Source: Vitrella brassicaformis CCMP3155 (taxonomy: Eukaryota > Protista > Chromerida). From it: 64,000 nucleotides of DNA. Position 1 is the first letter of the stretch; each line of letters begins with the position of its first letter. The stretch covers positions 4,844 to 68,843 of the forward strand of contig CDMY01000620.1 of assembly GCA_001179505.1 (NCBI GenBank), given 5' to 3'. The notes beneath the pieces are model-generated. The model was not told where the DNA came from, did no database searches, and was given only the letters and a program-made list of their open reading frames with translations. Shown piece by piece: positions 1 to 64,000 of the stretch. A program made the position numbers and the translations under genes.

Positions 1-3000
1 GGTTTGTGAGCTGTGTGAAGCAGCCTTCTTTCTACGGGGGACGAACTGCGCACGTGAGCCAAACTTCACAGAGGAAGGGGGCTATCTGTCCTTGGCGTAT
101 CTGGCGTATCTGGTGTCGTTATTTAGATATCTACCAGTGTGGAGTGTTGAGTGACGTGGTCATCGGTGAAGGCCAAGCAAATGACGTCGCGCAAGCAGGG
201 TGTGCGCCTTAAGTAGGTCTCCACCTCCCTCCATCCCATGTTTCTTCTCCTCAGGCTTGTTTCTTCCTTCGCTGAGTGTCATCACCAATGTGCCACGACA
301 CCCAAATGCCAAGCATTGTCGTTTTACATCGACGGCCGTTGCGTCCTCAAAGATGGTTCTGCTCTTAAGAAAATGAGCTTTGAGCTGGGAGTCAAGAGTG
401 CCAGGCTCGACTGCGAGAAGGTGGACGACGTGGTACGAAGAGGCTGCCAACTATCCCGTTGTGGAATGTGCGGCGAGAGGGAGGGGGATTGTTTGCAGTG
501 CCGTAGTGGTTTTATAAGGAATGCCGAGGGAAAATGCGAATTCGAACACGACGAAGGTGGAGAACCATTGAAAGATTGCAGAGAACCTCGTGAACACTGT
601 TGCTGTCGTTCTCTTGTGCAGATGTCGAGTGGCCAAACATCAGCTCTCCGACGTATAGCAAGTTAGAGACTATCAGAGACGAAGTGGCACGGGTTGTCGG
701 CCAGATGACCATCGAACAAAAGATCGGGCAAATGACAATGGCTATCCAGTATGGGTTGAGCCCCATCGACATGAAGGCCAACTACATCGGGTCGTACCAC
801 GAGGGTGGCGACGCCGATATCGGTGACAACTCAGCACAAGAGTGGGTCAGGCTTTCAGATCGTTACTGGAACGCAACCACGGATGTCGACGACGCGGTCA
901 TCCACCCCCTTCACGGGCTCGATGCCGTCCACGGGCACGGCAACGTCCCCACGGCGACATTGTTCCCGCACAACATTGGTTTAGGGTGTGCCAATGAGTC
1001 CGCCCTCATGAGGGAGATTGGCAAGATAACCGCGAAGGAGATGGTGGCCACGGGAGTTGACTGGGCGTTCGCGCCAAGCCATGCGGTGGCGCAGAACTGG
1101 CGGTGGGGGAGAACGTACGAGTCGTTCAGCCAGGTGAGAAACCAAGTCACGAGTGCGTGCGGATGGACGGTTGTGCTGCTGTCTGTGTCTGCAGATACCA
1201 GAGACCGTCGAGAGGCTTGCAAGGGAGTTGGTCACCGGTATAGTGATCGGCTCCCACACATCATCTCTTTCATATCTGACCTGTTGCACGCCCGTGCCTT
1301 CAGGCCTTCAGGGCGATCCGGCTTCGTTATTTCTCGGTGAGGAAAATGTCTTGGCGTGCGCCAAGCACTTTGGGGGGGACGGGGGCACCCAGGGAGGGCT
1401 CGACAAGGGAGACTTTCGTGGGAGGCTGCAAGAGCTGAAAGACACTCATGTGTCGCCCTACTTCGGCTCCATCCAGGAAGGCGTACTGACAATCATGGCA
1501 TCGTTCAATTCGTGGAACGGCGTGAAGGCGCACGGGAATGAATTTCTTCTGAGGGACGTGTTAAAGAGGAAGCTGGGCTTTTCTGGGCTGGTAGTCGGTG
1601 ATTGGTGGGGGCATGAAGAGGTGGAGGGGTGCTCGAGGTTTCTGTGCGAGCAGGCAGTCGAAGCAGGTCAGAATAGAAATGTGCTGGAACAAAGCAGAGA
1701 CAAATGTGTGTGTGTGTGTGTGTGTGTGTGTGTTCCTTTGTTTTTTGTGCTTGTACAGGTGTTGACGTTATGATGGTTGTGGGGGATTGGAAGAAGTATA
1801 TCCCCAACACGATCAGCTCAGCCAAAAAGGGCGGCATCACGGCAGAGAAGATCGACGATTCCGTCACACGAATTCTCACCGTCAAAGCACTCTACGGTGC
1901 CATGACCACTCCCGCTCTGCGAGCAGCAGGCATAAAGGAGCGAGCCTCCCCGTCGCAGCGGCCTGGCGCAGGACAGTTGTCGGTCTTGGAGACTGCCGAG
2001 CATCGCGAGACGGCACGAGAAGCTGTGCGGAAATCTCTGGTCATGCTCAAGAATGGTGTCAAAGGAGCGACAGGCAAACCTATACCCCTGTCCACAACGG
2101 GCAAGTATCTTGTCGCTGGGAGGTGTGCAGACAATATCGGCCTGCAGAATGGGGGATGGACGAAAGACTGGTAAGTGCGTGGCCCTTAACATCACCACAC
2201 ACAGCTCTCTATGGGCCATTTGGCCGGCTAATCAGTCCTACACTCATCGCTCTCATAGGCAAGGCAGTGCCAACTACCCCAACCACCTTTTCGGGAGGAT
2301 CAGTGAATCCATCTACGAAGGATTCAAGAAAGCTACGGAGGGCGGCGGGTCGGCAACCCTCTACCAGATACGCGATGGAGAAATTCCAGACCTCAGCAGC
2401 TACGATGCCCTCATCTTCTGTACTGGAGAAGATCCATACTCAGGTCAAAACGGATCGGACACTCACATATGTGCATCATGTCCTGGCTGAATGGTTTCTT
2501 TCGCAACCAGAGTATCTCGGTGATAGGCACTGGCCAGCATCGATGGAATTTGGAATGTCAGCTGTCGGCGTTCCCGAGAGACAATTCCTCAATGAGGTCC
2601 GGATTAAGTACCCATCTTTGACCATCGTGACCATCTTGTGCTCGGGCCGCCCGCTCTACATGAACGAAGAGATGAACCTGAGCGATGCCTTCATCGCGGC
2701 GTGGCTACCTGGGACACAAGGTGGCGGGGTGGCAGACGTGCTCTTCGGGAAGAACGACTTCGTGGGCAAGTTGTCATTTCAGTGGCCATTGGATCCGTGT
2801 CTGACTACGCAGTACAATGGCACCCATGGGGATGATCCGCCCTTCAGTAATCTGATGCTGCCGATTGGATACGGGCTAGCGTATGACGACGAGTCGCCGA
2901 TTCCAACCCTTAAAGTTGACCACTTGCGAGTGAGAAAGACAGACTTCTCTTTACGATCTCTCGATTTGCTCGTGGCTTGTTTGCAGACTTGCACAAATCA

Positions 3001-3025
3001 CGTGAGGACCAAGACGAAAATATAG
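1..3025 (+). CDS. Multi-exon glycoside hydrolase family 3 beta-glucosidase/exo-glucanase with N-terminal PAN/Apple module; probably 5'-partial
   Basis: Exons join in phase through GT-AG introns. Apple-like ECHHQCATTPKCQALSFYIDGRCVLK precedes GH3 motifs MTIEQKIGQM, GLDAVHGHGNV, FPHNIGLG, RWGRTYESFS, CAKHFGGDG, MASFNSWNG, VVGDW (nucleophile region), SLVMLKN, GEDPY (acid/base), WLPGTQGGGVADVLFG, GKLSFQW, PIGYGL. The true 3' exon is uncertain. Confidence 0.9.
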
Positions 3026-3540
3026 GTCTGCAGGGCCATATTGCTGTTTTGGTGTCGCGTCATGCATGTCGTCCTTGTACAAATTGGCGGGCAAATTGCG
3101 TGTTGTTCATGTCCCGATTATAGGCAGGAAATGCAGAGACAGATTATCAGCTTTGTAAGTTGTCACGTGCACACTGTTACACTGCGCCCTCAACAGCGCC
3201 TGGAAAATTGCACTCAATCGATCGCTGCTCTGGTGGATCCGGAGAATGTAGCACAATACAAGCGGAATACGATCCAAAGCTAGCCCTGCCCCATGTGCCC
3301 TGTGGGTGGATATCCGCCTTGCAGCCATAGGGCCAGCCCTGTAAGTGCAAGGCTAGCCCTGTCGCCATAGGGCGAGCCTTACAGCCATAGGGCGTGAGTG
3401 AACTCTGACCGTGATTCATTCATCGATAAAGCAGCATTGAGTCACCACGTATGAGTCAACACACACAAGCAAAATCCGCCGAACGTCACCAACACACCAA
3501 CACACAGAGACAATAAACGATCCTTCCATCCACCCAGCGT

Positions 3541-4290
3541 CGACCGCCAGGCGATCCTCGACAAGCTCCTTCGTTCGTTCGTTCGTTAACCTCACGGGGA
3601 CCTTGCCCCCCGGCCCCCCGAAGGGGTACTCAAGAAAGAGTCTGTGTGAGTCCATAGAAAATCACGAGTCCGGAGAAGGAAGCATTGGATGCAACGCAAC
3701 CCACCGCTTTCGCGAGGTCGCAGAAAGTAGAAAAGCGGCTACCGCTTCATGCACATGCAGTGAGCGAGAGGTGAGCAAAGAAAAGGCAAACACAAGAGGA
3801 TCACAATAATTGAGATCCCATCGAAAGTAAACCTTGCCATCAGGCGCCGCAAGGCCATACATACGAACAACACGGAATACTTCCCCTCGTGCAGAGCTGT
3901 GGAGGGGACAGCAGAAAAGAATATGCAGCTCATCCTCAACAGGTGGCACCCACATGTGAGGCAAGAAAAACGGTGCAATAAGGGCAAGAGCGTAGTAAAG
4001 GGCCACCGATACGCCCATCAGTAACTGAACAAGGATATGTGCCGGTCCGAAAAGCGAACAGCACACGACGCTTGGGTCTAGGTAGTGAAAAGTAGCATGG
4101 AAAGGTGGACAAAGACTGGATAAGGCGATGAAGCCAGTCTTGGCCTGACTCAATAATGAAATCATCAAGCTCGACACAAAGTGGCCATCCCTCGTCGACT
4201 TCTTCTGGGTGAGCTCAAAGGGTTAGCGTAAGGTGGGATGTCGAGAGGTCGCCTGGGCTGGCAGCTGCTCTTCATCACGTAGCTCGCTGC
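3541..4290 (+). pseudogene. Degenerate CRE-like reverse-transcriptase fragment split by a LINE insertion
   Basis: DRQAILDKL (3542-3568) and KLDTKWPSLVDF (4167-4202) rejoin into the same peptide seen uninterrupted at about 55660-55790 on the minus strand (IDRQAILDELGTKWPSLVDF), which resembles the NAFNSI.R..IL segment of RLE-type RTs. Confidence 0.55.
3569..4166 (-). mobile_element. 5'-truncated non-LTR retrotransposon (LINE) 3' end with C-terminal CCHC knuckle, (AACG)n tail and 6-bp TSD
   Basis: AAGCTC is duplicated at 3563-3568 and 4167-4172. Minus strand encodes CLTCG (shifted frame) then VEDELHILFCCPLHSSAR, and ends GGGGCAAGGTCCCCGTGAGGTT(AACG)n. Confidence 0.75.
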
Positions 4291-4320
4291 ACTTCCTACA
4301 GTTCCCGAAGATGTGTCGGC

Positions 4321-4470
4321 AAATTCTAGACCCCGGCGGGACCGGGGGATGCACACGACAGCCCTTGTCCGTTTTTCCTCAGTGCAGAACACGTGCGTGA
4401 AATCCATCTAATGAGGGGTATGACGGGCATGTGCAACTGCACTGCCATGTACGTGTAAACTGCGATTTTG
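4321..4470 (+). repeat. Dispersed repeat with GC hairpin core (AATTC.AGACCCCGGCGG..CCGGGGGATGCACACGACAGC)
   Basis: Related copies occur at about 5310 (gap duplicate), 29830-29940 (minus) and 35437-35490. Confidence 0.65.
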
Positions 4471-5631
4471 TGAGCAGACTGGGATGGGCGACGTCGAGAC
4501 ACGTTTTGGTTGACGGTGTGGTGATGTCGATGTGGAACCGCGTGGCGGTTGGCTTGGTTGCAGTTGAAACGTTTGCAACCGCTCACTTCTTCACGGATAA
4601 TCAGAAAAGAGATCNNNNNNNNNNNNNNNNNNNNNNNNNNNNNNNNNNNNNNNNNNNNNNNNNNNNNNNNNNNNNNNNNNNNNNNNNNNNNNNNNNNNNN
4701 NNNNNNNNNNNNNNNNNNNNNNNNNNNNNNNNNNNNNNNNNNNNNNNNNNNNNNNNNNNNNNNNNNNNNNNNNNNNNNNNNNNNNNNNNNNNNNNNNNNN
4801 NNNNNNNNNNNNNNNNNNNNNNNNNNNNNNNNNNNNNNNNNNNNNNNNNNNNNNNNNNNNNNNNNNNNNNNNNNNNNNNNNNNNNNNNNNNNNNNNNNNN
4901 NNNNNNNNNNNNNNCAGCTCATCCTCAACAGGTGGCACCCACATGTGAGGCAAGAAAAACGGTGCAATAAGGGCAAGAGCGTAGTAAAGGGCCACCGATA
5001 CGCCCATCAGTAACTGAACAAGGATATGTGCCGGTCCGAAAAGCGAACAGCACACGACGCTTGGGTCTAGGTAGTGAAAAGTAGCATGGAAAGGTGGACA
5101 AAGACTGGATAAGGCGATGAAGCCAGTCTTGGCCTGACTCAATAATGAAATCATCAAGCTCGACACAAAGTGGCCATCCCTCGTCGACTTCTTCTGGGTG
5201 AGCTCAAAGGGTTAGCGTAAGGTGGGATGTCGAGAGGTCGCCTGGGCTGGCAGCTGCTCTTCATCACGTAGCTCGCTGCACTTCCTACAGTTCCCGAAGA
5301 TGTGTCGGCAAATTCTAGACCCCGGCGGGACCGGGGGATGCACACGACAGCCCTTGTCCGTTTTTCCTCAGTGCAGAACACGTGCGTGAAATCCATCTAA
5401 TGAGGGGTATGACGGGCATGTGCAACTGCACTGCCATGTACGTGTAAACTGCGATTTTGTGAGCAGACTGGGATGGGCGACGTCGAGACACGTTTTGGTT
5501 GACGGTGTGGTGATGTCGATGTGGAACCGCGTGGCGGTTGGCTTGGTTGCAGTTGAAACGTTTGCAACCGCTCACTTCTTCACGGATAATCAGAAAAGAG
5601 GCCCCCTCGTAACGGAAGGCGATCGGAAAGG

Positions 5632-5989
5632 TTGGTTGGTTGGTTGGTTACGAGCCCTGGGGATGCCCCGCCTCCCAAGTCTTTGCGAGTCCGATTCATG
5701 TACACTGGCCACGCACGATCACACTCCGATCGACCGATCGCACGCCTCTGTGTCCTCAGCTTTTACACGAGTCGATTTCACGGCAGCTACCCTACGCATC
5801 CTAGTGCCACTCCTCGGCTGGTCCTCGCGGCGCGTCCAGTGAGATCCGTTTCAGAGGCAGTCCAGTGAGATCCTTAGGGTAGCTAGTCTAGACTCCCTCC
5901 CGAAACTTGCGCCATGGGTCCGATGAAGGGCTCGAACCCATGACGACCGGCTCATATGATTCCGTGGCGAACCACTCGGCCATGGAGCC
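5632..5989 (-). mobile_element. tRNA-derived SINE with LINE-like tail and (AACC)n end
   Basis: Minus strand begins GGCTCCATGGCCGAGTGG (A box) ... GGGTTCGAGCCC (B box) with a poorly pairing acceptor stem, and ends GGACTCGCAAAGACTTGGGAGG...(AACC)n. AAAGG flanks both sides (5627-5631 and 5990-5994). Confidence 0.75.
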
Positions 5990-6339
5990 AAAGGGACACC
6001 TTACAAAATTTCGCGGATCGAAGTATAGACATAAACATCTAATTAGCTCGCATAGCTCGCACAGCTCCAGAGCCCGTCTTAAAAGGCAGATGGGCAGCAT
6101 CGTGTGAGGAGATTTGGCGGCCATTCCTGAAGACCTGGGGAAGCCGAATGAAGAGGTGCTTGCTCCGTGAATTACGATGCTGGCCGAGAAACCAAGAATC
6201 GGCTGCACTTCTGTGTGTGACTGAAGAGAGGGCGTAGACAGCAAAGGGAGGTGGCAATGTGGACGACGCAGTGTCGCCCCCTCCCCCTTGAATGGGGGAG
6301 GGGGCTGCAAAAGGTCAGCTTCCATGAGCCAATGGTCAG

Positions 6340-7059
6340 AGGCAGAAGAGAGCGCGTCGACCACGGATGGATTGAAGGTGATAATGGCTGTCATGTAGGA
6401 CTCCGGCACACAGATCTAGTCGTCTGAGCGCTCCTGTGTCTGTCTCGGTAGGTGTGTTGATGTTTCGTTTGGCCGCATTGCCGCCTTCTCTACTGCACGG
6501 TGAGGTGATGGCCGTCACGCAGGATTCTGGCAAGCAGATCTACTCATCTGAATGCTCCTGTGTCTGCCTGGCAGGTATGTTGTTGAGCCGCATTGCCGCC
6601 GTCTCTATTGCCAGGTGAGCCGATGGCCGTCACGCAAGATTCCAACTTACATACATACACTCATCTGTGTGCTTCGGTATGCGGGTCTTCCCGCATTCAT
6701 ATGTGTATGCGCCATTGTTTCGTGCATCCATAGCATCTGAGCACAAAGCTTTTGTCGTGCCCATGTTTGTCTCCTTGCGTGTTTTATTGTTATTTGATAC
6801 GTCGACGGATGGGAATGCAGTGAGTGTCTATACAGTGTACAGGGCATGTTGAGCGGGTCAACTAAATATGGGTCAGAAGGATAGAAGTGAGATGGATGTC
6901 TGACTACTGCTAAAGGTCTGTTGGAGCCGGTCCGCCGCTCGTCGCCCTTGCTTGTGTCGCACCAGTAGCGGTGGGATAATGGTGGTGTAGCATTCATATT
7001 GTGTCTTTCTTGGTCGTCCCTCGCTCTACTCAGTCTGTCTCACTTCATGCTTTTTTCAC
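6340..7059 (+). repeat. Dispersed repeat family B, left part (contains ~120-bp tandem units at 6391-6630)
   Basis: Reverse complement of about 27990-28554; continues at 10740 after an insertion. Confidence 0.8.
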
Positions 7060-10000
7060 TGAAAGACGGTAGATTCGTGTGAAGCTGGCCATAAGGGATA
7101 GACACACAGCCATAGCCATAAGCGATAGACATTCAAGTGAGTGATCGATCCGTTTGTCCGTCATGCATGGACAGACGCACCCATATGCACCCGCAGTCAC
7201 CGTCAGCTCCCGTGTCTATCGACAAAGTATCTATCGACAAAGCCTACCGACCTATCTACTGGGTCTTGCCCGCTGGGCTGACCGCCCGCTACCTCAGGAT
7301 GGCCACTGCAAACACAGACACAGGCACACCATCGACCAACGCAACCCACACCCCATGGCTTGGTGCCTGGTCTCTCACCTGTGCACGGCTGACCGCCAGC
7401 TACATCCGGTTGGCCGCTGCAAACACACACCGGCACACCCTCAGCCAACATTCCATGCCAACCGATGGATCGGTGCCTGGCCTCTTACCTGCTGTCGAGC
7501 CAATATCGTGGAAGGGTAACCTTGGGCGACGCCCGGCCTCATGCTCGCGCCAGAACTGCTGCTCTCCCCCGCACATCGACAGGAAGCTCGAGAACTCGCT
7601 GTCAGCGTACTCCCACACAGCCGTGTCCTCAAAGCCCGCGCGGCGCGTGACGGTGTCGGCGACCTCTCTCCACTCGACGATCTCGTAGCTCCTGCGGTCG
7701 CGGGATGAGCTGTCGGCCGCCTGAACCGCCCACCAGCCGTGCACACGCGTCGACTCGCCCGTCGGCAGGGCGCTGGTCTTGGGCATGATGAAAACGAGGG
7801 ACTTGCCGGCATGCGGGCCCTGGTGCACGAGGCCGAAACACAGGATGGCCGCCTGACTCAGATCAACACACGGAGGCGGATGCAACGGACCGGCCCGCAG
7901 GCGGCGATACAGCTGCATCTGCTGATGGAGCTCGTGCTGCTGCTCCGCCCAAGTCGGGGTGGGCGTCCTGGTGCTGGAGCCAGACATCCTTTCTCTCTCG
8001 TCTGCGAGCTTCCCACCTGAGTGCGAGGCTTTTGGCCAGAGTGCCAGATTGGAGGGATAGGATATGATGCCATCGAGCGTCAAGCGGGGAATTATTGACA
8101 GATAATCTCTATGGACAAGGGTCCGCCACACGCAACACGCAAGTGGCCGTCAGGCGCACACACGAACAGGTCTAAGTCACAGTCATGGACACGGTGGCCG
8201 GCTGCCCATGCGATGGATCACACCACACGAATGGACGGCTCCCCTGCCTTATCCCGGTCCGGCCTGGCTCTCCCCGTCTGCCTGTCTCGCCAACTCAACC
8301 ACCAGCGGACGCGCATCTAACAACGCGCTCGGGCACTACAACCAACATGCTACCACATGCACCCAGCCCGTCTACTTGTCCTGCATGTGCCGGAAGCCCT
8401 TGTCCTTCAGGGTGCGCTGCTCGCGGTCGATGCAGTCCAGGTACTCCTCGTCGTAGTCGTGCGGCTGGCGGCCGGCCCCGGTCTTGGCCCGCTTCCTGGG
8501 ATGCGCCTCGGGGTTGCAGAGGTACGACAGCTTGTCGTTGAGCGACTTCGTCATGCGCCTGGTCAGCCAGTGCTCATCTGTCCACGACAGCGACACAGAC
8601 AACGCACAACACCACACCAATGGTGATAGATAGAAAGGTGCTGCGTGGCCCTTTTCCCCACTCACCGATCTCGCGGGCCTTCTTCTCGTGCGTGTTGAGG
8701 ATGGTGCGGTCTTCCACCTGCTTGACGAACACCTCGTACTTCGGGCTCTTCGGGTCCTCGTGCCACATCCACAACAACTCACTCGTCAACGCCGGGATGA
8801 CCTTGTCAGACAAACGCTGTGGCCACACACACACACACACACATACACACCACACATCACACCCATGCCCACGATGAGACCCGAACAGCCCGGAGGCCCA
8901 TCCTCCGCTCGTCTGTCGAGCTGCGTACCTCGATCTCAGCCGTAACCTTGGCGTGCACGTCCGTCACGGTCGGGTCCTTCTTGAGGTCCTCCAGGAAGTT
9001 GTCGAACGGCTGGTTGAGCCGGTCGCGGATGGCGTTGGACACGACGGTCGCCCAGTCGATACGCCTGCAGACACCACAGAGACACAACCGACCACATCCT
9101 CGCCCGGCAGCGGGCTGTGCGACCTCCCTGCCTGATGATGGGTGGGGTGCTTACGTGCGATTGTAGCCGTCCTCGGGGAGCTTGCAACGGAAGATCTCGA
9201 CGCGCTTGCCGTCCGCCTCGTACACCACCTCCATGTGCAACGCGTCCTTGCCGACGAACTTGACCAACGCCAGCAGCTCCGACCGCTGCAGACATCCACA
9301 CACACACACATACAAACACCACCCTACCCACCGTGTGAGAGCATCCCTCTCTCTCCATGTCGCACCCCACCTACCTTCAGATGCGCTCTCAGACTGCGCT
9401 TCTGGGCTATCGCCTTGAACGCCTCGCCGATGTTCGCAGGCACGTTGACCTTGAGCATGGCCACAATCGCCTTCGCCTCTTGTTCGGTCTGCGCCTTAGT
9501 CTGACGGTAGGCGGACTGCTTGATCTGCTCCACCGTCGCTTGCGCCATCGGCGGCGCCGGCTTGGGCGATGACGAGCCCGCTGACATCCTCGCTAAGCAA
9601 AACAAACGGGGGAAGATGGCGGGAGGGGAAGTGATGGCTGGATGGGATGGATGGATGGCTAGATGCCGCGCCTAAAACAACTACTAAGCAGCCGCTGGGA
9701 CGGCAGGGAGCGGCAGAGGCGGCCTGTGGGGTCTACAAGTCGCTGATGAAGCCGCCAATCCCCGAGTCCAATCTGTGTTAGGGTCTGGTGTGTAAAACAG
9801 AAATATTCTGACCAATGGCTGAGACGTCCTAAGGATCGAACATGTAAAAGGATCGGGCAAAATGAGCTATTGTTTGAGGGAAAGTCGTGCTCTGGGATCG
9901 CGGGATGAGCTTGCAATGAAAGTGTGACCTTTTGCCAGCATTTTTGCGTGGTGCAAAAGACTCTGTGTGTACTTTGAGTGAATCCTTCCCCTCCCCTTGA

Positions 10001-10739
10001 GTTTTCTATCCATCCGATCCTTCCGGCGGCGCCCGCCTTTCCCCTGCTGAGTGCTTCGGACACCGATACGGCAAGCTGGTCCCTCCTTTCCTTTCCTGCC
10101 CGGTTGGCGCTGCTACAGGAGGTAACGCAGTCGCTCCAGAGGACGCTCTGGGGCGGGTAGACGGTTGCCTGTGGTAAGGTACCCCGAGGGAAGAGAAGGG
10201 GAGGCTTCTTGTTGTGCTGCGTTAGATCTCTCACAGGTAAAGCGTGTGTGTAAGCTGCCATCATCCTCAAGCCCTGTGGTCCTGCCAAACGCCGTGTCTC
10301 AAGTGTCTCAAGTGAAGTCCGCCCTCTCCGACGCTCTTATCTAACCTCTCTGTCCCCTTTCTCCCCTTTCAATTCGCCCCCTGAGGGCATACCTTGCTGT
10401 ATCGACGCAACCGTCACAGTCGACCACCCAATACCTCGGACCAGCCCTGGTCAGGCAAACACCGAATCGCTGACGCTCTCTCTCCTCTGAGGGGGGTCAG
10501 TTCGTGTACGTGACATTGGACACATTCGTGGCCGTGTTGCTCATCAATCGCTATCAAATCAAGTGACATACAGTCGCACGAACCGCTCTCTCTCGTGTCT
10601 CGAGTCGGACGTGGTCTCACACCACTCCATTCGTGACATACACACCGCATCCGCACTCGTGTGCACCCCCTCACTGAAAGGTCCATTCAAACTCTCTGCC
10701 TGGGCGGCTCAAACGGCCTGCAGCATCAGCTCTGTTGCA
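7060..10739. mobile_element. 3.68-kb insertion with TG...CA termini and TCAC target duplication, no recognisable transposase or RT
   Basis: The empty site is present in the copy near 27975-28010 (rc ...CATGCTTCTCT TCAC GCCTCC). Here TCAC occurs at 7056-7059 and 10740-10743 around TGAAAG...GTTGCA. Confidence 0.6.
7203..9587 (-). CDS. Intron-rich hypothetical protein (~9 exons)
   Basis: Successive open exons bounded by GT/AG with CA-rich introns: MSAGSSSPKP..., RSELLALVKFVGKDALHMEVVY..., RIDWATVVSNAIRDRLNQPF..., RLSDKVIPALTSELLWMWHEDPK..., DEHWLTRRMTK..., AAILCFGLVHQGPHAGKSLVF..., plus two duplicated terminal mini-exons. No family recognised. Confidence 0.65.
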
Positions 10740-10990
10740 TCACGCCTGCCTTCCAATCGCCTTTTCCCTACCTGACACGCCCTGTGCCTGCCTTTTCTTT
10801 ATTTTGGTGTCGTGCACGTCCCAAGTGGCAGTCTTTCTTGCAGACCAAACACTTACGATAAATGATGGGGGGGAGGGGGAAGATTGGGACAAACAAAACT
10901 TATCGTGTGTAAAAAAACCCTCAAAAGGATGAGAAACCCCACGTGTTTCTCCTCGATCCACATGATGCTTTCACGATGAGAAGGCCCGCA
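10740..10990 (+). repeat. Dispersed repeat family B, right part
   Basis: Reverse complement of about 27765-27990. Confidence 0.8.
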
Positions 10991-10995
10991 TAAAC

Positions 10996-11200
10996 ATGGA
11001 TAGAGCCAAGCAGCGAGTGGCTGCACGAGAGGGAGATTTGCCGCCACCTAGGGAATTCAAACCAGGAGACAGACTGCGCATCTACAAGAATCGGGTGCCG
11101 AAAGGCCTCAGCAAGAAGCTCTCCTCACCATGGCGAACAGTCGGCATTATTGAGACCAAGACAGGACCAGTCACCTACAAAGTGCGCTCATGTGTGCGAT
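10996..11200 (+). pseudogene. Ty3/Gypsy integrase C-terminal fragment
   Basis: REFKPGDRLRIYKNRVPKGLSKKLSSPWRTVGIIETKTGPVTYKVR closely parallels RQFQEGDRVRIYNDQVHKCLSKKLASPWRTVGIVQEKKGPVTYKVR in the 24166-25440 ORF. Confidence 0.8.
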
Positions 11201-11359
11201 GGAAGTGTGTGCGGCGTTAACACGTTTGAAAGCTGAAGCAAGCTCGTTTCTCATGGACTGGCTCGTCGAGGTCTCACACATCAGTGTAATGATAGTGATT
11301 CTGCAATGGGACGGGCCGCTGGATAAGGCATGAACGAACGAATCACTCTGTCATTCTCG

Positions 11360-11520
11360 AGTCACACGAGCGTGTGCTTGCATGTCAGTCAAGCAATGAA
11401 TTGATTCCATTCATACATTCAGTGAATCACTGCATCAGTACAGACAACCCTCCTCGGTTGCTTCGCTTGGGAGACGGCCGTAATCCTGGCCTGACTGGCC
11501 ATGAAGTGGCCGGCCATGGG
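11360..11520 (+). repeat. Dispersed repeat family A
   Basis: Matches 31885-31959 joined to 34982-35075, and about 26705-26860 on the minus strand. Confidence 0.8.
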
Positions 11521-11534
11521 TGTCTCACATCACA

Positions 11535-11774
11535 CATACATATGGTCCACATAGCCGGCCACCCTATACAGAAACACCCACCCACCTCCCCCGTCGGGTC
11601 TTCCGCCGGAAGAGCCGACGGGGGACACGAACTACGCACCCGCCCAGTCGAACACACCTATACTACCCATGGAGCGTGGGGACTCCACCGTCGGCTCTTC
11701 CGGCGGAAGACCCGACGGGGGAGGTGGGTGGGTGTTTCTGTATGGGGTGGCCGGCTATGTGGACCATATGTATG
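11535..11774. mobile_element. 240-bp MITE-like foldback with ~90-bp inverted arms, each ending in an internal hairpin
   Basis: 11535-11624 is the near-perfect reverse complement of 11685-11774. Each arm contains CCCCGTCGGGTCTTCC-GCC-GGAAGAGCCGACGGGG. No clear TSD. Confidence 0.75.
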
Positions 11775-12849
11775 GGTGAGAAGAACCAGTCACTGAAAGG
11801 TTACACAGGCATCCTGGTGTTCTGTTCTCTCGCTCTCTCTCTCTCTCTCTCTCTCGGCTTGTCACTAGCAGTTGTGTCGCGTGCTCGTGCCTGTCCTCTG
11901 TGTTAGCGATTGGGGCCAAGCTTGCAATCCCTTTGGTTCCGTGGGGGCCTCGCGCGAGGTTGGACACTGTTTATTTCGCGAGCGAAAGCGTAGCGAGTCC
12001 CGCCAGCCTCCAAGAGCCCGATGGAGGAGGGAAATTTCATATCGTTGCTGTCAATAGTTTAGAGGCGGACATGTAAGCGACTGTCCCAGTGCATGGACAC
12101 ACGGACAATCTTACCCTTAACCACCACCACCACGAAATTTCATGTTAAATGTCAATGGGGGCCTCCATTAAGTGATGATGTGCGGGGGCCCAAGACAAGG
12201 GGGGGGAAACGCACCCAAACCCAACACCTCGAGATTCCCTTCCTCCTGTTGCTTTCTTGGGGTCGTGAAAGAAAAACGAAAAACACTCTATCCCAACAAC
12301 TTGCTCACTTGCAGGACGTCTTCGCCGGAGGATTTCTGTAACATTGGTTCTTTTTCCGCGTGAAACAAAGGGATTGTCAGTTCATCGACAATCGGCTATG
12401 CAGAAAACAGACCGCCTCAGCACTTTCTGTTGCTCGAGCAGTTTCACAGCTCTAGCTGTCAATTCTTTCAAGGCTTCCATCCATCCATCGCTACTTCCCC
12501 TCTTCCCTCATCTCACTCCGCCAATCGGCCTTGGCCTTCTTCCAGTTGTGCTCCATACATCCCAATGACCGTCCGTCCCTCTCTTCCCTTTCCGAGCCGA
12601 TGTCGGCCGCTGACGGAGCTGCAACACTGATGGGCTGAAGCATCAGGAGTGAGGCCAGCAGCGACAGCTCTCGGCTGAGGCATCTAGATCACTCAATGAG
12701 GTGACCGATGGACGCAGGGGAGGGAACGCCGAGAATAAAAAGGGATCTGCCATTGTGTGCGCGCGTTCATGCAGGTTGCGAACGGGATGTCGCCGCGCAT
12801 TGATGCGCCGTCGTTGGGTGTGGCAAATCAAGTCATTGACGGTGAGAGA

Positions 12850-13370
12850 AAGCGTTGAGCGGGCAGGGGGGTAGTCACGTGCATCTGCATGTAGGCGCAC
12901 ATGTCAGGCGTGTGGCTATGGCCAGGTTCGTGCAGGGCATGTTCGCCCGCAGCGTGTGTGCTCCAATGGGGAAGGATGTCAATTTCCGACGAGTGCAGTC
13001 GACTGCCTGCCTGAGAGTGCATCCCCATCGATGCTTTTCGTTGTGGTGACCCCATCGGGCGTCGGTGGCTTCCGACGGCCGACAGTGGCAAGTACGAGCG
13101 GTTCACATCGATGATGCCGGGCCAGGATGTCACTCACCCGGCGCGCCAGATGGGTGCCGTCGTTGGGTGAGCGAATACATGTCTGTTGAGGTGACTGATT
13201 GCGACTTCCGCCCATCGTCTGTTCGTGTGTCCAAGTCAGAGGGCGAGCACTTGGCGAGGAGGGTGCGCGGGATAGACACCGCGATGCAGATGGGGCAGCT
13301 GGTCTTTGTTGATATCAGATCGTATGTGTGGGCGGACATGTGCATGACGGACAGCGCGATTCAAAGCTGA
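12850..13370 (+). pseudogene. Probable decayed member of a lineage-expanded hypothetical gene family
   Basis: Protein-like stretches in the same plus frame separated by stops (VAMARFVQGMF...HPHRCFSL; QVRAVHIDDAG...VFVDIRSYVWADMC). The family assignment is only an impression. Confidence 0.3.
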
Positions 13371-14672
13371 TTGTTATCGCCATATTCGCCAATGGCTAGT
13401 TTCAGCGAATCCACCGGCTTTCAACAGTGTGTCAGCTCCATGCACTGAGGGATGATGTCTCTTCGTTGAGGGTGGAGAGTCTCCCCTGGGCGCAAGGGCC
13501 AGATCGAAACTGGCACTCAAATCTTGGTTATGGTGGGGGTCATTGCCCGTACAATGTAACTGTGGAAGAAACGCGAAGATCCTCGGGCACTCGATACATA
13601 TCATGTCTCTATGTTGTCGTGCAGATGCAAATGCGCATCACTCCACTACACGTAAAAAATGCGGACTTTCGATTGCGAGATAAGGTTGGGACCATCGAAG
13701 AACTCTGTCTCGATCAAAATGTTGCCGCTGTACAAGTTTGCAATGAAACAACCAAAAAGTGCAAAATCCATGTCGTCATGCCCACCTGAGAGTTTCAGCA
13801 GGAATCATCTCTGATTGTTCTGCATTGTAAAGGAGAGGAGACAGGGCTGGGAGCCTAGATAAATCCTTCACTTCTGTACTACGGACCTGCCGCTTCAATT
13901 GTCTGTTCCCACGAGTTGGTAGAGCCCGGAATGACAAACCCAAAATCGAAACACCACTCTACAAAGGAGCGAATGGGAGGCATGTCAAAAACCATCCTCA
14001 ACGTGCTTCCTACCTTCAAGTAGATCGCCGTCAAAGAGAATGTTCTGCTTCATTCGGAGCGCTTTCTGTGAAGGAGACCAGGCGGACAAATCTGCGCACC
14101 TGTCATTGCATCATGAGATGTACCATGCTTTCCCGCGAAGAGAAGCTGATCTCGCGAGCCACTACCTGGAATGGGAAAGCGCCCCTGACTGCGAGTGAAT
14201 CCTGTGCCATGCTATCCGTACGCGACAATTGAGAATTGCCTTCGGTATCCGAGCTGCATGTCACGAGGAACACATTGTGTATGCAAGCCAAGCCAGTATC
14301 AGCCCCACCAGACGTTTCGGATCTCCGATGGTCCCTGGCGACATGAGAGTTTGATTTATGCAACAGGCCCGCAAACGTGCTTACCATTCTCCGCAGTGCC
14401 AGAGGACCTCACCAGTCTCGGCGTTCTTCATCTTCATCTCATTTCTGTGCACACCAGAATGAAAGGCAGCTGTCTACCTCCTCTCTCTCCCTTACATTCT
14501 GAACCCCTCTCTCGCGGCCTTCGCATGCTTCCATTCTGGAAGGGGGGCTGAAGATGACGGGTTCCCCTTCCCCTTCGTTGGTGCCTTGGCAGCCTTCTTG
14601 GCGCTTGCGGGATACATGTGGGAGAGGGTGGGGGACGGACCACAAAGCTCGCACGTTTCAAATTGTTGAGAA

Positions 14673-14849
14673 TGGGAGCGTAAGGATGGTACGTCCGGTC
14701 GCGGACGTACGTGCAGCGGAGCACACACACCAGGCAGAGGCGCAGTAGCGCACTCTGCCTCCAGCGAGCTTACTAGCTCGCCTTCTTCCGTGTAACGATC
14801 TCGTCGGGCTCGCGATTTTTGGAGCTCGTGCCTCGTACTCGCAAACGAC
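14673..14849 (+). repeat. Split direct repeat A1 of the YR retrotransposon
   Basis: Near-identical to 22798-22981. Confidence 0.9.
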
Positions 14850-14904
14850 GCCGACGACAACGCACGAACAGCCACACCTCACCCCTGTAACGGCATCCTT
14901 CGGC

Positions 14905-17282
14905 ATGCGGATCGTGTGGCTCCTCGCATTCGTTGCGGCCGTCGGCGGTGTGCCACCGCCACAACGAAGCCGGCAAGGACACCCCGGGCGCATGCAGCGT
15001 CGGGGCAGGCCAACAACATCCAGGATGACCAACGGCAACAGCCAGACTGAGTTTTCCACGGTGGATCACGGAGAGCTCATGGCTATGATGCGTTGGCAAG
15101 GGATGATGCGTTGGCAAGGGCTGTTCGGGCGCAGGCACTCCTCGCCGAGCCAGAACAGACCGCCAAAAGCGGGGAGCACCAACGGCACCATCCCGACAGC
15201 GGCAAAGAGGAGAGACCCCATGGCGTCGTCGGGGACCCAAGGGGGCGGTGACATACCTCCCTTCCCTTTTCCACCCACCCCTCGCATGCCGTCCACCCAC
15301 CCAGCAATCGAGAGAATGAATGCCGCCTTGGCCATCCAAGCCGTAGAGAAACTGCTGAAGTTGGAGAGGGTGCAAAAGGTCTGGCAGTGGTTCACGAACC
15401 AAGCGGCACAGCAGCTGGGAGCCGGCCTGGCGACTTTTGCGAAGGGAGGTGGGACTGGAGAGACAGGAGGATCGACGAGAACGACGGCCTCCTTCCCCGG
15501 CGACGACTGGGAGCCCCACTTCAAAACCCTGGAGGGGATGGAGGGCACTACGGGTCAGGAGGTGATGGTGTACATGATGTCCAACAACAACAACAACAAC
15601 AGCCAGCTGGGAGGGAGGGGAACAGCGGGAGGAGTGGTCATGGGCTCAGCTCCGACGACAATCTCAGGCACCACTCCGGCAACAGCGGGCCCCTCACCAG
15701 CGACGGGCGCCTCATCAAGCCCCGCAGCAGCTGCAGCCGCAGCCGCAGGTATCTCGACAACGGGGCCAGCCGTCATCCAGAGCATGGCGCCTCCAACACC
15801 CTGGAGCCAACCAGCAGCTGCGGCCGCCGCCACATCCACCCAGCAGCCGCCACAGGGACTGATGCCGCCACCAGGACTGATTCCGCCAGCAGGACTGATG
15901 CCGCCAGCAGGACTGATGCCGCCAGCGAACACCCAACCGAGGTCAGCACTGGGGATCATGCAGGGGATCGCATCCAATGGGGCGTCACACACTCAACCAC
16001 TATTCGAGAACCAGTCGATGGGCGCCTACCCGAGTGAGGCAGTGCCCACGCCATTCACCAGCCTGACCGGAGGCAACCTGGGCGACTCGCAGCCCAAGCC
16101 CCCACAGCCAAGTGGCCAGTTTGATATGGGCGCGTGCCAGGCCTTAGCCACCAGTATACAGCAGGCCATGCAGCAGGCCGCGGTCAGTGAGAGCACGTGC
16201 TCAACCGAGTAGCGCTCGCCGAGGGGCAATTTGTGTGGGTTCTGGTGTGTGTGGTGGTGTGCGTGTGTGTGTGTGTGTGTGTGTGCAGGCACCGGTTGTC
16301 GATAACAGGAGCGTCTTCAGCCAGCTGATCACCATATCCGACCGCAACGTCCAGTACGTGTCAGAGGTGGACAGCATCAAAGCAGACCCTCTCTTTCTCC
16401 AGCACCCAGCTCTCGGCCGGCTGGCCGACGTGGTCAAAAGGCTGGAGGAGCAGCTGCGGTCCCAGGGACAGCTGCTGGAAGGAGACATGCTCGCCTACTA
16501 CCTAGACGGCTCCATACAGCGCGACCTGTGCGCAGCCCTCGTCATCGAAGTGCGCAAAGGAGGGGACAAGGACAACACGGTCTTCGGGGCACGGACAGGC
16601 AGCCTGCAGCTCACGTATACCGACATGAAGGAAATGGGCCCACTCGACATTCTCCGCACCCTGCAAAAGCTCGGCGAGATGTACCACAAAGGGCTCCTGC
16701 CAGAGGAGCGCGAGAAAGCGCCGCGCTTCACCACCTTATACACAAAACTCGTCGAGGGCTCCAACGTCTATGGAGGCCAACACGTAAGTGGGCAAAGGAA
16801 TGGGAGTAGTGACGAGGGGAAGCGTCCAAGTGACACGTCGTCCATGCGTCGCCTGTGCCGTGCACAGGTGTGGGCGCCGAGTATGAAGATGGCCATTCAG
16901 CGTGCAGCAAAGCTGCAAGGCGGGCCGATGTATCCCATCGTGTTCGACACGGCATTGGTGGCCGATGTGCGTGCGCGCGTTGAGTGGATCGAGGGCAAGA
17001 GTGTCATGTAGCCCCATCCAAGTGGTGCCTCGCAGCCCTGCAATGGGCGGCGCGACCCCGTCGGCAGCAGCAGCGGCGGCGAGTGGGTCCCCCCAGCACA
17101 ACGTGCGCGTGCCGAACGGATGTTGCCTCAACTGCGTGAGGGGCCACCGGCTGTCGCCCGACGACCCGTCAGTGAAGCACGCGTTGAAGGACTGCCCGCG
17201 GGATCGCATGCTCAAATGCCCCAACACCAGGTGCGGCGGGGTGCACTCGGCGAGTGAGTGTCCGCTGAAGGCCAACACGTAG
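14905..17282 (+). CDS. Gag-like ORF1 of the YR retrotransposon, with two introns and C-terminal zinc knuckles
   Basis: Low-complexity P/A/Q/G N-terminus; in-frame phase-0 introns at 16183-16288 and 16784-16867. CLNCVRGH...KHALKDC and CPNTRCGGVHSASEC knuckles lie in a shifted frame just after the stop at 17011. Confidence 0.7.
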
Positions 17283-17689
17283 CAAGCCCGCAGGCATGTA
17301 GTTTTCACAGCGAGGGCGCGAAGCCGACTCTCGGATTGTGTTTAGTCGATAGTCAGTGGAATAGTGTCTGTGCGTGATAGTCATCGCAATCGTGCAAGGC
17401 TTGAATGCAGTGCATAGTCGCCTCGTGCGTGACACGAATGCATGGACATGGCATCTAAACGCTACTGCCGCAACACGCATACAACGTACATCATTCTCCT
17501 CCTTCTCTGTGTCGTGTACACACGGAAGAGGACACACAAGCAGACCTGCCGGTAAATGTCGAGCTCCCCTTCGGGCACTCACGAACAGCAGCCCGCACGC
17601 AAAACACCCACACCGTGGGTGCGGGGCCGTCAGCTGCCACCAGCAAGAGCAGAGACGTTGGGTTTCCATGAGTCGTTCGTGGCAGCCAT

Positions 17690-18240
17690 AGAGAAGGGAG
17701 TGCCGATATCGTTGGTGCCACCGGTGCCCTCGATGGAGCTGAGAAACTATCGGTCAGTCGAAGCGCACAAGGACAACGTGGCGGCCGAGATCGACAGGCT
17801 GATTAGTTAGCGGGCAGCGCTGTGGGTCGTCTCTCGTCTCGGGGCAGTGTCGAAAGCCGACAAGCCAGACAAAGTGCGGGTGGTGGTGTACCCTCTCGCG
17901 CTCAAGAGGCCAAACAGCCGTCTCAAAGCCACCCGTCTCTATACACGCAGAGAAGGATACCATCAGGCCAAAGTGGACATGAGAGATGGATGTCTGCACC
18001 TACCAGTAGCCCCCAGAAGAAGTCGATCTGTTCGGCTTTAATGTTCGCCGACCACGGCCAAGTACCATCGCTTCAGATACGTCCCGTCTGGATTGGCGTC
18101 GTCGCCTTTCCTCTGCTGTCACCTCATGAGCAGAGTGCGCGAGAAGCTGCTCGAGGTTGGCGTGAACGTGGCACTCGGGTTCGTGGAGGGAAAGGAAGAG
18201 ATGCAGAGAGCGGCGAAGTACCTGCGCTTAGCTCAGTCCT
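17690..18240 (+). pseudogene. DIRS-type reverse transcriptase, frameshifted and lacking YxDD (second copy about 19270-19560)
   Basis: AKVDMRDG(C/F)LHLPVAPEEVDLLGFKF and a PFGLASSP-like motif, followed by GVNVALGFVEG where YxDD is expected. Confidence 0.8.
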
Positions 18241-20101
18241 GCACAGACACAAAGCACAGCGTCGTCCCACCACGAGCGTTGAGCACGGCGCGCTTGCTCC
18301 AAGAGGGCGTGGTGACGAAGAAGGTGCAGGAGTGGCAAAAGGGCGAGACAGTGATGGACGCCTTCAGACAGGAGGCAGAGAAAGCAGAAACAGAACAGGG
18401 ATATGCGGAGGTACCGGCCCCGTGTGCTTTGACGTACGTGTGTAAGTAAGGGTATGAGGAGGACAACCATAGGAGCGGGACCAGGGCGATCGCATGAGCA
18501 AGCCAAATCCATGAGCGAGACCAACAAATCGTGCGCCTGAGTAACATGTGCAGAGGGACACACACACATCGACAGAAATGGCGATACATCGAGGTCGCCC
18601 GACCCATTCCCTGGTACATGTGCAGTCTCTTTGTCCGTTGCAGGCCCCATCCGCTGTGTCCCGCCCGCCGCGGATCAGGCGATGTAGTCGTTGACGTTGG
18701 CACCGCCAGGTCGCCCGATACGTTTGCAGCGGCCCTGCAATGCCCATGCAGCCTCGGATTCGACCCCGCAGACGCGGAGCAAGTCGCCCTCGTGGCCAGG
18801 AGGGGCTTCCAAACCGGTCTCGCGGACTCGACAGTGAAAGAATACAGTCGAATTGCAGCGGAAGTGTTCAACAAGTGCCCTCAACTCTTCCCACTTGACT
18901 CACCCGAGAAGATCATTTACGCCCTCGCCACAGTGGTGCCAGGCCACGCACACAAGCTNNNNNNNNNNNNNNNNNNNNNNNNNNNNNNNNNNNNNNNNNN
19001 NNNNNNNNNNNNNNNNNNNNNNNNNNNNNNNNNNNNNNNNNNNNNNNNNNNNNNNNNNNNNNNNNNNNNNNNNNNNNNNNNNNNNNNNNNNNNNNNNNNN
19101 NNNNNNNNNNNNNNNNNNNNNNNNNNNNNNNNNNNNNNNNNNNNNNNNNNNNNNNNNNNNNNNNNNNNNNNNNNNNNNNNNNNNNNNNNNNNNNNNNNNN
19201 NNNNNNNNNNNNNNNNNNNNNNNNNNNNNNNNNNNNNNNNNNNNNNNNNNNNNNNNNNCCCTCGATTAGCGACGCGCTGGAGAAGGATACCATCAGGCCA
19301 AAGTGGACATGAGAGAGGGATTTCTGCACCTACCAGTGGCCCCAGAAGAAGTCGATCTGCTCGGCTTTAAGTTCGCCGACCACGGCCAAGTTCCATCCCT
19401 TCAGATACGTCCCGTCTGGATTGGCGTCGTCGCCCTTCCGCTGCTGTCACCTCATGAGCAGAGTGCGCGAGAAGCTGCTCGACGTTGGCGTGCACGTGGC
19501 ACTCGGCTTCGTGGAGGGAAAGGAAGAGATGCAGAGAGCGGCGAAGTGCCTGCGCTTAGCTCAGTCCTACACAGCAGCGTCGTCCCACCACGAGCGTTGA
19601 GCACGGCGCGCTTGCTCCAAGAGGGCGTGGTGACGAAGAAGGTGCAGGAGTGGCAAGAGGGCGAGAGAGTGATGGACGCCTTCAGACAGGAGGCAGAGAA
19701 AGCAGAAACAGAACAGGGAAATAAGGGCCCGTGTGCTTTAACGTACGTGTGTAAGTAAGGGCATGGGGAGGACAACCATAGGAGCGGGACCAGGGCGATC
19801 GCATGCGCAAGCCAAATCCATAAGCGAGACCAATAAATCGTGCGCCTGAGTAACATGTGCAGAGGGACACACACACAGCGACAGAAATGGCGATACATCG
19901 AGGTCACCCGAGCCATTCCCTGGTACACGTGCAGTCCCTCTGTCCGTTGCAGGCCCCCATCCGCTGTGTCCCGCCCGCCGCGAATCAGGCGATGTAGTCG
20001 TCGACGTTGGCACCGCCAGGTCGCCCGATACGTTTGCAGCGGCCCTGCAATGCCCATGCAGCCTCGGATTCGACCCCGCAGACGCGGAGCAAGTCGCCCT
20101 C

Positions 20102-20835
20102 GTGGCCAGGAGGGGCTTCCAAACCGGTCTCGCGGACTCGACAGTGAAAGAATACAGTCGAATTGCAGCGGAAGTGTTCAACAAGTGCCCTCAACTCTTC
20201 CCACTTGACTCACCCGAGAAGATCATTTACGCCCTCGCCACAGTGGTGCCAGGCCACGCACACAAGCTGCCCAAAGTCCGCGCAGCCCTTCGCCTCTGGC
20301 ACACCATGAAGGGCTACCCCGAGCCGCCCTTCCAGAGCGACCAAGTGCAGCGTTTTCTGCGAGGCCTGACGGCCCATAGCAACGACATGTGCTGGAACGA
20401 CTACGACCCCACAGTCCCGCTGCCAGCCGCGTATCTCCCACCACTGGTATGGCATTGGTGGCGCGCCACACCAACCGTCGCCACGCACGCCAACGTCCGC
20501 AATGCAGCCATCCCCCTCCTCCAGTTCTTCGGTGTGCGAAGGGCGGGTGAGTGCGAGTGGGAGACGTCGAGGCGACCGAGGACAAGGTCACCATCTTCGT
20601 GCGCAAACAGAAGAACGACCGCACGGGGCAAGGGCTGCGCCTGCAGCTGCCAGGCAAGCCCTCCCGGTTCCCGCACTTCAAAGAGCAGGGCACACCCCTC
20701 ATCCGTCCCAAAGCGGGCGAACGCGCCAACACAAACGAACCAACCCAGCCGGTCGTCCTGGAACAGGGCCCTCAGGCGGGCGGCGCAAGAAGTGGGCATG
20801 CAGACGCGGGTATCGTCACACTCCCTCCGGAGGCC
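20102..20835 (+). pseudogene. Tyrosine recombinase of the element (other partial copies 18772-18958 and about 21630-22362)
   Basis: N-terminal GLADSTVKEYSR, box I FFGVRRAGE, VTIFVRKQKNDRTGQG and box II RVSSHSLRR. Frameshifts are present and the catalytic Tyr segment was not found. Confidence 0.85.
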
Positions 20836-22655
20836 NNNNNNNNNNNNNNNNNNNNNNNNNNNNNNNNNNNNNNNNNNNNNNNNNNNNNNNNNNNNNNNNN
20901 NNNNNNNNNNNNNNNNNNNNNNNNNNNNNNNNNNNNNNNNNNNNNNNNNNNNNNNNNNNNNNNNNNNNNNNNNNNNNNNNNNNNNNNNNNNNNNNNNNNN
21001 NNNNNNNNNNNNNNNNNNNNNNNNNNNNNNNNNNNNNNNNNNNNNNNNNNNNNNNNNNNNNNNNNNNNNNNNNNNNNNNNNNNNNNNNNNNNNNNNNNNN
21101 NNNNNNNNNNNNNNNNNNNNNNNNNNNNNNNNNNNCTTAGCTCAGTCCTACACAGACACAAAGCACAGCGTCGTCCCACCACGAGCGTTGAGCACGGCGT
21201 GCTTGCTCCAAGAGGGCGTGGTGACGAAGAAGGTGCAGGAGTGGCAAGAGGGCAAGAGAGTGATGGACGCCTTCAGACAGGAGGCAGAAAAAGCAGAAAC
21301 AGAACAGGGAAGTAAGGGCCCGTGTGCTTTAACGTACGTGTGTAAGTAAGGGCATGGGGAGGACAATCATAGGAGCGGGACCAGGGCGATCGCATGAGCA
21401 AGCCAAATCTATAAGCGAGACCAATAAATCGTGCGCCTGAGTGAGTAACATGTGCAGAGGGACACACACACATCGACAGAAATGGCGATACATCGAGGTC
21501 GCCCGCCGCGGATCAGGCGATGTAGTCGTTGACGTTGGCACCGCCAGGTCGCCCGATACGTTTGCAGCGGCCCTGCAATGCCCATGCAGCCTCGGATTCG
21601 ACCCCGCAGACGGGGAGCAAGTCACCCTCGTGGCCAGGAGGGGCTTCCAAACCGGTCTCGCGGACTCTACAGTGAAAGAATACGGTCGAATTGCAGCGGA
21701 AGTGTTCAACAAGTGCCCTCAATCTCTTCCCACTTGACTCACCCGAGAAGATCATTTATGCCCTCTCCACAGTGGTGCCAGGCCACGCATACAAGCTGCC
21801 CAAAGTCCGCGCAGCCCTTCGCCTCTGGCACACCATGAAGGGCTACCCCAAGCCGCCCTTCCAGAGCGACCAGTGCAGCGTTTTTCTGCGAGGCCTGACG
21901 GCCCAAAGCCGACATGTGCTGGAACGACTACGACCCCACAGTCCCGCTGCCAGCCGCGTATCTCCCACCACTGGTATGGCATTGGTGGCGCGCCACACCA
22001 ACCGTCGCCACGCACGCCAACGTCCGCAATGCAGCCATCCCCCTCCTCCAGTTCTTCGGTGTGCGAAGGGCGGGTGAGTGCGAGTGGGAGACGTCGAGGC
22101 GACCGAGGACAAGGTCACCATCTTCGTGCGCAAACAGAAGAACGACCGCACGGGGCAAGGGCTGCGCCTGCAGCTGCCAGGCAAGCCCTCCCGGTTCCCG
22201 CACTTCAAAGAGCAGGGCACACCCCTCATCCGTCCCAAAGCGGGCGAACGCGCCAACACAAACGAACCAACCCAGCCGGTCGTCCTGGAACAGGGCCCTC
22301 AGGCGGGCGGCGCAAGAAGTGGGCATGCAGACGCGGGTATCGTCACACTCCCTCCGGAGGCCTGTGAAGAAGAACACACAGACACCGTAGGCATGTCAGC
22401 GAGAGCGTAGTAGAGCGTACCAGTGTACAATAGCAGAGAGAAACGCCGTGGAGAAAGCTGTGACGAAACAGGACAACAACGCATAGCACTGGGCGTAAGG
22501 TGAGGGGCGAACGAGTGACTCACCCAGTGCAGCGAGTGAAGCGCATCAAAGACAGACATCACCTGCGTCGAAACACACACATACAGGAGGGTCGTCTGCG
22601 TCGATCTGCGCCAGATCTGGCCTCCTATCTTCACCGCTCAACGTGGTCGTTGGGA

Positions 22656-23162
22656 GCACGCGCGCGCGTGTCGGGCTCGAGGCCGGTTGGGCCTGGGCCA
22701 TTGATTGCGGTGAAGATAGGACAGATCAGGCAGGCNNNNNNNNNNNNNNACAGGCACGCTCGCAGTGCGAGCACACATCGGTGCGGAGGCGAACGTATGG
22801 GAGCGTAAGGATGGTACGTCCGGTCGCGGACGTACGTGCAGCGGAGCACACACATCAGGCAGAGGCGCAGTAGCGACTCTGCCTCCAGCGAGCTCACTAG
22901 CTCGCCTGCTCGCCTTCTTCCGTGTAACGATCTCGTCGGGCTCGCGATTTTTGGAGCTCGTGCCTCGTATTCGCAAACGACCCACCCACCCGAACACATT
23001 CATGTTCTCCCGCCGGTCTCCCCCGCACGCGCGCGCGTGTCGGGCTCGAGGCCGGTTGGGCCTGGGCCATTGATTGCGGTGAAGATAGGACAGATCAGGC
23101 AGGCAGATCAGCAGACAGGCACGCTCGCAGTGCGAGCACACATCGGTGCGGAGGCGAACGTA
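22656..23162 (+). repeat. B1-A2-B2 terminal repeat block of the YR retrotransposon
   Basis: B1 22656-22797, A2 22798-22981, 43-bp spacer, B2 23025-23162. Confidence 0.9.
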
Positions 23163-24084
23163 ACTGTTACGCCATCAGCCCAAAATGAAACGTAGTGCGA
23201 GCTTAGCGAACAGACCTGCGCAGCCAGCCAGCTAGTGAGGCAGGACGGACCAGTGAACAGTGAGGCAGGCTGGCGCGGGCCGTCTTGCCCAGCTGGATCA
23301 GACTCTTACATCGTCTCGGTTACTTAACCATCCTTCGGCTCTTGCAGTGCTGCACTTGTGCGATATCTCTGTGTTCCCCGGCTATACAGCTTCTCTGACA
23401 GGTTATTTTGCCCACTTAGCCTTTTGTAGCTCTGCTTCCTTCCTCCCCCGGCCATCTCTCTCTCTCCTGCTGAAGTAGCTGTGCCCCTCTCACCGCTATA
23501 TAGCGGATCTTCAAGAGCACGTCGACCAGAACATGGCGCATCAAGAGCACGACAACGTGGACCATGACCACAACAACGTCGACGAGCATGAGCATGACGG
23601 CGCAATGGAGGATGACGTCGATGCACACGGCGGTGGCCAGGATCAGCACGAGCACGAGATGGAGGTCGACGCGTGTGATCAAGACCAAGAGATGGCTGAG
23701 GGTGAGAATCCCAGGCCAGGTGCGAGGGAGGGTGAGGTTCCTCCTGCACCGAACACACACGGTGGTGTCTCGCCTGATGGTGTTGCCTGTGGCTGCTGTG
23801 CCTGTGGCTGCTGTGCCTGTGGGTGGTGTGCGTGTAGCTATGCCTCATGACGTCCCTCGCACGTCCCGTGACGGCAAGGATGTCAACCCACATGGGCACG
23901 ACGGCGCCAGTCTACAGAGACACCCAGTTCGCAGACAGGCGCGTCATGACGTGTGATGTGTGCCAACGTTTGTGCATATCTGTGTGGGACTGGTCGATTG
24001 TGATGGTCTCAATCGATTGGATTGAGTCATTGCATTCAGTGTCTCAAGCACGGCACAATCAGGTGTCTGCTGTCTCCTCGCTCT

Positions 24085-25440
24085 CAAGTCTCCCGTCAAG
24101 CACACAACAACATCACCAAGGCATCCGCAGGCCAATGCGCTGATCGAACGCTTTAACCGTACCTTGTGAAGGATTGGATACGTCCGTATCTCAGCAAGGA
24201 GCAAACGAACTGGGACAGAGTGATTCCCTTGGCCTTGTACGCGTATCGTACGACGGAGCATGAGTCCACAGGATTCACGCCATTCAAGATGCTGTACGGC
24301 CGAGAAGCGGTGCATCCGAGCAGCACGGCAAGGCTTGTCGCGATGAATGCAGAGCCAATCGACGTCGAGGAAGCCGTCGAGCTGATAAAAGAGGGTCTTC
24401 AAGCGGTCCACAAGAAAGCTCGTGAGACGATGAGCAAGAAGAAGCAGCAGGCTACTGAGCGCGAGAAGCATTTGCCTGCACCAAGGCAATTCCAGGAAGG
24501 AGACAGAGTGCGCATATACAATGACCAAGTGCATAAGTGTCTCAGCAAGAAGCTGGCCTCACCTTGGCGGACAGTCGGCATCGTTCAGGAGAAGAAAGGA
24601 CCAGTTACCTACAAGGTCCGTGTGTGTGGCGATCAAAAGGCGAGGAGCATCAATGTCGATCGGCTGAAGAGAGCACCACCACCAGAAGACGAGGAAGCGC
24701 CACCACCAGAAGACGAGATCGAAGTGACGGAAGGCGACCTGAAGAGGGACAAAAGGCAGACAGTCTTCAATCAGCACGCATTCTTGTCGCCTGAGCAAGA
24801 GCATACCTTGAAGGATTTTTCCCTCGAGGAAGACCACGTGCCGACAGCCCGAACGCAGAGAGCATCAGAGGCCACATTTGACCCGATGGCACATGACCCG
24901 AGCCTCAGAGACGTCCAACCAGACCAGCGATTTGGGCGTGGCGAGCGGCACGAAGTCGAACAGGTCATCGGCAAGAGGACGCACCACGGCAAGGTGCAGT
25001 ACAAACTCAAATGGCGCTGGTATCCGCTCTCGCACGCAACCTGGGAAGACGAAGAGATTCTCACTTGCACAGAACTCGTACAGGAATACGAAAACAGTGA
25101 CAACGTGCCTGACCTGGACGAGCATGCTTCGCTCTTTCCCGCGTTGTACAGTGTGGTGAGAGTCCGCCATGTAAAGGAGCTCAATCGCGAGCACACCGTC
25201 AAGGTGACGGGGTTGGACAAGGAAGGCATACAGATACAATACCTGAAGGAATCGACGCGCACAAAGAGACTAAAGAAGAAGAGTCTCGTAGGACGGAAGC
25301 GGACCATTCCTTTGGCTAGCTTCCTTCGGAATTACCAATGGGAGAGAGAGTGTGACGATCCAGCTGTGCCTGCTCCATTTGGCGGCACAGCATGGCAACC
25401 GATCAGAGTGCATGGACTGACGAGTTCCCAGCGCTCTTGA
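24085..25440 (+). mobile_element. Ty3/Gypsy (chromovirus-like) pol 3' remnant: integrase C-half plus chromodomain
   Basis: HPQANALIERFNRTL, a frameshift, then NWDRVIPLALYAYRTTEHESTGFTPFKMLYGRE. Chromodomain EVEQVIGKRTHHGKVQYKLKW..YPLSHATWEDEE. Confidence 0.9.
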
Positions 25441-25506
25441 AACGCTACCTGAGGGATGACAACAGCAGCAGCCACAGCATCCTTCTCTCTATGTGCATGA
25501 ATGTGT

Positions 25507-25600
25507 GGGGGGGGTGTGTTACGTGTGTGTGCGTGTGTGTGTGTGTACCTGTGTTGCTGCTGAGGGTGCGTGACTACATGACTGCATGATTACATGATTG
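25507..25600 (+). mobile_element. Probable polypurine tract and start of the 3' LTR (TGTTACG at 25517); LTR end not located
   Basis: A G8 run followed by TG TGTTACG lies 70-80 bp after the pol stop codon. Confidence 0.45.
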
Positions 25601-26906
25601 CATGAGCCTGGCTGCGTTTCCTTGAAGGTGTAACTTTAGACACGTCATCGTCACGCAGCCAGAGATAGAAAGGGAAAAAGGGAGAGAGAGAATTCGAAGC
25701 AAGAGGCGCATGGGTCCAGGGGATCGGCTATCGGCTGTGCCGCGCCCCGGATCCTGCATGCACCTCTGCGGGGAAAGCGATACGTGTTCATGTATGTGTT
25801 CATGTCCGTGTACGTGTTCGTGTACGTGTTTGTGCATGTCCGTGTATGTGCTTACGTGTCATGTGGGTGAGCACGCTCAGGAGATGACAGTGGCAGCCAA
25901 ATCAAGCCACACGTGCGGTCGGATAGAGGCAGTCCGACTGTGGCCACGAGAGAGATTCGGTGTGCCAACCATGTCAGTCAGCATAATGGGAGAAGGGAAG
26001 AGAAGAAGAGCGGCACTCCTTTGGGGTCGTCGGTGATCTGACGCGCGATTTCAGACCACTTCGTCTCGGTGCTGGATCCGCGTCTGCTGCTGGGATGCTA
26101 CTTCGCCTCGGTAGCATGAAGCTCGCCCAGGCATCCCTTTGATCACCTCCCCTTGGTGCTGCATCGCTTGGACGCTCTGTCCTTGATGCCATTGCGTTGG
26201 ACAGGCTTGTAGGCACTCGAATAACAAGACGAATGTGAATCCCAGCTCCGAAGAGCCCTGAAACGACAGACAGACAGACAGAGGGCGACTTGAGCGCACA
26301 GATCTCCTGACAATGTGACTGGTGGTGCTCACCTTATGTGTTGTTGTTGAGATGGCGATGCGATGATGCTAGAAGGTGCAGGCAGAGAAGACTGTGTGTT
26401 TGTTCTCGTCGCCTCGCTGAACAGCAGAGTCGCCGTCGTGTTTTTGCATGATGAGGGGTAGTGAGTCACCACAATGGGTTTCTGTGAGGCTACGTACCCG
26501 AGAGGTAGCTGAGGGATATCATCAGAAGGCGAATTGGTTTTGGTTGGTTATTGGGTTTAACGAGACTCGTGAAGCCGTCCGGTATGGCCCACCCCAATGT
26601 CGGTTTGACAGCCTGTCAAGCCGACATTGGGGTGGGCCACCCGTTGCCTCACTCAAAGGTCGGCTGGATGGACCATACATAGGGTAATGACCCACCACCC
26701 ACCCTCATCTCGTGGCCAGCCTGGCCAGGATCACGGCCGTCTCTCGAGGGAAGCAACAGGTTGTCTGCATGCAGTGATGCAGTGATTCACCAGTGAATGA
26801 ATTGATTCACAATGATCCATCATTGATTGACTCATTGCTTGATCACATGAATTCCCATCATCATTCTCATCGCAAAACGGACTTTTGCCTTAGGGTATAA
26901 ACGGAA

Positions 26907-27758
26907 AATGCATTCACGCAAGGAACATGCATGCGAAGAGTCTTCCATGCACACCACATGGAAATGAGTCAGTCAGAGAATCCATCCCTCTCATCGTCCA
27001 CATCATCGTGACCAGAACTTCGCCCAGCACTGGGTCACAGAGACCCTCGTCGGCTGGAGGGGCGAGAACTTCAAGCATGACGTCACCCATCTCGCGATTG
27101 CTGATGGCGCACATCGTGTCGTCGCGTTGCTGGTGATTTTGTACCGCTACATCATCTACGAGATCCCTCTCCCCGCCCCGGTCAAGACCTTCTACAAGCA
27201 GGGCCTCCTCATCGAGATCCGACCATTCCAGAGCAAGGACGAGGCAGAGCTCTTCAACGAAGGTCAGAGGGGGGGCCACCTTGACCGCAGAGTGGGCCGG
27301 CGGTCAGACGAAACATACCTTCCCTGGTTTGCCGCTGGGACATCTGTATGAGTTGGTTAATGAGTGGACAAATGAACCGGGAGCACTCTGCGGCATCAGA
27401 GAGGCGAGCACCACCCCACCTCAGGCCATCTGTCCATTGCATGGTCGTTGCTTGTTGTGTCCGCCGTTCAGGTCGGTTGTACGCAGCCGAGAAGAAGATG
27501 CACAGGACCGCCCTGCAGCAGAAGTCTCTGTGGAAGAAGCAGCTCAGCCGCTTTCTGACAGTGGGCGGTCAGGAGGGGTGGACAACGACACACACCAGCG
27601 GCAAGTACGCCGGCCAGCCGCACAGACAACGGAGGCCGACGAGGGCCTCTGGTCACGATGATGTGGACGATGAGAGGGATGGATTCTCTGACCGACTCAT
27701 TTCCATGTGCATGTGCATGGAAGACTCTTCGCATGCATGTTCCTTGCGTGAATGCATT
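26907..27758. mobile_element. ~850-bp non-autonomous TIR element (110-bp TIRs) carrying coding-like fragments
   Basis: 26907-27016 is the reverse complement of 27648-27758. The interior reads HLAIADGAHRVVALLVILYRYIIYEIPLP... and LYAAEKKMHRTALQQK.... No TSD seen. Confidence 0.7.
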
Positions 27759-27759
27759 G

Positions 27760-28554
27760 TGCATACGTTCAGTCATCGAGGAGAAACGCATGGGGTTTCT
27801 CATCCTTTTGAGGTGTTTTTCACACAGGTAGCTTCTGTTTGTCTCAATCTTCCCCCTCCCCCCCATCATTTATCGAAAGGTGAGAGGTCTGCAAAAAAGA
27901 CTGCCACTTGGGACGTGCGCGACACCAAAATAAACAAAGGCAGGCACAGGGCGTGGCAGGTAGGAAAAGGCGATTCGAAGGGAGGCGTGAAGAGAAGCAT
28001 GAAGGGAGACAGACTGAGATAGAGGGAGGGACGGCCAGGAAACAATATGAATGCTACACCACCGACCGGTATCCCACCGCCACTGGTGCGACACAAGCAA
28101 GGGCGGGGAGCGGCGGACCGGCTCCAACAGACCTTTAGCAGTAGTCAGACATCTCTTGCACTTCTATCCTTCTGACCCATATTTAGCTGACCCGCTCAAC
28201 ATGCCCTGTACGCTGTATAGACACTCACTGCATTCCCATCAGTCGACATATCAATTGACAATAAAACACGCAAGGACACACACAAGCATGGGCACGACAA
28301 GAGCTTTGTGCTCACATGCTATGGATGCACGGATCAATGGCGCACACACATGAATGCGGGAAGACCCGCATACCGGAGCACAAATGTGGGAGCATATGTG
28401 TGTAAGCTGAAATACTGCGTCGCGGCCATCAGCACGGTGAGAGAAGGCGGCAATGCGGTCAAAGAAACACCAACACGCCTGCCAGACATACACAGGAGCG
28501 CTCAGACGAGTAGATCTGTGTGCCGGAATCCTGCGTGACGGTCGACGCGCTCTC
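27760..28554 (-). repeat. Uninterrupted copy of repeat family B
   Basis: Equals the reverse complement of (6340-7059 + 10740-10990). Confidence 0.8.
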
Positions 28555-29418
28555 CACGACAAGGCAAGGTCTGGGCGAAAAGCTGCATGGCGAGCTAAAA
28601 AGCTGGCGATCTGCCCGAGAAGATAGCTTCCGCTGCAAAAAGCCATCTGCCGCTGCAGAAAGACATCTCGCCACTCAAAAAGACAGCTTTCCATTGCAGA
28701 AAGCCAGATGGTCCATCAAAAAGACAGCTTTCCGTACAGAAAAACAGCTTTTTGCCACAGAAAGACAGCTTTCTGCCACAGAAGGACAGCTTTCTCGGGC
28801 TCCAGACAGCTCGCTGAGCCAGACAGCTCGCTGAGAATTACCTCTTGAGCAAAGGGTGTCTGAGTGAGTGACTGTCTGAGTGATTGTCTGAGTGTGTGTG
28901 TGAATGAGTGCGTGGTGTGCATGTGTGTGTCGGTTGGCCATGGATGGATCATGTGAATGGACGGCTTGCAGAGACCCTCCATGGCCAGTTGACGCTTCAA
29001 TGCGTGCATGTGTGCGTGTGAGTGTGGTGCATTGTAGCAGCTGGTGCCTCGAGAGGCAGGCAGCCGTCAGACTGATCAGCGTGCTGTAACGCCCGCCGGA
29101 AAGCTGTCACGCCCATCGGAGAGATGTCACGCCCGCCGGAAAGCTGTCTTTCTGCCTCAGCGAGCTGTCTGGAGCCCGAGAAAGCTGTCTTTCTGTGCAG
29201 AAAGCTGTCTTTCTGTGGCAGAAAGCTGTCTTTCTGTACGGAAAGCTGTCTTTTTGATGGACCATCTGACTTTCTGCAATGGAAAGCTGTCTTTTTGAGT
29301 GGCGAGATGTCTTTCTGCAGCGGCAGATGGCTTTTTGCAGCGGAAGCCATCTTCTCGGGCAGATCGCCAGCTTTTTAGCTCGCCATGCAGCTTTTCGCCC
29401 AGACCTTGCCTTGTCGTG
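28555..29418. mobile_element. 864-bp MITE with CACGAC...GTCGTG termini, ~270-bp TIRs made of ~21-bp AGAAAGACAGCTTT subrepeats, and 2-bp TC TSD (CMC/CACTA-like)
   Basis: 28555 to about 28825 is the reverse complement of about 29155-29418. TC flanks both ends. Confidence 0.8.
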
Positions 29419-29998
29419 TCCCTTTGGTTCATGTGAAAGGCGATGAGTCAAAAGATTTCTGCGCCTCCCCATGAGTGCGTCCACCCCTTGGAGGCTCCCA
29501 GTTACTCACCTGACTACACAGAGATATTGCCGAGAGAGGCAGTCAGCGATAAATGTGGCGCCGTCGATATATGTGTTCAGTTGCCGAGTGGCGAGCTCTG
29601 CACAGTGACCCTTGGCAGCAAAGTTTCTAGTTGCTCTTGCGTGGTGGTTTTGGACCACGCAATGCCACTTGCCACCGGGGTCGTCTGAACGCCGCCACAT
29701 CGTCGAACCAAGACGTCTCACCACCGAAAGCAAACTCCAGAGAGCGTGTATCCCACTCTTCCACAACCACGCAGGTGCCACGTCTGTGTACCACGCAGTG
29801 CAATGCAGCTCAAAATTGTAGATGTGCATGATAGCCCTCATTAACTGATTCACGCACGTGTGCTAGAATGAGGAAGAAAGGGACGAGGGCTGTCGTGTGC
29901 ATCCCCCGGCCTAACTGCCGCCGGGGTTTCGAATTCTATGGGCTAAGGGCCGGTAAGCCCGTTCCGTCCGCGTGTATATGTGGAGGTGTGGATTTGAT

Positions 29999-31720
29999 AT
30001 GAAGGCGCTGATAGTGCTGCTCGTCGCCTTGCCCCTCATCTCAGGACAGGTCTGCCGTACCCTTCGTCGGGTGGTCGATATTGCTGGTTTTCTTATCTTC
30101 AGACAATTTCGACAGACAACGTGACGACTTCCGACAATTTCAGCACTGTGACGACATTTGACGACATTCACACGACAGATGAGGGGTACTATATGAATGG
30201 GGACAAGTGCTTTTGTCCGGGCCTCGGAGGCTCTTGTTATGGCGAGTGTGGGCGCAAATATGACGCTGCAGAAGTGGCCAGTGTTGAGGCCTTCAAATAT
30301 GGACGCTTTGAAACGCGCCTGTTCCCGAGTATAGAGGTTGACGGCACTGTGGCCACGTTCTTCCTCTTCAAGAACGACACGACAAGGTGGAGGGGGCGTC
30401 CTGGCAAGAGATGGATTTCGAGGTCCACGGTATGGGGGCGCACAAAGATGAGCCCATCCAGACTAACGTGATAACGGGCACCATGGAGGAGCGCAGTATG
30501 TCTCAGAAGTTTTTCGCCGCACCCGGTAGGCCAGGACGGAAAGCGGCACAAACGAAAGCTATCAAAAGAGGATTCCACCACTTTGCTGTCGAGTGGACGC
30601 CCGATCATGTCTCATGGTATTTTGATGAGCGACGCATGCGTCGTGTCGTCTCTTGCGATGCTCCCGGAGCAGACGCGGAAGAGTGCAGCCCTGAAGTGTC
30701 ACAGCTCAACGGGGCAGCTAATCTTAGGATGTCCTTGTGGCCAGTTGATCCGTCGCTCAAGTGGGCCGGGCATTGGGCCGGAGTATTCGATGAGAAACAT
30801 ACTAAGCTTCCGCTCACCGTGTACTACGACTACGTGAAGGTGTATGACTATGATCTCATTTCCAAGGGTCGGGAAGGAGGAAGGGAAAGAGAGAACATGG
30901 TGATCATTCGCTTCTGTCTGTCTGTATGATGGTAATCCCTCAGGGTTCCTTGAAGTGGGCTGATGACTTCACTTCGTTCAACAGCTCTCGGTGGGAGGCA
31001 GGCAGACACACATTTAGCAACAACTACGCCCATTTCCGTCCCGACAAAGCCATCATTGTCAAGGGAGATGATGTGAATGCGTCATACCTTGCCCTCTCTC
31101 TTACACCAGCCAATGCCAGCATCGTGGTCCCGGTTCCTCGGGACACCAAGCGCAACCGCTACGAACTCAACAATGCCTGCGAAGCTGGCACGACCGTCGT
31201 GTGGCAAAAAGGGCTGCGCTATGAAGGCGGCATTCTCTCATTCGCAATGCACGTTCCGGCCGATGATGGCCTAGTCCAGTGTGCTGTCGCCTGCGCGAAG
31301 ACAGTAGGGTGTCGCGTATTTTCTGTGTACGAAAGAGGCTATTGCAGTGGCTTCATGTCTCCCGATCAACAAGTCCAGGACGAGAGAGCCGATGCAGGAT
31401 TCATCTGCATGGACGGTGAGCCAGCGGACGATCGTGTTTTCCGTCACCTTCGGGATACCCATCATGGGGCACACTCAGCAGAAGAAGCCCTTGCGAGGAA
31501 TGGGACAGGGGACACACAACATGATGACGTCTCCGACGCCGACATGATCTGCGATGTGCTTTTTGTACACACGTTGATCACTCACAGAATCACGCCTAGG
31601 GTTTGGTTCTTTCTCTTTTTCTTTTCTGTTTTTCTCGGACCGTCTTTCTTCTCCTTTTTTGGCCGTCTTTGTTTTTCTTCTGGACTGTCTGAGTTGCCGA
31701 ATGAATTCATTATCGCGTGA
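29999..31720 (+). CDS. Secreted circularly permuted GH16 beta-glucanase (lichenase-like) with C-terminal PAN/Apple module; one apparent frameshift near 30385; 3' end uncertain
   Basis: Signal peptide MKALIVLLVALPLISG, phase-0 intron 30050-30102, AEVASVEAFKYGRFETRL, catalytic QEMDFE (ExDxE), FHHFAVEWTPDHVSW and YDYVKVYDY. The WADDFTSFNSSRW...LALSLT segment follows the core, then QCAVACAKTVGCRVFSVYERGYC. Confidence 0.85.
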
Positions 31721-31959
31721 AACGGACTTTTTCTCATGATAAAACAGACTTCTTGCCAGCGTCGGGCAAGCCTTGAGAGGCCTTACGGCCCTCTTGATCG
31801 AATGCGACACATTTGCAGTGAAGTGCTTGTGCGAAAAAAAAAGACGCGAGCACAAAACACTTCGCCATTCCGCAGGGCGTCAGTCGAGTCACATAAATGT
31901 GTGCTTGCATGTCAGTCAAGCAATGAATTGATTCCATTCATTCATTCATCCAGTGAATC

Positions 31960-34900
31960 AATTCGCTTTCTTGGCAAACGGACTTTTTCTCAGCGTGAAA
32001 CGGACTTCTGTGCTATGTGATACATGTAGAACTCATCGAACGACGCGTGAAGGTGCATTCCCGCAACACATGAATGCGGTCAGTACAGGGCTGATTGGTT
32101 AGACTTTTGGTTGGTATATACTCGCAAACGAGTGAGTGGTCTATCTTCTCCTTCTTTCATGCTGGGGATCTCGCCGTGAATGACTCACTGGGGCCGTTTT
32201 CCATCACATTGACTCTCTTTCCCCCGCTCAGAACGACTCTGAAACGACGAAAAACCAGCCATTCACTCACTCATATGGGTGCGAGTGGCTGCGAAGCCCT
32301 TTGGTGTCTCCGTGTCTGACTCACCGTTGATCTCCACAAACCAGTTTGCATGCCAGTGGGCCCATGACGGCACAAAAGGCATGAACAGCAGGCATCACAG
32401 CAAGCAAATCACATATTAATCATGCCGCCCCGCCGCCTGCAGCGTGAATGCATCAGTCGAAATGATCATCAAATCGCGTCGCTCGCGCGATGGGTGGATG
32501 GATGGATGGGTGGTTGGGTGGGTGAGCCATTGGGTGTAAGGGGAGGGGAGCGAAAGGCAGGGGAGGGAGACATCAGCCCCGCACAAAGGTGTGGGCTGGA
32601 TGAATATCATCAGATGCCTCAGATGACTCAACTGACCATCCTGTGATTCACCAATGGGCCTTTGCTGCCTTTCAAGCGCGAAGCAGCTGCTCTTCCGTTT
32701 ATGTCATCGTGGCTCAAGCTCGGTGCAAACTCGCCTTTTTGGTCGCAAATCGCTTGCCGAGGTTGAGTCATCTTCTGACAATCAAAATGCCTTTATTTCT
32801 CCATGGAGTCACTCTTTCATCGGTCCGCTCTTCCACAGAGCGGTGCTTCATCGTCTTCCAGTCATTTTGAGCCATGAGTGGTCGGCCCAAATGGCTGATT
32901 TGAGTCTGTTTGTGAGTTGATTGGCTTATGCGGTTCATTTTGCTTGTGAACAGAGTGATCACAGTCACCAATGGGCTGATTGCTTGACAGAAATGATTGC
33001 TTTATGTGGTGATTGCTTTGTCACATGAATGAGACACGCGATAAGCAACCGAGACACGATGAGAATGAGCGATGGTGGTGTGCTGTGCTTCTCTCTGATG
33101 CCGCTCTGTACTCCTCGATCACTCACTCATACATAAACATGCGTATACAGGTGACTGCTTCACTCACTAAGGGAGGGTCGACCCACCTGCTTGCCGGCCC
33201 GGCAAGCAGGTGGGTCGACCCGGCAAGCAGNNNNNNNNNNNNNNNNNNNNNNNNNNNNNNNNNNNNNNNNNNNNNNNNNNNNNNNNNNNNNNNNNNNNNN
33301 NNNNNNNNNNNNNNNNNNNNNNNNNNNNNNNNNNNNNNNNNNNNNNNNNNNNNNNNNNNNNNNNNNNNNNNNNNNNNNNNNNNNNNNNNNNNNNNNNNNN
33401 NNNNNNNNNNNNNNNNNNNNNNNNNNNNNNNNNNNNNNNNNNNNNNNNNNNNNNNNNNNNNNNNNNNNNNNNNNNNNNNNNNNNNNNNNNNNNNNNNNNN
33501 NNNNNNNNNNNNNNNNNNNNNNNNNNNNNNAATGAGACACGCGATAAGCAACCGAGACACGATGAGAATGAGCGATGGTGGTGTGCTGTGCTTCTCTCTG
33601 ATGCCGCTCTGTACTCCTCGATCACTCACTCATACATAAGCATGCGTATACAGGTGACTGCTTCACTCACTAAGGGAGGGTCGACCCACCTGCTTGCCGG
33701 GTCGACCCACCTGCTTGCCGGGCCGGCAAGCAGGTGGGTCGACCCTCCCTTAGTGAGTGAAGCAGTCACCTGTATACGCATGTTTATGTATGAGTGAGTG
33801 ATCGAGGAGTACAGAGCGGCATCAGAGAGAAGCACAGCACACCACCATCGCTCATTCTCATCGTGTCTCGGTTGCTTATCGCGTGTCTCATTCATGTGAC
33901 AAAGCAATCACCACATAAAGCAATCATTTCTGTCAAGCAATCAGCCCATTGGTGACTGTGATCACTCTGTTCACAAGCAAAATGAACCGCATAAGCCAAT
34001 CAACTCACAAACAGACTCAAATCAGCCATTTGGGCCGACCACTCATGGCTCAAAATGACTGGAAGACGATGAAGCACCGCTCTGTGGAAGAGCGGACCGA
34101 TGAAAGAGTGACTCCATGGAGAAATAAAGGCATTTTGATTGTCAGAAGATGACTCAACCTCGGCAAGCGATTTGCGACCAAAAAGGCGAGTTTGGTTTGA
34201 AACGCTCTCACGCGCCTTTTTGGTCGCAAATCGCTTGCCGAGGTTGAGTCACGCTCTCACGCGAGGCAGCAAAGGCCCATTGGTGACTCACAGGATGGTC
34301 CGCTGAGTCATCTGAGGCATCTGATGATATTCATCCAGCCCACACCTTTGTGCGGGGCTGATGTCTCCCTCCCCTGCCTTTCGCTCCCCTCCCCTTACAC
34401 CCAATGGCTCACCCACCCAACCATCCATCCATCCACCCATCGCGCGAGCGACGCGATTTGATGATCATTTCGACTGATGCATTCACGCTGCAGGCGGCGG
34501 GGCGGCATGATTTATGTGATTTGCTTGCTGTGATGCCTGCTGTTCATGCCTTTTGTGCCGTCATGGGCCCACTGGACATCATGTTGATGACTCCTATTCC
34601 ATGCAAACCAGCTTGTGGAGATCAACGGTGAATCAGACTCAGGAGACACTCAGACTCACTGCGAAGGGCCTCGCGGTCACGTCGACAGGCGGATTGAATG
34701 AGTGAGTGAATGGCTGGTCTTTCGTCGTTTCAGAGTGGTTTTGAGCGAGAAAACGGCTCCAGTGAGTCATTCACGGCGAGAAACCCCGCAGAAAACAAGG
34801 AGAAGATAAACCACTCACTCGCTTGCGCGTGCAAACCAACCAATCAGCCCTGTACTGACCGCATTCATGTGTTGCGGGAATGCATCTTCACGCGTCGTTC

Positions 34901-34981
34901 GATGAGTTCTATCACATAGCACAAAAGTCCGTTTCACGCTTTTCACGCTGAGAAAAAGTCCGTTTGCGAAGAAAGCGAATT
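31960..34981. mobile_element. ~3-kb foldback (giant inverted repeat) element with AATC TSD, inserted in repeat family A
   Basis: Arms 31960 to about 33200 and about 33720-34981 are reverse complements over more than 1.2 kb. Termini are AATTCGCTTTCTT / AAGAAAGCGAATT, with AATC at 31956-31959 and 34982-34985. The empty site CAGTGAATCACTG is present at about 11420. Confidence 0.85.
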
Positions 34982-35476
34982 AATCACTGCATCAGTACAG
35001 ACAACCCTCCTCGGTTGCTTCGCTTGGGAGACGGCCGTGATCCTGGCCTGACTGGCCACGAGGTGGCCGGCCATGGTTTTGACGAAAAGGAAAGCCATTA
35101 GCGCTTGCGTGTAATCACAGCGTAGCGAAATGTATCATGCATTGACACAATTGTGCTGATTTAGGTTGGACGGCAACGTCAACTTTCGGTGGCTGGTTCT
35201 CATATTTGACGGAACGCAGAGCGATAACCGCTTGCGTAAAGACAGAGCACACAAAGGAACACTCACACAGAGGCTTGCCTATCAAACGCACCAGAATCCC
35301 GAGAGAAAACAGCCAAGAACCGATTTTCCGGGTTTTTTGCCGCCGTTTTTCGCGCCAACGCGTGAACGGATTTGAAGCTCGAAGCAAACTCGTTCCTCGC
35401 AGTGACCCCCTCCACACATATCCGAAGACAGATGTTGAAATTCGAGACCCCGGCGGTAGGTGGGCCGGGGGATGCA

Positions 35477-38400
35477 CACGACAGCTCTAGTCCTTTTTCA
35501 CCTGAAGTCTGAATGAATGAAATATTTCATCGTGCTCCAAATTTGCGTAGTCTTGGCGGATTAATTAGTAAGGTCGGCTGGAGTGTGTCTCTGCTTTTCT
35601 GGTTTTCCTGCCGTCCCCCCGCGCTCTTGAGCCGTCCAGGTATCAAGCGCTGTTGCTGGTCACAGATGCCACAGAGAACGCCGCGCCATTGTTGGCGGTG
35701 CAGCGGCCAAGGGATCCTGTAGCCCTCGTTTTTCACAGTTCTGAAAGGAAAAAGCAGATCGATGAGTCCTTTTCTCAGACGAAAGAATAAAGGGCCTGAT
35801 GCTTTAGGTCCGGTTGCCAAGCTCGCGTCGTGAAACTATTATGAGTGAGGATTTCCTCATCCGGATGAGGAAGTCCTCATCGAATGAGGACTTCCTCATC
35901 GAAAGGGCCCATTCCTGCCTGATTTGCTTCATCTGGTCATCCATTTTCCGACCCATCCGCATCCATCTTTCGTCTTCGTCGATTTCAAGCATCTGAGCCT
36001 TCCGTGCCCCCCAGAGGTACTTGTGCTCTCAACCGTCGTCAGCAAGCCCACTGCACGGAGCGGCGTCTCCGTGTCTCTCCATCCAACACCTCACCCCACC
36101 GTGATCATCCCAGCCGGCCAGAAGGGGCCGAAGACCGCAGGCAAGGGCGCCATGATGAGCGACTAGACACCCACGGGACGGCTCTCCTTCCCTTCACCTG
36201 TCTGAGGGCTTGCCCATCTGACAGGGAGTCTGCCCATGTGCTAGTCGAAACTGCCGGAGTCTGCCAGGGATGCCACCAACGAGCCAAGCCCGACGCCGGG
36301 CGAAGTGCTCAACCACGGAGGATATGGAGGGTATCAGGGGTATATATGTCGTACGCTGACGGTCATGCGAGAGAGAGTGAGAGGGAGAGACTATGAGAGT
36401 CTGTGAGAGCGAGGGCTCGGGGAGGAGCGAGAGAGTCAGGGGCTGCTGTCGGAGATGCTGCTGCTGACGGAAACGGATGGTTACTGGAGCTGACCACTCA
36501 CTTTTCTAAGGTCTGTTGACGGATGCACATAAGGATATAAGCGTGCAAACGATGGACGGATGGCAAAGCGTGGTTCATGGAAGTGACGACCCATGTGAGG
36601 CACCGTGGCGTGAGATGCCGCAGCCACATGGCGATTTTGATGATGCCCGGGTGACAGACCTGATCAAGGCTTTCAATGCGTGTGGACGAAGAGTCACACG
36701 AAAGGGGCGATAGAGAAAAGGTCACGGAGCAACAGAGGTGGAAATCCTGTGGAGGAGGAGGGGCCGCTCTTGACGAGAAGACACATTATATGAAGACTCT
36801 TGCATGTTCGTATGGACGAGACGACATTGAACAGACCGTGAAACAGCTTACATGCCCGCAAGAGTGCGCATGCACTCTATCTCGGGAAAGCGATGGAAGT
36901 CCCGCACGGAAACCAGCCATCGTTGGTGAAGGTAAAGGTGGCCAAGGTGACGGCCACCGACGTCTCTCACTATCTGACGCCGATCCCTTCCACCATGTCG
37001 CAGCTGATCATCGATTCCTTAGGGGAGTTTGGGGGACTTCTGCATCGCGACAGGGGTCGTGTCGCTTCACGCGTGGGATGTTCCCAACGCTTAGTGCTGG
37101 ATCCTGCATACTGTGCAATTGCAGGCGGAGGTGAATGCAGCCTAGCTCGACATGCCTCGTCCCTGTGACGCTCTGGCGATGAGCTGGCAAGGCCGATTGA
37201 GAATCAGTGTATCAATGAAGAGAGTCGCGGGATGGCGAAGCTATAGACGGAAACTGAACGGCCCAGCGGAAAAATCTGGGAAAAATGGGGCCCCTACACG
37301 CCCCTACACGGCCATTTGCCTCTTGGAACCGGACGGGCGGAGGGCTACAGATCCGTAGGAGCTTACTTACTCTGACAGCGACTTGGATCATGTGAATGTG
37401 AAGTGTATGTGCACGTAAGCGAAAGCTGTGTCTTGTGGGGCCTTGCTGCATCCTTCCACATCGGTCTGTTCGGAAAAAGACAGATTCTGCACAAGGTACA
37501 AGAGTGACAAACTGGCGAGACAGGTGACCGCCACCGTTTGTGCCCTGGTTGGGCATGGTTGGACAGTCCCTCCGCCTTTCATCTCTCTCCATCGCCTTTC
37601 ACATAGCCGAGTTCGGCAGTGAACAGAGGGGAGGTAGAGGTATATGCATGATAGAAACGAACAGAGCGGTGTGGAAAGTTGTGCGGACGCTGCACGTGTC
37701 TCCGAAGCCACGCGATGTGTTGGCCGTCAAACGAGTCGGACGAAGAATAGCAAGCTCAAGACAGCATCACAAACACCCCGGCTTTGTGGTCTTTCATCTC
37801 CGCCCTTGTGCAAGGTGACTTGTGCTGATGGAGACAAGGATTCGTTTCTTGTCCGATGAAAATGTCGGTTGCATTTGTTTTCGGCGCTTGAAGTTTCAAG
37901 TTGGAGCATCCCTTTGTTAAGTGGAGCTTCCCTTTGTCTCGAACGGCCGAAGCTAGCTTGAGGCCTTGGTGTTTTTATCAGAATGAATCTCCCGTGTGCG
38001 AAAAAATACCTGGGGTAGACGGATGTCGTCTGAAAGGGAGGCGAACCCAATGGAGCCGGATTTTCCTTGCCTGAGCCTTGCTGAGGATACCTTGCTGAGG
38101 ATACGGATGTCTCGGGTCTTGTCTCGGGTCTCTCCCTAGGAGGATTCCGCCGATGGGAATAGACGCCTCGCACAAGGCAAGGATCGTTTTGGTAGGGGGA
38201 GCGTTTCCGAGCTGCCTGCCTGGTCTGATGTCGCAATGAGCGATCTGCTGGAGAATGCACGGTTGGCGGCCTTGTAGTTCACGGCTGCCCGCGATTTTGT
38301 TCGTGTCGCAACTGACGCTGCCTGGATGTCATTTCTCGGCCGATGTCTGTTCATTCATGGATGTTCTTATCAATTCACGTGCCACACACTCGCCGACCCA

Positions 38401-39983
38401 TCCATTGACCCTTCCCTCATGGCGTACAGTCCGGCGGTCGTTTCTTTGTTGATATGTCTCACATATTCGGGAACGGATTTCGAAGCTGAGGCAGCGCAGC
38501 CTTGCAAAGGCCCTCCCTGTTGCTTCATCAAAGCGTCGGCTTTCCGTCAAACATCCACTTTCTCTCCTTGTTGGGCCTTTTTTTTTCGTGAAGTGCATAG
38601 GCTTTCACACAAGTAAGCAGAGCATCTTTCTCCCTCTCTGTAAACCTCAATCATCGCAACAAGCCGTGTCTCAGAGTGTCTCAGACGGCTCTGTAGTTAG
38701 TCACACCATGTGTGTTACTGACAAAACTGAAATCGTGGTACGGTAGAAGACACCTGGCACTAAACGACGACACACAAAGAAAAGCTCTCAGGCACAGAAC
38801 GCTGTGCACCCAGCGTTTTTCACACGGCTCTGGCCGGGGGTGGCACTCAAACCGAGGCCGAGCGGAAGCACATGCATGGTCCAAAAGAGCAGAGCGGCAT
38901 GAAGTAACCCCTGACGGTGATCCACACGCTTCAAAACCACAGAGCTGGGGGAAGAAGAAAGTGAATTCATCCCGATTCAGGCAGCCTAACAGAGTGGTGT
39001 GCTGCCGATGACAAACAGCTGATGGAACACCTGCTCGAATTGAAGGCTCAATTTTGAAGCGATAAGGATATATATAGCCGATGGCCAACAAGAAGGCAGT
39101 ACCGTCTTGACGAGATCTACATGAAAGACCGGCAACTGAGCCCCTCGAGGTGGTGCGGCTGCTGGACGCCGGCATGCAGTGTACCCCGCGGGCTCTCGAA
39201 CTCCTCCACGTGAGACCACCGACGAGCAGCCAATGGCGGCCGTGCCACCCACGCCCAGTGTTAAAGGGGCCGTTTGATGGGATTCACGCTATAGAGATAG
39301 CATTTTGTCGATGCTCTGGAGACACTTTCTGATGAAAAGACACTCACGATTTCAATCGACAAGCACAAAGACAGACAAGCACAAACACACAGACACACGT
39401 ACGAAGTCTCACACACGTAGACCAGTGACCATGGATTGGTTTGCATGTGGCTTGGGTCGACACAACTGTGTAAACTTTCGGTGACGGTTCTCCTTTTGAC
39501 AGGGCGGAGAGCGATGGCTGCTTGCAGTGTGAATTCAGCACAGCGAGATGTATCATGCATTGACACAATCGTGCTGATTTAGGTCCACCAGCTGTGCCAA
39601 CTTTCGGTGGCTGGTTCTCTTTCTGAAGACGGCGCAGGGCAATGACCGCTGGCGTGCAGACACAGCATGACGAGATGTATCAGACATACACGCTTTTGCA
39701 TCGAATGCATCACAGTCCCGAGAGAAATCAGCAGAAAACCCCAAATTTCGTGTAACCGACACCAGTTTTCGGCACCTTTTGCGCGAGCAACAGGGCGCAA
39801 TTGCAATTGGAAGCAAATTCGTTCCTCGCAGTGTCCGTGCGGATATATTTCATCAACCAGATCTTAAAGAGGGGGCCTAGAAAAAAAGTTGGTTTCATCC
39901 TATACAACTTTTGCGTGATAACCACCCTCCACCTCAGCTTTCAGCTTAGAGCAAGATCCGTGAAACTGATCTGAGCTGTCGTG
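35477..39983. mobile_element. Candidate 4.5-kb CACGAC-terminated element (11-bp TIR CACGACAGCTC, possible CA TSD)
   Basis: CA|CACGACAGCTC at 35475-35487 and GAGCTGTCGTG|CA at 39973-39985. The interior has only unassigned exon-like fragments. Confidence 0.3.
35846..35900. repeat. Triple alternating inverted repeat (GAGGA(T/C)TTCCTCATC / reverse complement / forward)
   Basis: Read directly from the sequence; each unit is itself the hairpin ATGAGG-ACTT-CCTCAT or a close variant. Confidence 0.8.
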
Positions 39984-40110
39984 CAAGACCCCCTAGAGAA
40001 AAAGTTGGTTTGTCGTGGCCGCAAAAAAATGAAACTGCGAGCTGATAACCACCCTCCAGCTCAGCTTTCAGCCTAGAGCAAGATCCATGAAACTGATCTG
40101 AGCTGTCGTG
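39870..40110 (+). repeat. Two ~125-bp tandem units each ending GAGCTGTCGTG
   Basis: GATAACCACCCTCCA..CTCAGCTTTCAGC.TAGAGCAAGATCC.TGAAACTGATCTGAGCTGTCGTG occurs twice. Confidence 0.8.
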
Positions 40111-41926
40111 TGCATAATTCAGACTACATTCATGCATGTCGCACAGAGACATCAATCTACAGGTCGCCCTCCGACTCAATCCGGGTGTACACCCCACTGT
40201 GTGGGATGGATGAAGGATGGTGTAGAGTCTCTGGTCATGGCTGGTTTGCAGTAATCGAATAGCAGCGACACTCTGTTTAGTTACTGTCTCCCTCTAGTGG
40301 TCTGCCTGTTGATGGACCCTTGGTGCCAATGCACTTCCAGTCAATGTCCTCCTCTCTCAGTCGTCACTTCCACTTCCTACTCAACTGCACAGAGACAATT
40401 ACTTGGATGGACGCGCAGCGCACGAACACACGGGCAGACGGATGGATGCACACGCCACATACATGCCCAACACTGAGATACACACATGTAGACATCCACA
40501 TAGATGGACGCACAGCACACATGTATGGATGGATGCATGGATACATGCGTAGCAAACAGATACCGACGTGGATGGATGGGCATCTTGGAAAGGTGATATT
40601 GATTCAGTGATGCTGAGCTGCGTCTTCGATGAATCCCAACGAGTATTTGACATCTGTCTAGTCTCGTGGTCTCAGAAATCATCACACGTTATCACGAACC
40701 TATCACTCACCATCACTCACCCACAAGGAAAGCGACCGCGGTCGTCACGCAGGCAGCCACAGGAGTGGAGCGACCAAGGCATCTGTCGGCCTGTAGGATC
40801 AGGGGCAAATTACGGGTGTTATCGCTATCTCTTTTCATTTATATACATGGGCCAACCAACCTACCGCTGGCAGGAGAGCGAGCATCGATAGGCAGCGAGC
40901 CCATGGGACACATACACAGACGCATACTAGCTGTTGGCCTTTGTAGTGTCGTGTGCACGTGTATTTGGTTGTGATTGACCCCTCAGGAAGCACGTATACC
41001 ACGTACACACGTGTGGCAATGACCAGCACGTGTGGCAATGGCCAGTAGGAGCATGTTGCTTGTCACGGGGGTCCGCACGTGTGCACAGAGCTCAAGACAC
41101 ACCCTCTAAGGTGATCCGCACCTGCATTGATACATTGCATAAAAAAGACACGCGGAAACAGACAGGAACACATACGAGGGATTTCGATTGGACGTTGTGA
41201 GCGATTCCTGTATGGGCGGGCTTGCTGACACCCCGGCCTTCTTGATACTCTGAAATGCACTCCCGTCTACCGCACGGGTGTGGATTCACCCATCCATCCA
41301 CCCACAGACGTCCATAGAGGATAAGAGAGAATGAATGTTCCTCGAGTCGAGTGATAGCAACACTGACATGTACAAGTTGAACTCGTCCTCAATGTCGTCG
41401 GTATCCTCTGCATTCTCTGGCATCGGGCAAGGATCGGGCGCCATCTTATGCCCCACTGCATGGCGACGTGGGGCATGGCGCCGCGTTGCTCGAAGCGATG
41501 GACAAGCTGGAAACATCAGCATATATTGCATAGCATAGCTGTGAACGCACATGTGTTGTTTCCCTTTTTCCATTCGGCAGCTGTGAGCGTGCATGTGCTG
41601 AGAGCTGATCATTGATTCAAACACTCATCCCGTGTCTGCCAATAGGGTTTGCATCACACACAGTGTCACACACACGCACACGGCCGCACACAGAAGCCAG
41701 AGACGAGCGCCAGCGGAGTGAGGAAGGAAGTGAAGGGAAGGAAGGGAAGGGGGGGAAGGGGGAAGGTTTACACCGCTGCGCCAGCACATGCGCCTGCAGG
41801 TACTCTTTCCTTCTCGACCACACGCAGGCTGTAGTGCCAAGCAACTAGACGCATACACATGAGAAGGCTGATTTCCAACCATATGGGGCCATTCAGTACA
41901 CTTCCTGCTCCATGACAGCTACGCAT

Positions 41927-43162
41927 TCACATCCGTCGATTCTGCGCCCGCTCCAAGACCACAATGTATCTGCGGAAAGAGCACACATATTCATTTGCCT
42001 GTCCACTCGGCTAGTGTGACCTCCATGCGATCAGCTGGACGACATAGGCTATACACGCTGGGCCGATAGTCCCCGAGAGTGTGACAGCAGCCAGCATCTG
42101 TGGGTCCGTCATTGTAGTCGGTGAGCGTACTACCAACCCAGATAGCGCAGGGCTCCTGACACGCACACGCAGATGCATTCTTCCTTGACAGCGCCGTCAC
42201 CCACTCACCAGCTGCAGATTTCACGCGGGAAAAAGGACTGCACTGTCCCCCCGCCATTGAACGGCAGCTGATACGAATTGTCGTCCGCGAAAGCTATAAC
42301 ACAGGTGCTCAAGGCAGAGAGGTAGGGGCTCACAGCCTCACACACACCTGAATTCGACCACCTACGGTTTGCTGTCTGTCTGTACGTACATGTTATGCGC
42401 TGCGTTATGCCTACCCCCAATCGCAAGGGTTACTGACCCCCATACAACCACCCGCCAACGGGATTTGACCAGTTGTATTTTCAACACCTGCATAGCCACA
42501 GACCCTAGTGTATGTTTTGTCTGCTTTCGTGCACCTTACGCCGGTGGCGCTCATTTTGAGAGCCTCCAACAACAGGGTGCCAACCACGACCATCAGGCCA
42601 CAAACATAGCTCGCCCCGTCTGGCACATTTACACACCATGCACACACATCTGTGCACATGTTCGCATGTGTGGACTACCTCTGGTGGCTGCAAGATGCAT
42701 GCCTAGTGCCCTGAGTACGGCCGGAGGCGGCACGAGCAATGCCAGACCGGTCAACGGCCACAGGGACTTTTGGCGCATGCGGGCAACGAAACCGAAGACT
42801 GAGAAAGCTACAAGGGCTGTCAGAATGCCAGTCACACCTAAAACTACGCCGACTGTCAATGCACCCTGCCCACCTGCTCATACGGATGCAAATACTCACA
42901 AGTTTACCGACGACATTCTATGTTCTCCCTCACCGGTGCCACCCATCATACCCAGCCGGCATAGAGAGTGCACCGTGATTGTGGTGTCATGTGCGCTCTC
43001 TGCTCTCTTGGCGGCTCGGTCAGCCGTGGTGTCCTCGGGTATGGGTATGGAAGTCGCCAGCATCAGCAGCCAAGCGAGCCATAACACGGACGGAAAAGCT
43101 GCCAGCGAGCTGAGTGGAAGAGGGTGTAGAATGGTGTGCATGCTGTCTGCGTAAGCGGACAT
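41927..43162 (-). CDS. Multi-pass membrane protein, EamA/DMT superfamily-like (about 7 exons)
   Basis: All predicted GT-AG junctions keep frame, giving ...GALTVGVVLGVTGILTALVAFSVFGFV...LRALGMHLAATRDGASYVCGLMVVVGTLLLEAL...RVVVWGSVTLAIGG...LAAVTLSGTIGPACIAYVVQLIAWR. The middle segment resembles the EamA GLQYTTAxxAxFITGLxVV pattern. Confidence 0.55.
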
Positions 43163-44393
43163 TTCTGCTTTTGTTTTCCGTACCTGATCCAGTCGCCTAC
43201 TGCGATGATCCAATAGCATGTCGCTGGAGAGAGCTCGCCTTTGCTGGCTGTGAAACATCAGCGGCGGGCTCCGAGAGATGATTGCAGACTGCTATGGAAT
43301 CAAACTTCTCCTGTCACTCATATGTGATACCTTTATGCCCGGATGTGTCCTGGTTAGATCATCCGATATTGATAATCTAGATCAGCACAAGTCGACTCAA
43401 GTACGGGAACTCGAGAGCGATTGAATGAACGAAGTCAGGCGTGTGGGTCCGTTATGCAGTGCCGGTCATGCAACGAGCTCAACCGATGGGCCCTGTGAGC
43501 GTTGACAAGGCAGGGAAGCGCCGCTGCCAAGCTCGCAGACCACCGGCAAAAGCAAACAACACGCCTGAAAACATTGCATGCACCCACAGCCAGCCAGCCA
43601 GCCAGCCAGCCACGGACGGACAGACAGACAGACAGACAGTATGTATGTGTGTGTGTGTGTCGGGACGGTAGTGTCTTGTTCGCGTACCCACATGGGAGTG
43701 TTGTGGAGAGCACCCAATGAAAAGAGCGACACGACAGAGGGGCGCACAAAACAACCTGCCAACACAACGCCCACACACATGCCAGCCAACCAGTCAGTGT
43801 GTGTGTGCGCAGATGTCCATAACTGTCTCAACGCGCACCACAGAGTGTGTGCAGAGCACCCAACGACGAAAAGCAGTCAGATGGGAGAGTGCGAAAAAGC
43901 AACTGCTACACCATGTCCATCCTTTCCGTGCTTCATCCCTTCCCGTGCACCACACGCATGCATACAATAGAGGCAGACCGACAGGTAGGCCCATAAGGGT
44001 GTTGTACAGCTGCGAGAGGGCCAAAAAGCGAAGCGCAGAAGGCAAGGACGCGATCCACGAGACTAAGAAAACGTTTCACGCGGCCATAACGCCAGTGGGT
44101 TGCAACACGGCGACGATCTACGCCTCAGACAAGACACAACCAAGAGCGAGACATGCACTGCAATGCATACGGCATCCGGAGCCAGCCAGTCACCCCACAT
44201 CCCCGAGGCGGGGATGGTGTGCGGCCTGTATGGCCCGCGGCTGACGAAGTAATCTGGGAACCCTCCGGCCCTCCGTGGCCCACTGGTGGCCGCAGCGGCT
44301 CGTTGCATACGACTCGGCACTTGAATACCCAGCTCGACGGACAGGAGTTCGCTCCAATGGTGGATGCAATCTTCGTGTCCTCAGAAGCGGGAA

Positions 44394-45004
44394 TTACGAC
44401 CGGGCGGGGCTTCCGCTTGAGAGCGTCTTGAGGAAGTCCACCGTCTTCTCTCCCCACCTGCCGAATGTCTCCGCAGCGAGAGGCACAAAGCGGAAGCCAG
44501 CTGCTTCTGCGGTCGGGCCATACTTGTCGATCTTGTCTTTCTCCGCAAGCTGCGCCGTCTTGCCACCTGGAGGCTGTGCACCACGCCGGTTGACAGTCCG
44601 GTGAGAGGGGATGGGGGAGTCGTCAGGGCGGCAGGGGTGGGCGATGGTGACATCGAGCAGGTAGTCATGGCCGTCGATCACACAGTAGATGTCCATGCGC
44701 TGGCTGTTGGGGTTGTCGTCGGGCGGGCTGACGCCGAGGCTGTGCACAGGCACCTCCACATTGGAGGGAACATCTGCCTCAGCCACGATGCAGACGAAAA
44801 GGTTGCGCATGTTACGTGACCGCACACGGCGTGCGACGGGCAAAGTAGTGATCGCCAAACTTGTCCACCTCCCCGCCGCAGATGCATCGCTGCGAGACGG
44901 TTGCGTGCGGGAGGCTGACGCCGAGACACTCGGCGACGGCATGGCGATACTGGAAGTTGTTCAGTGCCTTGATGTCGACAGAAGGGATCGCACGCGTGCA
45001 ACCC
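44394..45004 (-). pseudogene. 3' fragment of a CRE-like non-LTR retrotransposon (CCHC knuckle plus restriction-like endonuclease)
   Basis: CICGGEVDKFGDHYF, RMDIYCVIDGHDYLLDVTIAHP, AEKDKIDKY and FRFVPLAAETFGRWG. Cut on the upstream side by a TIR element. Confidence 0.85.
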
Positions 45005-47248
45005 CACCACCAGGAGGAAACAAGTGCAAAACTGGTATTCCAGCTCCAAAACCGTTTTGGGACCGGAAAACCAGACACCCCCAACGGAAAACCAGACACG
45101 CTGTACAGAAAACCGGACCTGCTGTGCAGAAAACCAGACACTCGGTACAAAAAAACCCGGTTTTGTGATAGAAAACCAGCTGCCCGGTACAGAAAACCCG
45201 GTACAGAAAACCGGGTTTTCTGACAGAAGACCGGGTGGCCGCACAGAAACCAGCAACCCGGTACAGAAAACCGGGTGCCCGTACAGAAAGCCCGCAGCGC
45301 TGTACAGAAAACTGCGTTTTGGAGCCAGAAAACCGGGTTTTGGAGACAGAAAACTGCCCGAGTGCTCCCTGATGACCGCCGGATGCAGGCCGATGCCCGC
45401 CGACTGCTCTTTGGTGCATGCTAGTGTTTTCTGACCGATCGGCCGACTCATGCCGTCTCAATCAATGCGATACGTGGATGATCAACTGACAGGCAATGTC
45501 TGTCGTCTGGCGGCCGTCGGCACCACACCGACGAACACGCAATGCACCCCTGCAGCCGACAATCACATCCTCACACCCACACCCACCCACCTACATACTT
45601 AAACTGCGATACATGGATGTTCAACGGCCGACAGGCAATGTCTGCTGCCTGGTGGCCGTCGGCAACACACCGACGAACATGCAATTCACCTCTGCAGCCG
45701 ACAATCACATCCTCACACCCACACCAACCCACCCACCCACTCAGGCCTCAGCGCTCGAGATCCATCATCATATCACGGTACTCGTCCAGCCCCGCGGTGT
45801 CTTCTGGCGGCTCGCGGTCGATGAAGGGCCAGAGGACGACCGACAGCATCTCCTCCGCCAGACCTGCCATCTCGATGACGCCCCGTCGAGCAGGCAGGGG
45901 CGAATCACCGTCAGCAGGAGGGGACAGCCCGTACAGGAAGTCCCTCTTTGCCGCCGCCAGCTCGCCGAACCTCCGCAGCTGGATGTATCGGACCACTTGG
46001 ACCACGTTGTCATCTGCACACCGCCCGAAGCAACACACACACCTGCGCCTCATCGGCCGATCCCAACTCCCCTTTGACCCACTGACCGAGCCGAATCTGC
46101 TCATCGGCCTGCCTGTCGTCCACAAACGCCGTCTGGAACACTGCGTACAACATCGCCACAGCCCTGACCAAACACACACATGCACACCTGGCCTGCTGTT
46201 TGCGAGGAGCGTCTGGTGCTGAATGTGTTTACTGCACCTCTCGAATGTCAGTGCGATGCCATGATCGCCTCCACACATCACGTAGAAGGGCTCGTCCTCT
46301 CCCCCCATCGTCATATCTGCAGATGCAGGTTGGACAGCAAGCACAACATCTGACAAGGACTTGTCTGCATCTCCCCTGCACTCGGCTTCCCCTCCCCGAT
46401 GCACAGACGATCATCTGACGCAGGTGAGGATTTCTTGGAGGCATGGATCGACCGGCGGGGGGCCTCTGCAGCAGCGGCACCGGCAGCGGCAGCAGCAGCA
46501 GCGGTAGGTCCCTCGATCTTGTAGCACGCACCCTTCCGGTGGTGGTGGTTTCGTTTACGGGGACCTTGCCCCCCCCCCCCCCCCCCCNNNNNNNNNNNNN
46601 NNNNNNNNNNNNNNNNNNNNNNNNNNNNNNNNNNNNNNNNNNNNNNNNNNNNNNNNNNNNNNNNNNNNNNNNNNNNNNNNNNNNNNNNNNNNNNNNNNNN
46701 NNNNNNNNNNNNNNNNNNNNNNNNNNNNNNNNNNNNNNNNNNNNNNNNNNNNNNNNNNNNNNNNNNNNNNNNNNNNNNNNNNNNNNNNNNNNNNNNNNNN
46801 NNNNNNNNNNNNNNNNNNNNNNNNNNNNNNNNNNNNNNNNNNNNNNNNNNNNNNNNNNNNNNNNNNNNNNNNNNNNNNNNNNNNNNNCCCCCCCCCCCCC
46901 CCCTCCCGAGTCTTTTGCGAGTCCGCACCCTTCCGGATCACCGACGCAAGACCCTGCTGGGGAATGCTCGGGTAACGAGCGAGTCGCTCGGCGCGGCAGC
47001 GTTGAGGAGATCGATGCCGTGGCGACGCTCGGCAGTCGTAGGCTGGGGCCCGCTGAGCTTCTGTACCGGGCAGCTGGTTTTCTATCGCAAAACCGGGTTT
47101 TTTTGTACCGAGTGTCTGGTTTTCTGCACAGCAGGTCCGGTTTTCTGTACAGCGTGTCTGGTTTTCCGTTGGGGGTGTCTGGTTTTCCGGTCCCAAAACG
47201 GTTTTGGAGCTGGAATACCAGTTTTGCACTTGTTTCCTCCTGGTGGTG
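45005..47248. mobile_element. ~2.2-kb non-autonomous TIR element (CACCAC...GTGGTG, ~185-bp TIRs with AGAAAACC subrepeats) carrying captured exons and a LINE tail
   Basis: 45005 to about 45192 is the reverse complement of about 47061-47248. The interior has spliced-looking exons (45748-46330, minus) and ~140-bp tandem units (45480-45720). No matching TSD. Confidence 0.75.
46545..47060 (-). mobile_element. LINE/SINE-type 3' end with poly-G tract (spans a gap)
   Basis: rc GGACTCGCAAAAGACTCGGGAGGG...GGGGCAAGGTCCCCGTAAACG matches the tails at 3569-3650 and 5632-5690. Confidence 0.6.
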
Positions 47249-47278
47249 CGAAATATTCGTGTAGGCAACGAATCCGAA

Positions 47279-49824
47279 ATGTCGCTCCCTCTCTTTCCGC
47301 TGTGCATATTTTGCTTACTTGGGTGTCGGAGTGGCGCTATCCCTGATAGCGAAGTGGCGCAGCGGAACAGCGAGCAAGTTCTAAGTCAACTGAAAGCCAT
47401 GGGCATCGACCTTGAGAAGGGACCGCCGAATCTCAGAAAGGAAGATGGCCCTAAGAATTCCCCCGAGCCCTCTATGCACCTAGAGGTTTTAAGGAAGGAG
47501 ACTCCCTTCGTTTATGCTCATCCACTGCCCAACGCTGTGTTGGTCTCGCCGTACACAACTATCGCCTTCAGACCGAAGGACGCGGTGGACAAAGACAGCA
47601 TCAAGGGCAAGATAGATGTGCAAGGGGACGTCTCTGGCAACCACAAGGGAGAGACGAAGCTTCTCAGCGACAAAAGAACCATATGCTTTACACCGGAGGT
47701 GGCCTTCATGCCTGGCGAGTCTGTCAGCGTAATGGTGCGGAAGGGAATTAAGACCGAAGAGGGATATTCATTCCCTTCCTCCTCATGGAACTTCACCATG
47801 TCATGGAGAAAGTTGGACACTTACCGCCGGGATAGACGGATCAAACTGCCAGAAAATGCCGCCAATGAGGCTTCTTCGCCTGAGACGCTGGAAATGTTCA
47901 GAAAGGCCCAAGATATCAATTGGTTGTTGGGCCTCCCCGCTGTTGATCAGCGAGGAACAGAGGCAGACGATGTGGACGACATCGACGACCTCGATTGTGG
48001 TGAAGGGGAGCCTTCAGCGAATGAGGCCCACTATTACCTTCCCAACTGCGCATACCGGTGAATGAGTGATTCATTCCGGAATAGTCTGATTTTTTGCATG
48101 CATTCACTCCTAGGACCCTCCCTTCGGAGTACCCCCGTGTGCAAGTGACTGTTCAAGGCAACCTTACAGAATTGTCAGATGGCTACGTGTTCACGCAAGG
48201 GCCGGAACCTGGAAAACCAACTCAAGCCTTTCAAATCATCATGACGTCGCGCGGTGATCCAGTCTATCATGTTCATCGAAAGACGGGTCCGTATAACCTC
48301 GCGCCTACGCATAACGGGCAGCTCACGCAGTGGGTAGACGCATGGGGCGCGAAGATTCTCGGTCCTGATTATGCCGAGCGAGCACGATTCTCTGCCAAAC
48401 ACGGAGGAAGTAAGGGCTCTCTGAGGCATTTGAACAAAGGGTGCCGCTTGCGATGCCTGTGTTGCAGCCATGAATCCGCACGAGTTTCAACTGACAAAAA
48501 TTGGCAATGGACTGCTGTTCGCGTAAGTAAGCCCAGAGGTGTTTGCCAAATTGATATTTCTTGTCCTCGCCTCTTTTTTCCTTTCACACTACGAATTAGT
48601 TGGGATACCCAGATACTGAAGGTTGATGATTTCCATGTGAACGACAAAGGAGAGAAACCTCTTGTCGGCATTACAGTTGAGGAGATCACCCCGACAGGGG
48701 AAGTCGTGTTCGAGTGGAGATCCTGGGACCACCTGCCGCTCGTTCTGTGGGAAACTGAAAAGCGCGCTCGCGGGTGGTGGCATCTGTTGCACGCAAATGC
48801 AATGGAGGAAGCTCACGATGGCCATATCCTGCTTTCGTGAGCTTTGTCTTGCTCGAATCGACGACAAGCGTGATGGTTTTCCTGTACGTTTCAGAATGAG
48901 GAGAATGTCGCAGATTGCAAAAATCCACAGGTTTCAGAGAGAATTTATTCGTCCACTTACACCCCCCTTCTCTTCTTCCTCCTCTTTTCCTCCAGAGACA
49001 CGGGCGAACTGTTGTGGCGTCTCGGTGGGAATGGGAGCGACTTCAGGTCAGCTTGGGTTTGGAGGTGAAGAAAGCTTGAATTGTGTGCTTTCTGTAGAAT
49101 CGTGAATGACGCGAAGGGACAGTTTCGGGGACAGCACGACGTGAGAGACCTGGGCACACCAGAGGGCAAACACCGGATCAGCGCTTTTGATAACCGGCTC
49201 AGAACAATCAATGAAACAGACACGGTCATCTCCCGAGCTGTTGAATACGATTTGTACTTCGATCATGATGGCCGGCCAACTAAGGCCCGGCTGGTGAACG
49301 AGTACGACACAGGCATCAGGGTTGGCGCGAAAGGCAGCTACAGGCGAATGCCCAATGGCAATGGTGTGTATTGTTTGGGGGTGACCAAGAAAAAGAGAAA
49401 AACCCTTGGGACAAATCCTTTTTATATCGAGAGGGATTCCAGAGGTCGCGAACTGGTTAGAATGGAATGGAATTCGCGTCTGTACAGAGGGTATCATGGG
49501 ACGTATCGCACGGTCAAAGCTCCTTGGATCGGGACCCCTGCGTGGCCCCCGACAGCTCTCCTGGATGACAACAACAAAGCGAATACTCTCCGGCTGCACT
49601 TCAGTTGGAACGGAGCCACGGAAGTGAAGACTTGGCGGATTATTATGGGTCCAGGTGGTGATGACATGACAGCTGTCGTAGAAATCGAGAAGACGCAGTT
49701 TGAACATTGGGTCGACGTTCCGGACGGAGGCAAGAAGTGCCAGTACTTTCAAGCTGTGGCTCTCAATGAAAAGGGGAAGGAAATGAGCCGATCGGAAGTA
49801 GTCCACACAAAGCTCTGCAAGTGA
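47279..49824 (+). CDS. Secreted arylsulfotransferase (ASST-like) with N-terminal SbsA/Big_5-like Ig domain, paralog 1 (about 7 exons)
   Basis: Signal peptide; Ig-like AHPLPNAVLVSPYTTIAFR...FTPEVAFMPGESVSV; ASST motifs HEFQLT, VFEWRSWDH, HANAM, LWRLGGNGSDF, GQHDVR, SAFDN, SRAVEY and GSYRRMPNGN. Confidence 0.85.
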
Positions 49825-50685
49825 TGCACTCTTTGCAATCATCGCTTGCAAACTGTTTTGAAGTCAAGGAACTTTGGAAGAAGAGGGCAAACACATGTGG
49901 GTTTGTCCGAAGCGTGACATAGTTGCTATGAACTTCAGGTAAAGGAGAGGACCTGCTAGTTGCGATGGATCGGAGGATAGTGAAAACGAAAGTTTTTGCC
50001 TTTCGCATTGTGCACGAGGGCTCCCTCCTTGGTTGGTGGTCGATTGATTGGCGTCCTGTCGCGACGGGTGGTGTGTCTGTCGTTCGCTTGGTGCGACTGT
50101 CTGTCAGTGATGTGTCGCTTGTGCTTACCCTCGCTTAAAGTTCTCGCACTTTGAAGTCAGTGCGTAAGCTTGATGCTCACCTGAGTCACCTGGTCGCAAT
50201 GTGGAGATGATGTCTCTCTTTGCTGAGGCTGAGGTTGCTTGTGTACGCCCACTGGCGGTCGCGCACGTCTCTTCAATGAACGCTGCCACACAGGGTGGCG
50301 GGGGATGCACACACATTGACGATTATGTCCATCATATGCAAAGAAAACGAAAAATCTGTCAAAGTCAACGATTCTGTCAAGTTTGTCCGAAAAATCTGAT
50401 CTGAAGAAGCAATGCAAATCTTTCGAAAGTCTTTCGCCCTCGAATTTTATTCCCCCCTAAACAGAAAACAAAAAAAAACGATGTGGGAGGCTCACGAGTG
50501 TTCTCTCCTCTCTCCGGCCACATGACGCACCGAGGTCACTGCCATCTGGTCCGCCTCGGCACGACGCATACGCAGATGTGCGATTTGTCGTGTGAGGCTC
50601 CCGGCCTCTCCCGCTGAGCACACGGCAGCCACGGACGTTGCATGGAGAAGCAAAAGCGCCCTTCCGAGGATTGAACTCACCCTCC

Positions 50686-50811
50686 ATGCACCCTCGTGCT
50701 TTGCCCTCAGGTATGCACCCTCGTGCTTTGCCCTCAGGTATGCAAAGCACCTCAGGTATGCACCCTCGTGCTTTGCCCTCAGGTATGCACCCTCGTGCTT
50801 TGCCCTCGGGT
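50686..50811 (+). repeat. 27-bp tandem repeat (ATGCACCCTCGTGCTTTGCCCTCAGGT) in the element 5' region
   Basis: Four near-perfect units plus one shortened unit. Confidence 0.9.
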
Positions 50812-50837
50812 AGGGCTGTGCGTTGACCCCAGTGGAG

Positions 50838-53800
50838 ATGAATGAGGACTCAGCGGCGAGAGTGATCCAACGGTCGGCGAGAGCGTCTCTGTGGCGGCGA
50901 CGAGATCAAGCACTCAGGACGGGAGACGACTCTGATGCAGACCGCGAGGCTCCAGCAGCGCAGCCAGCACCTGAGGCGACCGCCGCGGCTCCCTGTTGCT
51001 CATGCAACAGCAAAGGGAACCCACGCGGAGGCCAGTGCAAGAACTGTGACTGCAGGAGGAACAACAGGATCTGCCGCAACTGTGTGCCAATGGGGCAGGG
51101 AAGATGCGTAAACCAAGGCCAAGGCCCAGCAGGTGCCGCAGCATCGCCATCGCCACCATCGCAGCCCCCGGACACCCAGCTCTGCCCGCGATGCGGTCGC
51201 CGGCCGCTTCCGAATTCTCGACACGCAGCGTGCTTCATCTGCCTTGCAGAGGGCGCTGCGCCGCCCACGTCCGTCCCGCCTCCCCGGCACCCCTCGCTCG
51301 CACCCTCCGCATCCCCGATCGACACCGCATTCATCGACGGGAAGATGGAGCAGGCCTTCGGACGGCCGATGCTCAACCGGCCTGGGCACCAGGATGCCAC
51401 TCAGTGGCAGAAGTGGCACAGCCGCATCTGCCAGCTCAGCGGCAGGCGCTTCGGGGTGCCCGGAGGCAATGTGGGGGATAGGGTGGTGGGGGTTGTGGCG
51501 GATGCTGTCGAGCAGTATGCGGCCAAGGCCTGCCCCTCGGAGGTGATCCTCGTCGGCAAGGCCGTCATCCTCCAGCGGCACCCACACGTGACGACATTCA
51601 AGGACAGGCGGCGGGTCGTCGACAGGCGCATCGCCATGTGGCGGCAGGGCAAGGTCGAGGAGCTCGTGCTCGAGGCCGAGCGCTGCGACAAGCTGGGCCC
51701 GCCGTTGAAGCCGCTGAAGGGAGATGAGGACGAGAACGAGCACACCATCCGTGTCTTCAGCCGGCTGGTGGATCAGGGGCGCCTGCGACAGGCACAGCGG
51801 TTCCTGACTGAGCGTGGGGGCGGTGGTGTGCTGGACCCACAAGACGTCGCCGAGAACGACACCAGGACCGTCCGGGAGGTGCTGGCGGACAAGCATCCTC
51901 AGCAGCGGACCGCCGACCCCGCGGCGTTCATCGATGGTGATCTCCCGCCACTTGTGGGGGTCGACATAACGGCCAACCAGGTCGAGCGGGCTGCACGCGA
52001 GATCCAGGGTGGGGTGGGGCCATCGGGGGGCGACGCAACGCTGTGGAAGGACCTCCTGCTCAAACACGGCGGCCACAGCACTCGGCTGCGCCAGGCGGTC
52101 GCGGACGCCACCCGCATGATGGCCAACGAGGTGGTGGACTGGGAGCACGTCCAAGCCCTGCGTGGATGCCGTCTGCTGGCCCTCGACAAGTGCCCTGGTG
52201 TCCGCCCGATCGGTGTAGGGGAGGTCCTCATGCGCATCATGGGCAAGGCGATGAGCATGGAGAGCGCATTCGACTTGGAGAGAGAGTGCGGCGAGGACCA
52301 GCTGTGTGCCGGCCTGAAGGGGGGCATAGAGGCGGCGATTCATGCCGTGAGCGGCCTGTTTGATTGTGGTGAGGGGGAGGCGGAGTGTGTGCTGCTCGGG
52401 GACGCGACGAACGCCTTCAACACCCTCAGTCGCCCTGCAGCGCTCTGGAGTGCCCGGCACCTGTGGCCACGTGCGTCCCGGTTCCTGTTCAACACCTACC
52501 AGGGCCACGCTGCGCTCTACCTGAGGGGCGAGAAGGAGCCGCTGTGGAGTCAGGAGGGGACCACTCAGGGCGATCCGATGGCCATGCCGATGTATGCCGC
52601 CGGCACCCTGCCACTCATCCGCAGCCTCAAGGAGCCAGCAGAGCAGGGGCCACAGGTGTGGTTCGCGGACGACTCGTCCAAGTGCAGCTCCCTCGAGCGG
52701 GCGAGTGAGTGGTGGGACAAGCTTGGTGAGAGGGGGCCGCCGTACGGCTACTTTCCCAACGCACACAAGTCCATCTTGGTGGTGCGAGAGGGGTTGGAGG
52801 AGAGGGCGCGGGAGGTGTTTGAGGGGGTGGAGGGGCTGACCATCACGACAGGCAGCCGGTACCTGGGCGGCTACGTCGGCACAAGGGAGGGCCGCCGCGC
52901 GTATGTGCAGCAGAAGGTGGAGCGGTGGGAGGAGTGCATCAGGGACGTCGCACGCGCCGCGACCAAGCGTCCGCAGCAGGCCCACGTCGTCATGACCAAG
53001 TCGCTGCAGGCCGAGTGGGACTTCGTCATGCGCGTCATCCCCGAGGAGAAGGAGACCTTCGAGCCCCTTCGCCACCTACTCGCCACGACTTACCTGCCCG
53101 GCCTCTGCGGCAAGTCCGTCGACGAGGCTGAGGCCGCGGTCATGCTGCTGTCGGCACGGCATGGCGGCACGGGGGTGCGCGATCCGACCGAGCGGGTCGC
53201 TGAGGCGTACGAGACGTCCATCCAGGGCACCGACGTGCTCACCATCGCCATTCAGCGCGGCACTCATCCAGACCAGCCCTTCGACCCGTCCATCCACCGC
53301 CTTCAGGTGCACACGGCCATTCACGAAGGGAAGAGGAGGGCGGACGCACGGGCCAAGGAGCGCTTCGACGACGGCGTCTCCCGCCTTCCCCCAGGATGCC
53401 AGCGAGCTGCTCGGCGCGCGCAGGAGGCCAAGACGCACGCATGGCTCACGGCCATGCCGTCGTGCAGCGACCAGACCGACCTGAGCGGCGATGCCTTTCG
53501 GGACGGCCTGGCTGTTCTCTACGGCTACCGCCCATCCAACCTCCCCTCCAGCTGCCCAGGGTGTGGTTCCGCCTTCACCCTCACCCATGCCCTGGACTGC
53601 CCGAAGGGCGGGCTGGTGATTCAGCGACAGAACGAGCTGCGGGACGTGATTGGCGATGTCGGCAGGATGGCCTTTGGGGCAGGGAGCGTCCACAAGGAGG
53701 TGGTGTTGAAGGAGGGGGATGGGCGGGGAAGGGAGGGGGTCAGGACGGACCTGGTGATCCGTGGTGTGTGGGACCGCTAGAGGGATGCATCGTTCGACGT

Positions 53801-54176
53801 GTGCGTCACTGACGCTGATGCTCCCTCATACGGCAACCGCCCCACGCGATCCATCCTGGCGACGCACGAGCACAGAAAGAAGAACAAGCATGTGCGCGTC
53901 TGCGAGGACCTGTCCATGACCTTCACCCCTCTGGTCGTCACCGTCGATGGGGTGTGGGGGAGGGAGGCGGAGCACTTCTTCACCCGCTTGACTGAGCAGC
54001 TGTTGACGAGGCAAGGGTGGTCAGATAGGGGGCGAGGGCGAGTGCATGGGTGGCTGCGTGTTCGTTTGTCTGTTGCATTGGTGCGGGCTGCTAGCCTGTG
54101 TTTGAGGGGCGGGAGGCAGTCATGGCGTGGTGTTGGGGCGATGGACGGGGCTGGGGTGTTCTCATCGAATGAGTGA
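50838..54176 (+). CDS. RT-RLE polyprotein of the CRE-like element; one premature stop at 53778-53780
   Basis: Cys-rich N-terminus; RT motifs VRPIGVGEVLMR, DATNAFN, QGDPMAM and WFADD; CCHC CPGCG...HALDC; RLE RTDLVIRGVW*...FDVCVTDADAPSY...FTPLVVTVDG. Confidence 0.9.
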
Positions 54177-55539
54177 GCATGACCTATGTGCATAGGCATA
54201 TGTGGATAGATTCATCGGGACGGTGTGTGGACAAATGAGTGCATGGATGCGATCGGTTAATCATCTCTCTCTTCCCCTAGATTTTTATTCCCCTAGATTT
54301 TTATTCCCCTCGATCTTTATTCAAGCTCGCTAAAGCTCGCATTTATTTGTTTATTATTTTCCAGCCTTCTGATGAGGCTGTAGTTGGTTGTCTTGTGCTC
54401 TGCTCAGACCATACGGTGGGTATGGTCCAGATAGCCTTCGGGCTGCCTCTGAGAGCCAGTCCTTTGCCAGGAAAGAATGGCCTACGCATTTGCAATGTTC
54501 ATTCGTGATTTTTCTCTACAGAATGTTCGTACACGTTGCATATCCCGTCTTTGTCTCATGCAGCCTTCTTTCCAACGGCTTTTCCGACGCCCCGCCTCAT
54601 TTCTTCGTCGGACGCGTTGCTTTTACGCGCTACAGTGTCCGATACCGGACGAGGTCGGTGCTGCTAGAACACCTCCCTCCCTTTATCAGCGAAGCGTCAA
54701 TCTCCTGAGAACTTCACTGAGAGTGAGCCGGAGACGGGAGCAAATGGTGGTTGGATTCATTCTCTCATTCGGCTTAAAATGCCACCTCGTAACAATTGCC
54801 ACCTCCGGATTGCGCAACAATCGAAAGCGTTGCAACGCCGCAGCCCCCTTCCTACTCTATCACCTACGAACGCCGCGAATGCGCCTCGACGAACTCTTTC
54901 GAGGAGGGAGGGACCCGATCATTCATTCATTCGTTCATTCGAGCGTCCTCATGAGCGAACACACACAAGGCATTCATTCGGACGAGGCTAGCAGCACTGC
55001 AGGACACCCTGCAGAGACCAAAGCGGCGAGTCAGGTTCACCAAGGTTTCCCTTGGCTACCCCTGGGTTTCACAGGACATCGCACCACTTAACGATATTCC
55101 CACTTATCCAAGCACCACTTATCCGCCCACAGTATTTTACAAGCGCGGGAGAGAAGGAGCTGCCGCCCTGCTTCCTACCCTCCGGGCGGCGGCTGACTGG
55201 TTGCGTTTTCGTGTGTCAGGTTCATGTTTGTGCGGTGCGTGTCTCTCTACTGTTCAGTGTTCAGGTTTCTGTCTACCCTCCCTCCCTTTCCCTCTCCCCG
55301 AAAGCGGAATGGGGGGGGACACACAGCACTGACTCGGCCTGCTTTCGTCTACTTCTGCGGGCTCACTGAAGCTCGCCGCCGTCCTCTTCGATGCAGGGCC
55401 TTGTTGTCGTGTCTGTGTTTGCCAGTCGCCCATGCACACATACACGCCCGCGAGTGTCTCGCTTTCAGTCAACTATTCCCGATCGGTTGGTTGCACCGAG
55501 CGTCTGCGAGGGGCCGGGGGGGCCTGTCTGCGCGCTTAG

Positions 55540-55800
55540 TGCCGAAGGAAGGTGCTACGAGCGAGGACAGAAAAACAATCATTTCCGGGGGCAAACTCCG
55601 GGTGAAAAACGTCGAGATGGCGCTGAGAGCATCATCCACCGGGTGAAAAGTCGACGAGGGATGGCCACTTTGTGCCGAGCTCGTCGAGGATCGCCTGGCG
55701 GTCGATGCTGGTGAAGGCGTTCTCGAAGGCCTGACAGGCCCGAAACAGCGTCTCACCGCCTTCCGACGTACCAACGGCGAACTGCAGTCTGCAGGAGGGA
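55540..55800 (-). pseudogene. Degenerate CRE-like RT fragment / dispersed repeat
   Basis: LQFAVGTSEGGETLFRACQAFENAFTSIDRQAILDEL. Part recurs at 3541-4200 and 62885-62995. Confidence 0.55.
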
Positions 55801-56389
55801 AAATCATCTTCGAAGGCCAGTTTATTGTCCGTACAGAGCAAAAAGGCTGCCGGCGGAGAGAATCTTAGTATAGCTGTCTGGCATGTCTCCTGGGAGCATC
55901 CGATTCATGAGGGAAGGCAGCCGGACGCTCTGGTCTTGCACGGTCCATACAGGCACGGAGGTTTTTGTACCGCCAATCTGTAGGGCCCGCTGCATGAGGT
56001 TTTCATGTGCTCTTTTTGCATCCCCCCGATAAGACTGTATGGTCCGTGTTGGCTATCTTGAAAGCCGAGTCACGCCCACGCCTCTCGCATTGTTGTATGG
56101 CATTGTTGTTAATCCATGTAATGCCATACAGGGAACGACAAACACGAAAGAAAAAGTGAGCGCGCCCCATCCCGTTCCCATCAGCGCAGCGAGATACCAT
56201 CGCAACGTGCATGTGAGAGACCTCTGGTGTCTCACACCCATGCAAGATGTACTATCTAAGTTCATTGAAAGTCCCACCTCGACTGAACAAGAAAACAACG
56301 CGCAGAAAAAACATGCTTCGTTCATATGTCCACACAGGAACGAAGCGCCCTGCTAGGTTTAGAATTTTGTACGGGTCGCCACCATCCCT

Positions 56390-58785
56390 CTAACGCGAAC
56401 AGGCCGGTGGGAGCACAACTGCCGACTTGCCCAGCTCCTTGCCTTTACCATCAAGGGCGACAGCCTGGAAGTACTGACACTTTTTACCTCCCACCTCAAC
56501 CCAGTGCTCGAATTGCTGCTTCTCGACTTCGGCAAACACGGCAGTCAGCTCGTCATCGCTCTCACCTGTAACAATCCGCCATACATGCGTTCGAGTGTCT
56601 CCATTCCAGCTAAAATGAAGGCGCAGTGCATTGGTAGGGTTGTTGTCATCCAGAAGGACCGTCGGGGGCCACTTTGGTGCGCCGATCCAGGGAGCCTTGA
56701 TTGAGCGATACGAGCCCAGTGAGGGGAATGCCCACTCCATTCGTATCAGCTCTTGATTATCTTGCTCTGTCTCGACATAGAAAGGAGGGGCTTCATACAT
56801 CATCGTGTGACCCGGAGGCCAGTGGTGGCCGAAACATATGATTTTGTTTCCATCGGGCAGCCGTCTGTAACTCCCCATCACTCGCGATTTGTATCCGGGT
56901 TCATATGAGGATACCAACCGAGCGACTCTGGGGCTGCCGTCGAGGTCGAACTCCAACTCATAATCAACAGCACGAGCACCCGATTTCCAGCTGTGGTGAA
57001 AAACGTTGTTCCAGCTGTTGTCAAAAACAGTGACCACGTTGTCTCCGAACTGTCGGGCGTCGTGCTGTCCCATGAATTGGCCATTTGGATCGCCAAGAAT
57101 CCTGACAACCAGACCAATTGCCAGGTTAGTTGAATCACAAATCATTCTCCTAATTTGATGTAATGAATGGTTCGCGAATGACCTGAAGTCACCCCCATTG
57201 CCGCCGAGACGCCAGATGACCTTGCCCGTATCCCTACAACCCCATTTACATTTGCACACAGACGTCCACAGCACTCCATCACTTACCGCTCTATTTTGAC
57301 GACTTGATTCAGATTTCTCCTGCAGAAAAATGAAAAGGCAGGAGATCGCAAAGTGCTCTAAGTACGAAAAGAACGGACATAGAAATGAGAATGGCGCCAT
57401 CCTGCGTCTCGTCCAATGAGTTGCCGTGTGCAAGATCCCATATACGCCTGAAAGATTGCGTATTGAGCGTGCTTGCACACCATCAATCGCTCTACTCCTA
57501 CCTCGAGCTCTCGGCAGCACGGACCCAATACTCCTGTCGAGCCGAGCTTAGACCTACGGGACTGTCCCAATAAATGCGAGGCATGTGATCCCAAGCCCTC
57601 CATTCCATCAAGACCTCACCTACCGAAATTCGTGTACGTCCCATCATTGAAAGACTTAGCAATGTCTTTACCAGTTGCCAAAACTTCTTGTACGACAGGT
57701 CCAGCAATCCAAACCTGTTCGTTTGATGGGGCCTGCATATCGGGCCGGACCGACCTTGCGTTGAATGGGTGGCATTCGTAGACGATGACGAGTCCATTGC
57801 CACTCCTGGATAGCTGAAACTCATGATCACTCAGCTTTCCTCCGTGTGCCGCATCGAATTCGAGTCTCTCCACGTAATCTGACCCCCCAGTAATTTGGGA
57901 TTGTGTCTCAGTTCCTAGCATCAGCTGGTCGCTGTGTATCGGGGCGAAACGCGAAAAAAAACCCTTGCCGTAGAACACCGGGTCACCTAGAGAAGTAATT
58001 ATCATGCGGAAGTTGGCGTCGTTCCCGGACGCTACATGTGAGGCAGTGAAAATGTATCCAGGTGAGAGCTTGGTGAGGTTGCCAAGGGGTGTCACACGGA
58101 TCCGTGGAAATGATCTCGGGAGCGTCCGGTAAGCACAGTTCGGAGCGTAGGTGGCACCACTGGCCCAATCGTCTGCTTCGTTGCAGTCAAAAGCGTCTGA
58201 TGGCGAGGGCCCATTTTGTGGGTCTTTGCCGTCTCTTGGACTTTTCTCCTTAGCGACAAAATATGAACCGAGCTCTCGCCACGACATTGTGAAGCTCCAC
58301 TCGGCAGCGGGGAAAGTCAATCCTTCAGCGGTCCTGATTCCCTTCTTCACCGTGACCCGCACAGACTCACCAGGCGTGAAGGCCTCATCTGGTGTGAAAT
58401 ACACTGTCCGGCTGTCGCTCAGTAGCCGCGTCTCTCCATCGTGGTCGCCAGACACATTGCCCCGCACGCTTATCTTTCCTTGAATGCTTTCTCTGTCCAC
58501 CTTGTCCTTCGGCCTGAAGGCAATGGTTGTCAGAGGGGACACGAGGATGGCTCCGGGGAGAGGATGGGCGTAAATGAACGGGGTGTCCTTGTTCAAAGTC
58601 TCCAGGCTAGAAGAAGGCTTGGGCGTATTCTTCTCATCTCTGAGCTTAGGTCTGGTAGGGTCCATACCCAACACGTTCAGCTGATGGAGGACCTGTTCCG
58701 TGTTGAATCGTGCCACCTCTTCATCGGTGGGTGACCCGGAAGAACGTGCGAAATAGATGATGAGCAATATACGGTGAAAATACAT
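56390..58785 (-). CDS. Secreted arylsulfotransferase (ASST-like) with Ig-like domain, paralog 2 (about 6 exons)
   Basis: Same architecture as paralog 1: AHPLPGAILVSPLTTIAFRPKD, DHEFQLS, EWRAWDH, WDLAHGNSL, IWRLGGNGGDF, GQHDAR, VFDN, GSYRRLPDGN and LHFSWNG. Confidence 0.85.
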
Positions 58786-60011
58786 AAGTGTTGATTGTGT
58801 TTGCTCATTATTCCGTTTGTTTCAGACACACGCATGTGTATGTGTGAGTGAGAGAGAGAGAGAGAGAGAGAGAGAAGGAATTGGACGTGCCCTCATGCAC
58901 CGACATCCGCAGCACCGCCTGTCGAACCAGGGCTAGACCGAGGCGTCCCTTAGGGGTCACCCCAGGGCGCGCAGCCGCAACGATCAGCAAGAAGGGCACC
59001 ACGCTGATGAGGCGTCGGTACATCTAGGGTGCAGAGTGAGGTGGCAGATTGCTTACACCAAAGGACACAAGTGTCCTTTCTGTGACTGATGGTCTTTGTG
59101 CCGAGTTCTGCACCAAAAAGGTGGGCAGGCGGATACGTACAAACACTCGTGCAGACACGCAACACCAAAGCTGTGTGTTCACTAATCGATATCGGTCCGT
59201 CCGGAAAGGGACAGCGTGTTCACCACAAGAGATACTGGCGCGACAGTCGAGAGGACGCAGAAAAAGCGGCGCACGCGCAGCCACCCCTCCTTATCTCTTT
59301 CCCTCCATCCCTGCGTCCTCTATATGTATACGCAAACATGTACACATCCACATGAGCGGCGTGTATCCCCTGCACAGTGTGAGAAAACTGAGGGCGCTAG
59401 CGTCTTCAACACGTGTGCATACTTATGACATATATACGCAGCGAGGATTGCAGTGCTCCGTCGTCCTCGAATTCTATCGAATTCGTCCATGAGTGTGCTG
59501 CATGTCGTGTGCCTGCCTGATACATTTGTCGCATCACTGGCGATATTCATGTATATCCATGTATGTCTCCGTGTGCCTTTCGGCCATGCACATGCCGACG
59601 CATCTATCGATCCCCTTTGCGACAGCATACGTCTGGTGCCCTTGCTTATGATTATACCTGTTTCATAATGTCCCTTCTCGGCCTTGCGGGTGTCGCAGTC
59701 GGTCTTGAAAGACGGAATGAGTCTCATCTGGGAGAAAGGGAGGGTGAAGGCAAAACCGTTGACAAGGACGTGGCCATTCGTTCGGTTTGTCGACGCATAC
59801 GACGAGTCCGTATGTGGCTCGACGGCCCCATACGACTGACGAACGGCCCTTGCATCAACAAGTTTCTCCACCTCTTGGTTGTCGAAACATTGCACCACAT
59901 GGAGTACACCCTGTGCCGCGGAGGATCGTCTACATCCTCAGCGGAAAAAGGAAGGGGTCGTCTATTTGTAACGGTAACGGATTTCTTTTTTCTGTCTTGT
60001 ACGAAAAACAA

Positions 60012-60921
60012 ATGGCCCTCTTGAGTTTTCTCGTAGGATGGAGTTTAGTCGCTACCGTGACCATCATGGGAGAGGATAGCCCTCCAGAGAGGAATCTGGG
60101 TTTTGGACTCAAGAAGCACATGCTGACCGCCACAGCGACGAAAGAGACCAGTGACCGTGTGGTCCCTCCTTTCTTTTCCGCCCGCCGCATGGAGACCCCC
60201 AACATGACACGAGCTCGCTATGAGATACAACACGAATATGACGACTACTTCAACCACCAGAAGAAGTGTCGGGCACGGGGTGGCAAGCTCGCGGAACCGT
60301 CTTCTGTGGTAAGAGAGGGGGAAACGAATGAGTCGTCTTACTGGTTGGCGGTTTTCGTAGGCTGACTTGGAGGCTATGTTTAATGCTACGCGAGATTTTG
60401 GCGGCTCCATGAAGAACATGATATTCCTAATCGGTATCGTCATGAGACAGGTATGCACAGGCACCTGATCGCCACACCTACACGACTGCGTTGTCATCAC
60501 ACACAGGAATGCCATCCTGCCACCCAGCGGTTTGAGCACAGCTGCTGGACATTCGCAAGCAAGCCAAAAGGAGGGGATGCGCCATGGTTCTTCGGTAGGT
60601 CAGCAAGCCTGCCCGCAACCCTTCAAACGTCTATGACACCCAGGAACGAGTTACTGGCCCGAACCCAGGAAGCAGCCCGACAATTTTCGGCATGAGGGTC
60701 AGAACTGCACATACTACGTCAGCTCGATTTGGCCGGGAGCAAGGGGGTTCAACACCCCTCTTGAGCCCCTCCTGCCGCACGGCACAATCGGCGATGAAGT
60801 ATGCACACACGACTTCCGAGCCTTGTGCGAATTCCCCACTGCAAACGCCACGGAAACCGCGGAGAGGTACGGGGATGGGCGAAATACAGCAGAAGGCAGG
60901 ACAGACTTTTTCGTTCCTTGA
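60012..60921 (+). CDS. Secreted C-type lectin domain protein with QPD motif (about 4 exons)
   Basis: Signal-like MALLSFLVGWSLVA; YFNHQKKCRARGGKLAEP; spliced WFFGRKQPDNFRHEGQNC...GDEVCTHDFRALCE. Confidence 0.7.
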
Positions 60922-61306
60922 GCAGGTAGAATGGGGTGACAAAAGGCATGACTGAAAGTGGCAATTATCTTGGGGACAGTCAGGCAGTGGCTCATGCACA
61001 CACACCCCACGAGAGAGACGTGGGTACGTATATGGGTACATGTAGGCACACGAAGTCACAACCGTTAAATGGGAAGACTGCACGCTTTAGCACACAGACA
61101 CACCCTTCTAGGAGAAAATATATGTCAATTGTAGATCGTGATTTACACATTTTGCGGACGAGGTCTTTGGTACCACATCTGTTCTCACCAAGCGTGATAC
61201 CCTGGGTCAGATTCGTCTGATGTATTTGGCTTTCGTCTGATGCGTTTGGATGGACAAAAAGCTCATGTATTCGATAGAATCAAAAAGTGTCAACGTAGAA
61301 AGCACG

Positions 61307-62734
61307 CTAGGCGTTGAAGTTCACAAGCTGTCTCATCAGTCCGTCGCTGCTCACATGATGATCCGTCCGTACATGCCAGACATTCACCTGAGATGGGAGT
61401 TCATGCAGTAATATCCAAAAAAAAGGCCTGTCATATCGTCCTCACCTCGGTACAGTTGGATGCAAGAGGCTCAAAGTCACTCAGCGGCAGTCCAAACTGG
61501 GTGAGAAAGTCTGTTTCCTACATTATTACGCAGATTGTCGTCACTAGAATAAAGTAGCAGGTTACATCAAGTCAAACGTGTCGTCTCTCATACCAAGCCG
61601 AATCGCTTCTCAGAGTTTGGGTCCCAACGCGGCGCGTTTGAGGAATATGGAAGGAAAAAGCCAACGTGGATCCCAAATCCTGCGAAGGTATCGACTGTTT
61701 GTATGTTTAGAAACCCATTTGGGTGTCTCCCTGGCCCACCTGACGTATCAATAGGATACCTAGCTCCCCGCCACTGCTCAAAGCATTCCCCGAAGGAGCA
61801 AATCAGCCGATGAAAGCCTGGCAACCGCTCCTTACAGGGATGTAGTCGCGTATTTTTCCTGTTCTTGCGTCCACGACGCATCGCTGGAAGAGGAATCCCG
61901 AAACAGACCCCACCGGCCACACTCCTATCCTCTTCACTTTGCGTATCTCTGCAAATAGCTGAAGGTCGTACGCGTTATCGTCATCTGCGAAATAGACCAC
62001 GCCGGCCTGAACGTCGAAAAAGCGCAGTCCGAACACTCAGACGAACCCAGGACAATAATTCTTCCTTATGCTGACCTCATAGGCTTCTCGCAGGTAGGTG
62101 TCAGTCTCGCTGTTAATCATATGGCGAATGTAGTCGAGTGCTGCATTCCTCTGCTCTGCACCCTTGACACGGTATTGGCCAGCCGTCGGAAAGTGAAGGT
62201 GCGACCAATGACTCACAGGACTGTCGTGCAACAATCTCTCAATGCGCTTGCTGGGCCTTTCTGCATCCTCAACCAACGTCAGATGCTGAAAACATGCAGT
62301 TGCGGGGTGAACGGGCAAGAGAGAGACACTGCAACTGATACCAAATTCTCAACGTGGCCGATAGTATTGGTAAACCGCACAAGATCAAGGCGCTGTGTCA
62401 CACGGCTGTACGTCGGTGTTATCACAAACAGCCAACGGACCCCGGGGCACCTAACAGGAACCAACACAGGGGGAAAGTGACAAGGCGACGGCTCGTACCA
62501 CCAATGTATTGGGGCAAGCGAATAGGAATTGGAATGCTGATATTTCCGTGCAAGGCCAGGGATGAATGGTTGCCGGATCTTTTGAACGATATCCTGAGGT
62601 ATCTCCCCCCGTTGCGGACGACCGGCATGCCATCCTTGATCATTACTCGTGCACTCGTCGGAGACTCCACAATACTTCATCCGGTATGCGTATGAAAAAG
62701 CGAGCAGAGAGAGAAAAAACAAAGACAGCATCAT
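61307..62734 (-). CDS. Glycosyltransferase family 43 (beta-1,3-glucuronosyltransferase-like), multi-exon
   Basis: N-terminal hydrophobic anchor; LFVITPTY, RLDLVRFTNT, LVEDAE, QRNAALDYIR, VYFADDDNAYDLQLF, ETDFLTQF, EPLASNCTE and VNVWHVRT. Confidence 0.9.
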
Positions 62735-62884
62735 AGCAACTACCGGGACGAACGGTTACCTGGGGAGGTGGTCGCATTCTGAGAATTCTCGTCCTAAACC
62801 GTACATTTGTGTCGTTCCTTTGTATGCTGCTGATCTCGCTCTGCTTCATACGTGTCCTGGCTTGCAATAGAGCCTTAATCCCTT

Positions 62885-62995
62885 CGCGTGGATGGTGCTC
62901 TCAGCGCCATCTCGACGTTCGTGAAGTGAAGACCGACATGGTTGTTTTTCACCCGGAGGTTGCCCCCGGAAATGATTGTTTTTCTGTCCTCGCTC
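62885..62995 (+). repeat. Copy of the 55545-55650 repeat with a ~30-bp insertion
   Basis: GTGGAT(G/A).TGCTCTCAGCGCCATCTCGACG...TTTTCACCCGGAG.TTGCCCCCGGAAATGATTGTTTTTCTGTCCTCGCTC is shared. Confidence 0.75.
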
Positions 62996-64000
62996 TGCTC
63001 CCGGGTCGGCTTGTGGTTGTGCCGATGGAGCGGTGTCTAGTAGTAGAATGGGTGAGTGATGTAACTTTGAACGACGGACACTATGCCAACCTCCAGAGGG
63101 CCCGAGTGGCCACACTGGAGCATGAAAATGCTTTACCAAGCAACATTGAATCAACAGTTCAACAGTCCAATGCCAACTCATTCAGTTTTAACACCATTTT
63201 CCCCGATCTTGCTCCTGTTTTGTCCTTCCCTAACTCACTTGGCACAATAAGGCCCGTCACCTTAGCATGTCAGTTTCACAACGCCTACCCTAATGCTGCT
63301 CAATTCTAGAACACGGCAGAGATGCTGACATCTCCCTCCCTTCATCAGCGCAGCGGTATATCATCAATGACGAGGCGAAATGCTCTTCAGTGTCATGTTT
63401 CTTCTCGTGTGTTAACTGTCCGTGTGTCATTTCATGCCACCCTGTAGCATTCCCTCCCTTCATGTGCTGGGCTCCGAACAGCACCATTGTCGACTGCAGG
63501 GTGCGGAAGGCGCATGAATATGACACATGATCCATCTCACATCAACACATCCGCTGAGTGATGCACCTCGGCTGCAGAAGAAGAAAACCCACAGACAGTG
63601 ACAAAAACTCCTTCCTCCGCTTCGCCATCCGAATGGCCCAACCCACCAATGACCATTCGCATGGATACAGGACCGGCTGCTGTGCAGCGCGTCTTCCTCT
63701 CAGGCGTGGGAGTCCTGGCACCCTGACGAAGCTGTCATTCGTGTGTGTCATCACTCGTGCCACAGCAACATGACGTCGCAGCACCTCGCGAGTGCACACG
63801 AGTCCCGGGATTTGTTGTTCGTCGAGTTCCTCTCCCAACCGTTTGTAAACACTGTAGCCTGTGCGGGCTTAGCTCACTCAGCCTCTCCATTCGCCTTCTG
63901 ATTGTGAGAAAAGGCCGGTGAGGACCTTTCCTGTAGTTAGCTGAATAGAGGATCTGCTGGGCGGTAAGTCCCAGAGTAAGAGTGCTTTTACTTTAATAGG

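Follow-up and report, generated by a model that had tools for sequence, protein, structure and literature searches.

The window analysed here, a 64,000-nt stretch of the Vitrella brassicaformis CCMP3155 genome, carries on its plus strand an element laid out as A1-coding-B1-A2-B2 split direct repeats, and comparison of the repeats within the window confirmed this arrangement. The A1 terminal repeat (14673..14849) matches A2 (22798..22981) at 94-99%, while B1 (22656..22797) and B2 (23025..23162) are 100% identical on either side of a 14-N gap inside B1 (22736-22749), the corresponding stretch of B2 being 10 bases long. A2 and B2 are separated by a 43-nt spacer. No inverted repeats of at least 40 nt were found in 13500-24500, and the layout is thus not the inverted-terminal-repeat type of DIRS1. 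The 5′ end of the element, at 14673, is exact, as unrelated flanks begin at 14672/14673 in three loci (the window and two further contigs, C610 and C123), and the loose ends of DNA contigs likewise place unrelated flanks at this terminus. The 3′ end, at 23162, is equally exact, with unrelated sequence following it in three loci, C330 and C750 among them.

The interior of the window copy is interrupted by two 300-N gaps (18959-19258 and 20836-21135). Sequence is discontinuous across both, and past each gap it restarts 1.0-1.3 kb upstream in element coordinates. The piece at 17950-18958 is repeated at 19280-20268 with 94.9% identity over 1,010 nt, and the piece at 19575-20835 is repeated at 21166-22362 with 96-98% identity. 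Accordingly, 18959..20268 is made up of the first gap and the repeated portion of scaffold piece b, whose left end is C610-like, and 20836..22362 is made up of the second gap and the repeated portion of scaffold piece c (neither feature has a strand). Because of these redundant restarts, the scaffold length of 8.5 kb is not real and the element measures ~5.65 kb (about 5,653 bp). The assembly was built with velvet, SSPACE, GapFiller and IMAGE. In the C610 copy, which also has the split-direct-repeat layout, the part running from the pol remnant through the YR (tyrosine recombinase) to B2 is gap-free and in the same order as in the window. It is less likely that the interior redundancies are genuine tandem partial duplications. 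The sequence-only reading had described a complete split-direct-repeat layout of Ngaro type here; the layout holds and both termini are exact, but the element is not complete. The window locus is a dead, mis-scaffolded copy, and the informative copy is C610.

The gag gene opens with a low-complexity, Pro/Ala-rich exon 1 (14905..16182, within ORF 14905-16212), which is open in the window and in C610 and has two stops in C123. Its true start may lie at 15103, to judge from the annotated C123 protein P0001, which begins at the equivalent position. Exon 2 (16289..16783) holds the conserved gag core, with homology to the gag ORF of a relative on C1057 (E 3e-11). An AlphaFold model of that relative's gag core is helical (pLDDT 65) and has no significant PDB match, the best Foldseek E being 0.75 and the best VIA Z 6.1, for a helical hairpin only. 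Exon 3 (16868..17011) is cut off early in the window by a TAG at 17009-17011; after 17007, C610 and the RNA contigs have one extra base and read on, and the window therefore has a 1-nt deletion. The last exon (17036..17282, within ORF 16902-17282) encodes two Cys/His zinc-knuckle-like motifs, which are common to the C1057 gag (E 1e-5), although a Pfam search of this knuckle-bearing region returned no match. This exon is out of frame with gag in the window and in frame in C610 once a third intron, described below, is removed. Hence, gag is open across four exons in C610, while a 76-nt deletion together with the 1-nt deletion makes the window gag end before its zinc knuckles. Between copies, the dN/dS of gag is 0.42-0.73, and the window and C123 genes differ by an excess of synonymous changes (29 of 67, against ~17 expected).

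Three introns, the first a probable one, interrupt this gene. Intron 1 (16183..16288; 106 nt, GTCAGT...(GT)n...CAG) contains an in-frame TAG at 16210, and its removal joins ORF 14905-16212 to ORF 16187-17011 exactly in frame; this join, with GT and AG retained, is conserved in all three gag copies. Intron 2 (16784..16867; 84 nt, GTAAGT...CAG) has no in-frame stop, and the alignment with the C1057 gag, which spans it, opens a gap of precisely 28 residues there. Comparison with C610 revealed the third, since that copy has 76 extra bases at 17022/17023, consisting of GTGAGT...GTCAG plus GCCT, so that a 72-nt intron 3 and 4 exon bases are lost at 17022..17023 of the window plus strand. Of the three introns, then, the first two survive in the window copy, and an imprecise 76-nt deletion has removed the third. 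The first two introns and the in-frame joining of the ORFs had been placed correctly from the window alone, in contrast to the third, which was missed there, being mostly deleted in the window and spliced in the C610 copy.

Splicing itself was assessed in sequencing runs. Runs X8 and X12 carry no RNA label, and their RNA nature is inferred from canonical intron-shaped skips. At intron 2, X8 has an exact 84-nt skip and X12 a net loss of 85 nt from a divergent allele; depth inside the intron is zero in both and the segment is covered in the DNA run X1. At intron 3, the X8 RNA retains just GCCT, and the DNA runs X1 and X3 have the full insert (94-letter). Joints adjoining the masked (GT)n repeat at 16245-16295 were dropped, and since the intron 1 junction falls there, its splicing was not directly observed. 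Support for this intron is indirect, in that the alignment of one X12 contig (contig 11) ends at 16183, the intron 1 donor, with 6 letters left over. The proposed check of RNA junctions thus bore out intron 2 and, for intron 1, yielded this one contig end. The spliced RNA stems mainly from the intact C610-like allele. Among the contigs, which are unsuited to revealing it, no full-length sense RNA in unspliced form was seen. The gag of the family has three spliceosomal introns, the first of them probable; they are present in every genomic copy that covers them, and no intron-less (processed) gag copy occurs in the 72.7 Mb assembly.

Downstream of gag, little of the enzymatic machinery is left. 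The N-terminal part of pol and a reverse transcriptase (RT) remnant comprising fingers and palm only lie at 17592..18311 on the plus strand, with stops and frameshifts, and were detected by tblastn with pieces of the C1057 pol (E 9e-16 and 1e-21). Within it, 17874-18311 matches C1057 RT residues 10-142 (E 1e-21), and nothing matches beyond residue 142 of 580; the remnant has GFVE instead of YVDD and lacks the thumb and RNase H. The C610 RT is truncated identically. The YR remnant starts in scaffold piece a (18642..18958, plus strand; C1057 YR residues 5-112, E 6e-12 by tblastn) and continues at 20269..20835, which retains the box I Arg and HSLRR, its frameshifted middle matching only in another frame. 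A longer match, to C1057 YR residues 6-316, runs across 19955-20833 (E 1e-35). In the 3′ internal region (22363..22655), what is left of the YR C-terminus is a GRW-like trace; the catalytic Tyr is missing, and tblastn found nothing in the window that corresponds to the C-terminal part of the C1057 YR in which the Tyr lies. Pfam gave no match for either the window RT or YR, so both are recognized only through the autonomous relative. What the sequence-only reading took for a DIRS-type RT and tyrosine recombinase are decayed remnants. RT and YR are both dead, with lesions common to the window and C610.

The family is represented in the assembly by three gag-bearing loci (the window, C610 and C123) and two 3′ fragments (C330 and C750). 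Both fragments are 5′-truncated and run exactly to the 3′ terminus, a pattern consistent with copying that starts there. The gag is intact in C610 and broken in the other two of the three gag copies. The nearest autonomous relative found is the element on C1057, with Pfam matches to RVT_1 (1e-12), RVT_3 and Phage_integrase (6e-10); its proteins are only 35-45% identical to those of the family, nor was a B repeat detected in it. Through the C1057 ORF, the window element can be seen to contain RT-derived coding sequence, here decayed, and a tyrosine recombinase rather than a DDE integrase, here frameshifted, both of which characterize the DIRS order. Its A1-[ORFs]-B1A2B2 split direct repeats are those of Ngaro. 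The pol region after RT/RNase H, where Ngaro elements lack a Dam-like methyltransferase, is deleted in the family; PF05869 was found neither in the C1057 relative nor in its ten best RT homologues tested, and is present in the more distant P0006. Likewise, the methyltransferase-like domain that is a PAT-like/kangaroo trait was not detected in the C1057 relative, while split direct repeats are present. A Crypton identity was rejected on account of the RT remnant and gag. This is, then, a low-copy, non-autonomous (pol-decayed) family of the DIRS order, Ngaro-like in layout, and it brings tyrosine-recombinase retroelements into a genome for which the published repeat table gives 0 bp of DIRS.

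Several known systems share parts of this organization. Kangaroo-1 of Volvox carteri, an element of the same order from a green algal host, is reportedly (Duncan et al. 2002) a PAT-like YR element with split direct repeats. Introns have been identified in its transcripts, according to PMC1636488. The Ngaro elements of Cafeteria burkhardae (PMC8547959) share with the Vitrella family the A1-[ORFs]-B1A2B2 layout, a length of ~6 kb, high GC and the gene order gag - RT/RH - YR, and in neither has a target-site duplication been seen; the likeness is one of layout, and the Vitrella family differs in its decayed RT/RH and YR, its intron-interrupted gag and its 43-nt A2-B2 spacer. SymbioDIRS of Symbiodinium (PMC5890265) also occupy an alveolate host and combine A-coding-B-A-B repeats with RT and a Phage_integrase-type YR, but their genes are described as intronless and many carry a DNMT, of which the Vitrella family has none. 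P0023, a distant RT homologue of the C1057 relative, bears a C5-methylase domain, as SymbioDIRS do. The suggestion of an undescribed lineage therefore holds locally, given the empty repeat table, but not more widely, with A-coding-B-A-B YR elements known from Symbiodinium and introns from kangaroo-1 transcripts. Genomic copies of Penelope-like and other retroelements keep spliceosomal introns (Arkhipova et al. 2003, as cited in PMC1636488), which implies an unspliced template; Penelope-like elements belong to a different order, however, with a GIY-YIG and no YR, and their intron positions are unrelated. Introns are also normal in Cryptons, which encode a YR (PMC13465315), but these lack RT and split direct repeats, in contrast to the RT-derived sequence and gag of the Vitrella family.

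Reverse transcription of spliced RNA erases introns, and intron-keeping retroelements are consequently rare test cases of how template RNA stays away from the spliceosome. For an element believed to multiply by way of RNA, an intron-bearing gag in every copy is unusual. In Ty1/Copia and BARE elements, splicing takes out pol, leaving an mRNA for gag alone, and Gag is still encoded in the unspliced RNA, whereas in the Vitrella family the introns interrupt gag itself. As a result, unspliced RNA cannot encode Gag, and the RNA that is translated must differ from the RNA or DNA that is copied. A separation by splicing of RNA for Gag translation from RNA for replication has been documented for Ty1/Copia and BARE (PMC5580714, PMC3735527). 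In Dictyostelium DIRS-1, an engineered intron was lost upon retrotransposition, and the keeping of three introns thus needs a special explanation.

Since the lesions in RT and YR are common to loci, the family cannot copy itself and must have spread in trans or at the DNA level. The window element is probably a ~5.65 kb copy, with redundancy at two gaps, of a non-autonomous split-direct-repeat YR retrotransposon family with an intron-bearing gag. In its last spread, such a family would have been non-autonomous, relying most likely on enzymes supplied in trans by an autonomous relative, which copied RNA that had evaded splicing. Gag would be made only from fully spliced mRNA, giving two separate RNA pools, one translated and one copied. 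The sequence-only reading had likewise proposed copying of unspliced RNA and translation of a spliced gag mRNA; introns 2 and 3 are indeed removed in the RNA-like runs, but a family with these RT and YR lesions cannot copy itself. Mobilization in trans by the C1057 family specifically is conjecture, in view of its low identity and the lack of a detected B repeat. The related families on C1057 and C324 lack introns 2 and 3 in their gag, and both introns may therefore have been gained while the retroelement lineage was still mobile. That Vitrella YR retroelements combine a strict two-RNA life cycle with such intron gain is a tentative and somewhat doubtful proposition; if true, it would be a case of spliceosomal intron gain within a retrotransposon.

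Other routes to the same pattern can be envisaged. A YR (that of a relative, or formerly the one encoded by the family) or homologous recombination between the A or B repeats could excise a circle that re-inserts as Cryptons do, in which case the introns would never go through reverse transcription. All copies keeping all introns with no processed copy, an RT that in both loci covering it has neither catalytic motif nor RNase H, and split direct repeats that would permit circle excision all suit this idea, as does C610, where the beginning of an A repeat comes immediately after a B2 in the manner of a circle or tandem junction. That junction adjoins an assembly gap, however, and could be artefactual, and the family YR is also dead, with common frameshifts and no Tyr. 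Moreover, the two 5′-truncated fragments with exact 3′ ends resemble incomplete reverse transcription, and the RT-derived sequence puts the family among retroelements, so spread as DNA is regarded as unlikely.

It is also conceivable, if distinctly less so, that gag is a resident, host-like gene, domesticated or tolerated, which gained its introns after the element became immobile and was then copied by DNA duplication. A decayed pol beside an intact, expressed and spliced C610 gag, a dN/dS below 1, the very low copy number and the absence of introns 2 and 3 from the relatives on C1057 and C324 would agree with this. Five loci with common exact termini and unrelated flanks, on the other hand, indicate transposition rather than segmental duplication; the gag is damaged in two of its three copies (window and C123), and the terminal repeats are still 94-100% alike. 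Least credible of all is that a single dead copy acquired the segments by secondary insertion or holds them as chance GT...AG pairs. The readable intron 2 and the masked intron 1 junction leave some room for this very improbable reading, but the scoring of all copies found no continuous gag, the exact 28-residue gap in the relative's gag coincides with intron 2, and the intron segments are not repeated elsewhere in the genome, with only the (GT)n tract matching other places. For introns 2 and 3, it is refuted by their presence in DNA contigs and removal from RNA, together with their occurrence in every covering copy.

Finally, the locus is also transcribed in the opposite direction. Three minus-strand GT-AG introns, at 17939-18003, 18362-18437 and 18537-18617, appear as CT..AC joints in X8 and X12 and not in the DNA runs. 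The antisense RNA across 17939..18617 has no ORF and is apparently non-coding. One of its acceptors falls in a segment specific to the window copy.

The element follows an A1-coding-B1-A2-B2 arrangement of split direct repeats, as the sequence-only reading had proposed, with A1 at 14673-14849, B1 at 22656-22797, A2 at 22798-22981 and B2 at 23025-23162. A1 and A2 are 94-99% identical and B1 and B2 100% identical, apart from a 14-N gap inside B1 where B2 has 10 bases; 43 nt separate A2 from B2, and neither inverted repeats nor a target-site duplication was seen at the element. The 5′ end was set by unrelated flanks at three loci together with loose ends in DNA contigs, and the 3′ end by unrelated flanks in the window and on scaffolds C330 and C750. 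Since unrelated flanks begin at both ends in several loci, the proposed limits of 14673 and 23162 are exact.

The observations of that reading were in fact largely right, except for the completeness of the element and its 8.5 kb length, neither of which holds. Short reads were assembled with velvet, SSPACE, GapFiller and IMAGE to give the CCMP3155 assembly (PMC4501334), and the letters flanking the two 300-N gaps of the window copy are discontinuous. One scaffold piece ends at 18958, followed by a 300-N gap; a second, at 19280-20268, repeats 17950-18958 (94.9% identity over 1,010 nt), and a third, at 21166-22362, repeats 19575-20835 (96-98% identity). Because mutual divergence among the three pieces is 2-5%, and because the left end of the second resembles the copy on scaffold C610, reads from several family members were most likely patched together in the interior of the window scaffold. 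When each part is counted once, the element measures 4,286 + 567 + 800 = 5,653 bp. The C610 copy runs without a gap from the pol remnant to B2, with its parts in the same order, and has a gap-flanked redundancy of its own in gag. At that locus (L033 1205-1399 and 905-1204), 58 nt from the start of an A repeat adjoin B2 directly, with an assembly gap beyond them; this could be a circle-type or tandem junction, or else a further scaffold artefact.

Only three loci in the assembly bear gag, namely the window, C610 and C123, the last of which runs off the end of its scaffold. Two 5′-truncated fragments, on C330 and C750, each stop exactly at the 3′ terminus of the element, and divergence among the copies is 2-8%. 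In the repeat table of the genome paper, the DIRS entry for Vitrella is 0 bp (PMC4501334); the genome contains at least five loci of this family, and YR-protein matches at 34-43% identity occur on four more scaffolds (C1057, C33, C863 and C499).

The copies have inherited the gag introns, of which introns 2 and 3 are genuine and intron 1 very probably so; production of Gag appears to require their removal, and pol is dead. For intron 1 (16183-16288), exon 1 closes on a codon boundary at 16182 and exon 2 opens on one at 16289, so that removal joins two ORFs in frame, as had been claimed; without splicing, the frame reaches a TAG at 16210. The GT, the AG and the in-frame join are conserved in all three copies. 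In X12, an RNA-like run, the alignment of one contig breaks off at 16183 and leaves six letters unmatched. The lack of a direct RNA junction for this intron is explained by the position of its acceptor within a (GT)n tract, which read mapping masked, with joints at the repeat dropped.

Read mapping also bore out the predicted junction of intron 2 (16784-16867) at 16783/16868. X8, another RNA-like run, skips exactly 84 nt, with an ambiguity of 3-4 nt in the cut because the C610 allele has a T at 16783, and a divergent allele in X12, cut at the same donor, shows a net loss of 85 nt. Inside the intron, X8 and X12 have no depth; the DNA run X1 covers it. The gag of a relative on scaffold C1057 aligns over this intron with an exact 28-residue gap, with the conserved residues ...H | VWA... 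on both sides, and a further related family on C324 matches across the same point without insertion.

A third gag intron had been missed. At 17022/17023, the C610 copy has 76 bases more than the window, of which the RNA of X8 keeps only the last four (GCCT); a 72-nt GTGAGT...CAG intron is therefore spliced out. The DNA runs X1 and X3 contain the whole 76-nt insert. The window has thus lost intron 3 plus four exon bases, and precise intron loss via spliced RNA was rejected for this deletion, which exceeds the intron by 4 nt and has non-canonical bounds. Scoring the genomic copies, as the earlier reading had suggested, showed the introns to be inherited, and no intron-less gag occurs in the 72,700,666 bases (1,064 scaffolds) of the assembly searched.

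X1 and X3 gave long contigs without joints and were treated as DNA. The skips in X8 and X12 have the shape of canonical introns, one of them on the minus strand of the unique left flank (51 nt), and for this reason we infer that both runs are RNA. At every listed site of gag exon 2, the allele in the X8 contig is that of C610, so the spliced gag mRNA observed would, by its alleles, come from the sister copy. Of all family members, the window copy is the least informative.

The window gag is an element gene rather than a captured host gene, because the equivalently placed ORF of the C1057 element is homologous to its core, from exon 2 onward (E 3e-11). The Cys/His motifs of the window gag, which could be aligned, are also homologous to that ORF (E 1e-5). 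An AlphaFold2 model of the relative's gag core reached a pLDDT of 65 and gave generic helical matches only, both with Foldseek against the PDB and with VIA wide, so that a capsid fold is one possibility among others; an ESM Atlas search with exon 2 yielded no usable match. In word-indexed protein searches, the sole match to exon 1 was P0001, an annotated C123 fragment that stops before intron 1, and exon 2 had no match, so these searches supplied no transcript-derived protein across the exon 1/2 junction. A premature stop truncates P0001.

When its three introns are taken out one exon at a time, the reading frame of the C610 gag continues past both zinc-knuckle motifs and is open as far as its stop. 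The window gag lacks one base behind 17007 as well as the 76 nt, and consequently terminates at 17011; the C123 gag has two in-frame stops. Values of dN/dS between gag copies are 0.42-0.73, and 29 of 67 changes between the window and C123 are synonymous against about 17 expected; part of the divergence therefore dates from a time when Gag function mattered. Introns diverge about as much as exons among the copies. Exon 1 of C123 also has a 294-nt in-frame extra segment that is coiled-coil-like (L034 8592-8866; window 15442/15443). A loose end in X12 matches this version, and a C123-type allele is therefore expressed in that RNA-like sample.

The DIRS-type RT and YR of the earlier reading hold as ancestry, and not as present coding capacity. 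A Pfam search with ten ORF pieces of the window gave no match; same-genome protein searches led to an autonomous-looking YR retroelement on C1057 (about 1358-8729 of L052, G000:C1057:35000-44999), whose ORFs match RVT_1 (1e-12), RVT_3 and Phage_integrase (6e-10). In L052 coordinates, its gag lies at 3434-4783, the N-terminal part of pol at 5019-5552, RT/RNase H at 5608-7347 and YR at 7532-8626, with pol split over two frames at 5552/5608. Its A-type repeats are spaced 7,311 nt apart, no B-type repeat was detected in it, and a tandem array of ~138-nt units, each with a GTGAG motif, lies upstream of gag (2729-3389).

Against these ORFs, the window matches the pol N-terminal part (E 9e-16), residues 10-142 of the 580 of RT (E 1e-21) and YR residues 5-316 (E 1e-35). 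The truncated RT has GFVE at the position of the relative's YVDD and no counterpart of the thumb or RNase H. In the frameshifted YR, the box I Arg and HSLRR are recognisable, the middle part aligns in another frame only, and the Tyr-bearing C-terminus is missing. Tiny introns were rejected as an explanation of the YR frameshifts, as the segment of ~40 nt would take out conserved residues. The C610 copy has the same RT truncation and a frameshifted YR, so the lesions arose before these two copies diverged; by this comparison, the family had probably lost its autonomy by the time it last spread.

The template for copying would have kept its introns, and our favoured route is mobilisation of unspliced RNA in trans. 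A DNA-level, Crypton-like route is an alternative, as is the gain of introns by a resident gene. In DIRS-1, an engineered intron is removed in the course of retrotransposition, so intron retention is not the default for the DIRS order. The earlier interpretation, that unspliced RNA is copied and spliced gag mRNA translated, is supported in part only.

Unspliced RNA of Copia and BARE still encodes Gag. In both, splicing separates Gag translation from replication (PMC5580714, PMC3735527). For kangaroo-1, L1, Tad, Penelope and Athena, introns are reported to have been identified in the transcripts (PMC1636488). The literature searched contained no description of a YR retrotransposon whose gag is interrupted by spliceosomal introns. 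Ngaro elements (PMC8547959) have the same repeat layout, as do the A-coding-B-A-B elements that Symbiodinium carries; the latter are reported to lack introns (PMC5890265), unlike the gag of this family. Neither the RT of the C1057 relative nor its ten best homologues tested contain a Dam-like methyltransferase domain, which fits Ngaro better than DIRS1 or PAT; the corresponding pol region of the window family itself is deleted. The family may thus be called Ngaro-like, from its layout and its relative's domains rather than from a reference tree.

On the minus strand over the RT remnant, X8 and X12 show canonical skips at 17939-18003, 18362-18437 and 18537-18617. One acceptor lies in a segment unique to the window copy, so this antisense RNA derives from the window locus. 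It is apparently non-coding, and a minus-strand host gene was rejected since the spliced RNA has no convincing ORF. In the left flank, a well-expressed minus-strand transcript (14400-14763, intron at 14445-14495) enters A1, where X12 follows it to 14763 or beyond, and 14856-15311 has no coverage; this host transcript may start inside the terminal repeat of the element. Just to the right, a 424-aa plus-strand ORF (24166-25440) matches Pfam Chromo (6e-13) and, weakly, an integrase C-terminal domain; it resembles the end of a chromovirus-type Ty3/gypsy element, which makes the neighbourhood rich in transposons. Up to 45% of the element's sampled words occur in four marine sediment metagenomes from 2025 (X10, X13, X15 and X16), where Vitrella or a close relative with this family seems to be present.

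What the first reader, a model, noticed from the sequence alone, without database searches (positions are those of the whole stretch)
29999..31720. Eukaryotic, intron-bearing circularly permuted GH16 of the Fibrobacter lichenase type, fused to PAN/Apple
Seen: the segment that begins canonical GH16 enzymes (W.DDF...SRW...TF..N...L.L.LT) comes after the YDYVKVYDY strand, and the domain starts at AEVASVEAFKYGRFETRL. Known: Fibrobacter succinogenes 1,3-1,4-beta-glucanase is a natural circular permutant with this order. Inference: horizontal acquisition from bacteria, then intron gain, a signal peptide and fusion to an Apple domain typical of alveolate adhesins.
Basis: partly seen in the sequence, partly recalled or inferred. 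Interest (0 to 1): 0.8.

Follow-up and report, generated by a model that had tools for sequence, protein, structure and literature searches.

The report
Broken copy of permuted GH16–PAN gene
This stretch of the alga Vitrella brassicaformis holds a frame-broken copy of an intron-bearing nuclear gene for a secreted, circularly permuted, bacterial-type beta-glucanase joined to a PAN/Apple domain; an intact, expressed twin and about eight further paralogues lie elsewhere in the genome.

Summary
Window 29999-31720 (+) encodes a signal peptide, a GH16 domain and a six-cysteine PAN/Apple-like domain. The GH16 domain runs in the permuted order of the Fibrobacter succinogenes lichenase: core first, then the segment that starts canonical GH16s. 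All three coding pieces best-match PDB 1MVE/3AXD collinearly. A model of a 92-95% identical intact relative superposes on those structures at TM 0.90-0.93, against about 0.6 for canonical lichenases.

Both introns (30050-30102 and 30868-30943) are spliced out in contigs of two RNA-like runs.

The frame changes near 30379-30387 and again at 30944-49, so the real introns cannot join the three pieces. The in-frame RNA comes from a 93-94% identical twin on another contig (CDMY01000857.1).

The organism is Vitrella brassicaformis CCMP3155. At least ten loci carry this permuted GH16, several with Pfam-significant PAN domains and membrane anchors, and a second locus has an in-frame stop.

Every other relative found and checked is bacterial, from at least seven phyla at 31-37% identity. 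The Vitrella genes form one clade (91/85). The donor lineage is unresolved, and nesting inside bacteria is not proven (AU p 0.34).

The scan had already noted paralogues of this gene on other pieces of this genome.

The parts
29948..29998 (+). 5' untranslated leader. A second in-frame ATG at 29978 is used by the deposited model P0001.
   Evidence: The spliced contig in runs X10 and X11 starts at 29948 / 29961. P0001 begins MWRCGFDMKAL.
29999..30049 (+). Exon 1: signal peptide MKALIVLLVALPLISGQ.
   Evidence: Sequence. Identical to the N-terminus of the transcript-derived protein P0078.
30050..30102 (+). Intron 1, 53 nt, GT..AG.
   Evidence: The joint 30046>30100 'skips 53, GT..AG (cut +3)' appears in contigs of X10 and X11. 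It is absent from the DNA-like runs X1 and X4.
30208..30249 (+). N-terminal four-cysteine stretch (C.C...C...C) ahead of the GH16 domain. It recurs in Vitrella paralogues and is absent from the bacterial relatives aligned here.
   Evidence: bacterial sequences.
30253..30384 (+). GH16 core, first part (reading frame 1): AEVASVEAFKYGRFETRL...FFLFKNDTT.
   Evidence: Pfam GH16 profile 21-67. PDB 3AXD/1MVE residues 3-45.
30379..30387 (+). Frame break 1. Reading shifts from frame 1 to frame 0 at Pfam profile position 67/68. The twin copy and the RNA contigs have one more G behind 30379. Read straight on, the ORF stops at 30469-30471.
   Evidence: The window version is reproduced without gaps by contigs of X1 and of X4, which come from two studies.
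30387..30866 (+). GH16 core, second part (frame 0), ending with the YDYVKVYDY strand.
   Evidence: Pfam GH16 43.5 bits, profile 68-167. PDB 1MVE residues 50-171, E 7e-12.
30408..30422 (+). Catalytic motif E-M-D-F-E (ExDxE, no beta-bulge). It aligns with E56-D58-E60 of the F. succinogenes enzyme.
   Evidence: Alignment; invariant columns; motif types per PMC6827312.
30760..30771 (+). A 12-nt in-frame stretch present here and in P0078, absent from the twin copy and from the X10/X11 RNA contig.
30868..30943 (+). Intron 2, 76 nt, GT..AG, phase 1, in the linker that joins the old C-terminus to the old N-terminus of the fold. The position is shared with the twin and with paralogues P0004 and P0002. 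P0005 has an exon boundary at about the same place.
   Evidence: Joint in X10 and X11. Exon maps of L002, L083, L001 and L084.
30944..30949 (+). Frame break 2. The twin, the X4 variant contig and the RNA have two more letters (TT) behind 30945. In this copy the spliced frame runs into a stop at 30961-30963.
30950..31114 (+). Permuted segment (frame 2): LKWADDFTSFNSSRW...YLALSLTPAN. It is equivalent to the N-terminal strands of canonical GH16.
   Evidence: PDB 3AXD residues 184-218. Collinear alignment with bacterial permuted GH16. Fold of the relative P0078.
31178..31408 (+). PAN/Apple-like domain with six cysteines.
   Evidence: Pfam PAN_4 only E 0.14-0.23. BLASTP 3e-6 to the P0030 PAN. Cysteines align with paralogue PANs. 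Atlas neighbours are PAN, score 0.94. Model pLDDT 71; the 50 best PDB matches are PAN/Apple or closely related domains, TMq 0.55-0.66.
31456..31720 (+). C-terminal tail specific to this copy and to P0078, including a phenylalanine-rich hydrophobic stretch encoded by a T-rich tandem tract (31618-31679). Stop at 31718-31720. The twin diverges at 31455/31456, ends ...REL and runs into a dispersed repeat.
   Evidence: Contigs identical to the window over 31426-31747 are present in X10 and X11.

Best explanation
The locus is a disrupted, probably pseudogenised copy of a Vitrella brassicaformis nuclear gene.

The intact form encodes a secreted retaining endo-beta-glucanase of family GH16. It has the circularly permuted topology of the Fibrobacter succinogenes 1,3-1,4-beta-glucanase and is followed by one PAN/Apple domain. 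In the intact protein, the ExDxE glutamates would act as nucleophile and acid/base in a beta-jelly-roll cleft. The PAN domain would bind a glycan or protein and hold the enzyme at the cell wall or surface. That mechanism is inferred, not shown.

The family most likely entered the Vitrella lineage once from a bacterium. It then gained a signal peptide, cysteine-bearing insertions, introns, PAN domains and membrane anchors, and expanded to at least ten loci. These loci evolve by birth and death.

The window copy carries two frame breaks. Its 93-94% identical twin on contig CDMY01000857.1 is intact over the domain and is the transcribed form seen in the RNA-like runs.
For: Organism and copies:
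- P0001 (100% identical, Vitrella CCMP3155) is the deposited model for this locus.
- The twin is P0003 / L002.

Permutation:
- Collinear best hits to 1MVE/3AXD.
- Collinear alignment with bacterial homologues, with 35 invariant columns including E-D-E.
- The model of the relative P0078 has pLDDT above 90 over the GH16 part.
- Foldseek's top nine hits are the F. succinogenes lichenase (TMt 0.90-0.93). Engineered permuted jellyrolls 1CPN/1CPM follow at 0.81, and canonical lichenases at about 0.6.

Introns:
- Both are removed at GT..AG in contigs of X10 and X11 and are present in X1 and X4.
- The linker intron is shared by paralogues.

Frame breaks:
-.
- The window version is reproduced in independently built contigs of two studies.

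Family and origin:
- Only 76 hits at E<=1e-3 among 1.84 billion representatives. The top ones are all Vitrella; every other hit that could be named or placed in context is bacterial or from metagenomes, and nearly all are permuted.
- 240 bacterial genome loci were found, from Fibrobacterota, Bacteroidota, Myxococcota, Ignavibacteriota, Calditrichota, Chlorobiota and Spirochaetota.
- The Vitrella genes form one clade, 91/85.

PAN.
Against: - The runs are kept as contigs only. The depth of each variant, and the absence of an in-frame window-type read, cannot be judged.
- X1 is probably the source of the assembly, so only X4 independently confirms break 1. For break 2, X4's listed contig shows the twin version.
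- dN/dS between the two copies is 0.43, which does not by itself show loss of constraint.
- P0078 is a mosaic of window-type and twin-type stretches. A third, intact version carrying this copy's tail may exist, or the transcript assembly is chimeric.
- The tree does not place Vitrella robustly inside bacteria, so the direction of transfer rests on taxonomic distribution.
- No enzymatic or binding activity was tested.
- Chromera walls contain almost no 3-linked glucose (PMC9293442), so a mixed-linkage glucan substrate in the alga's own wall is doubtful.
Confidence: 0.72

Rival explanations
1. The window copy is a working gene. On this reading the two frame breaks are sequencing or assembly errors, or are bypassed by recoding (frameshifting or RNA editing).
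For: - Both breaks sit at short G or T runs.
- The catalytic motif and all cysteines are intact in the broken copy.
- Contigs identical to the window's unique 3' part occur in the RNA-like runs.
- P0078 combines an intact frame with this copy's tail.
Against: - Contigs built independently from X1 and X4 reproduce the window version at break 1, and X1 does so at break 2, without gaps.
- The in-frame RNA contig differs from the window at about 70 further positions that match the twin locus L002. It is therefore the twin's transcript, not an edited version of this one.
- The deposited annotation could only model a 186-aa truncated product.
Confidence: 0.13
2. The window copy and the twin are two alleles or haplotypes of one locus rather than duplicated genes. 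The culture would then carry one null and one working allele.
For: - 93-94% identity over 1.15 kb.
- The two versions stand at about equal depth in X4 at 30967-31091.
- The twin contig starts inside the gene, so its upstream flank cannot be compared.
Against: - Downstream of 31455 the two sequences share nothing. The twin continues into a dispersed repeat and then other genes, Chloroa_b-bind and Pkinase.
- Differences are patchy (0 to 17 per 100 nt), as expected from gene conversion between paralogues.
- An insertion in one allele could still produce the downstream break in similarity.
Confidence: 0.25
3. The permuted order arose independently in the eukaryote from a canonical eukaryotic GH16, or the family is ancestral in alveolates and was inherited vertically.
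For: - Circular permutation of GH16-like folds has a eukaryotic precedent: fungal TOS1, cited in PMC4176579.
- The tree does not reject bacteria forming one clade apart from Vitrella.
Against: - The Vitrella sequences align collinearly and share 35 invariant columns with the bacterial permuted family.
- They group with that family against canonical-order sequences at 100/100.
- No other eukaryote appeared among the 76 hits whose sources were checked. Hits in the Vitrella clade are all Vitrella.
Confidence: 0.05
4. Bacterial contamination of the assembly.
For: The closest non-Vitrella relatives are bacterial.
Against: - There are two GT..AG introns, spliced in RNA-like runs.
- The gene lies in a 64-kb eukaryotic window carrying retrotransposons and intron-bearing genes.
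- There are ten paralogous loci on large Vitrella contigs.
- Identity to any bacterium is only 31-37%.
Confidence: 0.01

Closest known systems
Fibrobacter succinogenes 1,3-1,4-beta-D-glucanase (lichenase; PDB 1MVE, 1ZM1, 3AXD), the 'natural circularly permuted jellyroll'
   Same: - Same order of segments: core with ExDxE first, then the strands that open canonical GH16.
- Collinear sequence match for all three pieces.
- The model of the intact relative superposes at TMt 0.90-0.93, rmsd 2.0-2.5 Å, 31-34% identity.
- The catalytic E-D-E and many cleft residues are invariant.
   Different: - Eukaryotic nuclear gene with two introns and a eukaryotic signal peptide.
- An N-terminal four-cysteine stretch and three insertions, one of them bracketed by two cysteines.
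- A C-terminal PAN/Apple domain in place of the bacterial Ser/Pro-rich tail or CBMs.
- This copy is frame-broken.
- Activity is untested.
- Not specifically closest to Fibrobacter in the tree.
Canonical-order GH16 licheninases (CAZy subfamily GH16_21; Bacillus, Paenibacillus; PDB 1GBG, 1MAC, 3O5S)
   Same: - ExDxE motif without a beta-bulge.
- Beta-jelly-roll fold.
- NCBIfam BglS is the best bacterial model hit, though far below its cut-off.
- GH16_21 already spans bacteria and chytrid fungi (PMC6827312).
   Different: - The order of segments is rotated.
- Sequential structural alignment reaches only TMt about 0.6.
- CAZy subfamily assignment was not tested here.
PAN/Apple modules of apicomplexan microneme proteins (Eimeria tenella PAN 1HKY, Toxoplasma MIC4 4A5V, Sarcocystis SML-2 2YIL) and of plasma kallikrein / factor XI / HGF
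   Same: - Six-cysteine pattern.
- Strand-strand-helix-strand-strand-strand topology in the model.
- These entries fill the list of best fold matches.
   Different: - Pfam scores for this copy are far below threshold (12-13 bits against 27).
- Foldseek E-values are weak (5e-3 and above) and the model is of medium confidence.
- Here the module is attached to a glycoside hydrolase, not arrayed in an adhesin.
- No binding was tested.
[quoted passage not shown] 2010, as cited in PMC4176579)
   Same: A eukaryotic precedent for a permuted GH16-like jelly roll.
   Different: A different, remotely related family. It did not appear in any search here. It was recalled only from a reference list and was not compared.

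Membership tests
Glycoside hydrolase family 16 (Pfam PF00722) | Profile match above the curated cut-off | tested here: met
   Piece 2 scores 43.5 bits against a cut-off of 22. Piece 1 scores 15 bits and continues the same profile (21-67, then 68-167). The intact relative P0078 scores 65 bits.
Glycoside hydrolase family 16 (Pfam PF00722) | Catalytic ExDxE / ExDxxE motif on a beta-jelly-roll | tested here: met
   EMDFE at 30408-30422 aligns with E56/D58/E60 of 1MVE. The jelly-roll fold was modelled for the relative P0078 (92-95% identical over the aligned stretches), not for the broken copy itself.
Circularly permuted GH16 lichenases (F. succinogenes type) | Catalytic core precedes the segment that is N-terminal in canonical GH16 | tested here: met
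   Collinear with 1MVE residues 3-45, 50-171 and 184-217. A profile built from permuted members matches P0078 and the paralogues in one stretch, whereas canonical proteins match in two swapped stretches. Fold ranking.
Circularly permuted GH16 lichenases (F. succinogenes type) | Hydrolysis of beta-1,4 bonds next to beta-1,3 in mixed-linkage glucan (EC 3.2.1.73) | not testable with these tools
   Only conservation of cleft residues was seen. Substrate is unknown.
Circularly permuted GH16 lichenases (F. succinogenes type) | An intact reading frame that can give the whole domain | tested here: not met
   There are two frame breaks, at 30379-30387 and 30944-30949, with premature stops at 30469-71 and 30961-63. 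The twin P0003/L002 and P0078 meet this feature.
PAN/Apple domain (Pfam PF00024 / PF14295) | Profile match above the curated cut-off | tested here: not met
   PAN_4 scores 12-13 bits against a cut-off of 27, E 0.11-0.23.
PAN/Apple domain (Pfam PF00024 / PF14295) | Conserved cysteine pattern and homology to an accepted PAN domain | tested here: met
   BLASTP E 3e-6 to P0030 residues 420-498. These overlap its Pfam PAN_4 hit (residues 434-483; whole-protein score 41.8 bits) and PAN_1 hit (444-491; 29.6 bits). Five cysteine columns are invariant in the alignment with seven paralogue domains, and the first cysteine is shared by all that reach it.
PAN/Apple domain (Pfam PF00024 / PF14295) | Apple fold: helix packed on an antiparallel sheet | tested here: inconclusive
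   Model pLDDT is 70.8 from an 8-row alignment. All 50 best PDB matches are PAN/Apple or closely related domains, with TMq 0.46-0.66, but E is 5e-3 or weaker.
CAZy subfamily GH16_21 (licheninases) | Subfamily assignment by CAZy/dbCAN models | not tested
   No CAZy subfamily models were on hand. The subfamily paper's main text mentions neither Fibrobacter nor permutation.

The most novel reading that the evidence does not exclude
Vitrella, a free-living photosynthetic relative of Apicomplexa, may have built a family of surface 'enzyme-adhesins' by fusing a bacterial permuted beta-glucanase to PAN/Apple modules and membrane anchors. If the PAN modules here bind wall or prey/host glycans, this family would show PAN/Apple domains serving as carbohydrate-targeting modules of wall-active enzymes in a free-living relative of the lineage that uses such domains in microneme adhesins. 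The broken and nonsense copies would then record ongoing birth and death, with gene conversion, within that family.
Probability: 0.12. Interest if true: 0.7.

Novelty: new variant of a known kind. Interest (0 to 1): 0.45.

Why it matters
Natural circular permutants of the GH16 jelly roll are textbook cases known from bacteria. This work shows that the same permuted family lives in a eukaryotic nucleus. There it has spliceosomal introns, secretory-pathway adaptations, PAN/Apple and membrane-anchor fusions, and has expanded to about ten loci.

The case offers three things:
- a clean example of bacterium-to-alga gene transfer followed by domestication;
- a set of natural sequences for asking how a permuted fold tolerates insertions and disulfides;
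- a lead on what PAN/Apple domains do in a free-living relative of apicomplexan parasites.

For annotation, the deposited models of this locus (186 aa) and of a second locus (108 + 112 aa) are artefacts of broken genes. The proteins are in public databases only as 'GH16 domain-containing protein'. The literature held here links Vitrella neither with GH16 nor with the permutation.

Tried and rejected
- Searching related bacterial loci with the 49-row alignment A1 failed because it has no conserved stretch. The 8-row alignment A2 worked.
- The word-indexed protein search with the 180-aa ORF found only two short Vitrella fragments because of its length window. The exhaustive HMMER search was needed.
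- Pfam and NCBIfam gave no significant family for the third piece.
- Literature searches for Vitrella plus GH16, or Vitrella plus glycoside hydrolase plus HGT, found nothing relevant. The chromerid genome paper mentions neither PAN/apple nor glucanases in its main text. The GH16 subfamily roadmap does not discuss permutation.
- A quick tree suggested nesting of Vitrella inside bacteria. The careful tree and the AU test showed this is not robust, so I do not name a donor.
- I considered RNA editing or recoding as the source of the in-frame RNA. I rejected it because that RNA carries about 70 further differences that match the twin locus.
- I considered a processed retrocopy as the source of the spliced contigs. 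No spliced joint appears in the DNA-like runs X1 and X4.
- The broken gene was read through only with X at the two breaks, for the tree.
Full report
**What is in the sequence**

The window comes from Vitrella brassicaformis CCMP3155. A 186-aa deposited protein (P0001, 'GH16 domain-containing protein') matches it at 100%. On the + strand an ATG at 29999 opens a typical signal peptide. An in-frame ATG at 29978 is the alternative start.

Three coding pieces follow:
- 30103-30384, in frame 1;
- 30387-30866, in frame 0;
- 30944-31717, in frame 2.

Pfam GH16 matches the first piece at profile positions 21-67. It matches the second at 68-167, with 43.5 bits against a cut-off of 22. The domain therefore continues straight across a change of reading frame.

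**The permuted order is real**

Each of the three pieces has the truncated Fibrobacter succinogenes 1,3-1,4-beta-glucanase as its best solved-structure match, and the matches are collinear: chain residues 3-45, 50-171 and 184-217 of 1MVE. The segment W-x-D-D-F...R-W...T-F...L-x-L-T opens canonical GH16 enzymes.

An eight-row alignment with bacterial homologues is collinear throughout. It has 35 invariant columns, among them the E-x-D-x-E motif.

I modelled the intact relative P0078, residues 18-450, with a 49-row alignment. The GH16 part has pLDDT above 90. The Foldseek ranking against the PDB is what a permuted topology predicts:

| PDB matches | TMt |
|---|---|
| F. succinogenes enzyme (nine entries; 1MVE is titled 'natural circularly-permutated jellyroll') | 0.90-0.93 |
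| Engineered permuted Bacillus jellyrolls 1CPN / 1CPM | 0.81 |
| Canonical lichenases | about 0.6 |

**The introns are real**

Runs X10 and X11 each hold a spliced contig (1370 and 1188 nt) laid as 29948-30046 | 30100-30868 | 30946-31455.
- The first joint removes 53 nt with GT..AG ends, which is intron 30050-30102.
- The second removes the 76-nt intron 30868-30943.

The DNA-like runs X1 and X4 cover both introns unspliced and show no joint.

The second intron sits in the linker between the old C- and N-termini of the fold. The twin copy and paralogues P0004 and P0002 share this position, and P0005 has an exon boundary at about the same place. The intron therefore predates much of the family's expansion. 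Because the bacterial relatives are already permuted, the intron has nothing to do with the origin of the permutation.

**This copy is broken**

First, between 30379 and 30387 the reading shifts from frame 1 to frame 0. Read straight on, the ORF stops at 30469-30471, before the catalytic motif.

Second, intron 2 has a phase-1 donor (G|GT at 30867/30868). After splicing, the frame gives ...K-G-F-L-E-V-G-stop at 30961-30963. The deposited model ends exactly this way. The homologous reading (S-L-K-W-A-D-D-F) is in another frame.

The spliced RNA contig is in frame at both places. It has one more G behind 30379 and two more letters behind 30945. It also differs from the window at about 70 other positions and lacks 12 nt at 30760-71.

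Those differences match a second genomic copy, contig CDMY01000857.1 (L002; protein P0003 = CEM35486.1, partial). That copy aligns to window 30292-31455 with 71 mismatches in 1152 positions and exactly these three indels. So the in-frame transcript belongs to the twin. It is not an edited form of this copy.

The window version of both break sites is reproduced, without gaps, by Logan contigs of X1. Break 1 is also reproduced by a contig of X4, which comes from a different study. At 30967-31091, X4 holds both versions at similar depth. The breaks are therefore in the reads, not made by the assembler. One caveat applies: contigs hide minor variants.

Further observations on the two copies:
- dN/dS between them is 0.43. 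Differences are patchy, 0 to 17 per 100 nt, which suggests gene conversion.
- Beyond 31455 the copies share nothing. The twin ends ...R-E-L-stop and runs into a dispersed repeat that also occurs at window 4168-4310 and 5157-5299.
- Contigs identical to the window's own 3' part (31426-31747) occur in X10 and X11. This copy, or a version sharing its tail, is therefore probably transcribed as well.
- P0078, a 531-aa protein from a 1775-nt JGI record, combines twin-type and window-type stretches. It may be a third version or a chimeric assembly. I could not resolve this.

**The PAN/Apple domain**

In this copy Pfam PAN_4 reaches only 12-13 bits against a cut-off of 27. Four other lines support the assignment:
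- BLASTP gives E 3e-6 to residues 420-498 of paralogue P0030. That stretch carries P0030's Pfam-significant PAN_4 hit (residues 434-483; whole-protein score 41.8 bits) and PAN_1 hit (444-491; 29.6 bits).
- The cysteines align with those of seven paralogue PAN domains.
- The language-model atlas returns PAN clusters as nearest neighbours, score 0.94.
- A medium-confidence model (pLDDT 71) has strand-strand-helix-strand-strand-strand topology. Its 50 best PDB matches are all PAN/Apple or closely related domains: factor XI and prekallikrein apple domains, the HGF N domain, the Eimeria PAN module, Toxoplasma MIC4 and Sarcocystis SML-2. TMq is 0.46-0.66, with weak E-values.

I accept the domain as PAN/Apple-like. 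The curated Pfam threshold is not met.

**Family and origin**

An exhaustive HMMER search of 1.84 billion representatives with the 160-aa core found only 76 proteins at E<=1e-3.

The best are all Vitrella: the twin, P0004, P0005, P0006 (with PAN and trefoil), P0007, P0008, P0025 and P0030 (the last two with two PAN domains and a membrane anchor). With the window copy and L001, that makes at least ten loci.

L001 has an in-frame stop inside the GH16 core and was annotated as two fragments. It is a second broken member.

All other hits whose source could be read are bacterial or from metagenomes. Two that branch near Vitrella lie in plainly bacterial gene neighbourhoods. Nearly all are permuted.

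A scan of species-representative bacterial genomes found 240 loci, with 31-37% identity among the best 80. They come from Fibrobacter, Chitinispirillaceae, Bacteroidales, Paludibacteraceae, Cytophagales, Sorangium, Ignavibacteriota, Calditrichia, Chlorobiota and Spirochaetales.

In a careful ML tree (68 rows, 237 columns) the nine Vitrella rows form one clade (91/85). The permuted family is separated from two canonical-order sequences at 100/100. The base of the family, however, is a trichotomy of Vitrella, a small bacterial clade and the other 54 bacterial rows. A tree holding all bacteria together is not rejected (AU p 0.34).

Single acquisition from bacteria is therefore the economical reading: one eukaryotic species against at least seven bacterial phyla. 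The donor is unknown, and 'Fibrobacter-type' describes the topology, not the source.

**Likely mechanism (inferred)**

The intact family members should be secreted or surface-anchored retaining endo-beta-glucanases. The two glutamates of the ExDxE motif, which lacks a beta-bulge as in licheninase-like GH16 subfamilies (PMC6827312), would do the chemistry. The PAN modules would target the enzyme to a glycan or protein.

Substrate is open. Chromera walls are mostly 4-linked glucose with almost no 3-linked glucose (PMC9293442). Vitrella walls have not been analysed in what I could read.

The window copy itself cannot make this enzyme.

**Novelty and verdict**

The proteins are in public databases with an automatic GH16 label. 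No paper in the held library links Vitrella with GH16, with this permutation or with such a transfer.

I rate the finding a new variant of a known kind: the bacterial permuted GH16 lichenase fold, domesticated in a eukaryote with introns, PAN fusions and paralogue expansion. Interest is moderate. This locus is a decayed member rather than the working gene. The scan's earlier notes list paralogues on other pieces of this genome, in line with what the protein searches show.

Noticed in passing
L001:3260-4394 (Vitrella contig CDMY01000365.1): Another paralogue of the permuted GH16 has an in-frame stop inside the core (...APGR*RN...). It is annotated as two fragment genes of 108 and 112 aa, so it is a second decayed family member.
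   Followed up: partly
window 28630-29343: Directly upstream of the gene lie arrays of 20-21-nt (and 41-nt) tandem repeats in two opposite orientations: AAAGACAGCTTTCTGCCACAG, then GAAAGCTGTCTTTCTGCCGCA. A related motif, AAACGGACTTTTTCTCA, recurs at about 31720, 31975 and 31995, just after the stop codon.
   Followed up: no
L002:1148-1290; window 4168-4310 and 5157-5299: A 143-nt dispersed repeat, 100% identical in three places, starts just upstream of the point where the twin copy stops resembling the window copy (window 31455). It may mark an insertion that cut off the twin's C-terminal tail.
   Followed up: partly
window 31618-31679: The phenylalanine-rich hydrophobic stretch of the predicted C-terminal tail is encoded by a T-rich 23-nt tandem tract. 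It could be a membrane anchor, as in paralogues P0007, P0008, P0025 and P0030, or a chance reading of low-complexity DNA.
   Followed up: no
window 30208-30249, and paralogues P0004, P0005, P0030: A short four-cysteine stretch (C.C...C...CGR) precedes the GH16 domain in the Vitrella paralogues. A two-cysteine insertion (S-C...C-S-P) sits inside the core. Both are absent from the bacterial relatives aligned here and look like secretory-pathway disulfide additions.
   Followed up: partly
P0009 (Chitinispirillales bacterium) and P0012: P0009 carries two permuted GH16 domains in tandem. P0012 matches the profile as C-half followed by N-half. Tandem copies of this kind are the intermediate expected in the duplication model of circular permutation.
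   Followed up: no
runs X13-X17: Marine sediment metagenome runs of 2023-2025 hold 8-28% of the sampled words of this stretch. Vitrella-like DNA may therefore be present in sediments.
   Followed up: no
P0078 (JGI record, 1775 nt): This transcript-derived protein is a mosaic. It is twin-type at both break sites and in most substitutions, but window-type at the 12-nt indel and in the whole C-terminal tail. It is either a third gene version or a chimeric assembly.
   Followed up: partly
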